Notes under the pieces: generated by a model
The model's database searches: none
Told to the model about the DNA's origin: nothing
What the model saw: the letters and a program-made list of their open reading frames with translations, nothing else
Translations under genes and position numbers: made by a program
From: Blasia pusilla
Lineage: Eukaryota
Assembly (NCBI GenBank): GCA_050084515.1
Contig: CM114271.1
Location: 49,042,001 to 49,106,000 of the forward strand
Reading direction: 5' to 3'
Length of the DNA: 64,000 nucleotides
Shown here: positions 1 through 64,000 of the stretch, in pieces
Layout: the number at the start of each line of letters is the position of its first letter
Numbering within the stretch: position 1 is the stretch's first letter

Positions 1-122
1 TCTCGATCTCTTACCGGATCCCCAAAAAATCTTATGTAAGTCCGAAGCAGTAGTTCATCCAGACTGCAGTGATGAATTGCAATTGACCGCTTCTCTCATG
101 CGTGATCATGCAAATGCTGCAG

Positions 123-1756
<1,634 letters not shown>

Positions 1757-2199
1757 TACATATAATTCGTCTTCGACTAATCGCCAATCGACCTAGAACC
1801 TAGCTCCATCTATGTCCCATCAGGCTCAGCGTTCAGGATCCTATGAATGTTTTGCCCGTAGGTTTAGCCTAACAAGAAGCGATGAGCGCTAGGTGCTCCC
1901 GCATCTAATTTTGAAACTACCTACGGTGACGGTTTAGAATTGAAGGAGAGCTTTAGGTCGACGTGTACTATGGAGTTATGTAGTGCATATGGATTATATT
2001 GGTAGAAAAGCTCTTTAGTATTCAACATTTCATTGCAAGAATGTTGCTTGCCATGCATCACTACCAAATTCGAGCGCTGAGCTTATTAAGGACATTGCTT
2101 TTCCATGTATCCAAACTCCAATCAGAAACCTTTTCTTGCAATTGATCATGTGGTTTCTCCAAACTTGTCTAACCAATATTGAATTTTAAAATTCGTAGG

Positions 2200-5100
2200 T
2201 GCACCAACTCCAACTTACCCCATCCATATGGGATATTTGACAAAAAATATTGAAACTTACCAACACACCTTCTTTTTTCCTCCATTAATAAAATATCAAC
2301 TCTAAACTTAAATATAGTGGCCCCTAATAGTGATCTTGATTCCCAAGCATTCCATTCTCAAAGATAATAGGAATTTTAGTGTTTTGTTTGGTTAGAGGTC
2401 AAAAAAATCTAAGAGGAACAATAAAGTGATATCGTGGGTTATCAAACTCCTCCTATTTTGGATACAAGAGTTTTCATTTCTTGTTGCTTTGTGATTTAAT
2501 CGCATGTTTTGTACCATGTCCTCAAATTTTCCATCAAGAAACAATCCGTCTAATTCCTCAATCGTATACCTCCGTTATCGTGTTAGATAATGGAAATCCA
2601 CCTTTGTGCTTTCGGAAGACTTGATTCTTATCTTATCAAAGTACTCAATTAATTGAGAAACACCTTTCTTGACATCAAAAAAATGCCTTCAAGAATGTGG
2701 GCAACAAGCGCTTCACATTCCTTGTAAGGTTAAAAGGAACTCTAGTGATTTCATGACGTAAAAACACGTCATTATTTGGCAACCACTCTTTATCACAACC
2801 ATATATATTTTCATGCATGATGGGCATATCATCCAAAAATCTAGTACATTGGAATCAACTTCGCTTCTATATTCCATACCATTGATTTTTCATCTTAGGC
2901 CCCATGAAACCTTTCAATTAAATACTCCTTAAAGTCAAGAATATCTTGAATCATTTGTGGTGTTGGATTTGATGAAGTGGAGTAAAAGAACTATGTGGCC
3001 AGATCTTTAACACTGATTTTGATTTGACAAACGTAATCTTGTAGAAAACTCAATTTTGTTCTAATATGATTATTGGATAAATATGATATTAACTAAGTGT
3101 GTGTGACTTAGGGTTTAGGGCTTACAACTTGAGGTGTATGGCTTGGAATAGTGGATATATTCTTCCTTTACTCATTTCACGAACCAAAGAGTTTCAAGAT
3201 ATATGAATTATGTCACCACAAGGTTCTCGAAAACTTGCTAAACATAACATTAACATCTTCATGAGTGTGCCTGAGGATGAGAAAAGCCAAGTGAATCTCT
3301 TCGAATACCTTCCTATGAGCCAAAAGGGCCAAGCACGCCATGAAGTAGAGTTAGATTGAGGCCATCCAAGAACTCCTTTATTTCATTGCGAGGATTTTCC
3401 AAACTGTGAAACAACTTTGCCAATGATCCAATAGTCCAATTAGATCTTTGCTTGTAGACTCTTATGTCAAATTGAGCAATTGCGCATAATCCATGCCCAT
3501 GAGTCAAGATATCTACAATTAGGAAAAAGAATGACTAAAAGTGAATTCAACTTAATGTTCGAGTACTTAAAGAGGTACAAGTTTCTCCAAATAGGGTACT
3601 TGCAACAACTAACACTTATATTTGCAAGTTTCTATAGGCAAGAAATGATTGGCCCTATGAGAAGTTGAGTTCCAACTAATGGAGGGGCCGTAGATTGATC
3701 TCTTTATCCTTAGGGAACTGTTTTCGGTGTAGAGAAAAAATTGGAACTTAAGTCCTACTAAGAGAGTGACATCAAGATAGCCCTACGGAGATGCAAATTG
3801 TCACTTGCTTGTTAAACCATTCTCTAGGTTAATTAAGTATTACTTCATAATATTTACCTAAACAAGTAACTAGAAATGGTTGAGCCATAGCCAAATATTT
3901 TGTTTCTTGCCACACTCTTGGCAACCCTATTTTCAAACTATCCATTTTAACGTGGATTAGGCAAAGATAAGACAGGAGCTGACGCATAGATTCCGCTCGC
4001 CAAGTGTAATAAAAACTCCTTTAAGACCTTTGCAGGTCATCATGTTCAATTATTCGTTCTTTAACAGCCGCCTTCTCCTCGTTTGTTGATGCATTATTTT
4101 AGAAAGACTTCAACATTTCATAGGTCAGACAACGAGAAAAGTTATCATCTGATTTGTTAAAATATAACAACATAGGAGAATTTTTTTTTATTTGACTGAT
4201 ACTTGATCATAAGACTCCGGCTATTCCCATTTTTCCAGCTCCCTTATTGACAACTTCTCATATATACTTCCACGAGACAAATTGAGGAACCTAAATCAAT
4301 TCCTCTCGTCTCTCGTCTGACATAGTTCTTTCCTTATGGGGCATCCAATCTTTAGGCTCCTTAATTATGAGCTTTATCATTTCCACCGCTTATGCCCTTC
4401 TTTGGATTATGGCATTTCTTCCCACGTTCCCATACCCATTTTGTTTCTTTTCATCTCTAAGATTTCTTACTTTGTCCTCAAAGCTTATTTATCGAAGATC
4501 GTGGATTAGTCGCCAACCTAGGAGGCACACCGTTTTACATTCTAATTGCATAATCCTTTGTTCATCAATGAAGAAAGACAAATGGAACATGGCGTGGAAT
4601 ATTTCCCTTCTTGCTTGAAGACATGTGTTCCAATCAAACTCTACTTAAACGAGCATCATTTCTCGACGTATGTTAACAACATAATTCTCTATAATTGTTT
4701 TTGGATGTCACATGTGATATATCTTCCTCTATTGATTAGCTTTTTATTCATCTTGGTCACGCTTAATAGATATTGTTTCTCAGACCAATAGATGTACGTG
4801 TAGGCTCTCTTAGGCTTGCCTGCTATTGCTTCAACGATCCCTCGGGGCAGAGTTGAACACTCCAAGCACCAAGTCCAAAAATCTCATCCATCTTTAACAA
4901 TACTAAGAAGTTGCAAAGAGGAATCACTTAGCATACAATACCTCTTCTAACGTCAAAATTGCAGTTTCTATGATTGGTCGTATGAAATTCGATCCTTTTA
5001 CAATTGCAACTAATAAAGATTCCTCTTCCTAATATCCATGAAATCAATGTATTTTTTTGTAATAAAAAATTTGGGATACTTTGCAAACAGTCCCACCATT

Positions 5101-5350
5101 TCTTGTAGCCTTCTTCCATCCACGTAGGTGGCTGGTCCATAGAATGATTCATCAATTCTTACGGACATCCATAATTAGCATTGGTCATCAAAGGAGGAAA
5201 AATGTTGGATCCCATATGAATTGAAGCTTTTTGTAGCACAAGGTAATCCAATAAGAAGCTCGAATCCTTTTGAATCTCTTAAGAAAACTTTCTGGTTTTA
5301 CCAACTTCTTGGAATAGCTCTAGTGGTGGAATTGTGAAGTGAGGCACGGA
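2200..5350 (-). mobile_element. Very old, degraded retroelement-like remnants
   Basis: Only faint gag-like stretches (ORF 3313-3507 YKQ...EFLDGL) with many stops. No termini found. Confidence 0.25.
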
Positions 5351-6364
5351 GAGAAGAAAATTTTGTGAAATCATAGTATGTTCATACTTAGTTTTAATCA
5401 TAGTATGTTCATACCAAAACTTAATTTTACCAAGGAAGTCCATTCTTACCTACCTCATTATGCTTCAAGGGGTAAGAGAGTAAGGGATGTATAGCAATCT
5501 TGGAAATTGTGAAGAAGAATTATGGTTGTTTGAACAAAGAAGAGATTGAAGTGGTATAGTTATGTGAAGATAATAACTTCTTCAATATATCTAAACATGT
5601 TCTATTTAAGGATAAATCACAACATATAAGGATTCTAAAGATTTCTTCCCACTTGGGAAAAATTCAAATTAAAAAGAATCCTTTTTAATATAATTTTGTA
5701 ATATGAAAGAACATCTCATTTTTGGATGACTCTTTGGAATGAGTATAGGATGCCAAGATGCCATCATCCTAGCATTCGAATGCTCCCAAGATAACAAAAA
5801 AAAATTTAGGTGCACGATAAAGCGTGCCATGGTTTCTCCAATTGTTATTTTGTTGGATAACCGCAAAGAGATCTTTCATTTGGCTAGTCTAAGAGAGAGA
5901 GAGTCTATTTTTGTATATGTATCTTGTTAGATTTAGGAGTGCAACCTTTGATGTTGGGAAATGAGACATTCATAGGTTTGGGCATGACTCGAATCGATGT
6001 TGAGGGTAATCCATTCAAGATATAGACATCATTTTATGGGGTTCGTACGATATAGTTTATCATCCTATAAGAGGTCACTGTGAGGCTTAGTCCAACATAT
6101 ACATCCGATTGATGAGTCTGTGGTTCAAGCCAAGGCAATAGTGATTCATGTAGAGTCCTATAACATCTTGGTTGGTAGAGTAGTGTTGTACTCGATGGCT
6201 CCGATGGTTAGCAACTAAGCATATATATAGATGGTGTCGGGTGAGACCTTCGTACAAGACAGAGATAAGTTACAAGAACCTGTAATAACAAGGAGTGTTA
6301 TATATGTTTTCACGCTTGGATACTACACCGATTATGTGGCATATTCCATGAGAGGGTCGATTGA

Positions 6365-6870
6365 AGATTCTAGTGTTGGATCCCTTTGGAGGGTTCTACT
6401 CTATGTTGGTTATTGTGATATAGGCAAGAGTGTATAGAAATACTTGTATGTGGAGCGGGATGAGGTTGTGAGGCCCATCTCACTCCAACATGTGGCATAG
6501 ATGCAACTTTATTTTCTTGACTTGTTACCCACGTCGACCATGCAAGGTTACAAAAGTTCCATACCAAAGGATATTTCCTTCTTGGGTGCATACGATCTAG
6601 AATAGATGGAAACCATTGATTTGGTCATTCATGTTGGCTATAGTAGGTTAGTCAAGTGTTGGATGAGTTTATGTTTTCCTATTGCCTATGCATATAAGTA
6701 GGTTAGTCTGGGTTTGGTTAGGATGATCAACACAATGGTTGGTAGAGCCCAATGCCAATGAGAGGGTAAGATGGGATTCCCCATAAGAGTGATGGTAGTA
6801 TCATTACTATTATAGAAGTCCTAACATCATATTTTGGGCCAAGCAATAGACCTAAACTGCTTGACATTTA
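6365..6870 (+). pseudogene. Degenerate C5 DNA methyltransferase domain (older element copy)
   Basis: Motif I ILVLDPFGG (~6367-6393), motif II YLYVERDE (~6441-6464), motif IV lead-in TIDLVI (~6612), motif IX-X region LVEPNANER..MGFP...ILGQAIDLNCL (~6740-6865). Frameshifts and stops present. Confidence 0.8.
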
Positions 6871-9014
6871 TTCTCAATCTAGAAGTAGTACGTTGAGCAA
6901 CAAAGTTGCAAGAGGTCATCTTTGTTGCATTTGTTAGCTCAGTGCCCATCCAAATAATACAAGAAGTGGATGGGGGCTAGATTAGAGATTAAGATATGAG
7001 AGGGGATCAAGAGAGACATCCATGCATGGACTTTATAGGAAGTGATACAAGTGCACCAAGATATGGCAACCACTACAATTGGCATGTTGATGATGTTGTG
7101 CAACAAGGAACATAGGAGATGAGATGTTTGAGTTGGCTATAGATGAGCAATTAAGTGTCATTAATACTTATGGGGTTACATTATAGCAACCAAAATCCAT
7201 GCTAGACAGTCTTGTAGTAGTCACGATGGAAACTTGGGAATCACATATTGGTCCTAAGTCAACAAGAGGAGATCGGTTCTTGAGGGATCATAGTAGTTGT
7301 TTTGGATTTAGTATGCATGATTTGAGTATACTGAAGGATCTAAGGATACGCATTGAGTTATCTAGCAACACCTCGATCTTTCAATGCTTCTATAAGTGCA
7401 AAAATAAGGAGAACAAGGGCCAAGAGTTGGTTGAGGCAAGACTAGTGAAGATCTTGCGTGGAGAATATGCACTTGCCACAATCATGCCCGCTAAGAAGGA
7501 TGCGAGCTCCCGACATTGGATTTATCTCCTGTGAAGAACTTCAGGATTGACCCCTGTGATGGGTGCTGATCCTTTGCACCTCCTTTCCTTGGTATGCCTC
7601 TCTTCCACACCTTAATGCCATCTCTACAACAGCCTCTTTGACCTCAGAGGCATCCAAGTGATCCCAACTAACCAAGTGTTGTCTCAAATTATGATCCAAA
7701 TTCAGTTTCTTTGGGCACATGTCTGTATGCAACTTTCTACAGACTCTACACCTGATCTTAAATAGGTATGACGTATTGGAATACTGAGGATCCGTGGGAG
7801 ACGGTGTCACAAAAAACACCTATGTGTCACCCCCAACATCCTCATTCAGTTGGGTGACAATATCCACTCCTCTAGAGATGGCCTCACCATGATCAAATTG
7901 AGGTATGTGAACGTCACTAGGCTCCATCAGTGATGTAGGAAATTTTCTTCTCTTACAAAAGCTATCCTTATGTTTTGAGTTAACTATATACTTTGTCCTA
8001 AAATTGCTAAAGCAATTTGCAATAGCTTTCACATTCTGAGAGTTCTATGCATTCCCATAGTTCACTCTACACTCCAAACACTCTAGATGTCCTCTGTTCC
8101 ATCATCCCATGTCCTCACCATCCAATTATGGTCCTTGTATCCATTCTTCTCAATCCACTTCCATAATCTCATGAACTCATCATTCCAGCATTTGGCAGCT
8201 TGCTCTACCATCAATACTCAAACGAGGCTTGCACAAGACCTTGGTTTGTGACATCAACCGAACTCACTGGATGTGCCTGGGTTTCAGTATGGTTCTCCAA
8301 CACATGAGCTGAACTCGCTATAGTCTCAGAGACAGTAGACATTGTGGCTGCAGAAGATTGGGAGGACACTCGCGTTGTCCTCCCACAAGGGCCAACACGT
8401 AACTGTGGAATGACACATACTATTCCATCAATAGAATTACCTTCTTTGCATTTTGGTGCATTCTACCAGTGAGTTTGAAATCCCAAAAATCAAAATCAAA
8501 TTCCACAATTCCATAACATTTCATATGCATGTCTGCTCGTGACTGCCCTTCTTTGTAACCTAGAACACAAATTGGCTCATCGTTTTGTCCTTCACCCCTC
8601 TTTTCAACCAATCTGATACTATCTCTAATAGAGGTCAACATTGGACACTACGGGAATACACAGAAAAACTTGTTATATAAACCACAACAGAGAATACAAC
8701 ACCATAAATCAGATCCAAACGAATTGTATTATCCAATGCCACCTTGCATTCAATCTCACTCAAAGTTGCATTCTTTGAAACAAGTTTCATAATTTTGAAC
8801 GCAACTCACAAACATTGATGTCATCTCCTTCATTTAAGACATTGCAAATGGATCCATAAAAGAACAAATTTCTTTTTGAATACTACAACCTAAATCCCAA
8901 AATCCAATGGACCAACTTGTTGTATGAACTGATGTTAAAGTCTCTATTGCATTTATCCAACAATTGGAGTATCCTGGAAGGTAGTCCTATTGAGGCTAGT
9001 CCCATGGCGAGATC

Positions 9015-9630
9015 AATCGCAAGTAGGCACAAATTTTCCCTCTAGAATGGTATGATGACGACAATACACAAGTTGCCATTTGCCAAAATTCCACCTGCCA
9101 TTGACATCACAACCTTTGTGTAGGTGTTTCTTGCCTCCTGAGGTCTGATCATAACACCAAGCACAGGGGCATCAGTGGCACTGCACTAAATCTTGGTACA
9201 TCTTGCACGTATCATAATAGTGACATAGGCATATGAATGCATCAGGAGCAGCGACAAGGTTATCTACTATATGGGTATGCGGTAGTCCTCCAACAAGCAA
9301 ACGGGTTCTCATACAATCCATGTCATAAAAGGATTAACAATCATGGTGAGCACACTTGATGAGCCGTGTCTCAAACTCCGTATGTCCAACAACACGACCC
9401 ACTAGCCCACAAGAGAAACAGATGGCTCTGTCATGAGCACATAAGTCACACACCCAAGTTCCATTCCAATAGTGATTTCCAAGCAGTACAATAGGGATGC
9501 AGGTCTAACCCTTGCCACTATTTGGGTTGGTGGGAAGGCCACCTCCAACCCAATGAAAGTGGTGATCACAAGCACCATCACAAAATAGAACATCACCTCC
9601 CTCATCACAAGAAAAGTAGCATGGGGGATC
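9015..9630 (-). pseudogene. EDM2/NSD-type tandem PHD-finger cassette, pseudogenised
   Basis: One frame with 3 stops: CYFSCDEGGDVLFCDGACDHHFH...WVCDLCAHDRAICFSCGLVG...LIKCAHHDC*SFYDMDC...AFICLCHYYDTC...LVQCH*CPCAW...LVYCRHHTILEGKFVP. This follows the Cys/His pattern of the EDM2 N-terminal PHD region. Confidence 0.75.
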
Positions 9631-10129
9631 CATCCAATGATGCTCAGCATAAGAGTACCGATCTAACAGGTGAACATTCGTCATTGTGTGTATGAGGTGT
9701 CCAATGATTCTTACCCACGGCATAGAATAGTCTGTGGTTCTGGCTCTGTGTGATCCAAAACTTGGAACAATACTCCACTTGTGGTCAAATCCAATGGCCT
9801 CCAATAGGGTTGTCACTTCCCTGTGGGCTCCTTCAAACAATCCTACACAACAAACAGAATAACCATGTGCAGTCAGGAATTAGTCACAATTATAGATGCA
9901 CAAACTTCACAACAAACAAAGCAATAACATATGCACATATTGCTAACTTGGTAACACCAAAAGTGTTCATTTCATTCTAACTTGTACTCACTGTTATACA
10001 CATTCATACATTCACACCCCTATACCCACAACAAAATTAATTGTCTCTCTCTCATTGTCTTCAGTAGGATTTAATGGCATCACATGAGCTATGGTTTTCA
10101 CACTATGATAGTCACTACTTAATGAAGAA

Positions 10130-11071
10130 AGTATCACTTCACTCCTTAGTGTCTTACTTTGAATTAACAACACAAAGAGCAAGAGCATATGTTGATCTTG
10201 CTAAGCGGGTCGCACCAAAAATTTTCAACACATTCAATAGACTTCATTTAATAGAGACAAAGATATTGAGTTGGAGATCAGAACCCACCTTTGGTTTGCT
10301 GATTGTAAACCACTTTGAAAGTTGAAACCCCCTATTGAGAGGATGAGCCAAGTCTACACATACATTAAGCATCACTAGCTGGGTTGGATACACTTGAACT
10401 CATCATTCCAATCAGTAGACTAAATTCATTGCCCAAAGAACATATGTTGATATACATTCAATAGCCTTGATTTATTGCCCATGGCTCGTGCACTAGTAAG
10501 TAATGTCTAATGGGGATCCCAAACAAGTAAAGTACAGAGCAAGATTAAACCTTGATGTTCATACAAAAAAAAATACAACACATAGAGCAAGATTAAACCT
10601 TGATGTTCATTGCCCAAAGCTATTGTGTTGATAAGTAATGTTCACTGGGAATCCCAATTAGGTAAAGTAGTGACAAGTCACTACATGAAGACGGTCTCTC
10701 TCCTGGTCTCTTAAAAGCAAGGAGGAAGCCATGAAAATATCAGGCCTCTATCTCCTGTCCTTGGTTGATAGGTATATCGTGAACAAGCAGAACTAAAAAA
10801 CTATTTTTTGGGAACCCCAACTTGGGAACTCGTCTTAAGTTCAAGTTTAGGATGAGAGAATTCCCTTAAACTATGAGAGCTAAAATCTAGAGCTTGTGTG
10901 ACGACAAGGATAACATCTCTACTCACTACTTGGTCTCTTGCATAAAATTCACAAAAAATACAGCAAGAGCATTAGTCGATATTGCTTAGTTGGTAACGCA
11001 TTCTACACATTCTGTAGCCTAGATTCATTGCCCAAAGCTACTGCACTGGTAAGTAATGTTTATTGGGGATC
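10130..11071 (+). mobile_element. Cluster of at least four short 3'-end fragments of the LINE family found at 34.1-38.8 kb
   Basis: Repeated matches to the LINE C-terminus (ARAYVDLAK.VAPK.FNT; cattgcccaaag...gtaagtaatgt...ggggatccc = SLPKA.ALVSNVYWGS) at ~10130-10250, ~10410-10535, ~10605-10670 and ~10780-11071. Confidence 0.8.
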
Positions 11072-14000
11072 GAGGAAGGATGTGCATGGAAAGTGGACGG
11101 ATATGCAGATGTTTGGAGATTAGATTTATCGGCCTGACAATCAATTGACAAAGTTTGATAGGTATGTTATCCCTACTTTTGAGGAGATCCTTGATGCTAT
11201 TAGGCCTGCAAATATCTTCACTTTTCAATCTAGTATCGAGATCAAAGATCTAAATATCTTTAGATCTTGAAGTTGGATACCATCAACTGTCTATTCAAAT
11301 GAAGGATAGGTGCTCATGAGACGGAATGTTTGTGCTAGTGGTGATCCTTACCATTTGGATTAAAGAATGCCCCAAAAAAGTTTTGTAAGGTCATGGATAG
11401 GATCTTGGGCTGAAGCTACATCAAGGCTAGTGCAAGTGCAAGTTCTTTTATTATCAAAATGACTGCTTGGGTCATACCATATACCCAAGTAGCCTTGATG
11501 TTCAAGAGAGGAAGGTAGATGCTATCTCACAAATTCCACGCCCTACAAATATGAATCACGTGCGTGTGTTCCTGGGATTGGCAAAGTTCTATGGATAAAA
11601 TTTCAAGGGATTTAGTGCCATTGCAAAATCCCTGACCTTTTTTACCAAGGATGGATTATACGGATCATGAGTGGTAGTGGGGGCATGAGCAAGAGAGAGA
11701 ATTTTAGTTGCTTAAGGACATATTGATGTTTGCGCCTATCTGAAGGAGACCTATGGAAGGGCATCCTTTCCAGTTGCACACAAATTAGAGTTTTTTTGTT
11801 CTAGGAGTTTTGTTCACCTAACATATCAATGAGGATTGTTTAGGATGGTTGGCTATGGAGAGCCATATCATGGTGGCTTCAAAAGTGAGGTCATTGATAA
11901 ATTAGAGTCCTTAGATCTACAGGGTAGTAGGATGCGATATATAGATGGTCGAGATATCTACATGGATGGGATGGTTTTGGAATACCTATACCTATATATA
12001 TATATATATTGGTACCATTGTGAGCATGGTGGGTGCTAGAAAGCAAGATCAAATCTTGCAATAAGTCATACTATTTAGGTAGGAGGAAATATATGATCTA
12101 ATTTACAAGTTTTAGAGGGTGGTAGAGTATGAGTGATGCCTCATCCTTTGCCATGAGCATGATTGATGTAGCATGCGTATGAGTAAGGACACTTTGCAGT
12201 GAAGCAGACATATTGCTTGCTCCATGTATAGTTTTGGTGGTGAGGCATATAGAAAAATATACAAAAGTTTGTTTCCATATGCATGGTGTTTGATCAAGTC
12301 CAAGGATTTTTCAATACTCTGACTCCACCCTTACATCCATTACTGATCATGGGTTTAGGCTAAAGATGGAGTTTGGATTTTATAGGGCCTTTACCTTTGA
12401 TATATCTCCAAGTCATTATGAATTAATTGGTGTTGTTCAAGCACTTATCAAAGTAGATAGAGATGGTTGTAATATAACCATTATTGTAGGATTAATCTTG
12501 CTCTCTAGCACGCACCATGCTCATAATAGTACCAATAATATTAATGCAATATTTGGGATATTTACGCACATCCTCGTAAGATAATCTTCTCTCATAGTAT
12601 GAAAAACTCGCTTTGCTAGTCCATTGACCTCAAGATGATCTTGCAAAGTGGTGTGATGGTCAATCAATACCTGATTACATAAGGTTGGAAACTATTGTTG
12701 AGATTTTGTACCCTATTTTGTCAACACCTCCGTTGGTGCACCATATTGACTCAATACTCAATCTAGGAATGCATATTGTAGGATTACTATACTATGGTTT
12801 TATGGTTTTTATAGCCTCATTGGGCAATACATTCAAGGGGGTCTTACAAAATCAAGTTATGGCAAACTTCTCACATGATTGTGATACAAAAGCAATCCCA
12901 TTGATTATAATGTTACAACTCTTTATATGTTGGGAAAAAAGTGGCTTATAGACACCAGTAGATGAAGAAGATAGAAGAACATACGACACCAATTACTTTT
13001 GTGCAAATAGTGTAAAGTTATCTAAGACTTCCCTCATAAATAAATGAAAATTATTTGGATAATTGTAATTTTTGCGTGAATGGATTTTGATACGGTCTAG
13101 CTAGTATTATACTATTGTGTCATTATTAATATGTACCAATCATAAAACAATAATTTAATATCTAATAACCTTGAATCTACAAACCCATCCCCTTGCATCC
13201 CTTCAAGTTGCAAGTGTGATGGTAATATAAATGTCCAAAAAATCTTAAAATATCACAAATTTGCTAGTGGTCATGTAAGTGTTGTCACATCTTAGTTAGC
13301 CGACAAGTAGAGTTCTACCGCATCGACCACATAGAGGGTAAGCGGGTTATCTGGGTGTAACTTTGTCTTGAGATATTAGATGAGGTTGCGGATTGGCCTA
13401 TTGTGTGAGAAACATCATCTCTCACGATTTCCCTTTTTGGGTCTTTATTGGCCATGTAAATCGTTGACCGAGTCAATGGTCACCTAGTAGCATGTGTTGG
13501 AAGGTTACTGTTTGAAGGCTATTTTTGGGGGAAGAGCCAAAAGGCTCTTTCCAAGGCTGAGAGAGAGAGAGAGAGAGAGAGAGATGTGGCCTTCCCCATC
13601 CATCTTTCTGATGTTGGGCCTTAGGAGTACCTCTCTTGCATGTGTGCGAGTGTAGGAACTAGAGCGCGATTGTCAAGATTCCCTCATAGTAGAGGGTGGA
13701 TATGGCTCGAAATGCCAATGAAGATTCAGGAATGGAGTCTTAGGTTGGGTGGGTTATTTTTACTTTGATTTTACATGAGAAAGATGTGAGGGGGCAAACG
13801 GGAATTTGTTGTATGTAGGTAGGAAAAAAAGTTTCCTTGATGGGGAGCCCTTGGAGATGCCGATTGGCATTTGTTTTTTTGTTTTTCCGTCTGAACGTCG
13901 TGCATAGAAGCGCTACTTGTTTCTCACTAATTTTAGCTTCTAGCGGTGTATGGGTAGAGCAGTATTAGAGTTACGGACATGAGCGCTTGAGTGTAGCATT

Positions 14001-14249
14001 TACATAATTACGTCGAGATAGTGGCGTATGTTGAGAGCAAGAAAGGAAGAGTGTTGAGTAGGTCATGGAGGTTGCCAAACCACATGGAGCCATCAATGTT
14101 GACCGTATAGAAAAATGATGGGTGACGTGTTCATGCTAGCCATTGGAGTCCCTTAACTTGCACTTGTTTTGTGTTAGTTAGGGTGTTGGGTATCAGGTAG
14201 AGCGTAGACTAGATGGATATAGGGATTGTGACTAGTGTAGTCTCCTTGC

Positions 14250-16805
14250 TGTAATGTACAAGAGGTATAAGAATTGATCTTTTTACAGTAATTTAGCGGT
14301 CTGATCCCCAAGAGGATCATGATTATGTGGAAAGAGAGGTGAAGATGTCGTTTATCTTGTAATAGTTGTTATTAAGTGTATATAATTCAGATTCAATGAC
14401 TTATCAATGTCTTTATATCTCTCTGAGTACCAAGATTTCTTTCCTCTATTCTCTCAAGTGGAGTTGAAATCACGCTGTCGTATAGTAAAATCAACCATTA
14501 AGTGTAAACTCCTTCGTCATTAAGTGTTAGATAGAGTTTCATACGTATTAAATAAATTGGCTTAGAAAAAGGAGATTCTTATGTTTAAACCTCTTTATGG
14601 TGCCTCTTTTATGCGGGCCCAACTTTAGGAAAAGGAGGTAATAAATAAAAGATGACTTTATAAAAGTAAAGTAGTTGCTTTAATGAAAAGCAAAAGTAGT
14701 CTTGGTTGGTGGCTAGGTTAGTTGGGGTAATTTGAAAAATATCATGTGGGTAAAAGAGGATATTTTGGAAGAGATAAGAGGAAATCTACTTGTGTCAAAA
14801 TGTGATTGGCTAAGCCTTGGGAGGAAGCCATGTGGCACAAGATAAGATAAGCTCTATTTCGTACTCTTGTGGATCCCTTGTGGGTATATAAAGAGGAGGG
14901 ACCTTCAAGGGTTCATCACCTTCTATTCCACATCTTGAGTCTCTCGTGTCTCTCTTGAGTGTATGGCTTTGGGATTGCTTGCTCTTCCAATGAGAGTGGA
15001 TCACCCCTCTTGGGAGAGTAACTTGATCATGGTCTATTCTTCGAGAGGTTTCTAGAGTGTGGTGTGTGTGTGTGGGGGGATGAGAGGTTTGTCACCAGAG
15101 AGGAGTTTAGTCATACTAAAATAGCGGATGTTTTGGCTTGTTACTTTCCCAATGAGAGTGGATTACCCCTCTTGGGAGAATAACTCCGCCAAAACCCATT
15201 CTTGAGGAGAGTAGAGAATGTCCATCAAGCATGGATAGGGGTGGAGCAATTTAGTGTGCCCGACTTTCCTTTCCTCAATCCTTACCATGTCAAGGTACTC
15301 TTTGTAGATAGGCACTGGTTCACTCGCTATTTAGTTTATCACTTTGGGGAGGCGTTCATGAACCAGGTCATGCAATCTCCAAATCCGATGATTCTTCCTA
15401 TCGTTACATATGGAAGGACATGGGATTGTATTTGTATGTCCTTATATAGCGATCCATGGATGTCAATAGGCCTGGTCAAGTAGGGTTTAACACTAGTTGT
15501 GCTATCTTCCTCGTGTACAAACGTAAAATAGTTTATAGGGATTTTATAGTTAGGAATTTCGGGGTCCGATGTTACGAAGAAGTGATCGCCTCGGCACTTC
15601 CATTTGTGATACCTATCGTGAGAGAATGGAGAGTGTACATCATAATTTTGTAGTGAAAAAGGAGAACTTATTAGAGATTTCACCTTGCATCGACCGCATC
15701 TACCGCAGCTAGAAGGCCCGCCCTTGCTCGAAGAAAGATTCTCGACACGACAACGCTGAGGTAGATCTTCACTCAACATTAAAGAACCTCACAGAGATCT
15801 CAACAAAAAGTTGGCTTCTCCTACTTTCGGAACTCAATCCGTCTAGGCAGGCTACTCTCTGTCAAACAGATGTCTTACAACTCCGTGTTGATTATTCTAT
15901 TGATGAAAAGGTTCTCCTGATTCAATCTTCACATTGTAGACCCAATGAGAATACTCAAACATATACATCGTACATCAGAATGAAGAAATGAGTACTTTAC
16001 TACTCCATCAAGAATGAGAAAGCTTCAAAAGTGTAAACAAGTGTGAGAGGATACTACTCTCTTGCTCGGACCATTCTTACAGCATAAGGACTTCGTAAAA
16101 GAATGATGAGGATAGCTACTTTCATGCCTCTTAAATATTCTCCGAAATAGGAGTGGTTCTAAGGATTCGAAGCGTTCTTGAGGAATATGGTGTCTCTTCA
16201 AAATTTGTAACTACCTAGATCTATGGTGCTCTTTTCTTTTCCTATGATCCCTGAGCGTAACTATACTAACTTCCTATTTGATACAAAAAGTGGCGCCTCT
16301 TCCTAGTCTAACTGTTCTAACGGTGTGCCGCTTGAAATCAATTCGATTGTTAGCTTCGTTTCGATGTGAAGTCTGGACCTCTTTTGCTTCCTTTGAGGAC
16401 GAAGCTCTTCCTCTTGATCTGAAGACAAAGCGCTCCATTCTTCACTTTTATTCCAGGGGCTTCGTTCTTCATGCTTCGATAAAGAGCAAAGTACTTCTTG
16501 TTCTTCTTCTTCATCATGCTTCGTTCAAGAGCGAAGCACTTTATAAACAAGTTCTTAATAAGGCTTCGTTGTCTTTTCCAAGCTTTGCTCTTAGTCTTTA
16601 GACTTCCTTACTCCATTTCCATCTCCTCTAAGGAAAATCCTTGATTTTTCACCTCTCTGCCTTTTCCTAGGAGCTTCATGATTTCTTTCATTATTACTCA
16701 TTCTTCTACTACACAAACATAATATCCAAAATCATTATGTATACACAAGTTTTCTTCGAATAAAAAGTTCTAAATCTTTAAAAGTACAAAATTGCGGGTA
16801 TCATA
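14250..16805 (-). repeat. 3' LTR of family C (about 1.28 kb plus an inserted solo LTR B)
   Basis: Bounded by the element terminus and the polypurine tract. Its right end matches 26580-26673. Confidence 0.85.
14476..15752 (+). mobile_element. Solo LTR, family B (copy B1)
   Basis: TGTCGTATAG...CACGACA, flanked by 4-bp TSD ACGC (14472-14475, 15753-15756). Highly similar to 23633-24912 and to 41199-41467 plus 44773-45768. Confidence 0.9.
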
Positions 16806-16806
16806 T

Positions 16807-16818
16807 ACCCCCTTCCTC
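16807..16818 (-). promoter_or_regulatory. Polypurine tract of family C element
   Basis: Minus strand GAGGAAGGGGGT directly before the 3' LTR. Confidence 0.8.
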
Positions 16819-16973
16819 AAATGTGAGCCGCCCCGGCGAACACTTCATGCTGCACCTTCTAAATTCATAAAAGTATCGTCTAAACTATCCAACTCAGTTG
16901 TAGGTGGAAAATGACCATGAATAGTGGAAGGTTTATTAGCAATATTGGGGGTGTGATTCCGCATCTTCTCTCA

Positions 16974-18697
16974 CTATTTGATAATAACTAACAAAGTTCC
17001 TAACACTTCGTTCTCGACTAATATATTTGATGGATTAAACAGAGGAAGTTCTTCAAGATTGATCGTGATGTTGGGTACGACTTCCGAGAGAGACTTCGTA
17101 TGATTGTCGAACTGGCATTTCCAATTTTTGTTGACATAATCGATCTCCTCGCTCATCTGTTGTTCGAAGCTCTTGGCTGCTTCCTTGATAAACTCCTTGA
17201 CATCTTCAGGGTCTAACAGCACTTCGTTGAGCAGCTTCTGCTCCGCCTCCAAGACAGCGATCCTACCGGTGGCTTCTGACCATTGTGCCACTAAGTCCTT
17301 GTTAGTTTCTTGTTGTTCTTGAAGTAACTTCAAAGCTTGAGCGTTCTGTGTCGCTACTTTCTTGAACTTGTGGCTGATAAGATGCATTTGTTGTCGGTAT
17401 TGTTGAATCAACTGCAAAGCTTCCTTGACTTGCGAAGCCAACTCATCAGCCCCACACTCCATGTTGATCGCTAAGCTTTCCCATTGGCGTGCATTCCGCG
17501 ATTCATATTGAGCGTGGATGAAATCGCTTTGAGCTTTACGAAGCGCCATCTTAGTGTCTTCGACTTCTTGATTTTGAAGCTCAAGGTTTATCTCTGCTAC
17601 CTTGCGCTGTGCTTCGTTCTCTGATGAAGCTTGCGCCCTACAGATGATGTCATCGAGCGCTTGTAAATATTGGTCCACACCTACTGTGTTGTCAAGGTGG
17701 AGTACTTGCTGTAATTGGTTCATGATAGGAACTGCCAGATTCATAAACCACACCATGTGGTTTGCGGTTTGTGTCATGCAACGAAGAGTAGGGATCTCTT
17801 TGCTAGAGCGAGGCGTCTCCTCGGAGTCTTCCTGCGGTGCTGGCTCTATTTCGGAGGGGATCTCGAAATATACTCTTCCTCGCTTTGGTCTTGGCAGTTC
17901 GGTTGGCCCCTCGTCTTTGCCTCAAGCCAAAGTATGTGGGTGTTGTCTCGGGGCTGCTTCGTGCATCGGGGTGACTTCGCAGCTTCTGGTGGACCCCTTT
18001 TCGCTCTTTCTTGGTAAGCGTACGGGAGTGAATTGCGACCAATCCAGCGCCTCATCGGCCGTCAATTCCTACTTATGAATGTACAAATGGATTAAAAAAG
18101 GAGATAGGAATGACTTCGCACTTGGATGAAGCGCTTCGAGCATTGCACGTACGGCCCATCCACGAATGAAGCGAAGTCGACTCCCGGTGCTTCGGGGTCT
18201 AGGTGCTGTTTCCAGAGGATGTAGCACATCTTAACGAGCTTATTCATCAAGTAGTAAGAACGAGCAGGATAAAACAAAGTCATTAAGTGCTTGCAAAATT
18301 GTCCAAACAAGGGCGGGGACAACGAAGTAGCTTTGTTGCCATTCCTGTCGAGGCGCTCGGATATCACACAGTCGAGTGCCAATAAATCTTCGTGCTTTAC
18401 CATCAATTTGGTGTCATACTCGTACTCCGGAGCGGCCGGGAGAATATAAGTTGTTCACCAATCATCCGGCGTCCACTATTGGGGCTGAGCGCGATACCGA
18501 AGACCCCTTCTCTGGAACTTGGTTGCTGCAGTCAAGAAGCGAAGCTCTCCGAGTAGTTCTCCTGACGTAAAGGTCCAATTAGCTTGAAAAAAGGTCTCCA
18601 TCGATCGCTCCTCGAGTGCTTCGACTAATTCCGGTGACAGCTTTATCAAAGGCATAGCCGCACTTTGTAAGATGGGCGTAGAGTCATCATAAGTCAT
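16974..18697 (-). pseudogene. Additional ORF downstream of pol in family C (globular N-terminus, low-complexity linker, coiled-coil C-terminus), frameshifted
   Basis: ORFs 18476-18697, 18092-18406 and 16974-17777 (267 aa, Q/E/A/L heptad-rich) lie between integrase and the PPT on the sense strand. Confidence 0.6.
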
Positions 18698-18951
18698 GGC
18701 GGTAAATCTATCTCAATGTGCTCCGCGCTTCGGTCGGCTACGCAGCTTTGTGGTGACTCCATCCATGAAACTAACCGTCTGGTTAATCAAGGGGCGGTTG
18801 TATAGTCAAGGCACTATGTTGTTTCTTGGTCGTGACTGTTACAATCCAGACGCATCACTCAGGGTCGGCGCTTTGCCGAAGCCTCAATACCTCTGCGCTT
18901 CGTGCTTTGCATAAGTACGAAGCAGTCTCCCAACTCCCCTTCCTCCCGCTT

Positions 18952-21900
18952 TTAGTCCGGGTAGGGTTGCGGCTCATGATACCTTCGAACATGCATTCCA
19001 TTGACACAAGTTGGGAGTGCTTCTCCCTGTAAGCTCCCCAACTGTAGTGATCCATTTTCATATATTTCTAACACATGGTAGGGTCCCATCCAATTCAATT
19101 TTAACTTCCCGGGGAACTTTATCCGACGGTTATCATACAACACGAGGTCCCCGACGCTTATAGATTGCGGACGTAGATGTCGGTCATACCATTTTTTTCT
19201 TTCATCTTGTACACGTTTGGTCTCGCGTAGAGCCAAGATGCAAGCTTCCTCCAATGCTATTAAGGTCTCATTCCTTCCCTAGAGAACTTTGGCGACGTCC
19301 TCCGTTCTATTTCCCTCCAACACGCGATAAGTGGGCAGAGCCCATTCAATAGGTGTCAAGGGTTGAATTCCATAAGTCAGGTACAACGGGGTATACTTTG
19401 TAGTAACCTTCTCGGCTGTCCGATAGGCCCATAATGCGGCTGCAATTTTCATGTCCCAATCATAGGAATATGTAACCGTCAATCAATTCAATATCCGGCA
19501 GATTAGTCCGTTGGATTTTTCAGTTAACCCGTTGGCTTTAGGGTTGTAGGGCGTCGTCTTCCGATGCTTAATTAGGAAGTGGGACGTTAGAGACTCAATA
19601 GTCTGGTTCAGAAAATGGGTGCCATGATCATTGACTAATTCCAACGGGTAGCCATACCGGGTGATAATCATTTCGTACAAAAATTTGGCCCCCTCCTCAC
19701 TATCATCTTTGCGCGTGGCCACCGCCTCCACCATCTTGGTACAATAGTCGATAGCTATCAAAATATATTTTCACCTCGTTTGGCGGGTGGCGGATGAAAT
19801 AGGTCCCACAAAGTCAATCCCCCATTTTTCAAAAGGAGCTAGGGGCATGATTGGTATCAAAGGCCACCGCAATGTAGCCGTTGGTAGACCCGCTCTCTAA
19901 CATGCATTACAACTCTGAATAAAGTGATCTAAAAGATTTTCTTGACAATATTTTTAACAGCCTAGTGTGCCCCGGAATCGGCCGCATGCATGGCTCGGAT
20001 GACCTAGGGAATTTCAAGAAGCTTCAAGCATCGCCGGTGGATACTCTTATCAAAGCAATTTGAATAGTACTCCCTGACACAACTCATAGGGTCCCATTTT
20101 ATGTAAAAAGATTGCTCATTCCTTTGCTATCATAGGGGCTGGAAGTTGTAGGGTAACCAAGAAACAAAAAATATTTTCATAGAGGGATTGGCTCAATCGG
20201 TCCTCAGTGATTTGGAACAGGTCCTCATCGGGAAAGGTGTCGTCCACGGACTGTGTGAGATCTGCGTTTGTCATCCGCAACCCGGAGAGAAAACTCCCAA
20301 CGGTTTGTATGGACCCTTGGATTACTTAGGAATGACATCAAATGTAAATTCCTGGAGTCTGGCAGGATCCATCGCGTTAATGCAACTCGGGAAAGGTCCG
20401 CCTTGAGTGATCATTGAGTGCAAAATGGTCTACATGAAAGACAAACTCATACCCTAATAAATGATGACGGAACTTTTTGCAAGAGTCTTAAGACCATTCC
20501 CAACGCCTCCCCTTCGGTAGTGGTGTCTTTTTTATGAGTCAAGATAGCAAACTGCATCTTGAGTCGTGTTTGTTATCATCAAGTTGGCTGAGCACCACTC
20601 CAATGGCAAATGACGATGTGTCCACATATACGTGGAATGGTTTTGCCCAGGTGGGAGACCAAAGCACGGGAGCCGTTCGCAATGCTTCCTCTAATGCTTC
20701 AAATGCTGCTTGGTAGGGTGGGGTCCACTCCCATTTGGTGGCCTTCTTAGTAACAAGTCGGTTAGGGATCTTGATTTTCTCCAACATAATCCTTTATAAA
20801 CTTATTTTTGAGTAATATCCGATGTGCCCTAGGAACCCTCTGGATGAAATGACAAGATTTGTGGGTGGTTCCAATGCGTGATAATATCCATTTTGGCCTT
20901 ATCCTTCAATTCCTTGGGGATGAGGAAGTGTCCCAACAAAATCCCTTGTTTCATGGCAATATATGATTTTTCAGGATGAAGGGATAAATGCACTTCACGA
21001 CAACGAGCAAGGGTTAATTCTAATTTTTGCAAGTGTTCGGCTTCTGTACTGAAGATACAAAAGTCATCGAGGAAAATTTTGACAAACTTTCGCAAATACT
21101 CTTGGAAGATGGAAATCATCATCCGTTGGAAGGTGGCGTTTCATTGCACAAAAATTTTGGATAAAGGTACCCCACCATCCGTGGTGAAGGTTGTGATGGG
21201 CCGATCTTTCTCTCTAATGGATACCCATTAGAAAGAGTACCCATCCAAAAGGTATAATGGTGGGGTACCTTGGCGACTTTGTCCAAAATTTTTCAATGAA
21301 AGGAAGGGGATGATGGTCCTTCAAAGTGGCCGAATTCAATTTCGGATAATCTTGGTAGACTCTGATTTTTCCTGTTGCTTTTTGGGTACAATCACAATGG
21401 GCGACACCCACTCGCTGCTTAACAAGGGATAAATTATTCCGGCTTCGAGACGCTGGTCAATTTTGTTTGTGACTAACAATGAGTATTTTCGGTTTGGGAA
21501 CCGCTGCCATCCAAGGAATTCGGACCGATAAGGCCAACCTTCTTTATATCAATCCAGTGTTCACCATACCGTGATGGAATTCTTGTCATTTCATCCATGG
21601 AGTACGCAAATACATCCAAATACTCAAAAAATAAGTTTTTATACTTAATGAGATTTGTTGGAGACAACAAATCGAGATTTGAAGCATTAGAGACTTGCGA
21701 ACGACTTGTAATTAAGACTCCCACTGGACGCAAAAGTCTTTTCTTGAACCATATTTTTCGTGGAATCGTCATTGCCATTGGAATGTGCTATGACCTAGCT
21801 TCTCTTCCTCTCGGGCCGACCTCTGTTTGCTAGGTGCCGACTCTTCATCTATTTCATAGCATTCTAAAAAATATACGTTAGAAGAGGACTTAGGAGTTTG

Positions 21901-22330
21901 CTCTTGTCCGATGTTAGCCATCATTTATTAGGGTATGGCGTTTTCTCCTTGAGGTGGTCATGATTTCCACGATAGCTCGATGAGTCATTTCAGGGCCTGA
22001 TCCGGAGCGTGGAACGTAAACCGTCTTCTTTTCCAGTCAATGATCACTCTTGCACCGTAAAGCCAGGGTCTTCCAATAACCAAGGGATAGCCAGAGGCCG
22101 TTAAGGGCTGCAACACTAAGTAATCCAATAGAAATAGCACCCCCAACATCGAGGACTTGTGAATTGTCCGAGGGTCCTCTATGAAAATATTTTTTGTTTC
22201 TTGGCGAACCCAGTACTTGTTGGTGGCGGGCTCTACGTGTATCAAAGGGCTTGATTTTGTGCTATCATAATATTGATGGCACTCCCCGAGTCAGTGGGGA
22301 ATTTCTTAATGGTGTGCCCGTCAATCTCGA
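18952..22330 (-). pseudogene. pol of family C (protease, RT, RNase H, integrase), heavily frameshifted
   Basis: YPLVIGRPWL (protease); KIFLDDFCIF (RT); PFHVYVDTSSFAIGVVL (RNase H); AIDYCTK...VNDHGTHF...TTPYNPKANGLTE (integrase core); GKLKLNWMGPY (GPY/F). Confidence 0.92.
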
Positions 22331-22867
22331 CTTTGACTTTCGGGGCTCCCAAATCTTCTACTTCAATGCGGAATAAGTCCACCACCGGCGGACGATTGAC
22401 GGCTTCTTGGTAAAAATTTTCAAGAAAATCTTTTAGATGGGACTTTTACCGTTAACCGGTTATCCATTAGAGCTTGGGTAGTAAGGTGATATTTTTGGGG
22501 TTGATGCCAAATCCCCAGTAAGTCTAGGCCTCTAAAACCATGGGGAAAGTGACTTTGTGGGAGCGCTATTTTCCGCCTTTTAGGTCTTTGAAGATGGTTT
22601 TGATCCCGTTCTTGGTGTCGATCCAAGATGGTGGACCTGGTCCCAAACCTATTCCTTGACGTCGATGGAAGTTTTGGGATGATTATCACCCGGTCAAATG
22701 GTCAAAATCTCCTTTGAGAATGGCTTTTGATCATGCGGAAGGTATCATTGCCTTTGGTCTTCTTGGGTCTTAACGCCCCACTTTCCTAATTAAGATGAAG
22801 CGCCTATCCGGGTCTTGGTTTTCCTCCGGTGCAGGTTTGGACCTCATGGTGACCTAAAGAGCCTTGT

Positions 22868-25845
22868 TCATGATTGAATTGATTGGAGTCTTACATATTC
22901 CCGATTCCCATCGGCCTCCTCTTCCTCGATGGTAACTCGCCTTGCTTTAGGAGATACCAACTCCTCCACTCGGACGAGCTGAACATTTACTTCATTTTTG
23001 GACTCTGTTGGTGCCGTTGGGGTAGTTACATACTTGACCAACAATCGCAAAACCTTGGGCTCCGGGAAGTCCACGGCAGTGTGCCCGCCTTTCTTACAAT
23101 TCCCGCACAACGGATAGAGTCCTACGGGTCTCTTGGTGTTTGGGCAATTGTTGGCCCAATGGTCGGCCGTCCCGTAGTTATAAGTGTAGTTCCTTTTTAT
23201 TGGCGGCGTGAAGGTCGCCACACCCATAATCTGTCTTAGGGGTCGCTACTCCCCGTACTACGGGGGTACATATCTTGGGATCCAACTTTGTCCTGAATTA
23301 GGGGTTGGCATGGCTTGGATTGCATAACATCCTTCCCATTGGTCGGCTTCATACCACCCCTCTTTTGCCGTTGGTTCTTCCTGGATCCCACGTAAATCTC
23401 TCTGAATGTGACATTCTTGAGCAATATGCCCTTGGGTTCCGTAGGCACTGCACCACACGCTGGGTCTCACCAAACCTGGTCTAGTACTTTCAACTCCGCC
23501 ATTTTTTTACTTAACTCTTCTATGGCAGACTTGCCCGACTTCTTCGATGTCCCTCGTACTGGACTGACAGACCTTCGTGGGCCATGCTTGGTAGGCTTGC
23601 CTTTCCTTCCTTGCTTGGGAGTGCAGTAGCGTTGTCGTGTCGAGAGCCTTTCTTCGAGTAAGGGCAGGTCTTCTAACTACGGAAAACGCGGTCGATGCAA
23701 GCCGAACTCTCTAAGAAGTTCTCCTTTTTCAATACAAGATTATTATGTATACTCTCCATTCTCTTACGAAAGGTATTACAAATGGAAGTGCCAAGGCAAT
23801 CACTTTTTCGTAACATCGGACCCCGAAATTCCTAACTATAAAATCCATATAAACTACTTTTACACTTGTACACGAGGAAGATAGCACAACTAGTGTTAAA
23901 CCCTACTTGAGCAGGCCTATTGACGTTCATGGATCGCTATATAAGGACATACAAAGTACAATCCCATATCCTTCTATATGTGACGATAGGAAGGATCACC
24001 GGAGTTGGAGATTGAATGACCTGGTTCATAAACGCCTCCCAAAGTGATAAACCAAATAACGAGTGAACCCATGCCTATCTACAAAGAATATCTTGACATG
24101 GTATGGATTGAGGAAAGGAAAGTCGGGCACAACTCGTGCTCCACCCCTATCCATGTTTGATAGACATTCTCTACTCTCCTCAAGAATAGGTTTTGCCGGA
24201 GTTATTCTCCCAAGAGGGGTAATCCACTCTCATTGGGGAAGTAACAAGCCAAAATATTCACTATTTTAGTATGACTAAACTCCTCTAAGGTGACAAACCT
24301 TTCATCTCGACACACACACACCACACTCTAGAAACCTCTCGAAAAATAGACCATGATCAAGTTACTCTCCCAAGAGGGGTGATCCACTCTCATTGGAAGA
24401 GCAAGCAATCCCAAAGCCATACACTCAAGAGAGACACGAGAGACTCAAGATGTGGAATAGAAGGTGATGAACCCTTGAAGGTCCCTCCTCTTTATATACC
24501 CACAAGGGATCCACAAGAGTATGAAATAGAGCTTATCTTATCTTGTGCCACATGGCTTCCTCCCAAGGCTTAGCCAATCACATTTTGACACAAGTAGATT
24601 TCCTCTTATCTCTTCCAAAATATCCTCTTTTACCCACTTGATATTTTCCAAATTACCTCAACTAACCTAGTCATCAACCAAGCCTACTTTTGCTTTTCAT
24701 TAAAGCATCAACCTCACTACTTTACTTTTATAAAGTCATCTTTTATTTATTATCTATTTTCCTAAAGTTGGGCCCGCATAAAAGAGGCACCATAAAGAGG
24801 TTTAAACACGGGAATTTCCTTTTCCTAAGCTAATTTACTTAATACTAATAAAACTCTATCTAACACTTAACGAGGAAGGAGTTTACACACTGGCTGATTT
24901 TACTAGGCGACAACGTTCGTTGATTCTCTGACTTGCGTCGCCATCACGTATTTTGTTTTGGCCGCCACCATTATCAAAGTTTCGTCATCAACCAATGATG
25001 GCAGATGACCTCTGTTGTGGTGTTTGAGTTTTGATTTTATGTTGCTATGTTGTGATTGGTAGCCTCTCGATGACGATCGTATACCGTGCTGTGATGCTCG
25101 TAGTCGCAACGCGCCGCTGATTGCAGCTTGTGGCCACACCGCACCGCACCGCACCCCGCTGATTTTACTATATGACAGCGTGTACGTCTCTTCCGTTTGG
25201 ATTTCGGGTCCTCTTTGGAGTTTGTGCACTCTGTTGTGCCATCCGTGGAGGCTTGGTGTCTGTAGAGGACGCTTTGTCCTCTGAGGAAGAGCTTGTGTGC
25301 GAAGAGCCTCGCCGTTGATGACGCCGTCTTTGCATTTTTTGGGACTTCTCAAAGGCTTCGTACGCTTCTGCTGATGCAATGACTGCTTCTAGAGAGTCTC
25401 GTTGGCCCCGGCGGCAATACCGGTGCATCTCCTTGGAGAGTCCCAACACAAACCAGTCTACCAATTATGAGGTGGTTGTGTGGTCGAGTTTGTTAACAAG
25501 ACTTCGGAACCTTTGGGTGTATTCCCTCACGGTTTTCTTCTTTTTCCGTTTCAAATCCCGGAGCTTCATCAGAAGCCTGTCCTCGAACTCCAAGTCGCGG
25601 AATTCATGAAGAAAGGCCTCAAGTACCCTCTTCCAGGTTTCAATGACCTCCGCTCGCAGGCCCTCGTACCACTGACTTGCCCACATCTTTAGCAGGACCA
25701 AGAATACTCGTAACAAATCCTCCTCCGAGCCTTCCCCATTAGCCTTAGCTATATGGATAAACTCGAGCACAAAGTTATCGACGTCCTCTCTTCGTCCTCC
25801 CGTGAACGTAGGATATCTTAGCAGCGTCTTTCTAGAGTTAGCCAT
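22868..25845 (-). pseudogene. gag of family C with zinc knuckles, interrupted by the LTR B insertion
   Basis: MANSRKTLLRYPTFTGGRREDVDNF...W..VLEAFLHEF...ETVREY-like; CCHC-type knuckles (NYGTADHWANNC, CGNCKKGGHTAVD). Confidence 0.85.
23633..25177 (-). mobile_element. Composite LTR B insertion (copy B2): full LTR 23633-24912, a 240-bp piece of the DNMT-gypsy 5' region, and a second 20-bp LTR B end
   Basis: 4-bp TSD GCGT at 23629-23632 and 25178-25181. The gag frame rejoins across it. 24913-25150 is the reverse complement of ~44540-44772. Confidence 0.85.
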
Positions 25846-26033
25846 TGGGAAATTTTGGCGGCTAGGTCCCGGACTTGATGTTCGGGAAAGAGGAGGTAGA
25901 GGTTCCGATCTTATCTATCTGGCCGGCCCCTCGTCTCCTTCGTCCCCAAAGGAATTCCAGGTTGACTCTTCGTCCGACTGCGAAGTGGCAAGAGACGTGC
26001 TCGGGATAGCACTCCTGTCCCTCTTCTTGATCT

Positions 26034-26588
26034 TCAGCTTCCTTCGGAGACGAAGCCCGGGAGATACACCCAGCGGTCTCCAAAACAAATGATCTTCGTG
26101 TTGCTTATTGCATCGGTCAACTTGCTGATCCTGAGTGGATGGCTGGGAGACTTCCATGAGTCCCTCTTGGGATTCGCGAGCTTGCTTCCGCACCCACGAT
26201 TGCAACAAGGTATGGGTCCATGAGGAGAAATTGGATCTTCCTCATTCCTACGGGAGTGTGAAGATGCTCTCAATCTACCTGCCAATTTTTCCTCCCATAA
26301 ATAGAAGTATTGGGTCATCACCAAGTACAACTGACGTTCATGGGCAAAGCACCGTTTGGCGACGCGTTCTTTGATAATACTAATTAGTTGTTCTATCTTC
26401 TCTAGCACTAATACAGCAAAAATATTGCTATCTTCTTCTAGCCATTGTCTTAGGGGGATACCTAGAGATAGGAGATGATCTTCTATGAGAACTAGATGGT
26501 TGGGTCTCCTAGGCGACGAGGCTTCTTCCCCCGGCTCAGGGTTACCCATGAATCTCTCTCTCTCCACGAAATCTAATCTAACAAACAT
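26034..26588 (-). CDS. Possible extra ORF upstream of gag in family C (184 aa, unknown function)
   Basis: Open frame between the LTR remnant and gag on the element's sense strand. No recognised domain. Confidence 0.35.
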   Translation of the reverse strand: MFVRLDFVERERFMGNPEPGEEASSPRRPNHLVLIEDHLLSLGIPLRQWLEEDSNIFAVLVLEKIEQLISIIKERVAKRCFAHERQLYLVMTQYFYLWEEKLAGRLRASSHSRRNEEDPISPHGPIPCCNRGCGSKLANPKRDSWKSPSHPLRISKLTDAISNTKIICFGDRWVYLPGFVSEGS

Positions 26589-27997
26589 AATATCTAAAAT
26601 TATTATATATACACAAGTTTTCTTCGAGTAAAAAGTTCTAAATCTTCAAAAGTACAAAATTGCGTGTATCACACTTGCATATATAGCATTTTTGTGGATA
26701 TAGGGCATGCAATTGCCCTAGTAGGGATTGCGTGTATGACCCGAGAGAGTGTTGGTAGCTTATATGAGCTAGTTCGGGAGGCTTAGGGTGAGCTTGAGTG
26801 TTGAGTGTCCATGAGGTCGGGTGTATCATCACGAGATTAGCATTACCATAGGTGAGCTAGTGAGGAGTGTGGGAGACTCTTGGTGAGTGTGAGTGATTGT
26901 GTCGCAACCCTCATAACCAAACAAGCGCCAAGCGGAACATCTGAACTCTAGTGGGCTAACGCTAGGATGGTTTGCATATTGGAGAGGTCCCTTGAAGGAA
27001 ACACTGGATATGAGACGCAAACAAGGTGATTTTTTCATGTATTTATGATTGCGACTAGGAAACGTGAACCAAACATGAACCAAGACTTGAGAGGAGTTGA
27101 GTTTGGGAAGAGTGGTTCTCAAAGAGGTGAGAATCGGATTCGGAAGATGACTAGGGAGGAGGGGTTTTTATTATATTTTGGATCATAATTTTAGTTCCAA
27201 GATACATTTGGGACAAGGAAGGTGGCGGTGGAAAGCTTATGCAAAGGCAGTTCCAATGCACCAAAAACTTAGCAAATACACAAGCAAAGGCTAAGAAACT
27301 TCCCAAAAATGACTGAATGGAGAGTTGGGTTGAGGGCCAAAAAGAGGGGCCCAAGAGTCTTTTCACAAAAGATAGGGGGAGGGCGGAGAACCCCAAAATT
27401 ACTAGTAAGGGGGAAGGCCTCCAAGAGTGCTTGCAACTCAAACCCCACTTTGGGGCTCTACGAGGCAAACTAAGGGCACAAAATGGATAGAGAGTAGTTT
27501 GGCATTGGGATTCAAAACCCGAACCAAGTCCAATAAAGTGGATTTCTGAGGCCACTATTGGTTTCCAACCTGCAACTCATTTAGTTGGATCTTATTTGGG
27601 CACTCATGTGAGGTCCATCAGACACTTGGGACTGCTAGGCGTATAAACGCCTTTTTAGGTTACTTGACTATCCAGAAAGTTTGTCCTAAGTCTTGGAAAA
27701 CTCGCCCAAGTTGGGAAGTGAGGAACATTGAAGGTTGAGCTTGATGAAGTGACAAGTTGAGAACTAGATGGGTTGGAAGGCTGATTGACCCAGACCAGAC
27801 TAACATGAGTGTGTTTGGGTGCAGATCAGCAATGAGAGCGTGCCCTACTGAACCTACGCTTCCGCAACACTAGAGATTGATGCTCAAGGGGAGTAGGTGC
27901 TTGATAGCTTGAGCGTGTGAGACAAGGTTGTCATCATAGCGCTCTTCTAGGATTTGGAAGAACAAGGAAGTTTGGGCAGTGGTAGTAGAGTGACAAG

Positions 27998-28569
27998 CAA
28001 GGTCGCATACGGACAAAGTTCGTATCCGCAGACATGTTCGTGTGGACCGGGGTATCCGAGGCCTGCATCCAAGCCCACACCCATTTCCTGGCGCGTAGCC
28101 TAGCCTGGGTGGGTTTAGTGCGGGCCTAGAGCCCACCTTGTGGGCCCTAGGTGCGAGCTTCAGGCCCGCAAAAATTGGTTTGCCAGACCGAAAGGTGATC
28201 TATTGGACCAAATCTTGGTCTAGCGGACTAATTTTGGTAGGCCATGAGCCCACGCCCAAGGCCCGCATGGTAGGCTTGGTGGGGGACCTAAATGCGGGCT
28301 CACGGAAAGCCTCGGGCCCATGCCTTAGAGCCCACACTTGCTTGCCCTAGCCACTTGCCACCCTAGCCCGCGCCCAACCCACCCGGAGTCCATGCCTGCC
28401 CGCCCGAAGCCCACGCCCAACCAGCCCCAAGCATGTCATGTGGACCTGCAAGGCGGGCTCGTGTGCTCTCTGTCTCCTTGGATCTAGGTGGCAGGCTTTA
28501 GGCGGGCTTGGGTACAGGTCGAGCACGTTCGAGGACATGTTCGGACTTGTCCATTTTTGTGTAACCTTG
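27998..28569. mobile_element. Non-autonomous hAT-type MITE (572 bp)
   Basis: TIRs CAAGGTCGCATA / TGTGTAACCTTG, exact 8-bp TSD GTGACAAG (27990-27997, 28570-28577), GC-rich GCCC/GGGC subterminal motifs. Confidence 0.9.
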
Positions 28570-28699
28570 GTGACAAGGAGTGGAGTGAGATATTGAGGAA
28601 TTTTAAGTGAGGAACCACCTCGATTCCCATCTATGGTTAGGTCGTCATCATTGGACAACCAGTGTATTGATGAGATCATAGATGTAGATAGTGTTGCAT

Positions 28700-29990
28700 G
28701 GGGAGAGATGGACAACATGAGCCATCGGCCATGTGTGGTTTCTTGGGTATGGTAGGCACCATAGATCTAGATAATTTCATCCAGGAGTTCGACACATGGT
28801 GCGACTTCCAAGAGATACGAGCCCTTACACGGTTCAACCCTCTCATGGCATGGAAGGGTTTATTCCAACATTTGGAGGATCCTCTGATGGATGACTACAT
28901 GGTGTTTTGGTCCTTACACTCAGTAAAGATCGATGCCTGTAGGATGTATTAGGCTCTACGATATGTATCCACTAGTGGCCATGAGGCATATGATGGGATA
29001 GTGAGGGGGGAGAGACCTACACCATAGCTAGAAGGAGATGATGGTAGTGAAGAGGGTGAGGAGGTAGTGACCACACGTGCTAGGGCATCATCCAATCTCA
29101 ATCCTATAGTGGAGTTCTTTTGACAGTTGGGGAGGAGATACCAAGGTGTGCGGACCAACAAGTGGAAGAGTCTACAAGAATTTCAATGGAGATTGGGTGA
29201 GAGTGTGAGAGAGGCATTCACGTGCATGCGCCAACTGATCATTGCTACATATGTAGTGACTGAGGCGTAGTTAGTGTAGTATTGGTACGGGATTCTAGAC
29301 CAAGAGCTATAGAGGAGAGTTCAAGATGCGATGTTGCTTCATACAGCAAAGCCTAGTGATATTGAAGGTGGTCTCCGAGTTATCTGAGCAGATAGAGCTC
29401 AACACGAGTGAGGGGCAAATTGTGACCATGGGATTTTCACGGGATTTGACACACCCACATGTAGGAGTAGCCCCATAAGTGCCCCCACATGCACCAGTAC
29501 CATGAGAGCAGGCGGATGGGCCTAGAGAGCAGGGCGGGTATTGTGAGTCGGTAAGGCAACGGCCCGCACCGAGATACGTTGCCCGCCAACGACGAGTGAT
29601 GGCTTGTTGGACATGTGGTAGCCCCCATAGGCAAAGAATATGGTAGAGGGCCTAGGTACCTTAGAGTGTCGAGAGTCATCTAGGATGACCCTACCACAGT
29701 TTTAATGTAAACATTGTCACCAATATGGTCACACTAGGGATGGGTAGTTTGATCTTCACTTGGCTTGTCGCCCATCTATTCCCTTCTGTGGGTCTATCTC
29801 TACCCCACCTCTTCATAGCTCGGTCATTCTCGTAGCACCCCGAGTCACCACCAAAACAGTCTCTACCTGAGTTGTACTGCACATAAGCCTCAACCTTGCA
29901 TAATCCTTCAACGAATCCTGATATGACGTGGAGGCTGGAGCCACACTAGCTACTCTTGGCTCCAACTGATTGATGCAAGTGAGGAGACTA
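28700..29990 (+). pseudogene. gag relic of the DNMT-gypsy family
   Basis: FLGMVGTIDLDNFIQEFDTWCD...FNPLMAWKGLFQHLEDPLMDDY aligns with FLGAVSTIELHDFIAEFRSWCD...FNPFTAWNGIFQHLEGAPMDDY (43605-44039). Confidence 0.85.
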
Positions 29991-30294
29991 TGAAGGCGTA
30001 TGATAATTGTAAAATGCAAGTGTGGATAATTGTAACTAAATCTCCCATCGCTTTTGTGTTGTGAATTTGATGTGACTCTTTTATGGGGATGGAAAATTAC
30101 GGGAAAAAACATTCTAGGTCTTCATTGCTATAAGTTTTTATTCACAATGTTTTATATATGATGCAAGAAGTTGACGTGGTAATTATAAAGCCTACGTTCG
30201 AGACGATATGAGTAGATTTGATGGTGCAAGGGATTATGGTATGAGGAGTAATAGTAGCAAGGAAGACCATACAAATCAGATTTTATAGTTGCTT

Positions 30295-33200
30295 TTATGA
30301 AGGACCTGTGAGAAAATAGAATGTGACGAAATCACTTAAATATGTTATAAATCTTGAAGATTCAAAGTGGCCTAGTGCGTTCGTGTGCTCACAGAGGAGC
30401 TTTGATGGAACCTCAACATAGAGATAACTCGACAAACAAGAATGTGTTACCGTTGCGGCTCTCGACTATTTAACTACTCAAGAAACTAGAATTTTCTAAC
30501 TATTTTCTTCGTTTATATTTATTGGAAAGTTTTAACATGGGCCCCCGTGTCATCATGGAATACCAACGGCTTGCAATGCATCAAGGTGCCGTGCGATGTA
30601 TTAAGGTGTCCCAAACCCTAATGCAATATAAGGTTAGATAATCCTCGTAATGTTACTCCACAAACCACCTACGTCATATTACTATGACTCCCTCATCATC
30701 TAAGTTGAAACCATCAATCTAAGTTACATTTCATGTACGGAGCCCCATCAGATTAATGGTGCATGACAAGAAGTGGATGTTGAGAATCCAACAAATAACG
30801 TTTTATTCCATTACCATCTATGGGACTATGGGCAAGAGATAGGTTATCTTCCATTACGATGCATTTTATTTGTAGAAAATACTCATCCATTGTGCATTCC
30901 ATTACAAGATGCCCAAGCCACCTTTTTCGATAATCGTGTTTTTATGACTATTGCTAATTTAATTGTTCAAGCAACGTCTTTTCATTGACTTCAATTATGA
31001 CCTTATGAAGAGAAGGTCCAATCACGAAAAAACCATTTTAACCTATCTAATTACTAGTGGTTGAGTCTATGTGTGGACAATAAGATAAAACAACATGCTA
31101 GAATTTTGTTCCTTGAGTTATATTGGATGGGTAAAGAAGCCACATTAGTTGGGTAAAGAGAATGAATTTTAGTGGAATAAGAAAATAATTTATTTAATTA
31201 ATTATTAAAAATATGATTAATTCATATTATAATGGGTGAAATCAGTGGGATAATTTCAATCTTTTAACATTTTTTCCCTTAATTCATATTTAATAGGGAG
31301 GGAAAACGGATTTTAATGCATAAGGAGTAGATATTATTTAAATTTTATTGAAGGGTAGAGTTATTTAGGGAAAAGGGATAACCTTTAAATTTTAACTCAA
31401 AAGTGGAATTAATTAGAAAGATGGAATACTATTACTCTTCTAAGATTTAAGAATATGAAAATTTTATTTAAATTTTGTAGTAAAAATCATGATTATTTTT
31501 AAAAATAATCATATTAATTCATATTTGATATTTTAGGAAGAGAAAATCAATTTGAATGGAAAAGGGAAATAATTTCATTTAATTAAGAATTTAGTCAATT
31601 AAACTAGTGGATATTATTCAAACTTTCATGGACCAATAGAATTATTTTGGGGAATTGGATATTATTTAAAGGTGAAATATTATTACTCTTTTAAGATTTA
31701 AAAAAATTAAAATTATATTTCATTTTCATATATAATGGCGCACGATAAGATTTTTTATAGTGTAGAAATATTTTTCACAGGCAGGCTAACTAGTCTTAAC
31801 AATGTGAACTTACCATTTGGAAGGGAGCTTTATTTCAAGTTTGACTTCACTTATTTGGGAGTAGATGGAAGAAAGCCCCACCTCATATTATTGGAGAGTT
31901 CCTTTCATTTTGAGATCACCTCTCCTTTAATCACATCTCTTTTTTATCCAAAAAATTCAATTATAATTTAAAATTACTAGTAAGGTGCCCGTGCTATGCA
32001 CGAAAAATAAAAAGGTGTCTGAAAAGCTTTTGAAAGAACTAATGATGTTGCATACATATTTTCTTGCTAAACATTACCGAGACAAAACCACAAAGAGAAT
32101 ATTCTAAACCACAAAGAGAATATTCTAAAGGTGTGCGTACCCGTAGGATTGTATGTCTCAGATGTAGACGGGGGATCTCATAGACCTTGACCATGTCCAA
32201 ACCATTGCTACCTGCACAAAATCTGTACCTAACGTGAATATGTAAACTTGATCCGTTTAGGGTCAAGTTTACATGACCCGGACAATCAAAGAGGTTCTAG
32301 GCTAATGCACAATGCGTGAAGCATTTGGGTTCAACACGGGAAGTCGGATTGATCTAGTGTTGAAGGATGATCCATAAACTTCTAATTATGCAACTACCAA
32401 ATTAAAGCACGCTCATTGTTGAAGGCTTGGCTACAATATCATAGGTATAATCATCTCTACCCTAAAAATCCCATGGTGATTGTGAATTGCAGAAGTAGAC
32501 TTCAACAACGGCATAATTGTGCACATTACATTGCGAGTTTTTGAAGCCAGGGCGAACTAACACGTCATAAGGTAACTTATTGTATGGACAAGATTGATTC
32601 CACCAAAACGTTATCCAACAAAATGGTCGATTGTCCTTGCGGATTATGAGATCTCTGTCACAAGGCTGAAAACTGAAATGAATGCCATGCACAGATCGTT
32701 GATAGGGATCCACAAATACAAAGTCTAGCTTAGGCATAGCATGTGCTCTAATGCTACTCACGAGCACGAATTAATCTCTCATGGGCATGAAGACCTTGAC
32801 CCTATCTTCATAATTCCAGTTTCAGTGACGTGACCGAAACGCACAAGAATATCTCCTTCCGTAAATATGTAAGTCCAGTTCCATATGGAGTTCCCCTCTA
32901 TGAAGAAGCTGTTATCTACATAAAAGTTCAACTTGGCCATTGAATCCTGGCCATGGTACACCATATTTGTGCTTTGCGAGAATGATCACGTCAATGGGTT
33001 GGGGGTAAAATACATTGCAGATTATCCCTATCTATAGTAGAACATTGACCTTGACAGATATAGAATCATCATCCATATCTTCGTCTCCTTTTGCCAAGTC
33101 TAACTCTGAATCCGCATGTAGAAAGATGGCTAAGGGGGAGACTATGAGGATTGCTCCTTGATTTCATTGGTTGATTGATTGATTGAGAGACTAAGTGATT

Positions 33201-33885
33201 GGCTGATTGGAAAAGAGGAAAGAAGCTACCGCCATGCTGATTTCAGATTTACATTTAACGTCAGCGAATCTTGATGGATTTTTTCTCGCATTTGCCCACT
33301 TCAAGAATTGTGCATTTGAATGGACTCTCATTTTTGTCAATCATTTTTTGTAGATGCAATCGTCATTGTCTTATTTCAAAGCCGTGGGATTGCCAATTGG
33401 GGACCGCATGAATCCCCCTTCCTCTCAAAACTTGGGGCAATTGAATTCTATACGTCTTATTGGATTCTCAACATCCACTCCTCTGAGCACCATTGATTTG
33501 ATCGGCCCCCTTGTATGAGGAGAAGCCTAGATCGATGGTTCCGACTTAGATGTCGAAGGAGTCATAGTAATATGACGTAGGTGGTTTACGGAGTAGCGTT
33601 ACTAGGTTTATCTAACCCTATATTGCATCAGGGTGCGAGGTTTTCTTCATTTCTATTAATAGAAACGAAGAAAAATAGGTAAAAACCCTAGTTTTCCCGA
33701 GTAGTCAAATAGTCAGGAGCCAAAGCGGTAGCGCATTCTCGTATGTCGAGTTATCTCCCAGTTCAGGTTCCATCGAAGCTCTTCTGTGAGCGCACGGACG
33801 GACTAGGCCACTTTGTATCTCTAAGTTTTTGTAAAGATTTCAGTGATTTAATCACTTTCTATTTTCTCACATGTCTATCCATAGG
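30295..33885. mobile_element. Long-TIR (Mutator/foldback-like) non-autonomous element
   Basis: ~30300-30720 is an imperfect inverted repeat of ~33527-33880 (e.g. aaaccacctacgtcatattactatgactcc / ggagtcatagtaatatgacgtaggtggttt). No clear TSD, so the superfamily is uncertain. Confidence 0.7.
31977..32002 (-). mobile_element. Helitron 3' terminus
   Basis: Minus strand CGTGCatagcacgGGCACCTTACTAG|T: a CGTGC/GCACG hairpin about 10 nt before CTAG followed by T. Confidence 0.65.
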
Positions 33886-33944
33886 GACCAAAAAACCAAG
33901 GGATTTGATCCGTCCAAAAACAAATAGAGAGATCTGTCCACGAA

Positions 33945-39170
<5,226 letters not shown>

Positions 39171-41198
39171 CCATGAATTCAAGCAAGCTGTGTGCAAGAG
39201 AAAGGACAGATGAAGAGGGGGCGTTACTTGGAAATTCGACTTACTCGGAGTCCCATGGGCATTGTCATGGTAGCCTCACTGGCCACCGCCACGAGGTTCA
39301 CTCTCTGATCCATGTATATCCAACACCCTCTTCCTCCTCTAGCACCGGGCCGGCCACACTCCATCATGAAACCGCCATTTTTTCCCTTCTCCCCCAACTC
39401 TACATGCCACAAAACAAAGATGACAATTTGGGAGCCGCACACATCGCCCTGCTGTCTACCTCAATCCAAACCCTCCTCTCAATTGTTGCGTCTTTCCCTT
39501 TTGAAACCAAATGCAGGACCAGAGAGAGAGAAAGTGGGTCTATGGTCGCTAGATTAACATACGCATTGACGAACACTCTCTCTTGCTCATAACCTCTTTG
39601 TGGAATAATCATCCTCCTCACCTCTCTCTCGCGCACATTGGATTCTTGTAGTCGGACCTCCCTCTCACCGGCATCACCTCCGTGCGTGACGAAATGCAAA
39701 GTTGGCTTCTACTTTCTAGTTGGGGTCACTCTCACTTCACTGAAAATTTGTAAGGGCCGTCCCATCCCCCTGCATGGGATTGGCAGTGCTTCCTCACTGC
39801 GTGCTTTGTTTGCAAAGATCCCCACTCCATCCTACCACCTATGATCCACCAGCCCTGGGCAATCTGCCGTTTCAGCATCCAACTCATGGATGAAAATGAT
39901 TCAAAATGGCATGAAAGAGATGTGCAATTCTAGATTCTAATGATCGAGGCTCCAAATCGAGACCGATGAGTAAACTTCTCCGGCCTTTGCCAATGGTTGT
40001 CGCCCGTTGTGATGGAGGGGAATCTGTCACGTCTCTTAGGATATATTAGTGAGATCTAGTAGAGCGCCTTTGTGAGTAGTGGAGGACAAGCTCATTTGGT
40101 CAAGGATGACCTATTGAAGCCTCAGGAAACTTGAGAGAGCAGGTTTCCCCTTCGTTTCGGCTCATTTGGAGCCATATTGAGAAACTTACTATTTTAGGTA
40201 AGTACCATTTTGAGTATGTTATCGACTTTCTTGTTTTAGTAAGTGGCCCTTGACCTCCTACATCAAGTCAAGATCCAAGGAGATGACTTGGGAGAATAGG
40301 TTACCATGGAGAGAGCTTGGGAGAGGGAAGGGGTATATCCAGGAGAGAGAGCTTGAGAGCTCATTCTCTCTTTGTTGAACCTCTTGGCATGAGGTGGCGG
40401 AGCTATGGTCTCTTGCCTTGTGAGTGTAACCCAAGCCTCTCATTAGGAGAGTGGGTTTGGTTTGGCATGAGAGAGAGTGCACACCTTTGAGAGCTATGGT
40501 GTGAGATGGTGTAGAGAGAAATTAGATCTTACTTTACAAAGAGAGAATGAGAGAACGAGAGAGTGAGAGAGCTTCATGGGGGAACTTGCTGGTCACTCGC
40601 TGTTTTTGCAGGTTGGGGACCGTGTTCCCCACTCAGCGGCTCATAGGAATACTCACCGGAGCAAGGGCTGCTTTGATTATTCTTTGCACTTGCCGATTTT
40701 TTGTGTGAAAGAATGGCGCGCGGAAGCGCTGCCCAATTTCTGATAGGGCTTGATTATGGGGGCGGGTTGCCCCATGCCGCTGCTCTCGGGAGCACCGTGT
40801 AGCTTGCTGATTATTTTTTACTGGAACGCCCGATTCTAAATATTATGAAGCTATGCACGCTGTGCAACAAACGGTGCGCAATTAAGAGTTGCGAGAAAAA
40901 AACAACATCTAACCCGATGCTAATCCTTCTAAAGAGATCTAACACTCGAATATCCTCCTCCGAGATACACCACTATGGCCAATCTTGAAAAATTGCCATT
41001 GCTAGGCGATTCTTAGGGTTAAATTGTTCGAACCCTAAATCAACCGCCACGCCGGCAGCGGCCGTCACCGTCATAATTATCGTCGATGGTCAACCGTCAC
41101 CATCAACGATCAACTATCACCGTCAATGATCCACCATCTGTTGTCCACCCTTAGGTTGCCATTGCCGCCGTTATGGAGTGGAGGGTCTTCCACGACGT

Positions 41199-41467
41199 TG
41201 TCGTGTCGAGAGCCTTTCTTCGAGTAAGGGCAGGCCTTCCTGCTTGCGGCAAACGCGGTCGATGCAAGATGAACTCTTTGAGAAGATCTCCTTTTTCAAT
41301 ATAAAATTATCATGTTCTCTCACGATAGGTATCACAAATGGAAGTGCCGAGGCGATCACTTCTTCGTAACATCGGACCCCAAAATTTCTAACTATAAAAT
41401 CCCTATAAACTATTTTACGCTTGTATACGAGGATGATAGCACAATTAGTATTAAACCCTACTTGAGC
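41199..41467 (-). mobile_element. LTR B copy B3, 3' portion (the rest lies at 44773-45768 because of an inversion)
   Basis: Matches 23633-23912 with a small deletion. Inserted after ACGT (41195-41198) in the family A terminal repeat. Confidence 0.88.
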
Positions 41468-44039
41468 GGCGCCCATCATCTGACTGCCATCCTGGTATGT
41501 AGGACGCTGACTCCTCCCAGTAATCTAGGGAAAACCCCATCGGGTTTAACACTCCTCCACCAACCAAGACGTCGTAGGACTCTGCATCAATCACTATCGC
41601 CTTGGCTCGCACCACGGACTCATCTGTAGGATGTCCCGGGCAAATCCTCGCCACAACCTCCTGTCGGGTGATATATTGTGTGGTACTCGCTCCACCCAAG
41701 AATGTCTGTATCTGGAATGGACAACGCTCCACATCGGCTCTCGTCAAGCCCAATCCTCAGAATGACGCTTTCCCCAACATCAGGGGTTGCGCTCCTGAAT
41801 CCAACAAGATGTGCTGCGGACTAAAAGCTCTACCTACGAGACTCACCAACTGGAAGACTGATCCTCGGTTATCCAGCAACACAACACCAGGAGAAGCCAT
41901 GGCACGCTCTATTGCGGGTCTAGCGGGCATCTCCGCCATCCTAGTAGCCGCAGCCTGCCATGAATCTTACCTGGACGGCCCATGCATCCGCTCCAAGGGC
42001 AGGTCCATCACCTCCTCTGCAATCACCTCTGAATGTGATGCAGGAACTCCAACTCCACACTCACATAGCGTAGCGGCCAGCCAAAAAGCCTCGGCAGGCG
42101 TACCCCCAAACGTCATAACATCGGAAGAAAAAAATAAAGGAGCGCGATACACAATGGTGGACGACCCCAACAACGTGCTCGACACATGCCCCTCCTGAGC
42201 ATCAACAATAGGAGTTGTTGCACTCGCTTTTCCCATCGCCCTCCGTGCATGCACACCAACAACATCACCAACTCTCCAAGAACTGTGATCAGGACCCATC
42301 GATGGAGTCCTCATCGCCTCGGACAACGTGAAAGATTGAGGAAGCCTAGTATGTTTCCTGGCTTCCCCTCGCTATGGATCCAGCTCTGCGGCTGCTCCAT
42401 ATGTCACAAGTGCGGCTGCCTCCATCTGGACAATCCCGCACATCCAACCAGGATCCTCCATATCTCTAGCTGCTCCATATGATGTTGATGCCACGGATCC
42501 GGCATCGGGTAATCTCAATGCCATAGCGGCAATTTGCTCCTGTAGTTGATGTATCTGAGCAGCCATCCTAGCCTCACGCCCGACATCTCCCTCGATGCGT
42601 CTAGGTGGTAGGACTCTACCTCCTCCGCGGGCAGCTCCAACACCCTGTCGGGCAACCCCAGCTCCTTGTCCCCCAACACGACCGCCTGGTGCACGATCTC
42701 TAGGCCCACTCGGATCGGCTTCTCGCTCTGGTGCCTTCTCTGGCCCTTGGTCCGAACATAACTCAGGATGTAAACTAAAACACTTGGCGCCTGTATGACC
42801 ATACCTCTCACAGTAGTCATATTGATAACCTCCTAGTGCAACACCATCTCCTCCTCCATGCTGAGGCACACTTCCATGACCCTGACGAGTGCAATCGCGC
42901 TGATGATGGGCTCCACCAGATGACCAACAAGTAATAGTAGGCGGCTACTGCTGAGCCGCATATGAAGGTGCAGATCTCTATGGCACGGCCTCCCGGTATC
43001 CTCCCAGAGCTCGTGGTACCACAGTCGACCTATCTCGGAGTCCACGTTGCTGCACAAGTGGTGCAGATAATCGCGACTGCTCTCGCCTAGAACCCATGGT
43101 GGCTACGCTCTCCTCCGCCTTGTTGCGCTCAATATTCTCGGCGGTCCTAAAATCATCTTTCAACGTAGGGGAGGTGTTCATAAGAAGCACCCCCTCCCGC
43201 ACCCGTGTCCGTAGGGTCTGATCCAACATCGCGTACCATGAATGGATAGCTTGAGCCTCTATCACCCCCTGAGTGACGTTGATCAATCGGCGTAAGCGAG
43301 TGTAAGCCTCACACAAACTCTCACGCGGGCGCCTCTGGAAGTTGTGGTTGCTCCGCAACTTCTCCGTCCGTACCCCTTGGTAGCTCGCCCTCAACTCACC
43401 AAAGAACTCAACCACAGGGTTGAACCTGAGACAAACCCGACTACGCGATGCAACTGCTCCCGTGCGAGTGACCCCTCCTAAAATGTCACAAGTGGAAGAG
43501 GAAGTAGCCTCTCCTGACTCCTCCTCATCTGGGAACGGCTCCGTCCATGACACATAATGTGGGTCATAGTAGAGCCTCCACACCTCTATCTTACGTGCAT
43601 ATCTCTAAGAGAACTCATGGTAATCGTCCATGGGCGCCCCCTCTAAATGCTGGAATATCCCGTTCCATGCTGTAAACGGATTGAACTCTCTAGAGTTCCT
43701 GGCCCGTTGGGAGTCGCACCAACTCCTAAACTCTGCTATGAAATCGTGCAACTCAATCGTACTTACTGCACCTAAAAACCTACGCGGTCCTCTACCCCGG
43801 TCGTCCATCTCGTACGCCCAAGTGGTAGGACCACTCACAATGTGTGGCGATGTGCTCACAAATTCCTCTACACCCTCCCCCTTGTCTGACAATGACACAA
43901 AAGGAGGTCGAGGTGGTCCCTCACGTGGAGACCCTTGGAACCTCGCGCCACTCCAAGTAAAACCTCTAGAGCTACTCTTGGGTTCACCACCTTGCCTCTC
44001 AAAGTCCCGAACGGACGCCCTGATGACCCTCGTGCCCAT
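41468..44039 (-). pseudogene. gag and aspartic protease of family A (inside the inverted segment)
   Basis: gag FQRRPRESLCEAYTRLRRL; zinc knuckle DYCERYGHTGAKC; protease ILLDSGAQPLMLGK...YDVLVGG. Confidence 0.88.
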
Positions 44040-44772
44040 CTCACTCGATCACTCTCGCCTCGCGAGTAATCCCTTAATCACTCATCCCAAACATACGGCA
44101 CCCAATCTACACTCTCCCTCTCCGAGACGTGTAATGTGCGGCAACAAGCGGTGTGGTGCGGCAAATCGACCAGACTATCATCTCAGCGACAGCCTACCCT
44201 CAACTCCAAACATCCCACACAGGTCTATGTCCCCTAAACCACATATATAAATGATGCTCTCAGCATCCACACACCCAATATCCCCAAATAAACTACCAAA
44301 ATCCCAGAAATCCCTCACATGTGCAGGATAAGGGACCAGAATGGGTAACCTTAATACATGTCGATGTCGCTCCTCAACAATTGTAAATCTCGACCCCCAC
44401 TCGGTCGTGGAGGCAACTCCTCCAATCAGCAAGTCATACTCCTTGATGGTGGGATGCGACACTCAACAACATACCCTCCTCAATCAACAATAAACCCACA
44501 CTCTGCTCCACAATGACGATGCGACTCCGCGATCGAGACGGTGCGGTGCGGCCACGAGCGGCAATCAACGACGCGTTGCGACTACGGGGATCACGGCACG
44601 GTACTCGATTGTCCTCGAGAGGATACCAATCACAACATAGCAGCATGAAATCAAAACTCAAACACCATAACAGAGGTCATCTGCCATCATTGATTGATGA
44701 CGAAACTTTGATGAAGGTGGCGGCCAAAACAAAGTACGTGGTGGCGACGCAAGTCAGAGAATCAACAAACTT

Positions 44773-45768
44773 TGTCGTATAATAAAATCAGCCACTGTGT
44801 AAACTTCTTCCTCATTAAGTGTTAGATAGATTTTTATTAGTATTAAGTAAATTAGCTTAGGAAAAGGAAGTTCCCGTGTTTAAACCTCTTTATGGCGTCT
44901 CTTTTATGTGGGCCCAATTTTAGAAAAGAATTCATAAATAAAAGATGACTTTATAAAAGTAAAGTAGTGAGGTTGGTGCTTTAATGAAAAGCAAAAGTAG
45001 GCTTGGTTGATGACTAGGTTAGTTTGGGTAATTTGGAAAATATCAATTGGATAAAAGAGGATATTTTGGAAGAGATAAGAGGAAATCTACTTGTGTCAAA
45101 ATGTGATTGGCTAAGCCTTGAGAGGAAACCATGTGGCACAAGATAAGTTTAGTTCTATTTCGTATTCTTCTGGATCTCTTGTGAGTATATAAAGAGGATG
45201 GACCTTCAAGGGTTCATCACCTTCTATTCCACATCTTGAGTCTTTTGTGTCACTCTTGAGTGTATGACTTTGGGATTGCTTGCTCTTCCAATGAGATTGG
45301 ATCATCCCTCTTGGGAGAATAACTTGACCATGGTCTATTCTTCGAGAGGTTTCTAGAGTGTGGTGTGTGTGTGTCGAGATGAGAGGTTTGTCACCTTAGA
45401 GGAGTTTAGTCATACTAAAATAGTGAATGTTTTGGCTTGTTACTTCCCCAATGAGAGTGGATTACCCCTCTTGGGAGAATAACTCCGGCAAAACCCATTC
45501 TTGAGGAGAATAGAGAATGTCTATCAAGCATGGATACGGGTGGAGCACGAGTTGTGCCCGAATTTCCTTTCCTCAATCCATACCATGTCAAGATACTCTT
45601 TGTAGATAGGCACTGGTTCACTCGCTATTTAGTTTATCACTTTGAGGAAGCGTTTATGAACCAGGTCATTCAATCTCTAACTCCGGTGATCCTTCCTATC
45701 ATCACATATGGAAGGACATGGGATTATACTTTGTATGTCCTTATATAGCGATCCATGAACGTCAATAA
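44773..45768 (+). mobile_element. LTR B copy B3, 5' portion
   Basis: TGTCGTATAATAAAATCAG start; collinear with 14476-15470. Confidence 0.9.
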
Positions 45769-45769
45769 G

Positions 45770-46600
45770 GGCAAGAGTGCGAGTACAACAGTACATGTAT
45801 GCGGAGAGTGATGATGTTGCGAGGCGTGTCTCACTATGACATGTGGCACTGTTATGCCTACGTTTTCCCGACTTATTTTGTGTGTTCGCTGTACAGGGGT
45901 ACCAGAGTTCCCTACCAAGGGATATTTTGTTGTTGGGGGCGTAGGACTTAGAGCGGGTAGGGACCATTGATTTGGTCATTGCCGATTAGCCATGGTAGGG
46001 CCAATCGAGTGTTGGACGAGGCAGCGGGTTGGTTGACACTCGATCCCGGTTGTTTTGGAAGATGTTGAGGGTCTTATGGCAGTTGTAGGAGCATCAATCT
46101 CTCATCAGGTGCGTGCCTCAATCGGCCCAGTAGTGTTCTTGGATGCGGCGAGTGTAGGTTCTAGAGCCCATCGTCCGCGTCTATGGTGGACCAACTTGGT
46201 GTCCCATACGGTGTTACAGAGGGCGTATTCAAGAGTGGAGCGCCCCTCCCATATATTAGTGGATTCCATTCTGGATCTAGGTCGTCGCTCAGAGGCAGTG
46301 AGGCACGATGATTGATCACCGTTGATTGTGGTCAACAAGGTAGGCAGGCCGCGGGCAGCCTTTCCCATATTTGTGAGTTTTCCCACTTCCTATGGATACA
46401 AGGAGGCCGGTTGTTGCTTGGTTTGGGATGACCAGGTTCAAAGGTTGGTGGAGCCAAACGCCGACGAGAGAGAGCAAGCGATGGGATTTCCCACAGGAGT
46501 GACGGCAGTACCGTCAGTATCAGAGGCATCACGACGTCATGTCTTGGGTCAGGCGATGAACCTGAATTGCTTCACATGGATCTTCAGCTTGGGAGTGGCT
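45770..46600 (+). pseudogene. DNMT3-like C5 cytosine methyltransferase domain within family A pol
   Basis: Motif II YMYAESDDVAR; motif IV IDLVIAD*PW*GQSSVGRGSGLVDTRSRLFW (45966-46038, decayed GWPCQG); motif VIII LDAASVGSRAHRPRLWWTNL; motifs IX-X EREQAMGFPTGVT...SEASRRHVLGQAM. Motif I was lost at the inversion break and motif VI (ENV) is apparently deleted. Confidence 0.88.
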
Positions 46601-46949
46601 GAGCAACGTCGGATGATATCACGACAGATCAGAGCGGTTACGTTGGTGAGCCCCATGCCTACCGAGATGGTGGAGGCAATGGCTCGGGGCGAGATCCGAG
46701 GAGATCGACACACCATGGGAGATCGGGAGAGACACCCTTGGACTTCTTGGGATGTTTTGCAAGTATGCTAGGAGATGATAGCCACAACATTGAGCGTGGT
46801 TCCAGGCACTGCATGTGGAGGAGATCAGAGTTTGCAGTTGGCTGCAAGAGAGCGGTCGAGTGTTGTTGTTCGAGACGGGGTTGCACCATAGCAACCACCG
46901 ATACCCGCGGCGGAGAGTCTTACCGTAGTCACGATGGAGACTTGGGAGC

Positions 46950-49900
46950 CAGATATAGGCCCTATGTTGACAAGAGGAGAGCGGCACCGAATACATCAAT
47001 TCCTCAGGAGTTATAAGAGCCGCTTTGCGTTTAGCATGGAGGATTTGGGTACGCTGAAGGGACCAAGGATCCGCATTGAGTTATCAAGTGATATGCCAAT
47101 CTTTTGACGACCCTAGAGGTACAGTGATATGGAGAGGGCTCTGATTCAGAGTAGGAGCCAGGACTTGGTTGGAGCAGGACTAGTGGAGATGCCGCATGGG
47201 GAGTATGCATCTACTACTGTCATGCCCGCCAAGAAGGATGTGCATGGGAGTTGGACGGATAGGCGGATGTGTGGGGATTACTGACCTATCAATCGGCAGA
47301 CAAAGCCCGATAGGTATGCCATGCCCACCCTGAGGAGATCTTTGATACGATTGGTCACGCAAAGGTCTTCAATTCATTGGATTTCCGCACCGGATACCAT
47401 CAGTTGCCTATCAGATTTGAGGACAGGGAGGAGACGGCATTTAGGGGCATCGATCCTCACGGGAAGGATTGTTTGTACTAGTGGCGGTTCTTACCATTTG
47501 GGTTAAAGAATGCCCCGGCTGAGTTTCAGAGGGTCATGGATAGGATCTTGGCCAGTCTGGATTTTGTTAGGTATTATATTGATGACATCGTAGTCTTTAG
47601 CGCCACGGTTGAGGAGCATGAGCGACATCTAGAGGAGGTGTTTTGACGATTGCAATTACATGGAGTGAAGCTACATCCTGGCAAGTGCAAGTTCTTCTAC
47701 GACCAGATTGAGTATTTGGGTCATACAATATACCCAGGGGGCCTTGGTGTTCAGCAGACAAAGGTAGAGGCTATCTCACGCATTCCACGCCCTACAAATG
47801 TGAGCCGTGTTCGTGCATTCATGGGATTGGCAAACTTCTATCGGCGGTACGTCAAGGGATTCAGTTTGATTGCAAAGCCGCTAACCTTGCTGACCAAGGT
47901 GGATCACGAGTGGCACTTGGGGGATGAGCAGGAGCGAGCATTTCAGTTGCTCACGGAAAGGTTGACGTCTACGCCCATCTTGAGGAGACTGATCACGGGG
48001 CGTCCTTTCCAGTTGCATACAGATTGGAGCATGTTGGGGCTTGGAGCGGTGCTCACCCAACATGATGATGAGGGTAGAGAGTTCGTGGTGGCTTACGCTA
48101 GCAGCTCGAACAATGCTCCATAGGCAAAGTACATCTTGTATGAGGATGAGTGGTTGGCTGCAGTGTGGGCTGTCGCGCATTTCAGGTGTTACTTATTCGG
48201 AAACCCCTTTACCATCATCACTGATTATCAACCATTGAAGTGGTCGATGGAGTCCGACAAGCTTATAGGGAAGCTTGTGAGATGGGCTTTGTTGTTGCAG
48301 GAGTATGATTTTCAGGTGGTACATAGACCTGGGACGCTCAACGAGGATGCAGATGGGTTGAGTCGTAACCCATGCTCAAGTCAGCGAGATGCGACTAGAG
48401 CTCGATGGCATGGAGAGAGTGATGAGGAGTCATTGCCACGATGGCACGCGTCAGCCTATTTAGGCATGTTGGCTATGGAGAGCCATGGTGTGGAGACTTC
48501 TATGGCGAGGTCTAGTGGAGAGTCCTTGGATCCCGAGGCCAGTGAGGAGACGACAGGTGGCCGAGATATTCATGATGATGGATTAGTCTTGGAGTACCTT
48601 CGTACTGGCAGCGTAGCGAGCACCGTGGGTGCTAGAGAGCGGGATCGGATCCTACAGCGGGCCAGACGATTCCGTTGGGAGGGGACATATGTTTTGAGGG
48701 TTTGGGAGGATGGTAGAGTACGCGTTGTGTCATATCCTTTGTAGAGAGCATGACTAGTGCAGCATGCCCACGAGGAGTTGGGTCACTTTGGGATGAAGCG
48801 GATGTATAGCTTGCTCTAGATTCAGTATTGGTGGCGAGGCATGCAGACTGACGTTCAACAGTTTGTTGCCATATGCATGGTGTGTGATCGGGTCCGAGCA
48901 TCGTTCAATGCTCTGACTCCAGAGTTGCATCCATTACCGATCATGGGCTTAGGGTATAGATGGAGTTTGGATTTTGTAGGACCTTTGCCTTTGACAGAGT
49001 GTCATAGTTGTTATGTGTTGGTGATGGTGATGGTCGAGCACTTCTCAAAGTGGATCGAGTTGGTTGCATTTGTCGTGCGCATACACATCGCTACACAACA
49101 TACATCGCTATCATCAAACACGCACAATCCTATGCTAGCTCATGGCATCCATACACAAAGGCGAGAAGTACCAAAATATCTCCAATCGCCTCCCAAACTG
49201 CGATGACGATGGCAGCGCAAGTCAGAGAATCAACGGTGGTCGTGGAAGACCCTCCACTTCGTAATGGCGGCAATGGCAACCAAAGGGTGGACAACCGTTG
49301 AATGGGGCTCTGAGCAGAGTTGGGCGACGGCAACGGCCGATGGTGGACAGTGGACGGTTGACGGTTGACCATTGATGTTGACGAAGGACCATTGATGGTG
49401 ACGGTGATGGTTGACCATCGATGGTGATGGTTGACCATTGACAAGTGACGGTCACTATGACGACGACGGCCGCCGCCTGGGTGGCGTTTGGTTTAGGATT
49501 TGAACAATTTAACCTTAAAAATTGCCTAGCAATGGCAGTTTTGCAAGATTGATCATAACTTTTTATTTGCAACTCTAAATTGCGCATCCGGTTGTTGCAC
49601 AACGTGCACAGATTCACAATCTACGATAATGTTAAAAAATATTTGGAATTGGACATTCGAGTAAAAACTCACGGGGACTGTCGTAAAGCCTAATGTCTCT
49701 TTCTCCTACACAAAATTTGGCAGCGCGTCCGCGCTGGTTTTCTCCCAACGAAAATGTAAAACCTATAAAAATACAAATCAGCAAGCTACATGGTGCTCCC
49801 AAGAGCACCGGCATGGGGCAACCTGCCCCCATAATCAATCCCTATCAGAAATTGGGCAGCGCTTCCGCGCGCCACTCTTCCACACAAAAAATTGGCTAAT

Positions 49901-51499
49901 ACAAAGAACAATCAAAGCATCCCTTGCTCCGGTGAGCAATCCCATGAGCCACCGAACGGGGAACACGATCCCCAACCTGCAAAAACAGCGAGTGACGAGC
50001 GAGCTCCCCCATGAAGCTCTCTCACTCTCTCATTCTCTCTTTGTAAAATAAGATCCAATCTCTCTCTACACCATCTCACACCATAGCTCTCAAAGGTGTG
50101 CACTCTCTCTCATGTCAAACCAAACCCACTCTCCTAATGAGAGGCTTGGGTTACACTCACAAGGCAAGGGACCATGGCTCCGCCGCCTCATGCCAAGAGA
50201 TTCAACAAAGAGAGAATGAGCTCTCAAGCTCTCTGTCCTTGAGGTATACCCCTTCCCTCTCCCAAGCTCTCTCCATGGTAACCTATGCTCCCAAGTCACC
50301 TCCTTGGCTCTTGACCTGATGTAGGAGGTCAAAGGCCACTTATCAAAAAAAGAAAGTCGATCACATACTCAAAATGGTACTTACCTAAAATAGTAAGTTT
50401 CTCAATATGGCTCCAAATGAGCCGAAACGAAGGGAAAACCTGCTCTCTCAGGTTTCCCCTCAAGAGGTCATTCTTGACCTCTAGGGCATGTCCTCCAATG
50501 CTCGTGAAGACGCTATGCTAGATCCCACCAATCTATCCTAACAATCGTGACACATTGCGTGACAAAGCGAGTGAGGGAGTAGCGTATGCCTTCCTAGATT
50601 GATTGCTGAGTCATTACGGCGCACCGGCTGAGGTGTTGACAGACCAGGGTACCAAGTTTCGTGGTGAGTTCCAGGCCTTGTGTGATCAGGCGCTGATCGA
50701 CCACCGCACGACTTCGCGAGATTATCCCGAGGCGGATGGATTAGCGGAGAGAGTTGTGCAGATGGTGAAGAGGGATTTACGCAAGTATGGCTTGTAGAGA
50801 GGTCACCTAGGAGATTGGGACCTCCTGTTGCCGTGGTTGGCGATGGGATACACATTCAGCAGGCATGCATCCTTAGCGTCCTTTTCACCGTACTTGCTAC
50901 TTTATGGCCGAGAGCCAGATTTACCTACGGTCATTCGTCGAGATGTTGGTGAGGTGCTGAACCTTGATGACCCAGATGTATGGATGCGAGCATGTTCTTA
51001 GAGGGCTGAGTTGTTTCGGAGAGTGATATCCATGGCGTTCGAGAACTTGGCGATTGCGCAACATTGGGTTACGTTGAGGTTTGCGACTATTCGGGATAGT
51101 GGTTATCGACCAACTATCTGAAGGTTTCATCCGGGAGATTATGTCTACTTGCAGCAGACGGCACTGACAACATTGGATGTGACTACAGGGCGCACTATCC
51201 TAAGAGTGTGTGACATTTTGCCATCCGGTGTTCTCTTACTCGAGGGACGCGATGGTATGGTATGGAAGGACCATGTCCGTAATTGTCCGCCATGTCACCT
51301 TCCTCATATTGATGGTATAGTTGATCCGAGCTTAGCAATAGTTTCTGCAGGCTTGCAGTGTATGTTGTGTGGTTCCGCCCGTGATGCAGCCACTATGCTA
51401 GTCTGTGATGGGTGTTCGAGAGGATGGCATATGGCATGTTTGACGCCACCTCTCATTAAGGTTCCTCACGGACGATGGATGTGTTCCAGATGTACATAG
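46950..51499 (+). pseudogene. RT, RNase H, integrase and C-terminal PHD finger of family A
   Basis: LPFGLKNAP, YIDD (47575-47586), FQLHTDWSMLGLGAVL, H..LGHFG..CMVC, WSLDF, LTDQGTKF..ADGLAER; PHD CMLC..MLVCDGCSRGWHMACLTPPL..VPHGRWMCSRC* at 51359-51499. Confidence 0.95.
49071..50552 (-). mobile_element. Solo LTR-like copy of family A inserted antisense into its own family's integrase
   Basis: TG...CA ends and 4-bp TSD CATT (49067-49070, 50553-50556). Removing it restores ELVALRDKASEGVAYAFL. Confidence 0.92.
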
Positions 51500-51879
51500 A
51501 GTAGGTAGTTCTACATTCCAACTTGTGTCTGTGATATGGATGACAAGAAGGCAACTAACGATGGGGCCACATGAATACCCAGCCTTCTTGCTCTTAGCGT
51601 CCAAGAGATGTATGTCATGGTAGGTAGGGATAGATGGCTATGTGGAGTTAGAGGGATCTAACCACCAGCTAGGGGGACGATTGGAGTGTTGCACAACAAC
51701 ACAAGTACACATGCATCCAGAAGTTGAAGATGTCGTCGGACTCAGGTCGAGTTAGGAAATTTTGGTACTTCTTGTCTCCTTGTTTGGATGCCATGAGTTA
51801 GCATGGGATCGTGCGTGTTTGTGTGTGTGTTCGGTGACAGTGATATATGTTGTGTAGCGATGTGTATGCGCACGATAAC

Positions 51880-52507
51880 TGTCACGTCTCTTAGGATAGA
51901 TCGGTGAGATCTAGTAGAGCGCCTTCGTGAGTAGCGGAGGACAGGCTTAGTACGTCAAGCATGACCTGTTGAGGCCTCGGAAAACTTGAGCTTCGTTTCG
52001 GCTCATTTGGAGCCATATTGAGAAACTTACTATTTTAGGTAAGTACCATTTTGAGTATGTGATCAACTTTCTATTTTTGGTAAGTGGCCCTTGACTTCCT
52101 ACATCAGGTCAAGAGCCAAGGAGATGACTTGGGAGCATAGGTTACCATGGAGAGAGCTTGGGAGAGGGGAGGGGTATGCCTCAAGGAGAGAGAGCTTGAG
52201 AGCTCATTCTCTCTTTGTTGAACCTCTTGGCATGAGGCGGCGGAGCTATGGTCCCTTGCCTTGTAAGTGTAACCCAAGCCTCTCATTAGGAGAGTGGGTT
52301 TGGTTTGACATGAGAGAGAGTGCACACCTTTGAGAGCTATGGTGGGAGATGGTGTAGAGAGATTGGATCTTACTTTTAGATTGGAGATATTTTGGTACTT
52401 CTTGTCTCGTTATTTGGATGCCATGAGTTAGCATGGGATCATGCGTGTTTGTGTGTGTGTTCGATGAGAGTGATGTATGTTATGTAACGATGTATATGTG
52501 CACGACA
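51880..52507 (+). repeat. 3' terminal repeat of family A (internally shorter than the solo copy)
   Basis: 51880-52375 matches 40025-40535; 52378-52507 matches the end of the solo copy and 51757-51877. Confidence 0.85.
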
Positions 52508-53275
52508 AAATCGCTACACTCAATATGAGGGATAAATTGTTGAAATACTCAACACATGTGTTGGATTTAATGCATTTGTTGGATTTAGTGCGGGTTTGGG
52601 ATGAATCGCTATATTAGTTAATCAAAATTTTCACTTCATCATCAGAGAGACAAAGAGAGAGAGGGGCGCCTCGGATCAACTGTGAGATTTCATGGATCAA
52701 ACCAAAGAGGAAAAAAGGGAAAATCGCACATCAATATTCAACATCCAAGTAAATTGGTGGTAAAAAAATCACTTCGAGCGTCGTTTTCAGCTCCAATGTC
52801 CCTCCAACCACACCTCCAATTCACACACCTCCACCTTGCAGTTTCGACTTCTTTGACTCCAATTCTGATCCCAAATTAGCTACCGGAGGAGTCTGAATTA
52901 TACCAAAATTACTTCACGGACTATCACACACCTGTGTGTGGATACAAGACCTCAGTAATTCACATAATGACACATGGAACACAAAAAATTATGTGTGGTT
53001 GTGATGTCCCATCAAGACGCCAATGAAAATACTACAAGTATTCGCTACATAAGATCGCACATTTGAAAAGGGGTGTCAAAATGTTCTTATGTTTTTGAAA
53101 ATAAGAGAACTTCACTTCTTATAGAAGAGACTGATCAATTTCCTTTCCACAAATAGTAAACCCCCCATGTCTTAGTAATAGTATAGATACATGGGTATAA
53201 TAATATCCTAATAATACTATTTTTTTTTCCAAATATTAGAAACATCTTATAGAAGACACCTCGGAAGAGATATTA

Positions 53276-53638
53276 GGGGTGTCGAAGATCACGTGGGATA
53301 GAATCGGCCGAGTGAGGGTGTTAGGCCCGGGACTAGCCCTATTTTATTCCGGAAGAAGAAATAAAAATGCACTTTGATAAAAACGTGTGATGGAAAACCC
53401 ATCGGAAGTACAAAAGAGGGGGACTCAAATAGTCAAAACCTAAAGGCCACAACAAGACCAGAAAAGGAAGAAGAGGGGGTGGCAAGTTTGAAGCTGCATA
53501 CCTTCGTATTTATGACCAGGACGTGCAAGGAGACAGGAAGAGCTATGAATTATGAGTTTCCCGGGATCCCGAGCTAGGAATTCTGGGCCCATTCCGGGTG
53601 TCAAAGATCCCCTTATCCGGGAGATCTTTGACACCCCC
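53276..53638. mobile_element. MITE upstream of CURT1A
   Basis: TIRs GGGGTGTCGAAGATC / GATCTTTGACACCCC, flanked by TATTA on both sides (53271-53275, 53639-53643). Confidence 0.6.
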
Positions 53639-53781
53639 TATTAACACGAATTTTCCCCGGTGCTAATCGGCCGGTAGCGTCCGAAAACAATCTGCCCAGT
53701 CGCTAGCCAGAGAACTCCTTGTCCACGCAGATGGCAAAGGGTGAGATTACATGGTGGACCTATGGAAGTCATCGTTCTGTC

Positions 53782-53787
53782 CACGTG
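53782..53787 (+). promoter_or_regulatory. G-box (CACGTG) upstream of CURT1A
   Basis: ccACGTGtca about 350 nt before the ATG. Motif match only. Confidence 0.35.
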
Positions 53788-54131
53788 TCAGGATTTTCGC
53801 CAGGTCAGACTTGTTGTTGTTACCAGCACACCCTGTACCTCTTCCATTAAAGTTCCGGTTCTTCCCGTGAAAAGGAAAGAGGAAAATGTTATCCTTTCGG
53901 CTGGTGCTGCCGCTTCCTCTCTGGTCCGCGAATCGCTCTCCTCGAGATCTATCGATTGCGGTTGCATTTTGAAATTGTGAGGTCGTGGGGTCAGCGAAGG
54001 GTTCGAGGTGTTGAGGGAGCACATCTGGGTGTCTTGCCAGTAGTGAGAAGGAAGTGGAAGAGCGGCGGAGGCTGTGGAAGTTGAAGGTGTGAGTGATCCC
54101 TCTCGATCAAGAGTTCCTAGAGGTTCGAGAG

Positions 54132-55846
54132 ATGGCGTGCGTTGCGGCAGTGGCGGGAGCGTCGGCGGTGACAAGTGCAGCAGTGAGCTGTGCGTCTGTA
54201 TCGCGCAGCACCTCCAGCTGCTCTCCTTCCTTCAACGCTTTGGTTTGCAAGCGAAGCGTCACTGGAGGAGCCCTCAGGAGCAGCAATGCACGAAGGACAG
54301 GTTGGATTTCTCAGAATCTATGCCCTCCTATTTCCTTTCGACTTCAACTTGTATGTGTACTGCTACACTTCGCAGCAAGTTTCCTTGCAAGCTCTGCCAA
54401 TTACAAGATATGCTGGATTGGATTCCTGGTAGCAATTATTGCTAACGCAATGTTGGCACGGCGTCAGCGTTTATTGTGATTTCTTGCACGCCAGTTTTAT
54501 GCTTTCGTTTTTGTTAGTTTCATCCCGGTCGAAGTTCCGAGCAATTTAAATCAAATTAAGATTTGCGCAAGGTAGGTGGGTCTCCGTGTCTTGATCCCAC
54601 AGCCTTGGAAGTAGTGTGAACGACTCAGTCAGATGTCGTCCAATTTGGGCTAGCCAAATAATTAGAGAAAAGAGAATCTAGGTTGGGTACTCGTGGTGCC
54701 TTTGGGTTCCTTGAAAAAAGTTGGCATCCACAGTGGTGCATGCAGCTTTGCAAGGTAATGGTGACGTTTAACGTTCCTCTGTAGCAGAAACTAGTGAGGA
54801 TCTCGTATGATTAGTCAGTCAAGCTTGGCCTCAATATCTCCCTATCTCAATGGTGCCCCTGACGAGAAGTTAACCTAATTGACATTAGAGGCGGTCTAAG
54901 AAGTGATTTCGTTTTATCGTCGCAGGAGTCTTCAGGTTCCACCCCCTCGTTGTGAGGGCCACATCATCAGACGACACTTCTTCCGAGGCCTCCAAGCAAC
55001 TGGACGACCTTGTCAGTGATCTTAAGGCCAAGGTACTCGGTCTAATCTACGATCTTCCGAGGTGCTACCCAGAGACACGACTGACATTTATCACTTGTTT
55101 CTAGAAATTAGTATGCTGTCTGTGTTGTTGTGGGGTTCTCTACCTTCCGTTTAAGAATAGTTGGTTTCCTGATGTGCAGTGGGATGCTGTCGAGAACAAG
55201 TCGACCGTTGCTGTGTATGGTGGTGGAGCTTTGGTAGCCCTATGGTTGTCGTCAACTATCGTCGGTGCCATTAACTCTGTCCCATTGGTGAGAGTCCTGC
55301 TCCAAATCTCTGCTATACGATTGCCGTTATTCTGAAAGCCTAGTGCAGACGTTCTTTGTGGCTCAAATTTGATGTCCCCAGTTCCCTGGACCCTGCAGAA
55401 TATGGTTTGAATTCTATTTCTAGAGTTTACAAATTGTCTGTCAATTTGATTGTTGCAGCTCCCAAAACTCATGGAGCTTATCGGACTCGGATACGCCGGT
55501 TGGTTCGTGTACCGGTACCTGCTATTCAAGGTGAGATATCGTCTGTCACAATGGTGCACAATTGGCCAACGTGTTCAATCTCTTCTGCTTAGATTTGAGA
55601 TTTGATGGGAGTAAAACTATATTCGTTATTACCAATCTCTCCGGTCATCTCCGCCGGATGGAATGTTGGAACTTTTGTACCTGCATATCCCGATTGCCGT
55701 TGTGTACTGCCATTTAATTGGAAGACGAGATTCTAACTTGGATTCGTTGGCTTCAGTCAAGCCGCAAGGAGCTCCTCGAAGACATTGAGGAGTTGAAGGG
55801 AAAGATCACTGGTGCCACCAAGCAGGTAACTGGTAAGGAGGAATAA
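54132..55846 (+). CDS. CURT1A: CURVATURE THYLAKOID 1A-like protein (CAAD domain), 181 aa; exons 54132-54300, 54926-55032, 55180-55287, 55459-55530, 55757-55846
   Basis: Ala/Ser-rich transit peptide, then VVRATSSDD...DLKAK|WDAVENKSTVAVYGGGALVALWLSSTIVGAINSVPL|LPKLMELIGLGYAGWFVYRYLLFK|SSRKELLEDIEELKGKITG...*. All introns are GT-AG and the exons sum to 546 nt in frame. Confidence 0.95.
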
Positions 55847-56458
55847 GAAATAGCTTGACCAGTTTGGATGGTCGAGAACGGCTATCTGTGTATTTTGTAC
55901 GCTTCGCAGACCTTTGTCAAAATGGAGAATATTTGTGTAGAGGAGTCGCAGTAGTGGCTTCCAGAGTGGTAGGAGTGTCCAAATCCCTAGCCTCGGATTT
56001 GAGGTTTGTGGCAAGTGAAGACAATCATCTTTCCTAGAATGGTCTTTTAACCAGGCTATGCTCCAGATTTGTTGTGGGTTCGCCAAAAGGTGGATGGATT
56101 AGGGAACTCTGTTTTCCTTGTACTTTAATCAGTGTAATACAACTCGCTTGCGGTTATTCTCCAAATCACGGGTCTACAATCGTACCACCATTTTCTCTAC
56201 GATGCGTGAGTAGCATGCTTAGAGTTAATGAGGTTAAGACCTCACAACGTTTCTGATTTGGAGTTCTCGAGTTGCACGCAGACATTTTCAGGAAGAATTT
56301 GTGAATAAAGTAGATGCATGAATTAATGGTTTGGTCGACAATCGGCATTTAAATATACAACTACTGTTGTAAATAAAGAAAAAACTTTTATCTACTTTGT
56401 TATTATATTCATCTGTTTGTACAAAATTAAGTATTCATGAATGCTATCATATTTTTTA

Positions 56459-59400
56459 CTAGTAAGGATCCGAAAGGGTCTTGATTAATAGTTCATGTAA
56501 CTCTCCATACCAATTTTTATACTACCCTCTTAAAATGACCTAATTTACTTTTGAAAGAACTGCCATGCTAGTGACGTTAAAATGAGGATGAGGAGCAGAA
56601 ATTTGCATTCTCCAATTGGTTTATAGATCTATTTTCTCATGATTAGAAGGTAGACTTGGGTTCTTTAATGTTGATATTGAATATCTCACTTGTTGCAGTC
56701 GGCGGAGGTAAGCCTAGGATGGCAAAAGCAGGCGACGAAATACATGGTGAAACATCCAACCTATGAAAGATTATAATGATCGCTTCTAACTACGTAGATG
56801 CCACTTAACCCGATATGGCTTGGCCAATAATGAACTACTGTTTTAATTGGCGTTATGAACAACGATGAACGAGTATCACAAAAACTCGGTTCATGACTTT
56901 GAAATGGTTCAAAGTAGTATGAGGGAAAAAAATTACAACCAAGCATTTGTGGGGTTGCTCCACCAACGTAGGTTTCACCCAACCTAAACTTCCTGACTAC
57001 TTCTTAAGAGAACAATAAAATTCCACGACTTCAATAGTTACTTCAAAAGAGTTTACCCACTTTATCCACCTTCCTTCACAGGAGCTCCACAATTCCTTCC
57101 TACTAGCTACACCACTTCTTATGAGAGGCTCTAATGTCCTCATGTCTTATCCTTTCCCACCTGGATTTAAATAAATCCATTTTATTAGAAAGATAAATCT
57201 CAAAAATACGAAGAAAAATAATATATCCCAAGTGAGAAAAAACCAACTCAATGAAAGACAAAATAAATAATTTTTAAAAAAATGAAAAAAGGTTACTGGT
57301 TGATTAGGAACTAATAAGGTGCACGGGTGAAGTAAGGTAGCATAGAGAATTAGATTTCAAATTTTATTTCATCCCAATATTTCTTTATATACTACATTTC
57401 GTGTGTAGTCACCTTCTTTATTTGAATGTTCATCGTTTCCAATCTTAATAGGAATGGAACTTTTCTTCCCTACTCTAGATAATGCTACATACAATTGATC
57501 ATGAGAAAATACATGAGTAGGCAAGTAAATGCCTACTCATGTAAAGTTTGCAAAGTTTGACCTTGAGACTTATTAATAGTCATAGCAAAAGCCGGCCTAA
57601 CAGGGAGTTGAAACCTACGTAGATCAAATGGCAAATGGAAATCTGAAGCAACCAATAGAATACATGGAATAAAAACTCGTTCTCCAATATTCTTCCCACT
57701 GACAATTTCACCATCAATGCAATGTCATATAAATCCATGAATTACTAATCTTGTCCCATTTCCTTGTCCATGTGATCCATTCATGTTTCGTAAGAGCATG
57801 ATTGGCGCACCAATCTTCAAACACAAACGATGCGGAGGAAGTTCAGAAGGCAAGCATATGTTCAAAAACTCGGTTGGGTTGATATGACTCATCCCCTCAT
57901 TCAAAATAGAGTCGACCTTGAGGTAAATATGCTCCTATACAAAATATGTAATGAATTAGTGAGTAAAGGTAATATAAGTATCCAAACTTTCCTAAAACAT
58001 ATTAGTATCAAAACTTCCAAAAAACATAAAAAGGAAAGAAGTAAAAAGGATTATCTCTCCAGGAAACCGAGACATAGTATCTACATTAATGTCGTCAACA
58101 TCTTTATTTCTTAGTATCAAAATAGTCGTATCTCTTAAGAAATCGATGTCATGGAATCGGCTAAGAAAATTGCCATAGATCAAATCAATAAGATCATATA
58201 TCTTCTTACTTTTAGTAGCCATTTCATATGGTAATCGTATAAAATCTTCCCCCAAATGAGGGTGCAAAGGCACGATCCTCTCCCACTTCCAATAACCAAT
58301 CAACAAAAGTTTGTTGTTCATCATGCAAATGACCTTCCAACCTTTGAACTCGCATGTTTATTATCAATTTCATGACCTTTACATTTTACCAAAGAGATGA
58401 CCCCTTTATGGTGGCTTGGATGATTTGCGGCTGATCCCCATGACGAACAACACGCAACACTTGACAAAAATCATCACCAAATACCATAAGTTTTCCACCA
58501 AATAGTAATTATTGTGCCTCATCAGAAACAACTCCCATTATACTTTTTAAAGTTCGATTCACATCCTCAAAGACATGACGATGAGCCATACGTGCTTCGT
58601 CCCATATAATGAGCATTGCCTCACAGATTAAGCGCACTCCATCACTATTGACTGATAAACTACCAACAAAAAGGGAAGAAGATTAGAAGTCGTAATAAAT
58701 GGAGAAATTAAACATTATTTGATGTATTAACGCAATTGTTGAAGTTAATTAGAACAACTAATGGAACTTACTTGCAATTAGAGCTTTCATGAAGATTAAT
58801 GGGGATCTTGAAGCGCGAATCTGTAGTACATCCTCCGTCTAACAATAGGCCAGCTATATCGGATGATGCTACAACTAAAGCTATACCTCTTGCGCTCCTA
58901 CGCTTGCAAGAAGAAGATTATATAAAAATATTTTCCCAATTCCACGTGGACCATCGATGAAATTTTTTTTTGAGATGGTGGAGCATTCGCACATATTTGA
59001 TCAAGATCATCATATATAGCCTCCCATATAATACGTTGTCCTTCATTTAGACTTGCTTCTCCCAATAGCACTTGCTCAAATAATTCTCCGGTATCATATG
59101 ATAGTTGTTGTTTCTCCAAATATGAGTGTGAATGAAGGCTTTCAAAATTAGCTTGGGGCATGTTAGGGAAGTCAGACAGTCTTTTTCCTTGATCTTGTAA
59201 ATAATAATGGACTTCCAATAATGTTGTATTAATGATAGCATCATCAACGGGGAGATTAGGAATTCTTGTTTTCTGCAAGAGAAGAGTTCCAAATCATGGT
59301 TAGTATGTTGGATTCTCAATATAAGATACTATTAGGAAGGAAAAAATTATGAAAGGTAGTATCAAATTCTTATCTAACGTTGTTCATATAAGAGATCTTC

Positions 59401-60103
59401 TACCAGCGGAACCATGAACTGACTCCATAATTTAGCAAGTTGAGTAGGTGTGTTGTAAGCTAGAATAATTGCAAATAGACGACAAAGTGAAGATCTCGTA
59501 CGGATAATGGAAGCTTCTTCGAAGCGAGAAACACCTCCCTATCATCCTCAAGAAGTCCCAATTGGATAGCATCCTCCTTGAATGTTGGACATAATACCCC
59601 ATGAATAATTCTCAAGCATTCGTGTGTAAATGCTCCTCAAACATGATGGAGGAGTAATCTCAACCAATGACGTTCTCCTTCACCTATAAAGAAGTGAAAT
59701 AAATTAGTTCATCTATTTCCATGTATCTTTTTCCGCCACTGATATAAGAGAAAATGTACACTTACTTGCTTTCGAATATTTACCTAGATGAGTTAGATAC
59801 AAGCGGCCAATCGGATGACCACAACCATTTAGTTTTTTTACCCTACGACTCCATCTCTTGTTATTCCAACGATAATATGAAGGAAAATATATATAGAGAT
59901 ATTGTCGCGCAATGGAGTCAAACAAATTAGTTGCAAACCATTGGGTCAGAGTTGTCTCTCTATTTAGTTGCAATACATCATGAGGAGCGTCGACATCATT
60001 GAAATAGACAATTTTTTGCTCAAGAAGATGAACTGCTAATCGCACAATACTTGGAAGTTCATCATGTTGACTAAACTTGAACAGACACCAACATGCTTCC
60101 GAA
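56459..60103 (-). mobile_element. Helitron (Rep/PIF1 helicase), degenerate, intron-containing, truncated by a CACTA insertion
   Basis: EACWCLF...VRLAVHL...TTLTQWF (post-Rep region); LIIWDEA; PAFAMTINKSQGQT; VFSHDQLYVALSRV (~57470-57510). Candidate 3' end is a weak hairpin plus CTAG at 56459-56462 (uncertain). Confidence 0.9.
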
Positions 60104-61393
60104 CACTAGAAGAAATCTTGGTTTTTATGACTGGCTCATATGACTTATGTTAGTCATACATGTCCATAAATGACTAACAATGATTGATGACTCATGAAGT
60201 CAAGAAAGCCTAGTCATGTACCATGCCATGACTAGAGTCATTTTAGGATAACTCTAGTCATTATTAACAATGACAAACATGTCATCAAGGAACGTATGAC
60301 AGAATGTAGTCATATATTCTGATTGCCATGTCAGCATGTGACATGGCAATGACTTGAAGAAAAAAAATGATGTGTTGACACATGGCAGTGATAAATCATG
60401 ACTTAATCATATTCATCACTTGGATTGGTCAAAATGACTTAGTTATCATCTATGACTGAGTCATATCCATCACTCAGATGGTCAAAATGACTTAGTCATA
60501 ATCTATGACTAAGTCCTATCCATCACTCAGATGGTCTAAATGACTTGGTGCTGATGCACTTCTCAATCATATTGATCACGTGGATGGTTTAAATGATTGA
60601 GTCATGAGACATGACTGAGTCATATAGGTTACCAAAATTTGTTAAAATGAGTGAGTCGTGATACATGAGTCATATATTCACTCATATAGGTCACCTAAAA
60701 GTTAGTCATTGTGATCAATTGGGTCATATTGATCTTTTGGATTTGTATGAATGATTTTGTTCTTGAGTCATAAATTATGAACGAGTCATACAGAGGACTG
60801 AGATTTTTCTAAACTGACTCATGATGATTATGTCATAAAATATGACTGGGTCATATCGATTAGTTTGATTTGAAAAAAAGACATAAGATGGACATATATG
60901 ACTCTTGTACATGACTCAGTTTCTTTGATATGACTTACTATCATGTATGACAGTTTTATATTACTTGATGTTCATTATCTCCAAGTGATTAGGGAAATAT
61001 ACTTGAAGTATGGCATTCAAGTAGGATATGATGCCCCTTCCCTATCTCAAGCTTACAACCTTGAATGAAGAAAGACAAGAAAGAAAATCCAGTAGAGAAT
61101 ACCTTCTATTTAGGAGCTAGTTCTACTCCTACTAACAAGTTTCAGATTGAAAGAGAGTGAGCAGGGAGATGATATAATCTCAAACATTAGGAAGAAGTAA
61201 GAAACATAGCTAGATAGAAATACAAGGGCATGCATATATTCATAGAATTGATTTTAAAAATGGCCCATCGTATATCGCAAATATAACTTCATGTAGACTA
61301 AATCTTAGTGTTGGTACGTTATCAAAATTGCATGTGAAACAAAACATCAGCAAGTATTACTAACTGAACTGCATCTACAACTACATGGATACT

Positions 61394-61675
61394 CTAATGT
61401 ACAACTTTCTTCAAGTTCATTTCAGGCGAGAGAATTGAACCCCCAAGAGCATCACCCAAGGTGTATTGAGATGGCAAGTCATGCTCATTTGGCTGCCACA
61501 ACTTATGATCCAAGAAAGCAAGATAGACAGTCTTTAGTTCCACTCGCACTATTCCCGGAGGAATATCACTTCCATGAAATTTTTCCTGTCCACTCAAACC
61601 CACCGCTACACCGTTTCCCAATATTTTCCTACTAAGCTTCGGTTTAATGATGTGAGCTTCATCTCCCACTTGAAG
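61394..61675 (-). pseudogene. Last exon of a CACTA TnpA/Tnp1-like accessory protein
   Basis: ILGNGVAVG...FHGSDIPPGIVRVELKTV...LWQP...TLGDALGGSILSP resembles the Tnp1/En-Spm C-terminal domain. Confidence 0.65.
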
Positions 61676-62294
61676 CTGCAAACACAAGATGGAACAGCAA
61701 GTCACAAATCTCCATAAGTTAGAAAAATGACTTATAACATAGAATGCAATAACCACATGCTTTTACCTTGGTGAAGGTCCAACCTTGGAGAGGTATAAAT
61801 CTTGATAACTTCACAAATCCCACATGACATAAATAATCCTCCATCATTTAAAATATCGAAGTATAAATGTTTAGGATATCTAGAAATATTATCATGAATC
61901 TAATGCACCCTCAAAGTATAATAGAAAATAATTTTACCTTCCCTGTGAGTTTCTTATTGCTCCCAGATTTCATATCGTTGTTGTTTTAGCTGCTTGCAGC
62001 CTGAATTGTGTCGCCTTGTACTCTTCCTAAACGTCTTTTTTTTTCGGTGATGAGTGCTCCACAAGGATGGAATGTGCACATTTTGAGAGTTATTCTTGAA
62101 CTAATGGTGTCAAAAACCAGAATTGCAATATTTGGTGTGCATGAAAATCATACCAATCAGGATGTAATTAAAAAAGGAAAGACACAAACCAACTAGGGTT
62201 GAACCTCCAATTTTTTCTAATGGGGAAGATACCTTCACTTCAGAAGTTTTCCTCACTATCACACAAGCAAGAACATGCATTTAGTACAACCATA

Positions 62295-62298
<4 letters not shown>

Positions 62299-62370
<72 letters not shown>
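62299..62370. repeat. (TA)n microsatellite
   Basis: About 36 TA units. Confidence 0.98.
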
Positions 62371-62371
<1 letters not shown>

Positions 62372-64000
62372 TTTTGTACAATCAGCAAAGAGCTTATTTT
62401 CAACCTTCAACAATTGCCACTGCGCATTGGTCGATCATGCCCATTCGACTCTCTCAACATCTCTTTGTGAGAACCACCACCAATTTTTGCAACTTTTACC
62501 TTCACTTTACCTTCTCTACCTCAACACCAACACGGCTTGCTATATACAGAACAGGGAAATATGATCAACTATTCAAGAATACCTTGAATGATCCAAAATG
62601 AAACCATGCAATGCAAGTGATCATGTCTTACCCTCCCCTTCATCAGAAATGCAGTCTCTTGATGCAAATGGTTGCGTTCTCTTCTTCTCTGATAGCTTGT
62701 TGATCAATAAGCATGGAGAACGCCTCATTCTTACGGTATGCCAAACCCCCTTCCTCACCCCAACCTCCACCACCATGAGATCAACAAACTCGTCCAACGA
62801 GCTTGACTATTCAACAACAACGGGTTGGTGGCATAAATTGGTCGCAACCCCCAATGGGCAAGGTTGGAGAGTGTACAAAGAGCATCCAATCTACATTCCT
62901 TGCTAGTTACAGTAGTGTTAATATTTTTGAAGATGAAAGGAATTGTGGAGATGCACCAACAACAGAGATTGAGCAAAGGGGGGAATCTGCTATGGATAAT
63001 GGTAAGGTTGGAGAGTGTATAGAGAGCATCCAATCTGCATTCCTTGATGTACATAGTAGTTTCGACATTCCTGTGATAGAGAAAAGTGATGAACTGCATC
63101 TTAATATAGATTCTAAAGAGTACAAAAAAAATTCAGAAAGCACTCAAAGTGAGTCCTTATTGCTTGGAGATCATAGTACTAGCTCGAGTGTCCATAAAAA
63201 TAGAGTAGAAAACCTTTGACTATTGAGTACATGTATCCATGGAGAGAGCAGATCTCAGCGATTATGTGGTGGCTTATGATTTGAGTACACATGGGCAAGT
63301 AAGATCTAGAGGTATTCAAAAGAGGCAACATATATGTCTCCACAGAGAGAGCCATCACCTCCATGCATAGCGAGGGAGGCTGAAAAAGAGAGTAATGACC
63401 ACTTTAGTGATAAAAAATATTCCACTAGCAACGATGAGTTTGAAGACACTCCATCTTCTACTGGAGTTGAGAGCCTCGTCCTTGTGGATAAGGACCTTGA
63501 TGCTGATTTCCCAATTGACCAAGAATGTGCGAGGAAGATAAGGGGAAAAAAAAAAGACAAGCATTCTTACTTGGTGATATTCTTGCTGAGTAAGGAGTTC
63601 CCCCATTTGCATAATGTATATTCTCTTAATTGAATTTCCATCATGATTTTTTTTCTTCCTTGTACTTCACGTGTATATAGAAAAACAGAAAGATTTGATT
63701 ACTTATAGATGATTAATGGTGAAATGCTTGTTTGGAAAGCTAGGCTCAAACCAGCAAAGGAAACCTGGAAAGCCTTCCCTTCTAGAGTAGTAGTGGTAGA
63801 GGGTGTTGAAGTGCGACGAAGTTCAGGTTGAGATCAAAGGAGAGCTTACCTAATATGATTGAAAGCACAAAGGATAATACTGTGAGAGATCCTGATTATA
63901 TGCCACCTCAACATATGGATTTCCAATCTGATGATGATGAGGGCATGCCTTATCGTTCTATTGAGAACCAAGACTTTGGACCGACAATCCATCTCAAACA

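Follow-up and report, generated by a model that had tools for sequence, protein, structure and literature searches.

The stretch of DNA analysed here, hereafter the window (64,000 nucleotides from Blasia pusilla), holds two independently inserted, differently aged retrotransposon relics, whose closest relatives among elements come from liverworts and mosses. Positions 5817 to 12790 are very probably the dead remains of an old insertion from a Ty3/gypsy-type family, in whose pol a DNMT3-like domain lies between the protease (PR) and RT and the integrase (INT) is followed by a PHD finger; the younger element at 40.0–52.5 kb, which was inserted separately, very probably belongs to this family too. 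The part of the old copy at 5894–7504 (+ strand) is a collinear, frameshifted and stop-ridden relic of a protease, then a DNMT3-like C5 methyltransferase (DNMT), then the first RT box. The features of the old copy are:

5817–6215, + strand: protease remnant, retropepsin-type aspartic, 5'-truncated (nucleotide homology from 5817; protein match 5894–6200)
6298–6629, + strand: N-terminal part of the DNMT3-like domain (motif I LVLDPFGG, 6370–6393; motif II YLYVERDE, 6441–6464)
6630–6668, + strand: deletion junction; a catalytic core of about 154 aa (IV PCQ, VI ENV, VIII RxR) is gone
6669–6989, + strand: C-terminal part of the DNMT (motifs IX–X; motif X MGFP, 6771–6782)
7220–7504, + strand: DNMT–RT linker and first RT box (…IMPAKKD), cut at 7502–7504
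7505–11048, no strand assigned: foreign 3.5-kb insertion splitting RT, with LINE 3'-end fragments and a PHD-like ORF inside
11049–12474, + strand: remaining RT, RNase H (RH) and the zinc-binding/N-core part of the integrase
12551–12790, − strand: piece of the integrase core, inverted relative to the other parts of the copy

Three-frame translation of the + strand reveals, in this order, the protease active-site box CILLDLGVQPLMLG, in which DLG replaces DSG (near 5925–5965), ILVLDPFGGF (6367–6396), KYLYVERDEV (6438–6467), TIDLVI (6612–6629), and KMGFPIRV plus ILGQAIDLNCLTF (6768–6880). With an intact relative, P0006, as tblastn query and positions 5800–7600 of the window as target, residues 300–400 (protease) matched 5894–6197 (E 1.8e-12), residues 534–567 (DNMT motif I) and 570–638 matched 6310–6420 and 6423–6629, respectively (joint E 1.4e-19), and residues 793–899 (motifs IX–X) matched 6669–6977 (E 1.4e-7); the first RT box ends at 7502–7504. 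The matches ascend along a single strand, and 5894–7504 is therefore free of inversion, in agreement with the order protease–DNMT–RT given in a preliminary description of this DNA, which had also correctly named LVLDPFGG, YLYVERDE, TIDLVI and motifs IX–X. The matched stretch contains at least three frame changes and at least 10 in-frame stops. The protease, placed at about 6000–6200 in that description, is present but begins earlier, at 5894 by protein match and at 5817 by nucleotide homology. The order from the DNMT through motifs IX–X into RT also stands, but not its continuity: reference residues 639–792, with motifs IV (PCQ), VI (ENV) and VIII (RxR), have no counterpart in the old copy, and since just 40 bp separate 6629 from 6669, the catalytic core has been deleted, leaving motifs I, II and IX–X only. 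Likewise, the copy had been read as running into RT by 7502; the first RT residues are found there, but the remainder resumes at 11049, beyond the 3.5-kb insertion. The N-terminal part of the DNMT stops at TIDLVI, immediately ahead of the expected PCQ.

Gag is absent upstream of the protease because of the 5' truncation. Neither terminal repeats nor a target duplication were detected for the old copy, using the A and B repeats of the young copy (see below) as queries and a self-comparison of 12400–14500; we therefore infer, rather than see, that it was inserted by an integrase. Within the foreign insertion, the LINE 3'-end fragments (9897–11071) resemble 34318–34772; the PHD-like ORF (9508–9879, − strand) was considered as a displaced PHD finger of the family, and rejected, its sequence being unrelated.

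Belonging to the same family, the young copy is more complete, with the order gag-PR-DNMT-RT-RH-INT-PHD, and carries a 4.3-kb inversion:

40021–41125, + strand: 5' repeat A1 (40021–40535, beginning TGTCAC) and leader
41468–45767, − strand: inverted 4.3-kb segment with PR (41460–41939), gag (42729–43811, − strand) and part of a repeat, here repeat I (44539–45767)
45765–46801, + strand: DNMT from motif II on; motif IV PCQ reads PW*, and RAHRPRLWWTNL and EQAMGFP are retained
46919–49071, + strand: RT, RNase H and N-terminal part of the integrase
49067–50554, − strand: nested, internally deleted relative (A…B) within the integrase, with a 4-bp duplication, CATT, on both sides
50555–51496, + strand: integrase core and C-terminal PHD finger
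51756–52508, + strand: 3' repeats B1 (51756–51878), A2 (51879–52376) and B2 (52386–52508)

The remaining part of the inserted repeat I lies at 41176–41467. The copy ends in TGTC…GACA, with 4-bp matches at both ends (AATC, a possible target duplication), and its repeats are arranged A…B-A-B rather than as two equal LTRs; those of the nested relative are about 89–90% identical to those of its host element. A full-length relative, P0079 (2358 aa), maps in order onto the de-inverted copy (gag, PR, DNMT, RT-RH-INT, INT-PHD), interrupted solely by the nested insertion, at residue 2033. The PHD finger was matched by Pfam at 51122–51496 (E 1.5e-11). The DNMT of the young copy keeps motifs II, VIII and IX–X, and motif IV in its altered form; the inversion break has removed motif I. 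Reference residues 424–566, which include motif I, have no match anywhere in the 40–52 kb copy, and the old copy does supply the piece missing at 45.8 kb, as had been proposed. Motif VI was not found in register; a string VLEDV at 46049–46066 was dismissed as chance, because it overlaps, in a different frame, a strong match to the preceding helix. Thus, neither copy is functional, the old one being without a catalytic core and the young one without motif I and with its PCQ destroyed, and with no intact copy in the window, statements about function rest on relatives and the literature.

The identification of the DNMT also depends on relatives, since among 142 stop-to-stop ORFs of at least 85 aa in the window, none, in either copy, matched the Pfam DNA_methylase family at E<0.01. 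The family was found above its curated cut-off in seven of nine relatives, and in all 10 of another set, six of which have the order PR-DNMT-RT. Intact polyproteins from Marchantia, Calypogeia, Sphagnum and Closterium show the same order as the window copies, PR-DNMT-RT-RH-INT(-PHD). Among the relatives, 93 DNMT domains are full-length, and the catalytic motifs G-x-[PE]-C-[QE], EN[VT] and RxR..W.N are present in 88, 82 and 83 of them, respectively. The DNMT3-type motifs I, II, IV, VI, VIII, IX and X are unrearranged, complete in the relatives and incomplete in both window copies, which are remnants of a DNMT3-type domain and not working members. When the comparison was made against solved structures only, the closest to the domain were DNMT3A/3B/3C (E about 1e-9), followed by M.HaeIII (5e-5) and plant DRM (2e-3). 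The resemblance to host DNMT3A/3B extends to the order of the motifs, but the E value is only about 1e-9, PWWP and ADD are missing and the domain here forms part of a retroelement polyprotein. Both copies and the relatives have the pol order PR-RT-RH-INT, the DNMT sitting between PR and RT; Pfam found no Phage_integrase (tyrosine recombinase) match, and rve and Integrase_H2C2, indicative of a DDE integrase, are present instead. Relatives of the DNMT number 207 cluster representatives at E<=1e-30. The best 150 matches listed, all element-like and at E<=2e-36, include no host DNMT3, and no Klebsormidium-named sequence was among the relatives retrieved. Together, the database relatives indicate a large family, spread over green algae and bryophytes.

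RT and DNMT trees, quick and unrooted and with long branches in places, were built for the same 40 proteins, each with both domains. Eight of these, from Marchantia, Closterium and this window, have the architecture PR-DNMT-RT-RH-INT, and the other 32, including a Scenedesmus "pol", have RT-RH-DNMT-INT-PHD. In the RT tree, all proteins with PR-DNMT-RT fall on one side of a branch with an SH-aLRT support of 99, and the young copy is sister to P0022 of Marchantia (support 100). The DNMT tree shows the same split (support 93) and clusters the old copy, the young copy and P0022 at 99; most of the well-supported subclades are also common to the two trees. The proposal of the preliminary description that the DNMT was spread by retrotransposition as a stable feature of the family is thus supported by intact relatives of the same order and by largely congruent trees; the strongest support comes from relatives outside the window, the two copies alone being weak evidence.

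Retrotransposons bearing an enzyme that normally silences them are rare and puzzling, and have been documented so far mainly in Symbiodinium and Klebsormidium. Gypsy elements carrying a DNMT have already been described in green algae, and the window copies add a further member. As described in the main text and three supplements of de Mendoza et al. (2018, Nat Commun 9:1341), which do not state its domain order, KnitGypsy-Dnmt3 of Klebsormidium nitens has a DNMT3-type, non-rearranged DNMT inside the Gypsy pol ORF; in common with it, the window elements have a C5-DNMT in the pol reading frame of a Gypsy element in a streptophyte host. Its repeats, according to the legend of Fig. 4c, are DIRS-like, A-coding-B-A-B, in combination with Gypsy domains, and by that legend text the arrangement is also that of the young copy (A1 at 40021; B1-A2-B2 at 51756–52508). 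By description rather than by sequence, the two differ in that the nearest named relatives of the window family are liverworts and mosses (Marchantia, Calypogeia, Sphagnum) and Closterium; moreover, the window family has a PHD finger, whereas the text sections on KnitGypsy-Dnmt3 make no mention of one (de Mendoza et al., 2018). SymbioDIRS-Dnmt3 of Symbiodinium, as presented in the same text, also has a Dnmt3-type domain in pol, A-coding-B-A-B repeats and two coexisting domain orders, but it has a tyrosine recombinase, in contrast to the DDE integrase (rve, Integrase_H2C2), aspartic protease, gag and short target duplications of the window element (de Mendoza et al., 2018). The available text of a 2025 paper and of a 2026 preprint mentions retrotransposon-borne DNMT3 only in "streptophytes", citing de Mendoza et al. 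(2018). For bryophyte Gypsy elements with a DNMT, for the PHD finger and for the two domain orders, no description was found in the searchable literature. Chromoviruses are Ty3/gypsy elements bearing a chromodomain after the integrase; the window family shares with them the Gypsy pol order and the placement of a chromatin reader at the C-terminal end of the integrase, but its reader is a PHD finger and a DNMT is present as well. The window thus provides a well-anatomised dead example and no new mechanism; the wider pattern of two domain orders, PHD finger and bryophyte hosts may be the part that merits more attention.

Could the DNMT-like stretch come from a host DNMT3 gene, of which a fragment lies by chance beside retrotransposon debris? 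The domain is DNMT3-like, and elements are nested in one another in a patchwork across the window; however, the PR-DNMT-RT junctions recur in both copies and in single ORFs of relatives from several species, and neither introns nor companion host domains were seen, so that this origin is scarcely credible. It is also very improbable, if slightly less so, that both copies stem from a segmental duplication of a single element that had died beforehand, in which case they would carry no information on retrotransposition of the DNMT. The copies do lie within one 64-kb window, repeat I (1.3–1.5 kb) occurs near each, and both are broken at nearly the same integrase codon, about residue 2033 of P0079. 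At that site, however, the events differ, being a nested insertion with target duplication in the young copy and an inversion in the old one. The preliminary description had pointed to common flanks as the mark of such a duplication, and blastn and tblastx found no homology beyond the element bodies. Repeat I (n=3, 90–93% identity), which alone occurs close to both copies, differs in its placement: it lies downstream of the old copy, at a distance of 1.7 kb, but within the 5' leader of the young copy. It is also far younger than the divergence of the elements, which are 66–73% identical at the nucleotide level. Segmental duplication is unlikely in view of this divergence, the lack of common flanks and dN/dS values below those of a neutral simulation. 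Of the two copies, the old one has decayed further, as had been claimed: in 706 aligned codons it has 24 stops versus eight in the young copy, its GC content is 0.40 versus 0.52, its CpG o/e 0.29–0.39 versus 0.72–0.87, and G/C-to-A/T transitions number 279 versus 109 in the opposite direction.

Between the old and young copies, dN/dS for the DNMT is 0.45 (95% bootstrap interval 0.28–0.66), estimated from 171 codons picked by protein similarity; the values elsewhere are 0.50 for PR, 0.36–0.45 for RT, 0.52 for RH, 0.40 for INT and 0.41 for RT-RH. A value below 1 was dropped as a sign of selection, since neutral decay simulated through the identical pipeline yields about 0.65–0.70 and not 1, and only the gap from this null was used. 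Values as low as observed were reached in 3/280 neutral runs for the DNMT (11/280 by pN/pS) and in 0/300 for RT-RH. Thus, in the comparison of DNMT with RT that the preliminary description had suggested, both lie below the null of about 0.70, the signal being moderate for the DNMT and clearer for RT-RH. That moderate signal would fit a DNMT hitch-hiking as a neutral passenger, of no benefit to the element, as would the lack of methylation by the K. nitens Gypsy DNMT in a yeast test, a result that its authors deem inconclusive in the text of their paper (de Mendoza et al., 2018). However, the catalytic motifs are retained in 82–88 of 93 relatives, the branching of the DNMT tree largely matches that of the RT tree across deep divergences (35–50% amino acid identity), the relatives at E<=1e-30 form as many as 207 clusters, and the same text gives Ka/Ks < 0.2 for the DNMT of K. 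nitens copies (de Mendoza et al., 2018). A neutral passenger is therefore improbable, though less so than the two preceding explanations.

In family members that are alive, translation of the element RNA would yield the polyprotein, and the DNMT, within pol or after cleavage by the protease, may methylate the element's own new cDNA or the DNA at a new insertion, an idea put forward in the text of de Mendoza et al. (2018). By analogy with the chromodomains of chromoviruses, the PHD finger could direct the DDE integrase to particular chromatin. As for the origin of the module, the window family may tentatively be placed in a large, old green-lineage Gypsy group with a DNMT3-like domain, a PHD finger and two architectures, in which the DNMT was possibly captured once, before chlorophytes and streptophytes diverged, and the module later moved within pol. 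Because the same split appears in the DNMT and RT trees, a single capture and a later move is the simplest reading; such an early event contrasts with a capture limited to the Klebsormidium lineage.

The older of two same-family Ty3/gypsy copies is a decayed relic at 5817-12790 that carries a DNMT3-like cytosine-5 methyltransferase (DNMT); the younger, fuller copy lies at 40.0-52.5 kb. The preliminary description held that the older copy (5950-7502) runs from protease (PR) through the DNMT into reverse transcriptase (RT) without inversion, and keeps the motif I lost from the other copy. In a three-frame translation of 5900-7600, all strings from the PR box to IMPAKKD lie on the forward strand in ascending order, scattered over three frames with stops between them:

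PR box CILLDLGVQPLMLG (+), first in order
6367-6396 (+), ILVLDPFGGF
6438-6467 (+), KYLYVERDEV
6612-6629 (+), TIDLVI
6768-6880 (+), KMGFPIRV and ILGQAIDLNCLTF
ending at about 7502 (+), …IMPAKKD

A tblastn comparison with P0006, an intact gag-PR-DNMT relative of 943 aa, gave the same order:

5894-6197, aa 300-400, protease (E 1.8e-12)
6310-6420, aa 534-567, DNMT motif I (joint E 1.4e-19)
6423-6629, aa 570-638, DNMT motif II to IDLVI (same joint E)
6669-6977, aa 793-899, DNMT motifs IX-X (E 1.4e-7)

By tblastn, aa 639-792 of P0006 (AGWPCQG, ILENV, RAHRPRLWWTNL) have no counterpart in the old copy, since positions 6629 and 6669 are only 40 bp apart; thus, motif I was kept and the catalytic core was lost. 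An RT N-terminal box at 7220-7504 matches the relatives P0012 and P0022 (Marchantia), and is followed by 3.5 kb of foreign DNA (7505-11048) that includes repeated stretches from the 3' end of a LINE (34.3-34.8 kb). The description is confirmed as to order and motif I, and is amended for the lost core and for the insertion that splits the element. In the old copy gag is absent, terminal repeats are not detectable and the last integrase piece is inverted. A PHD-like ORF within the insertion (9508-9879, -) was rejected as the family PHD finger (51122-51496), to which it is unrelated.

With 41468-45767 reversed, the full-length relative P0079 (2358 aa) aligns collinearly with the young copy; the matches and the terminal repeats are:

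40021-40535, repeat A1, starting TGTCAC…, 5' end
43430-42729 (-), gag
41909-41460 (-), PR
45765-47326, DNMT
47332-49071, RT, RNase H (RH) and integrase (INT)
50555-51493, INT-PHD
51756-51878, repeat B1, 3' end
51879-52376, repeat A2, 90% identical to A1
52386-52508, repeat B2, 90% identical to B1, ending …CACGACAA

The layout is A-coding-B-A-B; AATC is found on both outer sides. The breakpoints show that the inversion is real: repeat I, a 1.3-1.5 kb repeat with three copies in the window (90-93% identical), is unbroken at 23628-25146 and 14472-15774, and in the young copy is split between 41176-41467 and 44539-45767, in opposite orientations and precisely at the two limits of the inverted block. 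The other break falls in the linker between PR and DNMT. Missing from the young copy are reference aa 424-566, motif I included; the old copy supplies this piece, as had been claimed. In what remains of the young DNMT, PCQ reads PW*, RAHRPRLWWTNL and EQAMGFP are retained, and motif VI was not found in register. A 1.49-kb nested insertion with CATT on both sides divides the integrase at 49066/50555. Both window copies are inactive.

Compared at the nucleotide level with all other parts of the window, the old copy pairs with the young one as follows:

5817-6198 with 41912-41537 (inverted), 70.9% identity
6423-6667 with 45770-46020, 69.2%
6673-6867 with 46377-46577, 69.7%
7114-7502 with 46819-47240, 66.4%
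11075-11408 with 47233-47551, 68.3%
11411-11824 with 47666-48063, 73.2%
11839-12469 with 48459-49066, 69.2%
12605-12775 with 50755-50585 (inverted), 72.5%

Stops number 24 in the old copy and eight in the young one over the 706 codons aligned; GC at aligned sites is 0.40 as against 0.52, and CpG observed/expected 0.29-0.39 as against 0.72-0.87. Transitions from G/C in the young to A/T in the old copy number 279 (opposite direction, 109), and the corresponding transversions 121 (opposite, 41). The whole pattern is what prolonged deamination of methylated cytosines would be expected to leave. In both copies the integrase is broken at nearly the same codon (12469-12474 and 49066; near aa 2033 of P0079, the two breaks about 5 bp apart at most). 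The young copy owes this to the nested insertion with its CATT target duplication, the old copy to an inversion, after which comes 12481-12541, an inverted copy of 12002-12064. The chance of such a coincidence is roughly 6%, given about 5 x 4 breakpoints in play; a hotspot is possible.

No flank common to both copies was found within the window by blastn or tblastx, which makes a segmental duplication unlikely. Repeat I, near both, is much younger than their divergence and differs in relative position. Mismatch between the copies at codon positions 1, 2 and 3 is 0.32, 0.28 and 0.39. Nei-Gojobori dN/dS on the 706 codon pairs, anchored on relatives' proteins (14 conflicts between references), was:

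PR, 0.50 (95% bootstrap 0.30-0.84)
DNMT, 0.45 (0.28-0.66)
RT N-terminus, 0.45 (0.23-0.79)
RT, 0.36 (0.23-0.57)
RH, 0.52 (0.23-1.34)
INT, 0.40 (0.26-0.62)

Because the codons had been selected for similarity of their proteins, and the spectrum of substitutions is skewed, the young copy was subjected to simulated neutral decay that followed the observed substitution table, and the results went through the same pipeline. Null means were not 1, but 0.70 (sd 0.14) for DNMT (280 of 300 replicates, those with at least 60 codons) and 0.65 (sd 0.09) for RT-RH. The observed DNMT value of 0.45 was reached in 3/280 runs (11/280 by pN/pS), and that of RT-RH, 0.41, in none of 300 by either measure. Both lie below the null; therefore, part of the divergence built up under constraint, with an effect in DNMT of about the same size as in RT, and less secure.

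With the intact 151-aa ORF at 46316-46768 as query, 15 of 884 candidates matched at E<=0.001, the named ones (49-65% identity) from Sphagnum jensenii, S. fallax, Marchantia polymorpha and Calypogeia fissa. A second query, the DNMT region of P0006, matched 68 of the 8000 candidates scored in the length range 518-1651 aa (18 named Marchantia polymorpha, others Calypogeia, Sphagnum troendelagicum and Closterium sp. NIES-54), and 39 of 4869 in the range 1652-4715 aa, one of which is named 'pol [Scenedesmus sp. PABB004]'. With P0004, which is nearly DNMT-only, an exhaustive phmmer search counted 2857 cluster representatives at E<=0.001, falling to 771 at 1e-10 and 207 at 1e-30. The closest solved structures are DNMT3A, 3B and 3C (E 1e-9 to 1e-7), with weaker matches to M.HaeIII (5e-5) and plant DRM (2e-3); the alignment covers motifs I to VIII, then X. 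Of 93 relatives whose domain is full-length, 88 have G-x-[PE]-C-[QE], 82 EN[VT] and 83 RxR..W.N, counts limited to these three motifs, the motif I and X patterns being too narrow for the second architecture described below. In some relatives the catalytic motif is G-W-E-C-Q, not G-W-P-C-Q.

Pfam DNA_methylase exceeded its curated cut-off in 7/9 relatives of a first set and 10/10 of a second. Six of these ten run CCHC/PR, DNMT, RT, RNase H, integrase; among them a PHD finger behind the integrase was detected in P0079 only (P0060 and P0022 are partial and end before the later domains); the other four show RT-RH, DNMT, INT and PHD. This second architecture (P0057, P0086, P0089, P0092, P0096 and others) is the commoner, at 32 of 40 proteins with long DNMT and RT matches, PR-DNMT-RT accounting for eight. 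In the RT tree of these 40, a branch with SH-aLRT 99 separates the PR-DNMT-RT proteins from the rest, and P0022 is the sister of the young copy (support 100); the DNMT tree gives the same split (93) and groups old copy, young copy and P0022 (99). The two trees, both quick and unrooted and with some long branches, largely agree, most well-supported subclades being common to both and a few long-branch proteins (e.g. P0115, P0066) placed differently. The absence of shared flanks, dN/dS relative to the null and the agreeing trees support the earlier interpretation that the DNMT is a stable family feature spread by retrotransposition.

Elements of this kind, Gypsy elements carrying a DNMT, are already published. 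For KnitGypsy-Dnmt3 of Klebsormidium nitens, de Mendoza et al. (2018) describe repeats of DIRS-like type together with a Dnmt3-type DNMT that lies within the pol ORF and shows Ka/Ks < 0.2; a reviewer response in the supplement states that A1 and A2 flank the ORFs and two B repeats flank A2. In yeast, the DIRS enzymes of Symbiodinium methylated CG sites de novo; no methylation was seen with the Gypsy enzyme of K. nitens, a result termed inconclusive (de Mendoza et al., 2018). In live family members a gag-pol polyprotein would be translated, the DNMT domain may methylate the element's own cDNA or new insertion, as those authors proposed, and the PHD finger may target the DDE integrase to chromatin. 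Marchantia is absent from the three searchable supplementary files of the 2018 paper, including DNMT gene counts per species. A 2025 paper and a 2026 preprint mention retrotransposon-borne DNMT3 in 'streptophytes'. The literature covered yielded no account of members from bryophytes, of two domain orders or of the PHD finger; the 2018 paper's main supplement and the bioRxiv supplements lie outside that scope and may bear on it.

Besides alpha-tubulin exons (Tubulin, Tubulin_C; 2-562 and 1052-1756, +), with CpG observed/expected near 1 in contrast to the decayed repeats around them, the window is transposon-rich eukaryotic DNA, a Ty3/gypsy patchwork with one LINE and simple repeats (GC per 2-kb bin, 0.31 to 0.54). 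The host is probably a streptophyte, and its elements resemble those of bryophytes. The LINE (34313-38205, -) has RVT_1, zf-RVT and an endonuclease-like ORF; at 9897-11071, within the insertion splitting the old copy, lie several stacked partial copies of its 3' end. Long (TC/GA)n microsatellites lie at 33881-34191 and 38736-38916; directly 3' of the (GA)n tract is a short dynamin-like GTPase piece (38960-39142, +; Dynamin_N, E 4e-17), probably a gene fragment. A Ty3/gypsy element lacking the DNMT, bounded by 91-bp direct repeats (93% identical), comprises:

16713-26671 (-), whole element
25468-25914, gag
22871-23245, CCHC
20832-21140, RT
19486-19770, rve
16977-17921, open 315-aa coiled-coil-like ORF

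A third, gag-only fragment of the DNMT-carrying family (28740-29759, +, and 29759-29974, -) is GC-rich and shares 42-50% aa identity with Marchantia gag regions; its nucleotides could not be aligned with the young copy's gag. The shared end of repeat I, …CGACACGACAACG, is similar to the end of repeat B, and repeat I could thus represent a related element's terminal region.

Follow-up and report, generated by a model that had tools for sequence, protein, structure and literature searches.

Retrotransposons that encode a cytosine methyltransferase (DNMT), a class of enzyme that their hosts employ in silencing them, have been described in a few lineages. The closest described system is KnitGypsy-Dnmt3 of the charophyte alga Klebsormidium nitens, in which a non-rearranged DNMT3-type domain is part of a Gypsy-type polyprotein without introns (de Mendoza et al., 2018; PMC5890265). 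According to the text of that paper, intact copies keep the key catalytic residues, the DNMT is under purifying selection, the terminal repeats are DIRS-like, unlike plain LTRs, and the element is present in few copies, a point that is stressed (PMC5890265). The DNMT domain of the plant DRM enzymes is rearranged, unlike the element DNMT3s of K. nitens (PMC5890265). A C5 methyltransferase is also carried by the dinoflagellate retrotransposons SymbioDIRS-Dnmt3 and SymbioLINE-DNMT (PMC5890265), and by the EpiLTRs of Cymbomonas and Euglena (preprint 10.64898/2026.05.21.726589). The role of an element-borne DNMT for its element, studied in dinoflagellates and one charophyte, is described as still open (PMC5890265). 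Our literature search found the relevant phrases only in these two sources and in PMC6453930, and the Marchantia gene identifiers discussed below in no paper. It returned no characterised land-plant case, in agreement with the initial annotation of the present locus, although supplementary trees and tables of these sources may already list bryophyte element DNMTs.

The window analysed here is a stretch of 64,000 nucleotides from Blasia pusilla (contig CM114271.1, positions 49,042,001 to 49,106,000), and all coordinates below refer to it. The initial annotation had recognised, directly upstream of the reverse transcriptase (RT) of a gypsy-type element, a DNMT3-like methyltransferase belonging to that element, and our analysis bears this out. 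The segment 40,025-52,507 (copy 2) is very probably a single copy, now dead and rearranged, of a Ty3/gypsy-type retrotransposon family with a DNMT3-type methyltransferase of its own. The family is a new land-plant member of the Gypsy-DNMT3 elements, previously described in a charophyte alga. In intact form the element comprises, in order, terminal repeat, leader, Gag (CCHC), protease (PR), DNMT3-type C5 methyltransferase, in-frame stop, RT, RNase H, integrase, PHD finger and terminal repeats. The parts of copy 2 are listed here, with P0195 denoting the Marchantia polymorpha gene model Mp_4g09160 (Gag-PR-DNMT):

40,025..41,199, + strand: 5' terminal repeat A1, starting TGTCACG (90% to 51,880-52,376; 89% to the reverse complement of 49,988-50,552)
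41,200..41,465, - strand: repeat X piece 2, between A1 and leader in this subfamily (inverted match to 15,476-15,707)
41,463..43,808, - strand: gag (CCHC knuckles) and protease (P0195 residues 9-751 against 43,793..41,463, 43%, E 3.5e-158)
43,809..44,767, - strand: leader, from terminal repeat/X to gag (position relative to gag)
44,768..45,767, + strand: repeat X piece 1 (92-94% to 14,502-15,468, direct, and 23,918-25,146, inverted)
45,765..46,097, + strand: DNMT remnant, N-half (P0195 residues 904-1009, 57.5% identity, E 2.4e-27)
46,094..46,615, + strand: DNMT remnant, C-half (P0195 residues 1017-1243 against 46,037-46,756, 53.8% identity, E 3.0e-68)
46,616..46,891, + strand: ORF1 tail (lesion stop TAG at 46,769-46,771; conserved ORF1 stop TAG at 46,889-46,891, then RT in the same frame)
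46,892..48,438, + strand: RT and RNase H (RVT_1 2.5e-21, RT_RNaseH_2 2.7e-15, RT_RNaseH 2.2e-16)
48,481..49,066, + strand: integrase N-part, H2C2 zinc domain and core start (Integrase_H2C2 3.4e-15; P0031 residues 1100-1318)
49,071..50,552, - strand: nested solo terminal-repeat unit of 1,482 bp, A+B (TG...CA ends; 4-bp target duplication CATT)
50,561..51,358, + strand: integrase core C-part and linker (P0031 residues 1309-1621, E 3.4e-72)
51,359..51,499, + strand: PHD finger and stop, C-end of the integrase ORF (PF00628, 7.7e-11 and 1.5e-11)
51,756..51,877, + strand: B1, copy of the unit's last ~120 nt (78% to the solo unit end; 90% to 52,386-52,508)
51,880..52,507, + strand: 3' terminal repeat, A2 (internal deletion after 52,376) then B2 ending CACGACA (alignments and reading of the junction)

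The gypsy-type domains RVT_1, RT_RNaseH_2, RT_RNaseH, Integrase_H2C2 and, weakly, rve (9.4e-4, under the curated cut-off) follow each other in this order on the + strand. The RT-RNase H segment contains a frame change at 47,328/47,329 and six stops, and matches P0031 residues 18-492 (E 7.7e-96); the integrase core C-part shares 79% identity with Sphagnum fallax P0205 over 78 residues. The gag-protease block runs opposite to the remainder of the element and contains six in-frame stops. Pfam found no family in its read-through, and the protease was identified via homology to P0195 and P0007. The inverted block 41,466-45,767 has its right edge at the end of X piece 1; the inversion could be an assembly error. 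The DNMT remnant adjoins this rearrangement breakpoint (45,767/45,768).

As in KnitGypsy-Dnmt3, compared by its published description only, the window family has a DNMT3-type domain in a gypsy polyprotein without introns. Placement of the DNMT in ORF1 before a stop and an integrase with a PHD finger are absent from the text on KnitGypsy-Dnmt3, of which a figure may show them. SymbioDIRS-Dnmt3, SymbioLINE-DNMT and the EpiLTRs, as far as their texts describe them, differ from the window family in being DIRS or LINE elements, or in combining a DNMT4-like enzyme with an adenine methyltransferase and a chromodomain.

Chromoviruses are gypsy elements with a chromodomain at the C-terminal end of the integrase. 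The window family resembles them in having a chromatin-reader module at this position, but the module is a PHD finger (PF00628), and the element carries a DNA methyltransferase as well. We know of no DNMT domain in the standard classifications of plant LTR elements.

The C5 cytosine methyltransferase remnant extends over 45,765-46,771 on the + strand. In it motifs II, IV, V, VIII, IX and X follow one another linearly; all but motif V had been recognised, in this order, in the initial annotation. The N-half (45,765-46,097) contains motifs II, IV and V, lacks motif I, is interrupted by five stops, and also matches P0007 residues 1306-1417 (E 1.9e-15). In the frame of 45,765-46,097, motif II is YMYAESDD (45,792-45,815) and RSRLFWKMLRVL is read at 46,041-46,076. 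Motif IV reads IDLVIAD*PW*GQ (45,966-46,004), with Trp at the position of the catalytic Cys (PW, 45,990-45,995) and a stop on either side. The C-half (46,094-46,615) has a single TGA (46,313-46,315) and matches Calypogeia P0001 with E 1.2e-78. It contains, in the frame of 46,037, motifs VIII (LDAASVGSRAHRPRLWWTNL, 46,139-46,198), IX (EPNADEREQAMGFPTGVT, 46,451-46,504) and X (RRHVLGQAMNLNCFTWI, 46,532-46,582), all of which align to P0195 and P0193. The ENV stretch (motif VI; ~23 residues in relatives) is deleted at ~46,095, at the start of the C-half, together with a change of frame. A stretch 'VVLEDVEGL' in the frame of 46,037 was rejected as an ENV candidate; it is a chance look-alike, the same bases encoding the true RSRLF reading.

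Copy 2 also lacks the linker between protease and DNMT (P0195 residues 752-903, motif I included, are unmatched), and there are five stops in the N-half and two in the C-half plus tail. The window copy is dead and unable to make enzyme: it has lost motif I and the ENV stretch, carries Trp in place of the catalytic Cys, contains seven stops in the domain plus tail, and has gag-PR inverted. The initial annotation had reached the same verdict from the PW reading, several stops and the missing ENV motif, all of which we confirm. With motif I gone, the Cys-to-Trp change lying between two stops and the ENV stretch deleted, the copy is invisible to Pfam (no families in any of the three frames of 45,815-46,770 at E<=1). 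On its own, the window locus is an ordinary dead transposon copy.

Alignments show the remnant to be a homologue of the intact DNMT3-like domains that liverworts and mosses carry in polyproteins of this architecture. The PF00145 match by which the initial annotation proposed to recognise the domain fails in the window copy and holds for 7 of 12 relatives, which score above the curated cut-off of 22 bits (P0007, P0008, P0195, P0196, P0193, P0194 and P0201), and for the read-through of a moss-type locus from metagenomes, L001 (32.8 bits); among the other five relatives, P0031 lies below the cut-off (20.1 bits) and four have no match. P0195 retains FGG, PCQ, ENV, AHRxR, ERERAMGF and GQA, and thus the three motifs that the annotation had expected an intact relative to keep (FGG, PCQ and ENV). 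In the relatives motif I is FGG and motif VI ILENVP, and in the bryophyte relatives motif IV is AGWPCQGH. A full-length domain with conserved motifs is present in 92 of the 214 relatives gathered.

By profile and by fold, the intact relatives are predicted to be DNMT3-like, as the initial annotation had proposed. A profile built from 27 relatives finds DNMT3A (3.5e-28), DNMT3C (5.9e-27) and DNMT3B (1.6e-26) in the PDB, and the first 29 of the 57 listed sequences are DNMT3A/B/C (E 3.5e-28 to 5.8e-22). DRM (2.4e-15 to 2e-12), M.HhaI (3.6e-10) and DNMT2 score lower, and no DNMT1 was found at E<=0.01 in this search. The predicted structure of the relative P0192 has a pLDDT of 81 overall and above 90 in the domain, and a Foldseek search with this model lists DNMT3A/B/C on all of ranks 1-46 (E 1.4e-17), with TM-scores by target of 0.77-0.83 for catalytic-domain chains and 0.41-0.54 for longer multi-domain chains. 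The host enzymes DNMT3A/3B/3C (PDB 2qrv, 6f57, 6u8p, 8tci) are thus the best match by profile and by fold, and share linear motifs I-X with the element domain. However, identity is only ~20%, motif IV of the element is PCQ where the aligned DNMT3A has PCN, and the element domain is located between the protease and the ORF-ending stop of a retrotransposon, without PWWP and ADD reader domains (none by Pfam in the 12 polyproteins scanned). Plant DRM (PDB 4onj, 7l4c) is related to DNMT3 and forms the second-best profile group, in which only profile positions 81-211 match, to the C-terminal part of the chains; unlike in DRM, the motif order in the window family is linear.

A conserved ORF1 stop, at which the window copy and L001 both read '...*QP...ETWEP' (asterisk, stop), terminates the protein models from Marchantia, Calypogeia and metagenomes; the Sphagnum fallax model splices it out. 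By these alignments the DNMT is the last domain of ORF1 (Gag-PR-DNMT), upstream of the conserved in-frame stop that precedes RT. The initial annotation was right to place the domain within the element and upstream of RT, but the domain is not strictly 'inside pol'.

A comparison of the window copy with L001, along the lines foreseen in the initial annotation, points to constraint on the DNMT (pN 0.23-0.28, pS 0.72-0.75), similar to that on RT (pN/pS 0.15/0.76) and on integrase-PHD (0.21/0.59); the synonymous sites are saturated, and dN/dS is therefore only bounded. For the close pair L001/L002 dN/dS is 0.70, which we read as neutral decay of dead copies, uninformative on function.

We tentatively propose, as a possibility short of probable, that in intact copies the DNMT is made with Gag-PR, and RT-integrase by read-through, and that the enzyme then methylates the element's own new cDNA or the insertion site. 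The DNMT would be translated as the C-terminal part of a Gag-PR-DNMT product, in Gag-like amounts, with RT-integrase requiring read-through of the ORF1 stop. The protease would free the DNMT, or the DNMT would remain in the particle, and would methylate newly made element cDNA or the insertion site. Through such methylation a new copy could be mistaken for host DNA that is already marked, or the element could tune its own chromatin state; for targeting, the PHD finger of the integrase would recognise a histone tail.

The domain might instead be conserved without de novo methylating the element's own cDNA, and act on RNA, on host chromatin in trans, as a structural or a DNA- or SAM-binding part of the particle, or in slowing transposition, from which the host would benefit. 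We consider this somewhat unlikely, since the bryophyte clade keeps FGG, PCQ, ENV and AHRxR, and the best profile and fold matches are the DNA-methylating DNMT3A/B/C, not DNMT2. A location in ORF1 with Gag would nevertheless suit a particle component. The text of de Mendoza et al. (2018; PMC5890265) also lists RNA methylation, editing protection, insertion-site chromatin and self-restraint as options, and reports that one element DNMT failed to methylate DNA in yeast. Moreover, the commonest motif IV in the algal type-B branch of the family is AGWECQDL (EC, not PC; 19 of the 92 full-length domains), and catalysis is therefore not a given for the wider family.

The window contains further pieces of the family:

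5,900..7,534, + strand: copy 1, older and AT-richer (tblastn with P0195, P0193, P0198 and P0205)
11,049..12,781, + strand: copy 1 continued (73-80% nucleotide matches to 47,449-48,994; tblastn)
28,707..29,974, + strand: third gag fragment (P0195 residues 14-351, E 5.6e-56)

Copy 1 comprises protease (5,900-6,200), the motif I region (6,298-6,420) with LDPFGG near 6,370, a DNMT remnant (6,438-6,989) without the stretch for P0195 residues ~970-1108, and the start of RT (7,187-7,534), and continues with RT-RNase H (11,049-11,785), integrase (12,187-12,474) and a small inverted integrase piece (12,590-12,781). The order PR-DNMT-RT is the same as in copy 2, from which copy 1 has diverged by ~24% (76% nucleotide match of 6,543-6,629 to 45,894-45,980). 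Pfam found no family in its segment 6,298-6,989. The third gag fragment contains an inverted piece (29,759-29,974) and lies downstream of a copy of X plus leader (23,628-25,388). Among the copies within the 64-kb window, none is intact.

Genomic reads, and RNA reads from three raw runs with this species label, were counted at 85% identity or more, most genomic reads being 85-95% alike; depth and RNA therefore describe the family, not the window copy. Genomic depth is 1,317 and 1,952 in two DNMT bins, 1,800-2,500 over gag-PR, RT-RNase H and the integrase C-part with PHD finger, and 0-0.6 over a neighbouring spliced single-copy gene. The DNMT region is thus more than 1,000-fold deeper than this gene, corresponding to thousands of copy-equivalents in the genomic reads, whereas few copies are stressed in the text on KnitGypsy-Dnmt3. 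The DNMT is a fixed part of the family, as seen from its presence in two diverged copies, the more than 1,000-fold depth, and non-synonymous change well below synonymous change. The family is transcribed: RNA is strand-specific and sense in all three runs, on the inverted gag-PR block and on the DNMT-RT-integrase block, with values in the DNMT bins of 31-81 for the sense orientation and 0.4-9.6 for the other.

The same architecture is found in gene models of Marchantia, Calypogeia and Sphagnum and on many metagenome contigs; uncharacterised Marchantia gene models of this kind are already public. It is very improbable that these DNMT ORFs are host genes domesticated from a retrotransposon, of which the window would hold a pseudogene. 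The Marchantia models do carry gene identifiers, and one bears the UniRef name DNA (cytosine-5-)-methyltransferase. However, gag and protease are part of these models, which run on into RT (P0198), 18 member sequences make up the P0195 cluster at 90% identity, and the window copy is located between terminal repeats, carries a nested solo repeat and belongs to a family of thousands of copy-equivalents.

Still less probable, and already refuted, is a one-off host DNMT3 fragment that lies beside, or was captured by, a single retrotransposon copy. The position of the domain at the breakpoint and the blindness of Pfam to the window copy would suit such a fragment, but copy 1 has the same domain order, the genomic reads place the domain in the family at large, the domain occurs in other bryophytes and in metagenomes, and introns are absent. 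The initial annotation had allowed for a one-off; the domain is present in other members. A chance likeness of short motifs in decayed retrotransposon sequence, which the missing Pfam match, a best E-value of only 0.17 in a single-sequence phmmer search of the PDB (DNMT3A or DNMT3B in 13 of 14 listed sequences) and the 'VVLEDVEGL' look-alike might suggest, has a negligible probability and is already refuted at the level of alignments, with tblastn matches to intact domains that are collinear across two frames of the window copy and 729 proteins at E<=1e-3 (378 at E<=1e-10; best 4.7e-73, over ~220 residues) in a phmmer search of 1.84 billion representatives.

Most of the database matches are unnamed metagenome proteins, as are all 10 additional long matches, and no protein named Klebsormidium is among them; the only dinoflagellate match is weak (Prorocentrum, E 4.8e-14). 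Placement in a protein atlas gave 'C5 methylase, Streptophyta', tied in score with two phage clusters. A metagenome scan confirmed 118 of 593 stretches, of which 80 were kept and only L001-L003 are copies of the element family; the remaining 77 have short matches of 19-46% and look like unrelated methyltransferases. Algal relatives (Scenedesmus 'pol' KAF8056149, Cymbomonas KAK3250090 and many metagenome contigs) have the same DNMT family (E to 1e-37) and the same PHD-finger integrase. Their order is RT-RNase H-DNMT-integrase-PHD, whereas in the window family the DNMT is located between protease and RT; the algal-type L003 has an in-frame stop between PR and RT. A DNMT tree separates all 59 RNase H-DNMT-integrase rows from all 35 PR-DNMT rows, with one distant Prorocentrum DNMT as outgroup and host DNMT3, DRM, DNMT1 and DNMT5 absent. 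In this tree the window element appears to belong to the bryophyte clade, and its nearest named relatives are land plants.

We speculate that an ancient green-lineage clade of gypsy-type elements with a PHD-finger integrase and split direct repeats carries a DNMT3-type methyltransferase, placed between RNase H and integrase in chlorophytes and at the end of ORF1 in streptophytes. The clade would persist in land plants, still transcribed and numbering thousands of copies in one or more large bryophyte genomes, and its enzyme, made in Gag-like amounts, would write 5mC on the element's own new DNA or on nearby chromatin. Taken as a whole this picture is doubtful. If it is true, transposons would account for part of the de novo methylation in bryophytes and for some 'DNMT3' gene counts. 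It is directly testable in Marchantia, where near-identical multi-copy gene models keep all catalytic motifs. The presence of such elements in land plants, including the genetic model Marchantia polymorpha, brings the question of what the enzyme does for the element to a system in which methylomes have been mapped, transformation is established and a mutant exists for every host methyltransferase. Element ORFs are annotated as hypothetical or as DNA (cytosine-5-)-methyltransferase, and can therefore inflate host DNMT counts. The family also offers details that can be tested: a DNMT in the Gag-PR frame before a stop, a PHD-finger integrase, and repeats that look DIRS-like despite a DDE integrase and 4-bp target duplications.

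The terminal repeats look split, in the layout A1...B1-A2-B2, more than like plain LTRs. Direct copies of the repeat unit start at 40,025 and 51,880, and the nested solo unit reads TGTCACG...CACGACA at its ends. B, the last ~120-130 nt of the unit, flanks the 3' unit on both sides, with B1 2 nt upstream of the next unit's start (51,880), and was not found in the 5' region of copy 2, copy 3 or L001. The B1 arrangement recurs in L001 at 14,885. Compared by text with the DIRS-like repeats of KnitGypsy-Dnmt3, the window element and L001 both show this layout, which resembles split direct repeats; the type-B locus L003 has one weak 34-nt pair only. Just upstream of the 3' unit the sequence is the B1 copy, with no obvious purine run. 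The outer flanks of copy 2 (AATC and AAAT/AATC) are offset by one base, and are ambiguous as a target duplication.

Two other delimitations were dropped. A repeat of ~1.2 kb at 44,539-45,767 had been considered as an inverted terminal repeat, but read joints and alignments show direct units at 40,025/51,880, with X as an extra block. Position 41,465 had been considered as the end of the terminal repeat, but the left unit and the solo unit agree only up to ~41,199. Other copies run A directly into the leader, since a joint of 41,199 with 44,767 on the opposite strand occurs in 205 genomic reads. X is contiguous elsewhere, since reads join 41,465/41,467 to 45,767, again on opposite strands (222+280 genomic reads, 29-60 per RNA run). 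The joint 49,066->50,553, which bypasses the solo unit, is found in 1,151 genomic reads and 55-66 per RNA run. Genomic depth over the leader is ~0.4 of that over the coding parts, and falls from ~640 to ~3 after the bin 52,282-52,815. RNA molecules start at 44,868 and 45,028, inside X piece 1, and the leader shares a 25-nt segment (44,766-44,742) with the terminal-repeat unit.

Copy 2, the dead and rearranged gypsy-type element at 40,025-52,507, carries the larger part of a C5 cytosine methyltransferase (DNMT), spelled jointly by two plus-strand frames between 45,765 and 46,771. The parts of the element are as follows.

Features of copy 2 (asterisks are stops)
43,808..41,463, minus strand: gag and protease (PR), opposite to the remaining element
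45,792-45,815, plus strand: motif II-like YMYAESDD, first frame (45,765-46,097)
45,966-46,004, plus strand: motif IV region IDLVIAD*PW*GQ, first frame
46,041-46,076, plus strand: RSRLFWKMLRVL, first frame
46,139-46,198, plus strand: LDAASVGSRAHRPRLWWTNL, frame of 46,037
46,451-46,504, plus strand: EPNADEREQAMGFPTGVT, frame of 46,037
46,532-46,582, plus strand: RRHVLGQAMNLNCFTWI, frame of 46,037
46,892-48,438, plus strand: reverse transcriptase (RT) and RNase H, downstream of the DNMT
48,481-49,066 and 50,561-51,358, plus strand: integrase in two parts, downstream of RNase H
49,071-50,552: 1,482-bp unit splitting the integrase, with TGTCACG...CACGACA ends and a 4-bp duplication, CATT
51,359-51,499 including its stop, plus strand: PHD finger, C-end of the integrase ORF

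The catalytic Pro-Cys position reads Pro-Trp (45,990-45,995), with a stop on each side. About 23 residues including ILENVP, present between the two parts in intact relatives, are deleted at ~46,095 together with a frame change. The motif list, the PW, the stops and the missing ENV had been described in the initial annotation, and all are correct on re-reading of 45,765-46,771. VVLEDVEGL in the second frame, considered as an ENV motif, is a chance look-alike that shares bases with the genuine RSRLF reading. The PR-DNMT linker and motif I (residues 752-903 of P0195, the Marchantia polymorpha relative Mp_4g09160) are missing at the junction of an inversion, in which block 41,466-45,767, also containing the leader upstream of gag and most of a repeat termed X, is reversed relative to the remaining copy. 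Misassembly may account for the inversion; 1,095 genomic reads reaching 41,468 continue into sequence absent from the window, as expected if other copies run from the protease into the PR-DNMT linker. We read the 1,482-bp unit as a nested solo terminal repeat, and the joint that skips it is found in 1,151 genomic reads and in 55-66 reads per RNA run. Stops occur in every coding part (six in gag-PR, three at the RT start, three in RT-RNase H, three in the integrase N-part, and five in the integrase C-part with PHD, own end included), in addition to two frame changes, the nested unit and the inversion. The copy is dead, as had been annotated, and no intact copy from Blasia pusilla was seen.

A search of the PDB with the single sequence gave a best E-value of only 0.17; DNMT3A and DNMT3B account for 13 of the 14 listed sequences, the alignment falling into two collinear segments. 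When 46,037-46,768 was read through, with stops written as X, and searched against 1.84 billion representative proteins, 729 matches reached E ≤ 1e-3; 378 of them reached 1e-10 and 22 reached 1e-30, the best having 4.7e-73. Named relatives include liverworts (Calypogeia fissa, M. polymorpha, M. paleacea), mosses (Sphagnum tenellum, S. fallax) and, more distantly, green algae (Cymbomonas, Scenedesmus). The 1,278-aa P0195 has the order Gag with CCHC knuckles, protease, methyltransferase, the last with FGG, PCQ, ENV, AHRxR, ERERAMGF and GQA all intact, and it aligns with copy 2 in three segments.

Alignment of P0195 with copy 2
43,793..41,463, minus strand: residues 9-751, 43% identity, E 3.5e-158
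45,783-46,100, plus strand: residues 904-1009, 57.5% identity, E 2.4e-27
46,037-46,756, plus strand: residues 1017-1243, 53.8% identity, E 3.0e-68

The PF00145 search proposed initially is blank for the window copy (0 Pfam matches in three frames of the DNMT region at E ≤ 1) and positive among its relatives: the profile exceeds the curated threshold in 7 of 12 scanned proteins, falls just short of it in one, and is absent from four, and it also exceeds it in the read-through of L001, a moss-type metagenome locus. In the relatives the match is limited to profile positions ~38-157, the motif IV-VI region, and the window is blank because this region is destroyed there. The full-length domain with conserved motifs is found in 92 of 214 stored relatives.

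The DNMT3-like character proposed for the domain is borne out by both profile ranking and predicted fold. A profile built from 27 relatives and searched against the PDB placed DNMT3A (3.5e-28), DNMT3C (5.9e-27) and DNMT3B (1.6e-26) at the top; the first 29 of the 57 listed sequences are DNMT3s, followed by plant DRMs (2.4e-15 to 2e-12), M.HhaI (3.6e-10) and DNMT2, and no DNMT1 appeared at E ≤ 0.01. The AlphaFold model of a relative, P0192, has a mean pLDDT of 81 (>90 across the domain), and in a Foldseek search its listed ranks 1-46 are all DNMT3A/B/C (E 1.4e-17), with TM-scores by target of 0.77-0.83 for catalytic-domain chains and 0.41-0.54 for longer multi-domain chains. Unlike in DRM, the motif order is linear. 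Neither PWWP nor ADD was found by Pfam in the element polyproteins scanned.

The DNMT is a trait of the family and not a one-off fragment, as the relatives, a second copy and read depth indicate. Copy 1 (5,900-12,781), older and AT-richer, has the family order of protease, motif I region with LDPFGG, DNMT remnant (without its middle third) and RT; a third gag fragment of the family lies at 28,707-29,974. Genomic reads of the same species label, mapped at ≥85% identity with depths summed, cover gag-PR, RT-RNase H and the integrase C-part with PHD finger at 1,800-2,500 and the two DNMT bins at 1,317 and 1,952, against 0-0.6 for the adjoining spliced gene at 53,884-56,000. The family thus amounts to thousands of copy-equivalents, an estimate of broad uncertainty since the single-copy depth comes from a handful of reads. 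Of 159,434 mapped reads, 67,156 are 90-95% identical and 83,315 are below 90%.

RNA is strongly strand-specific in all three runs, and sense on both inverted and non-inverted blocks: first-mate-on-plus is 19-64 versus 0.3-7.8 on gag-PR, and first-mate-on-minus is 31-81 versus 0.4-9.6 in the DNMT bins. The strand was calibrated with the adjoining plus-strand gene with GT..AG introns, where first mates map antisense to the transcript. Transcription, DNMT part included, is therefore assigned to the family as a whole and not to the window copy in particular. Between 40,000 and 52,800, places where the window has A/T and family reads G/C (A>G 309, T>C 288) exceed the reverse (G>A 159, C>T 170) nearly twofold, which fits C-to-T decay, the bias that deamination of methylated cytosine should leave when a copy is silenced. 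Constraint was assessed against L001: pN is 0.23 and 0.28 in the two DNMT parts (pS 0.75 and 0.72, saturated), 0.15 in RT (pS 0.76), 0.21 in integrase-PHD (pS 0.59) and 0.37 in gag-PR (pS 0.76). The near-identical decaying pair L001/L002 has a dN/dS of 0.70.

The DNMT had been placed in pol directly upstream of RT; the position before RT stands, but the domain is not strictly inside pol, as it closes ORF1. The window has TAG at 46,889-46,891 and then, with the frame kept, QPPIP...ETWEP and RT; L001 has TAA at 11,477-11,479 and then QPMAL...ETWEP. Protein models of seven Marchantia sequences, Calypogeia P0193 and metagenome relatives end at this conserved stop, so that in this clade ORF1 closes with the DNMT, and RT-RNase H-IN-PHD comes behind an in-frame stop. 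Gag-PR-DNMT architecture is found in 22 proteins of at least 900 aa, and the 20 full-length ones nearest the bryophyte clade end 76-171 residues past the domain. In the S. fallax gene model the stop is removed as an intron. For the bryophyte clade, these reading frames suggest stop read-through, with the DNMT in the Gag-PR frame. A more distant branch (P0055 and kin) has a single open frame.

Among 93 stored DNMT proteins of at least 900 aa, the domain is on the protease/RT side in 33, between RNase H and integrase in 58, and without another domain in two. A FastTree of 117 domains (115 near-whole-domain stored proteins, the window C-half and a Prorocentrum outgroup; partial domains excluded) separates all 35 protease/RT-side rows (support 86) from all 59 RNase H-integrase rows (support 83). 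A 17-row clade (support 100) is made up of the window and every named bryophyte row; within it, the window stands beside Calypogeia (support 88, with 71% identity across 169 columns). Named members of the RNase H-integrase type are chlorophytes; elements of this sister type (P0031, P0047, P0078, P0220 and others, and metagenome locus L003, 1,400-7,483) have a related DNMT at that different position and share the PHD-finger integrase. In L003 an in-frame stop precedes an open frame of 2,027 aa.

In copy 2 the terminal-repeat unit begins twice with like orientation, at 40,025 and at 51,880; just past the element end at 52,507, genomic read depth falls from hundreds to ~3. Three places hold the final ~130 nt of this unit (B, the preceding part being A): the solo-unit end, 52,379-52,507, and 51,756-51,877, ending two bases upstream of the 3' unit start. 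B was not found at the 5' side of either copy 2 or copy 3 (that of the third gag fragment). L001, only ~70% identical to the window copy in DNA, has a 94% direct repeat (6,138-6,444 vs 14,885-15,191); where its 3' repeat begins, B again precedes A with a two-base gap (...GCACGACA-GC-TGTCATG, within 14,847-15,191), and B is absent upstream of gag. The pattern in both copies is likely the A1...B1-A2-B2 layout, as defined for split direct repeats in PMC4157794. It fits the repeats of Klebsormidium nitens elements, called DIRS-like in the Fig. 4 legend of PMC5890265, a link by shared features and not by alignment. The split-looking repeats coexist with a DDE integrase and the 4-bp target duplication of the solo unit.

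Repeat X (~1.27 kb, copies 91-97% alike) lies between terminal repeat and leader in two copies and is absent from others.

Copies of repeat X
14,502-15,757, plus strand
23,628-25,146, minus strand
41,200-41,465 and 44,768-45,767: pieces in copy 2, contiguous in other copies (read joints and the two window copies listed here)

RNA molecules start within X at 44,868 and 45,028. An 8-base gap at 44,969 is present in nearly all RNA reads (134/140, 238/243 and 164/170), so that one particular copy elsewhere seems to be highly expressed.

In their treatment of Gypsy-DNMT3 elements, de Mendoza et al. (2018; PMC5890265) describe them from K. nitens only, which a 2026 preprint (10.64898/2026.05.21.726589) summarizes as 'streptophytes (Gypsy-DNMT3)'. 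Searches with Marchantia gene ids, element names, and Marchantia or liverwort with DNMT and LTR found no description of a land-plant case in the literature, supplements apart, in agreement with the initial annotation. Beyond the architecture, homology, constraint, abundance and sense transcription established here, we hypothesize that in intact copies the enzyme would be produced within Gag-PR-DNMT at a level like that of Gag, and then either cut free by the protease or taken along in the particle, and that it could methylate new cDNA or the insertion site, while the PHD finger might read a histone tail and guide integration. These ideas follow those discussed for algal and dinoflagellate elements (PMC5890265). 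We hold methylation of cDNA or insertion site as a tentative proposal, the balance lying somewhat against it; RNA methylation, action in trans on host DNA, or a non-catalytic role are live alternatives.

Located 1.4 kb downstream of copy 2 is a host gene that is both expressed and spliced (53,884-56,000, plus strand). It has four GT..AG introns (54,298-54,922, 55,031-55,177, 55,287-55,457 and 55,529-55,754), with 262-520 reads at each joint per RNA run, and a first exon with a Ser/Ala-rich start resembling a transit peptide. The minus-strand regions 19,015-21,152 and 22,868-23,245 hold a different gypsy-type element, its RT and integrase only 25-35% identical to those of the DNMT family, and, nearby, a gag-like ORF with CCHC-type zinc knuckles. 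An open stretch at 1,052-1,756 (plus strand) we take by eye to be the C-terminal part of an alpha-tubulin. The region 34,310-38,205 (minus strand), with long open stretches that look reverse-transcriptase-like and endonuclease-like, is presumably a LINE-like element, with a (GA)n/(CT)n array on either side (33,881-34,191 and 38,736-38,900). Following a Glu-Arg repeat, 38,789-39,145 (plus strand) resembles, again presumably and by eye, an exon of a dynamin-family GTPase.
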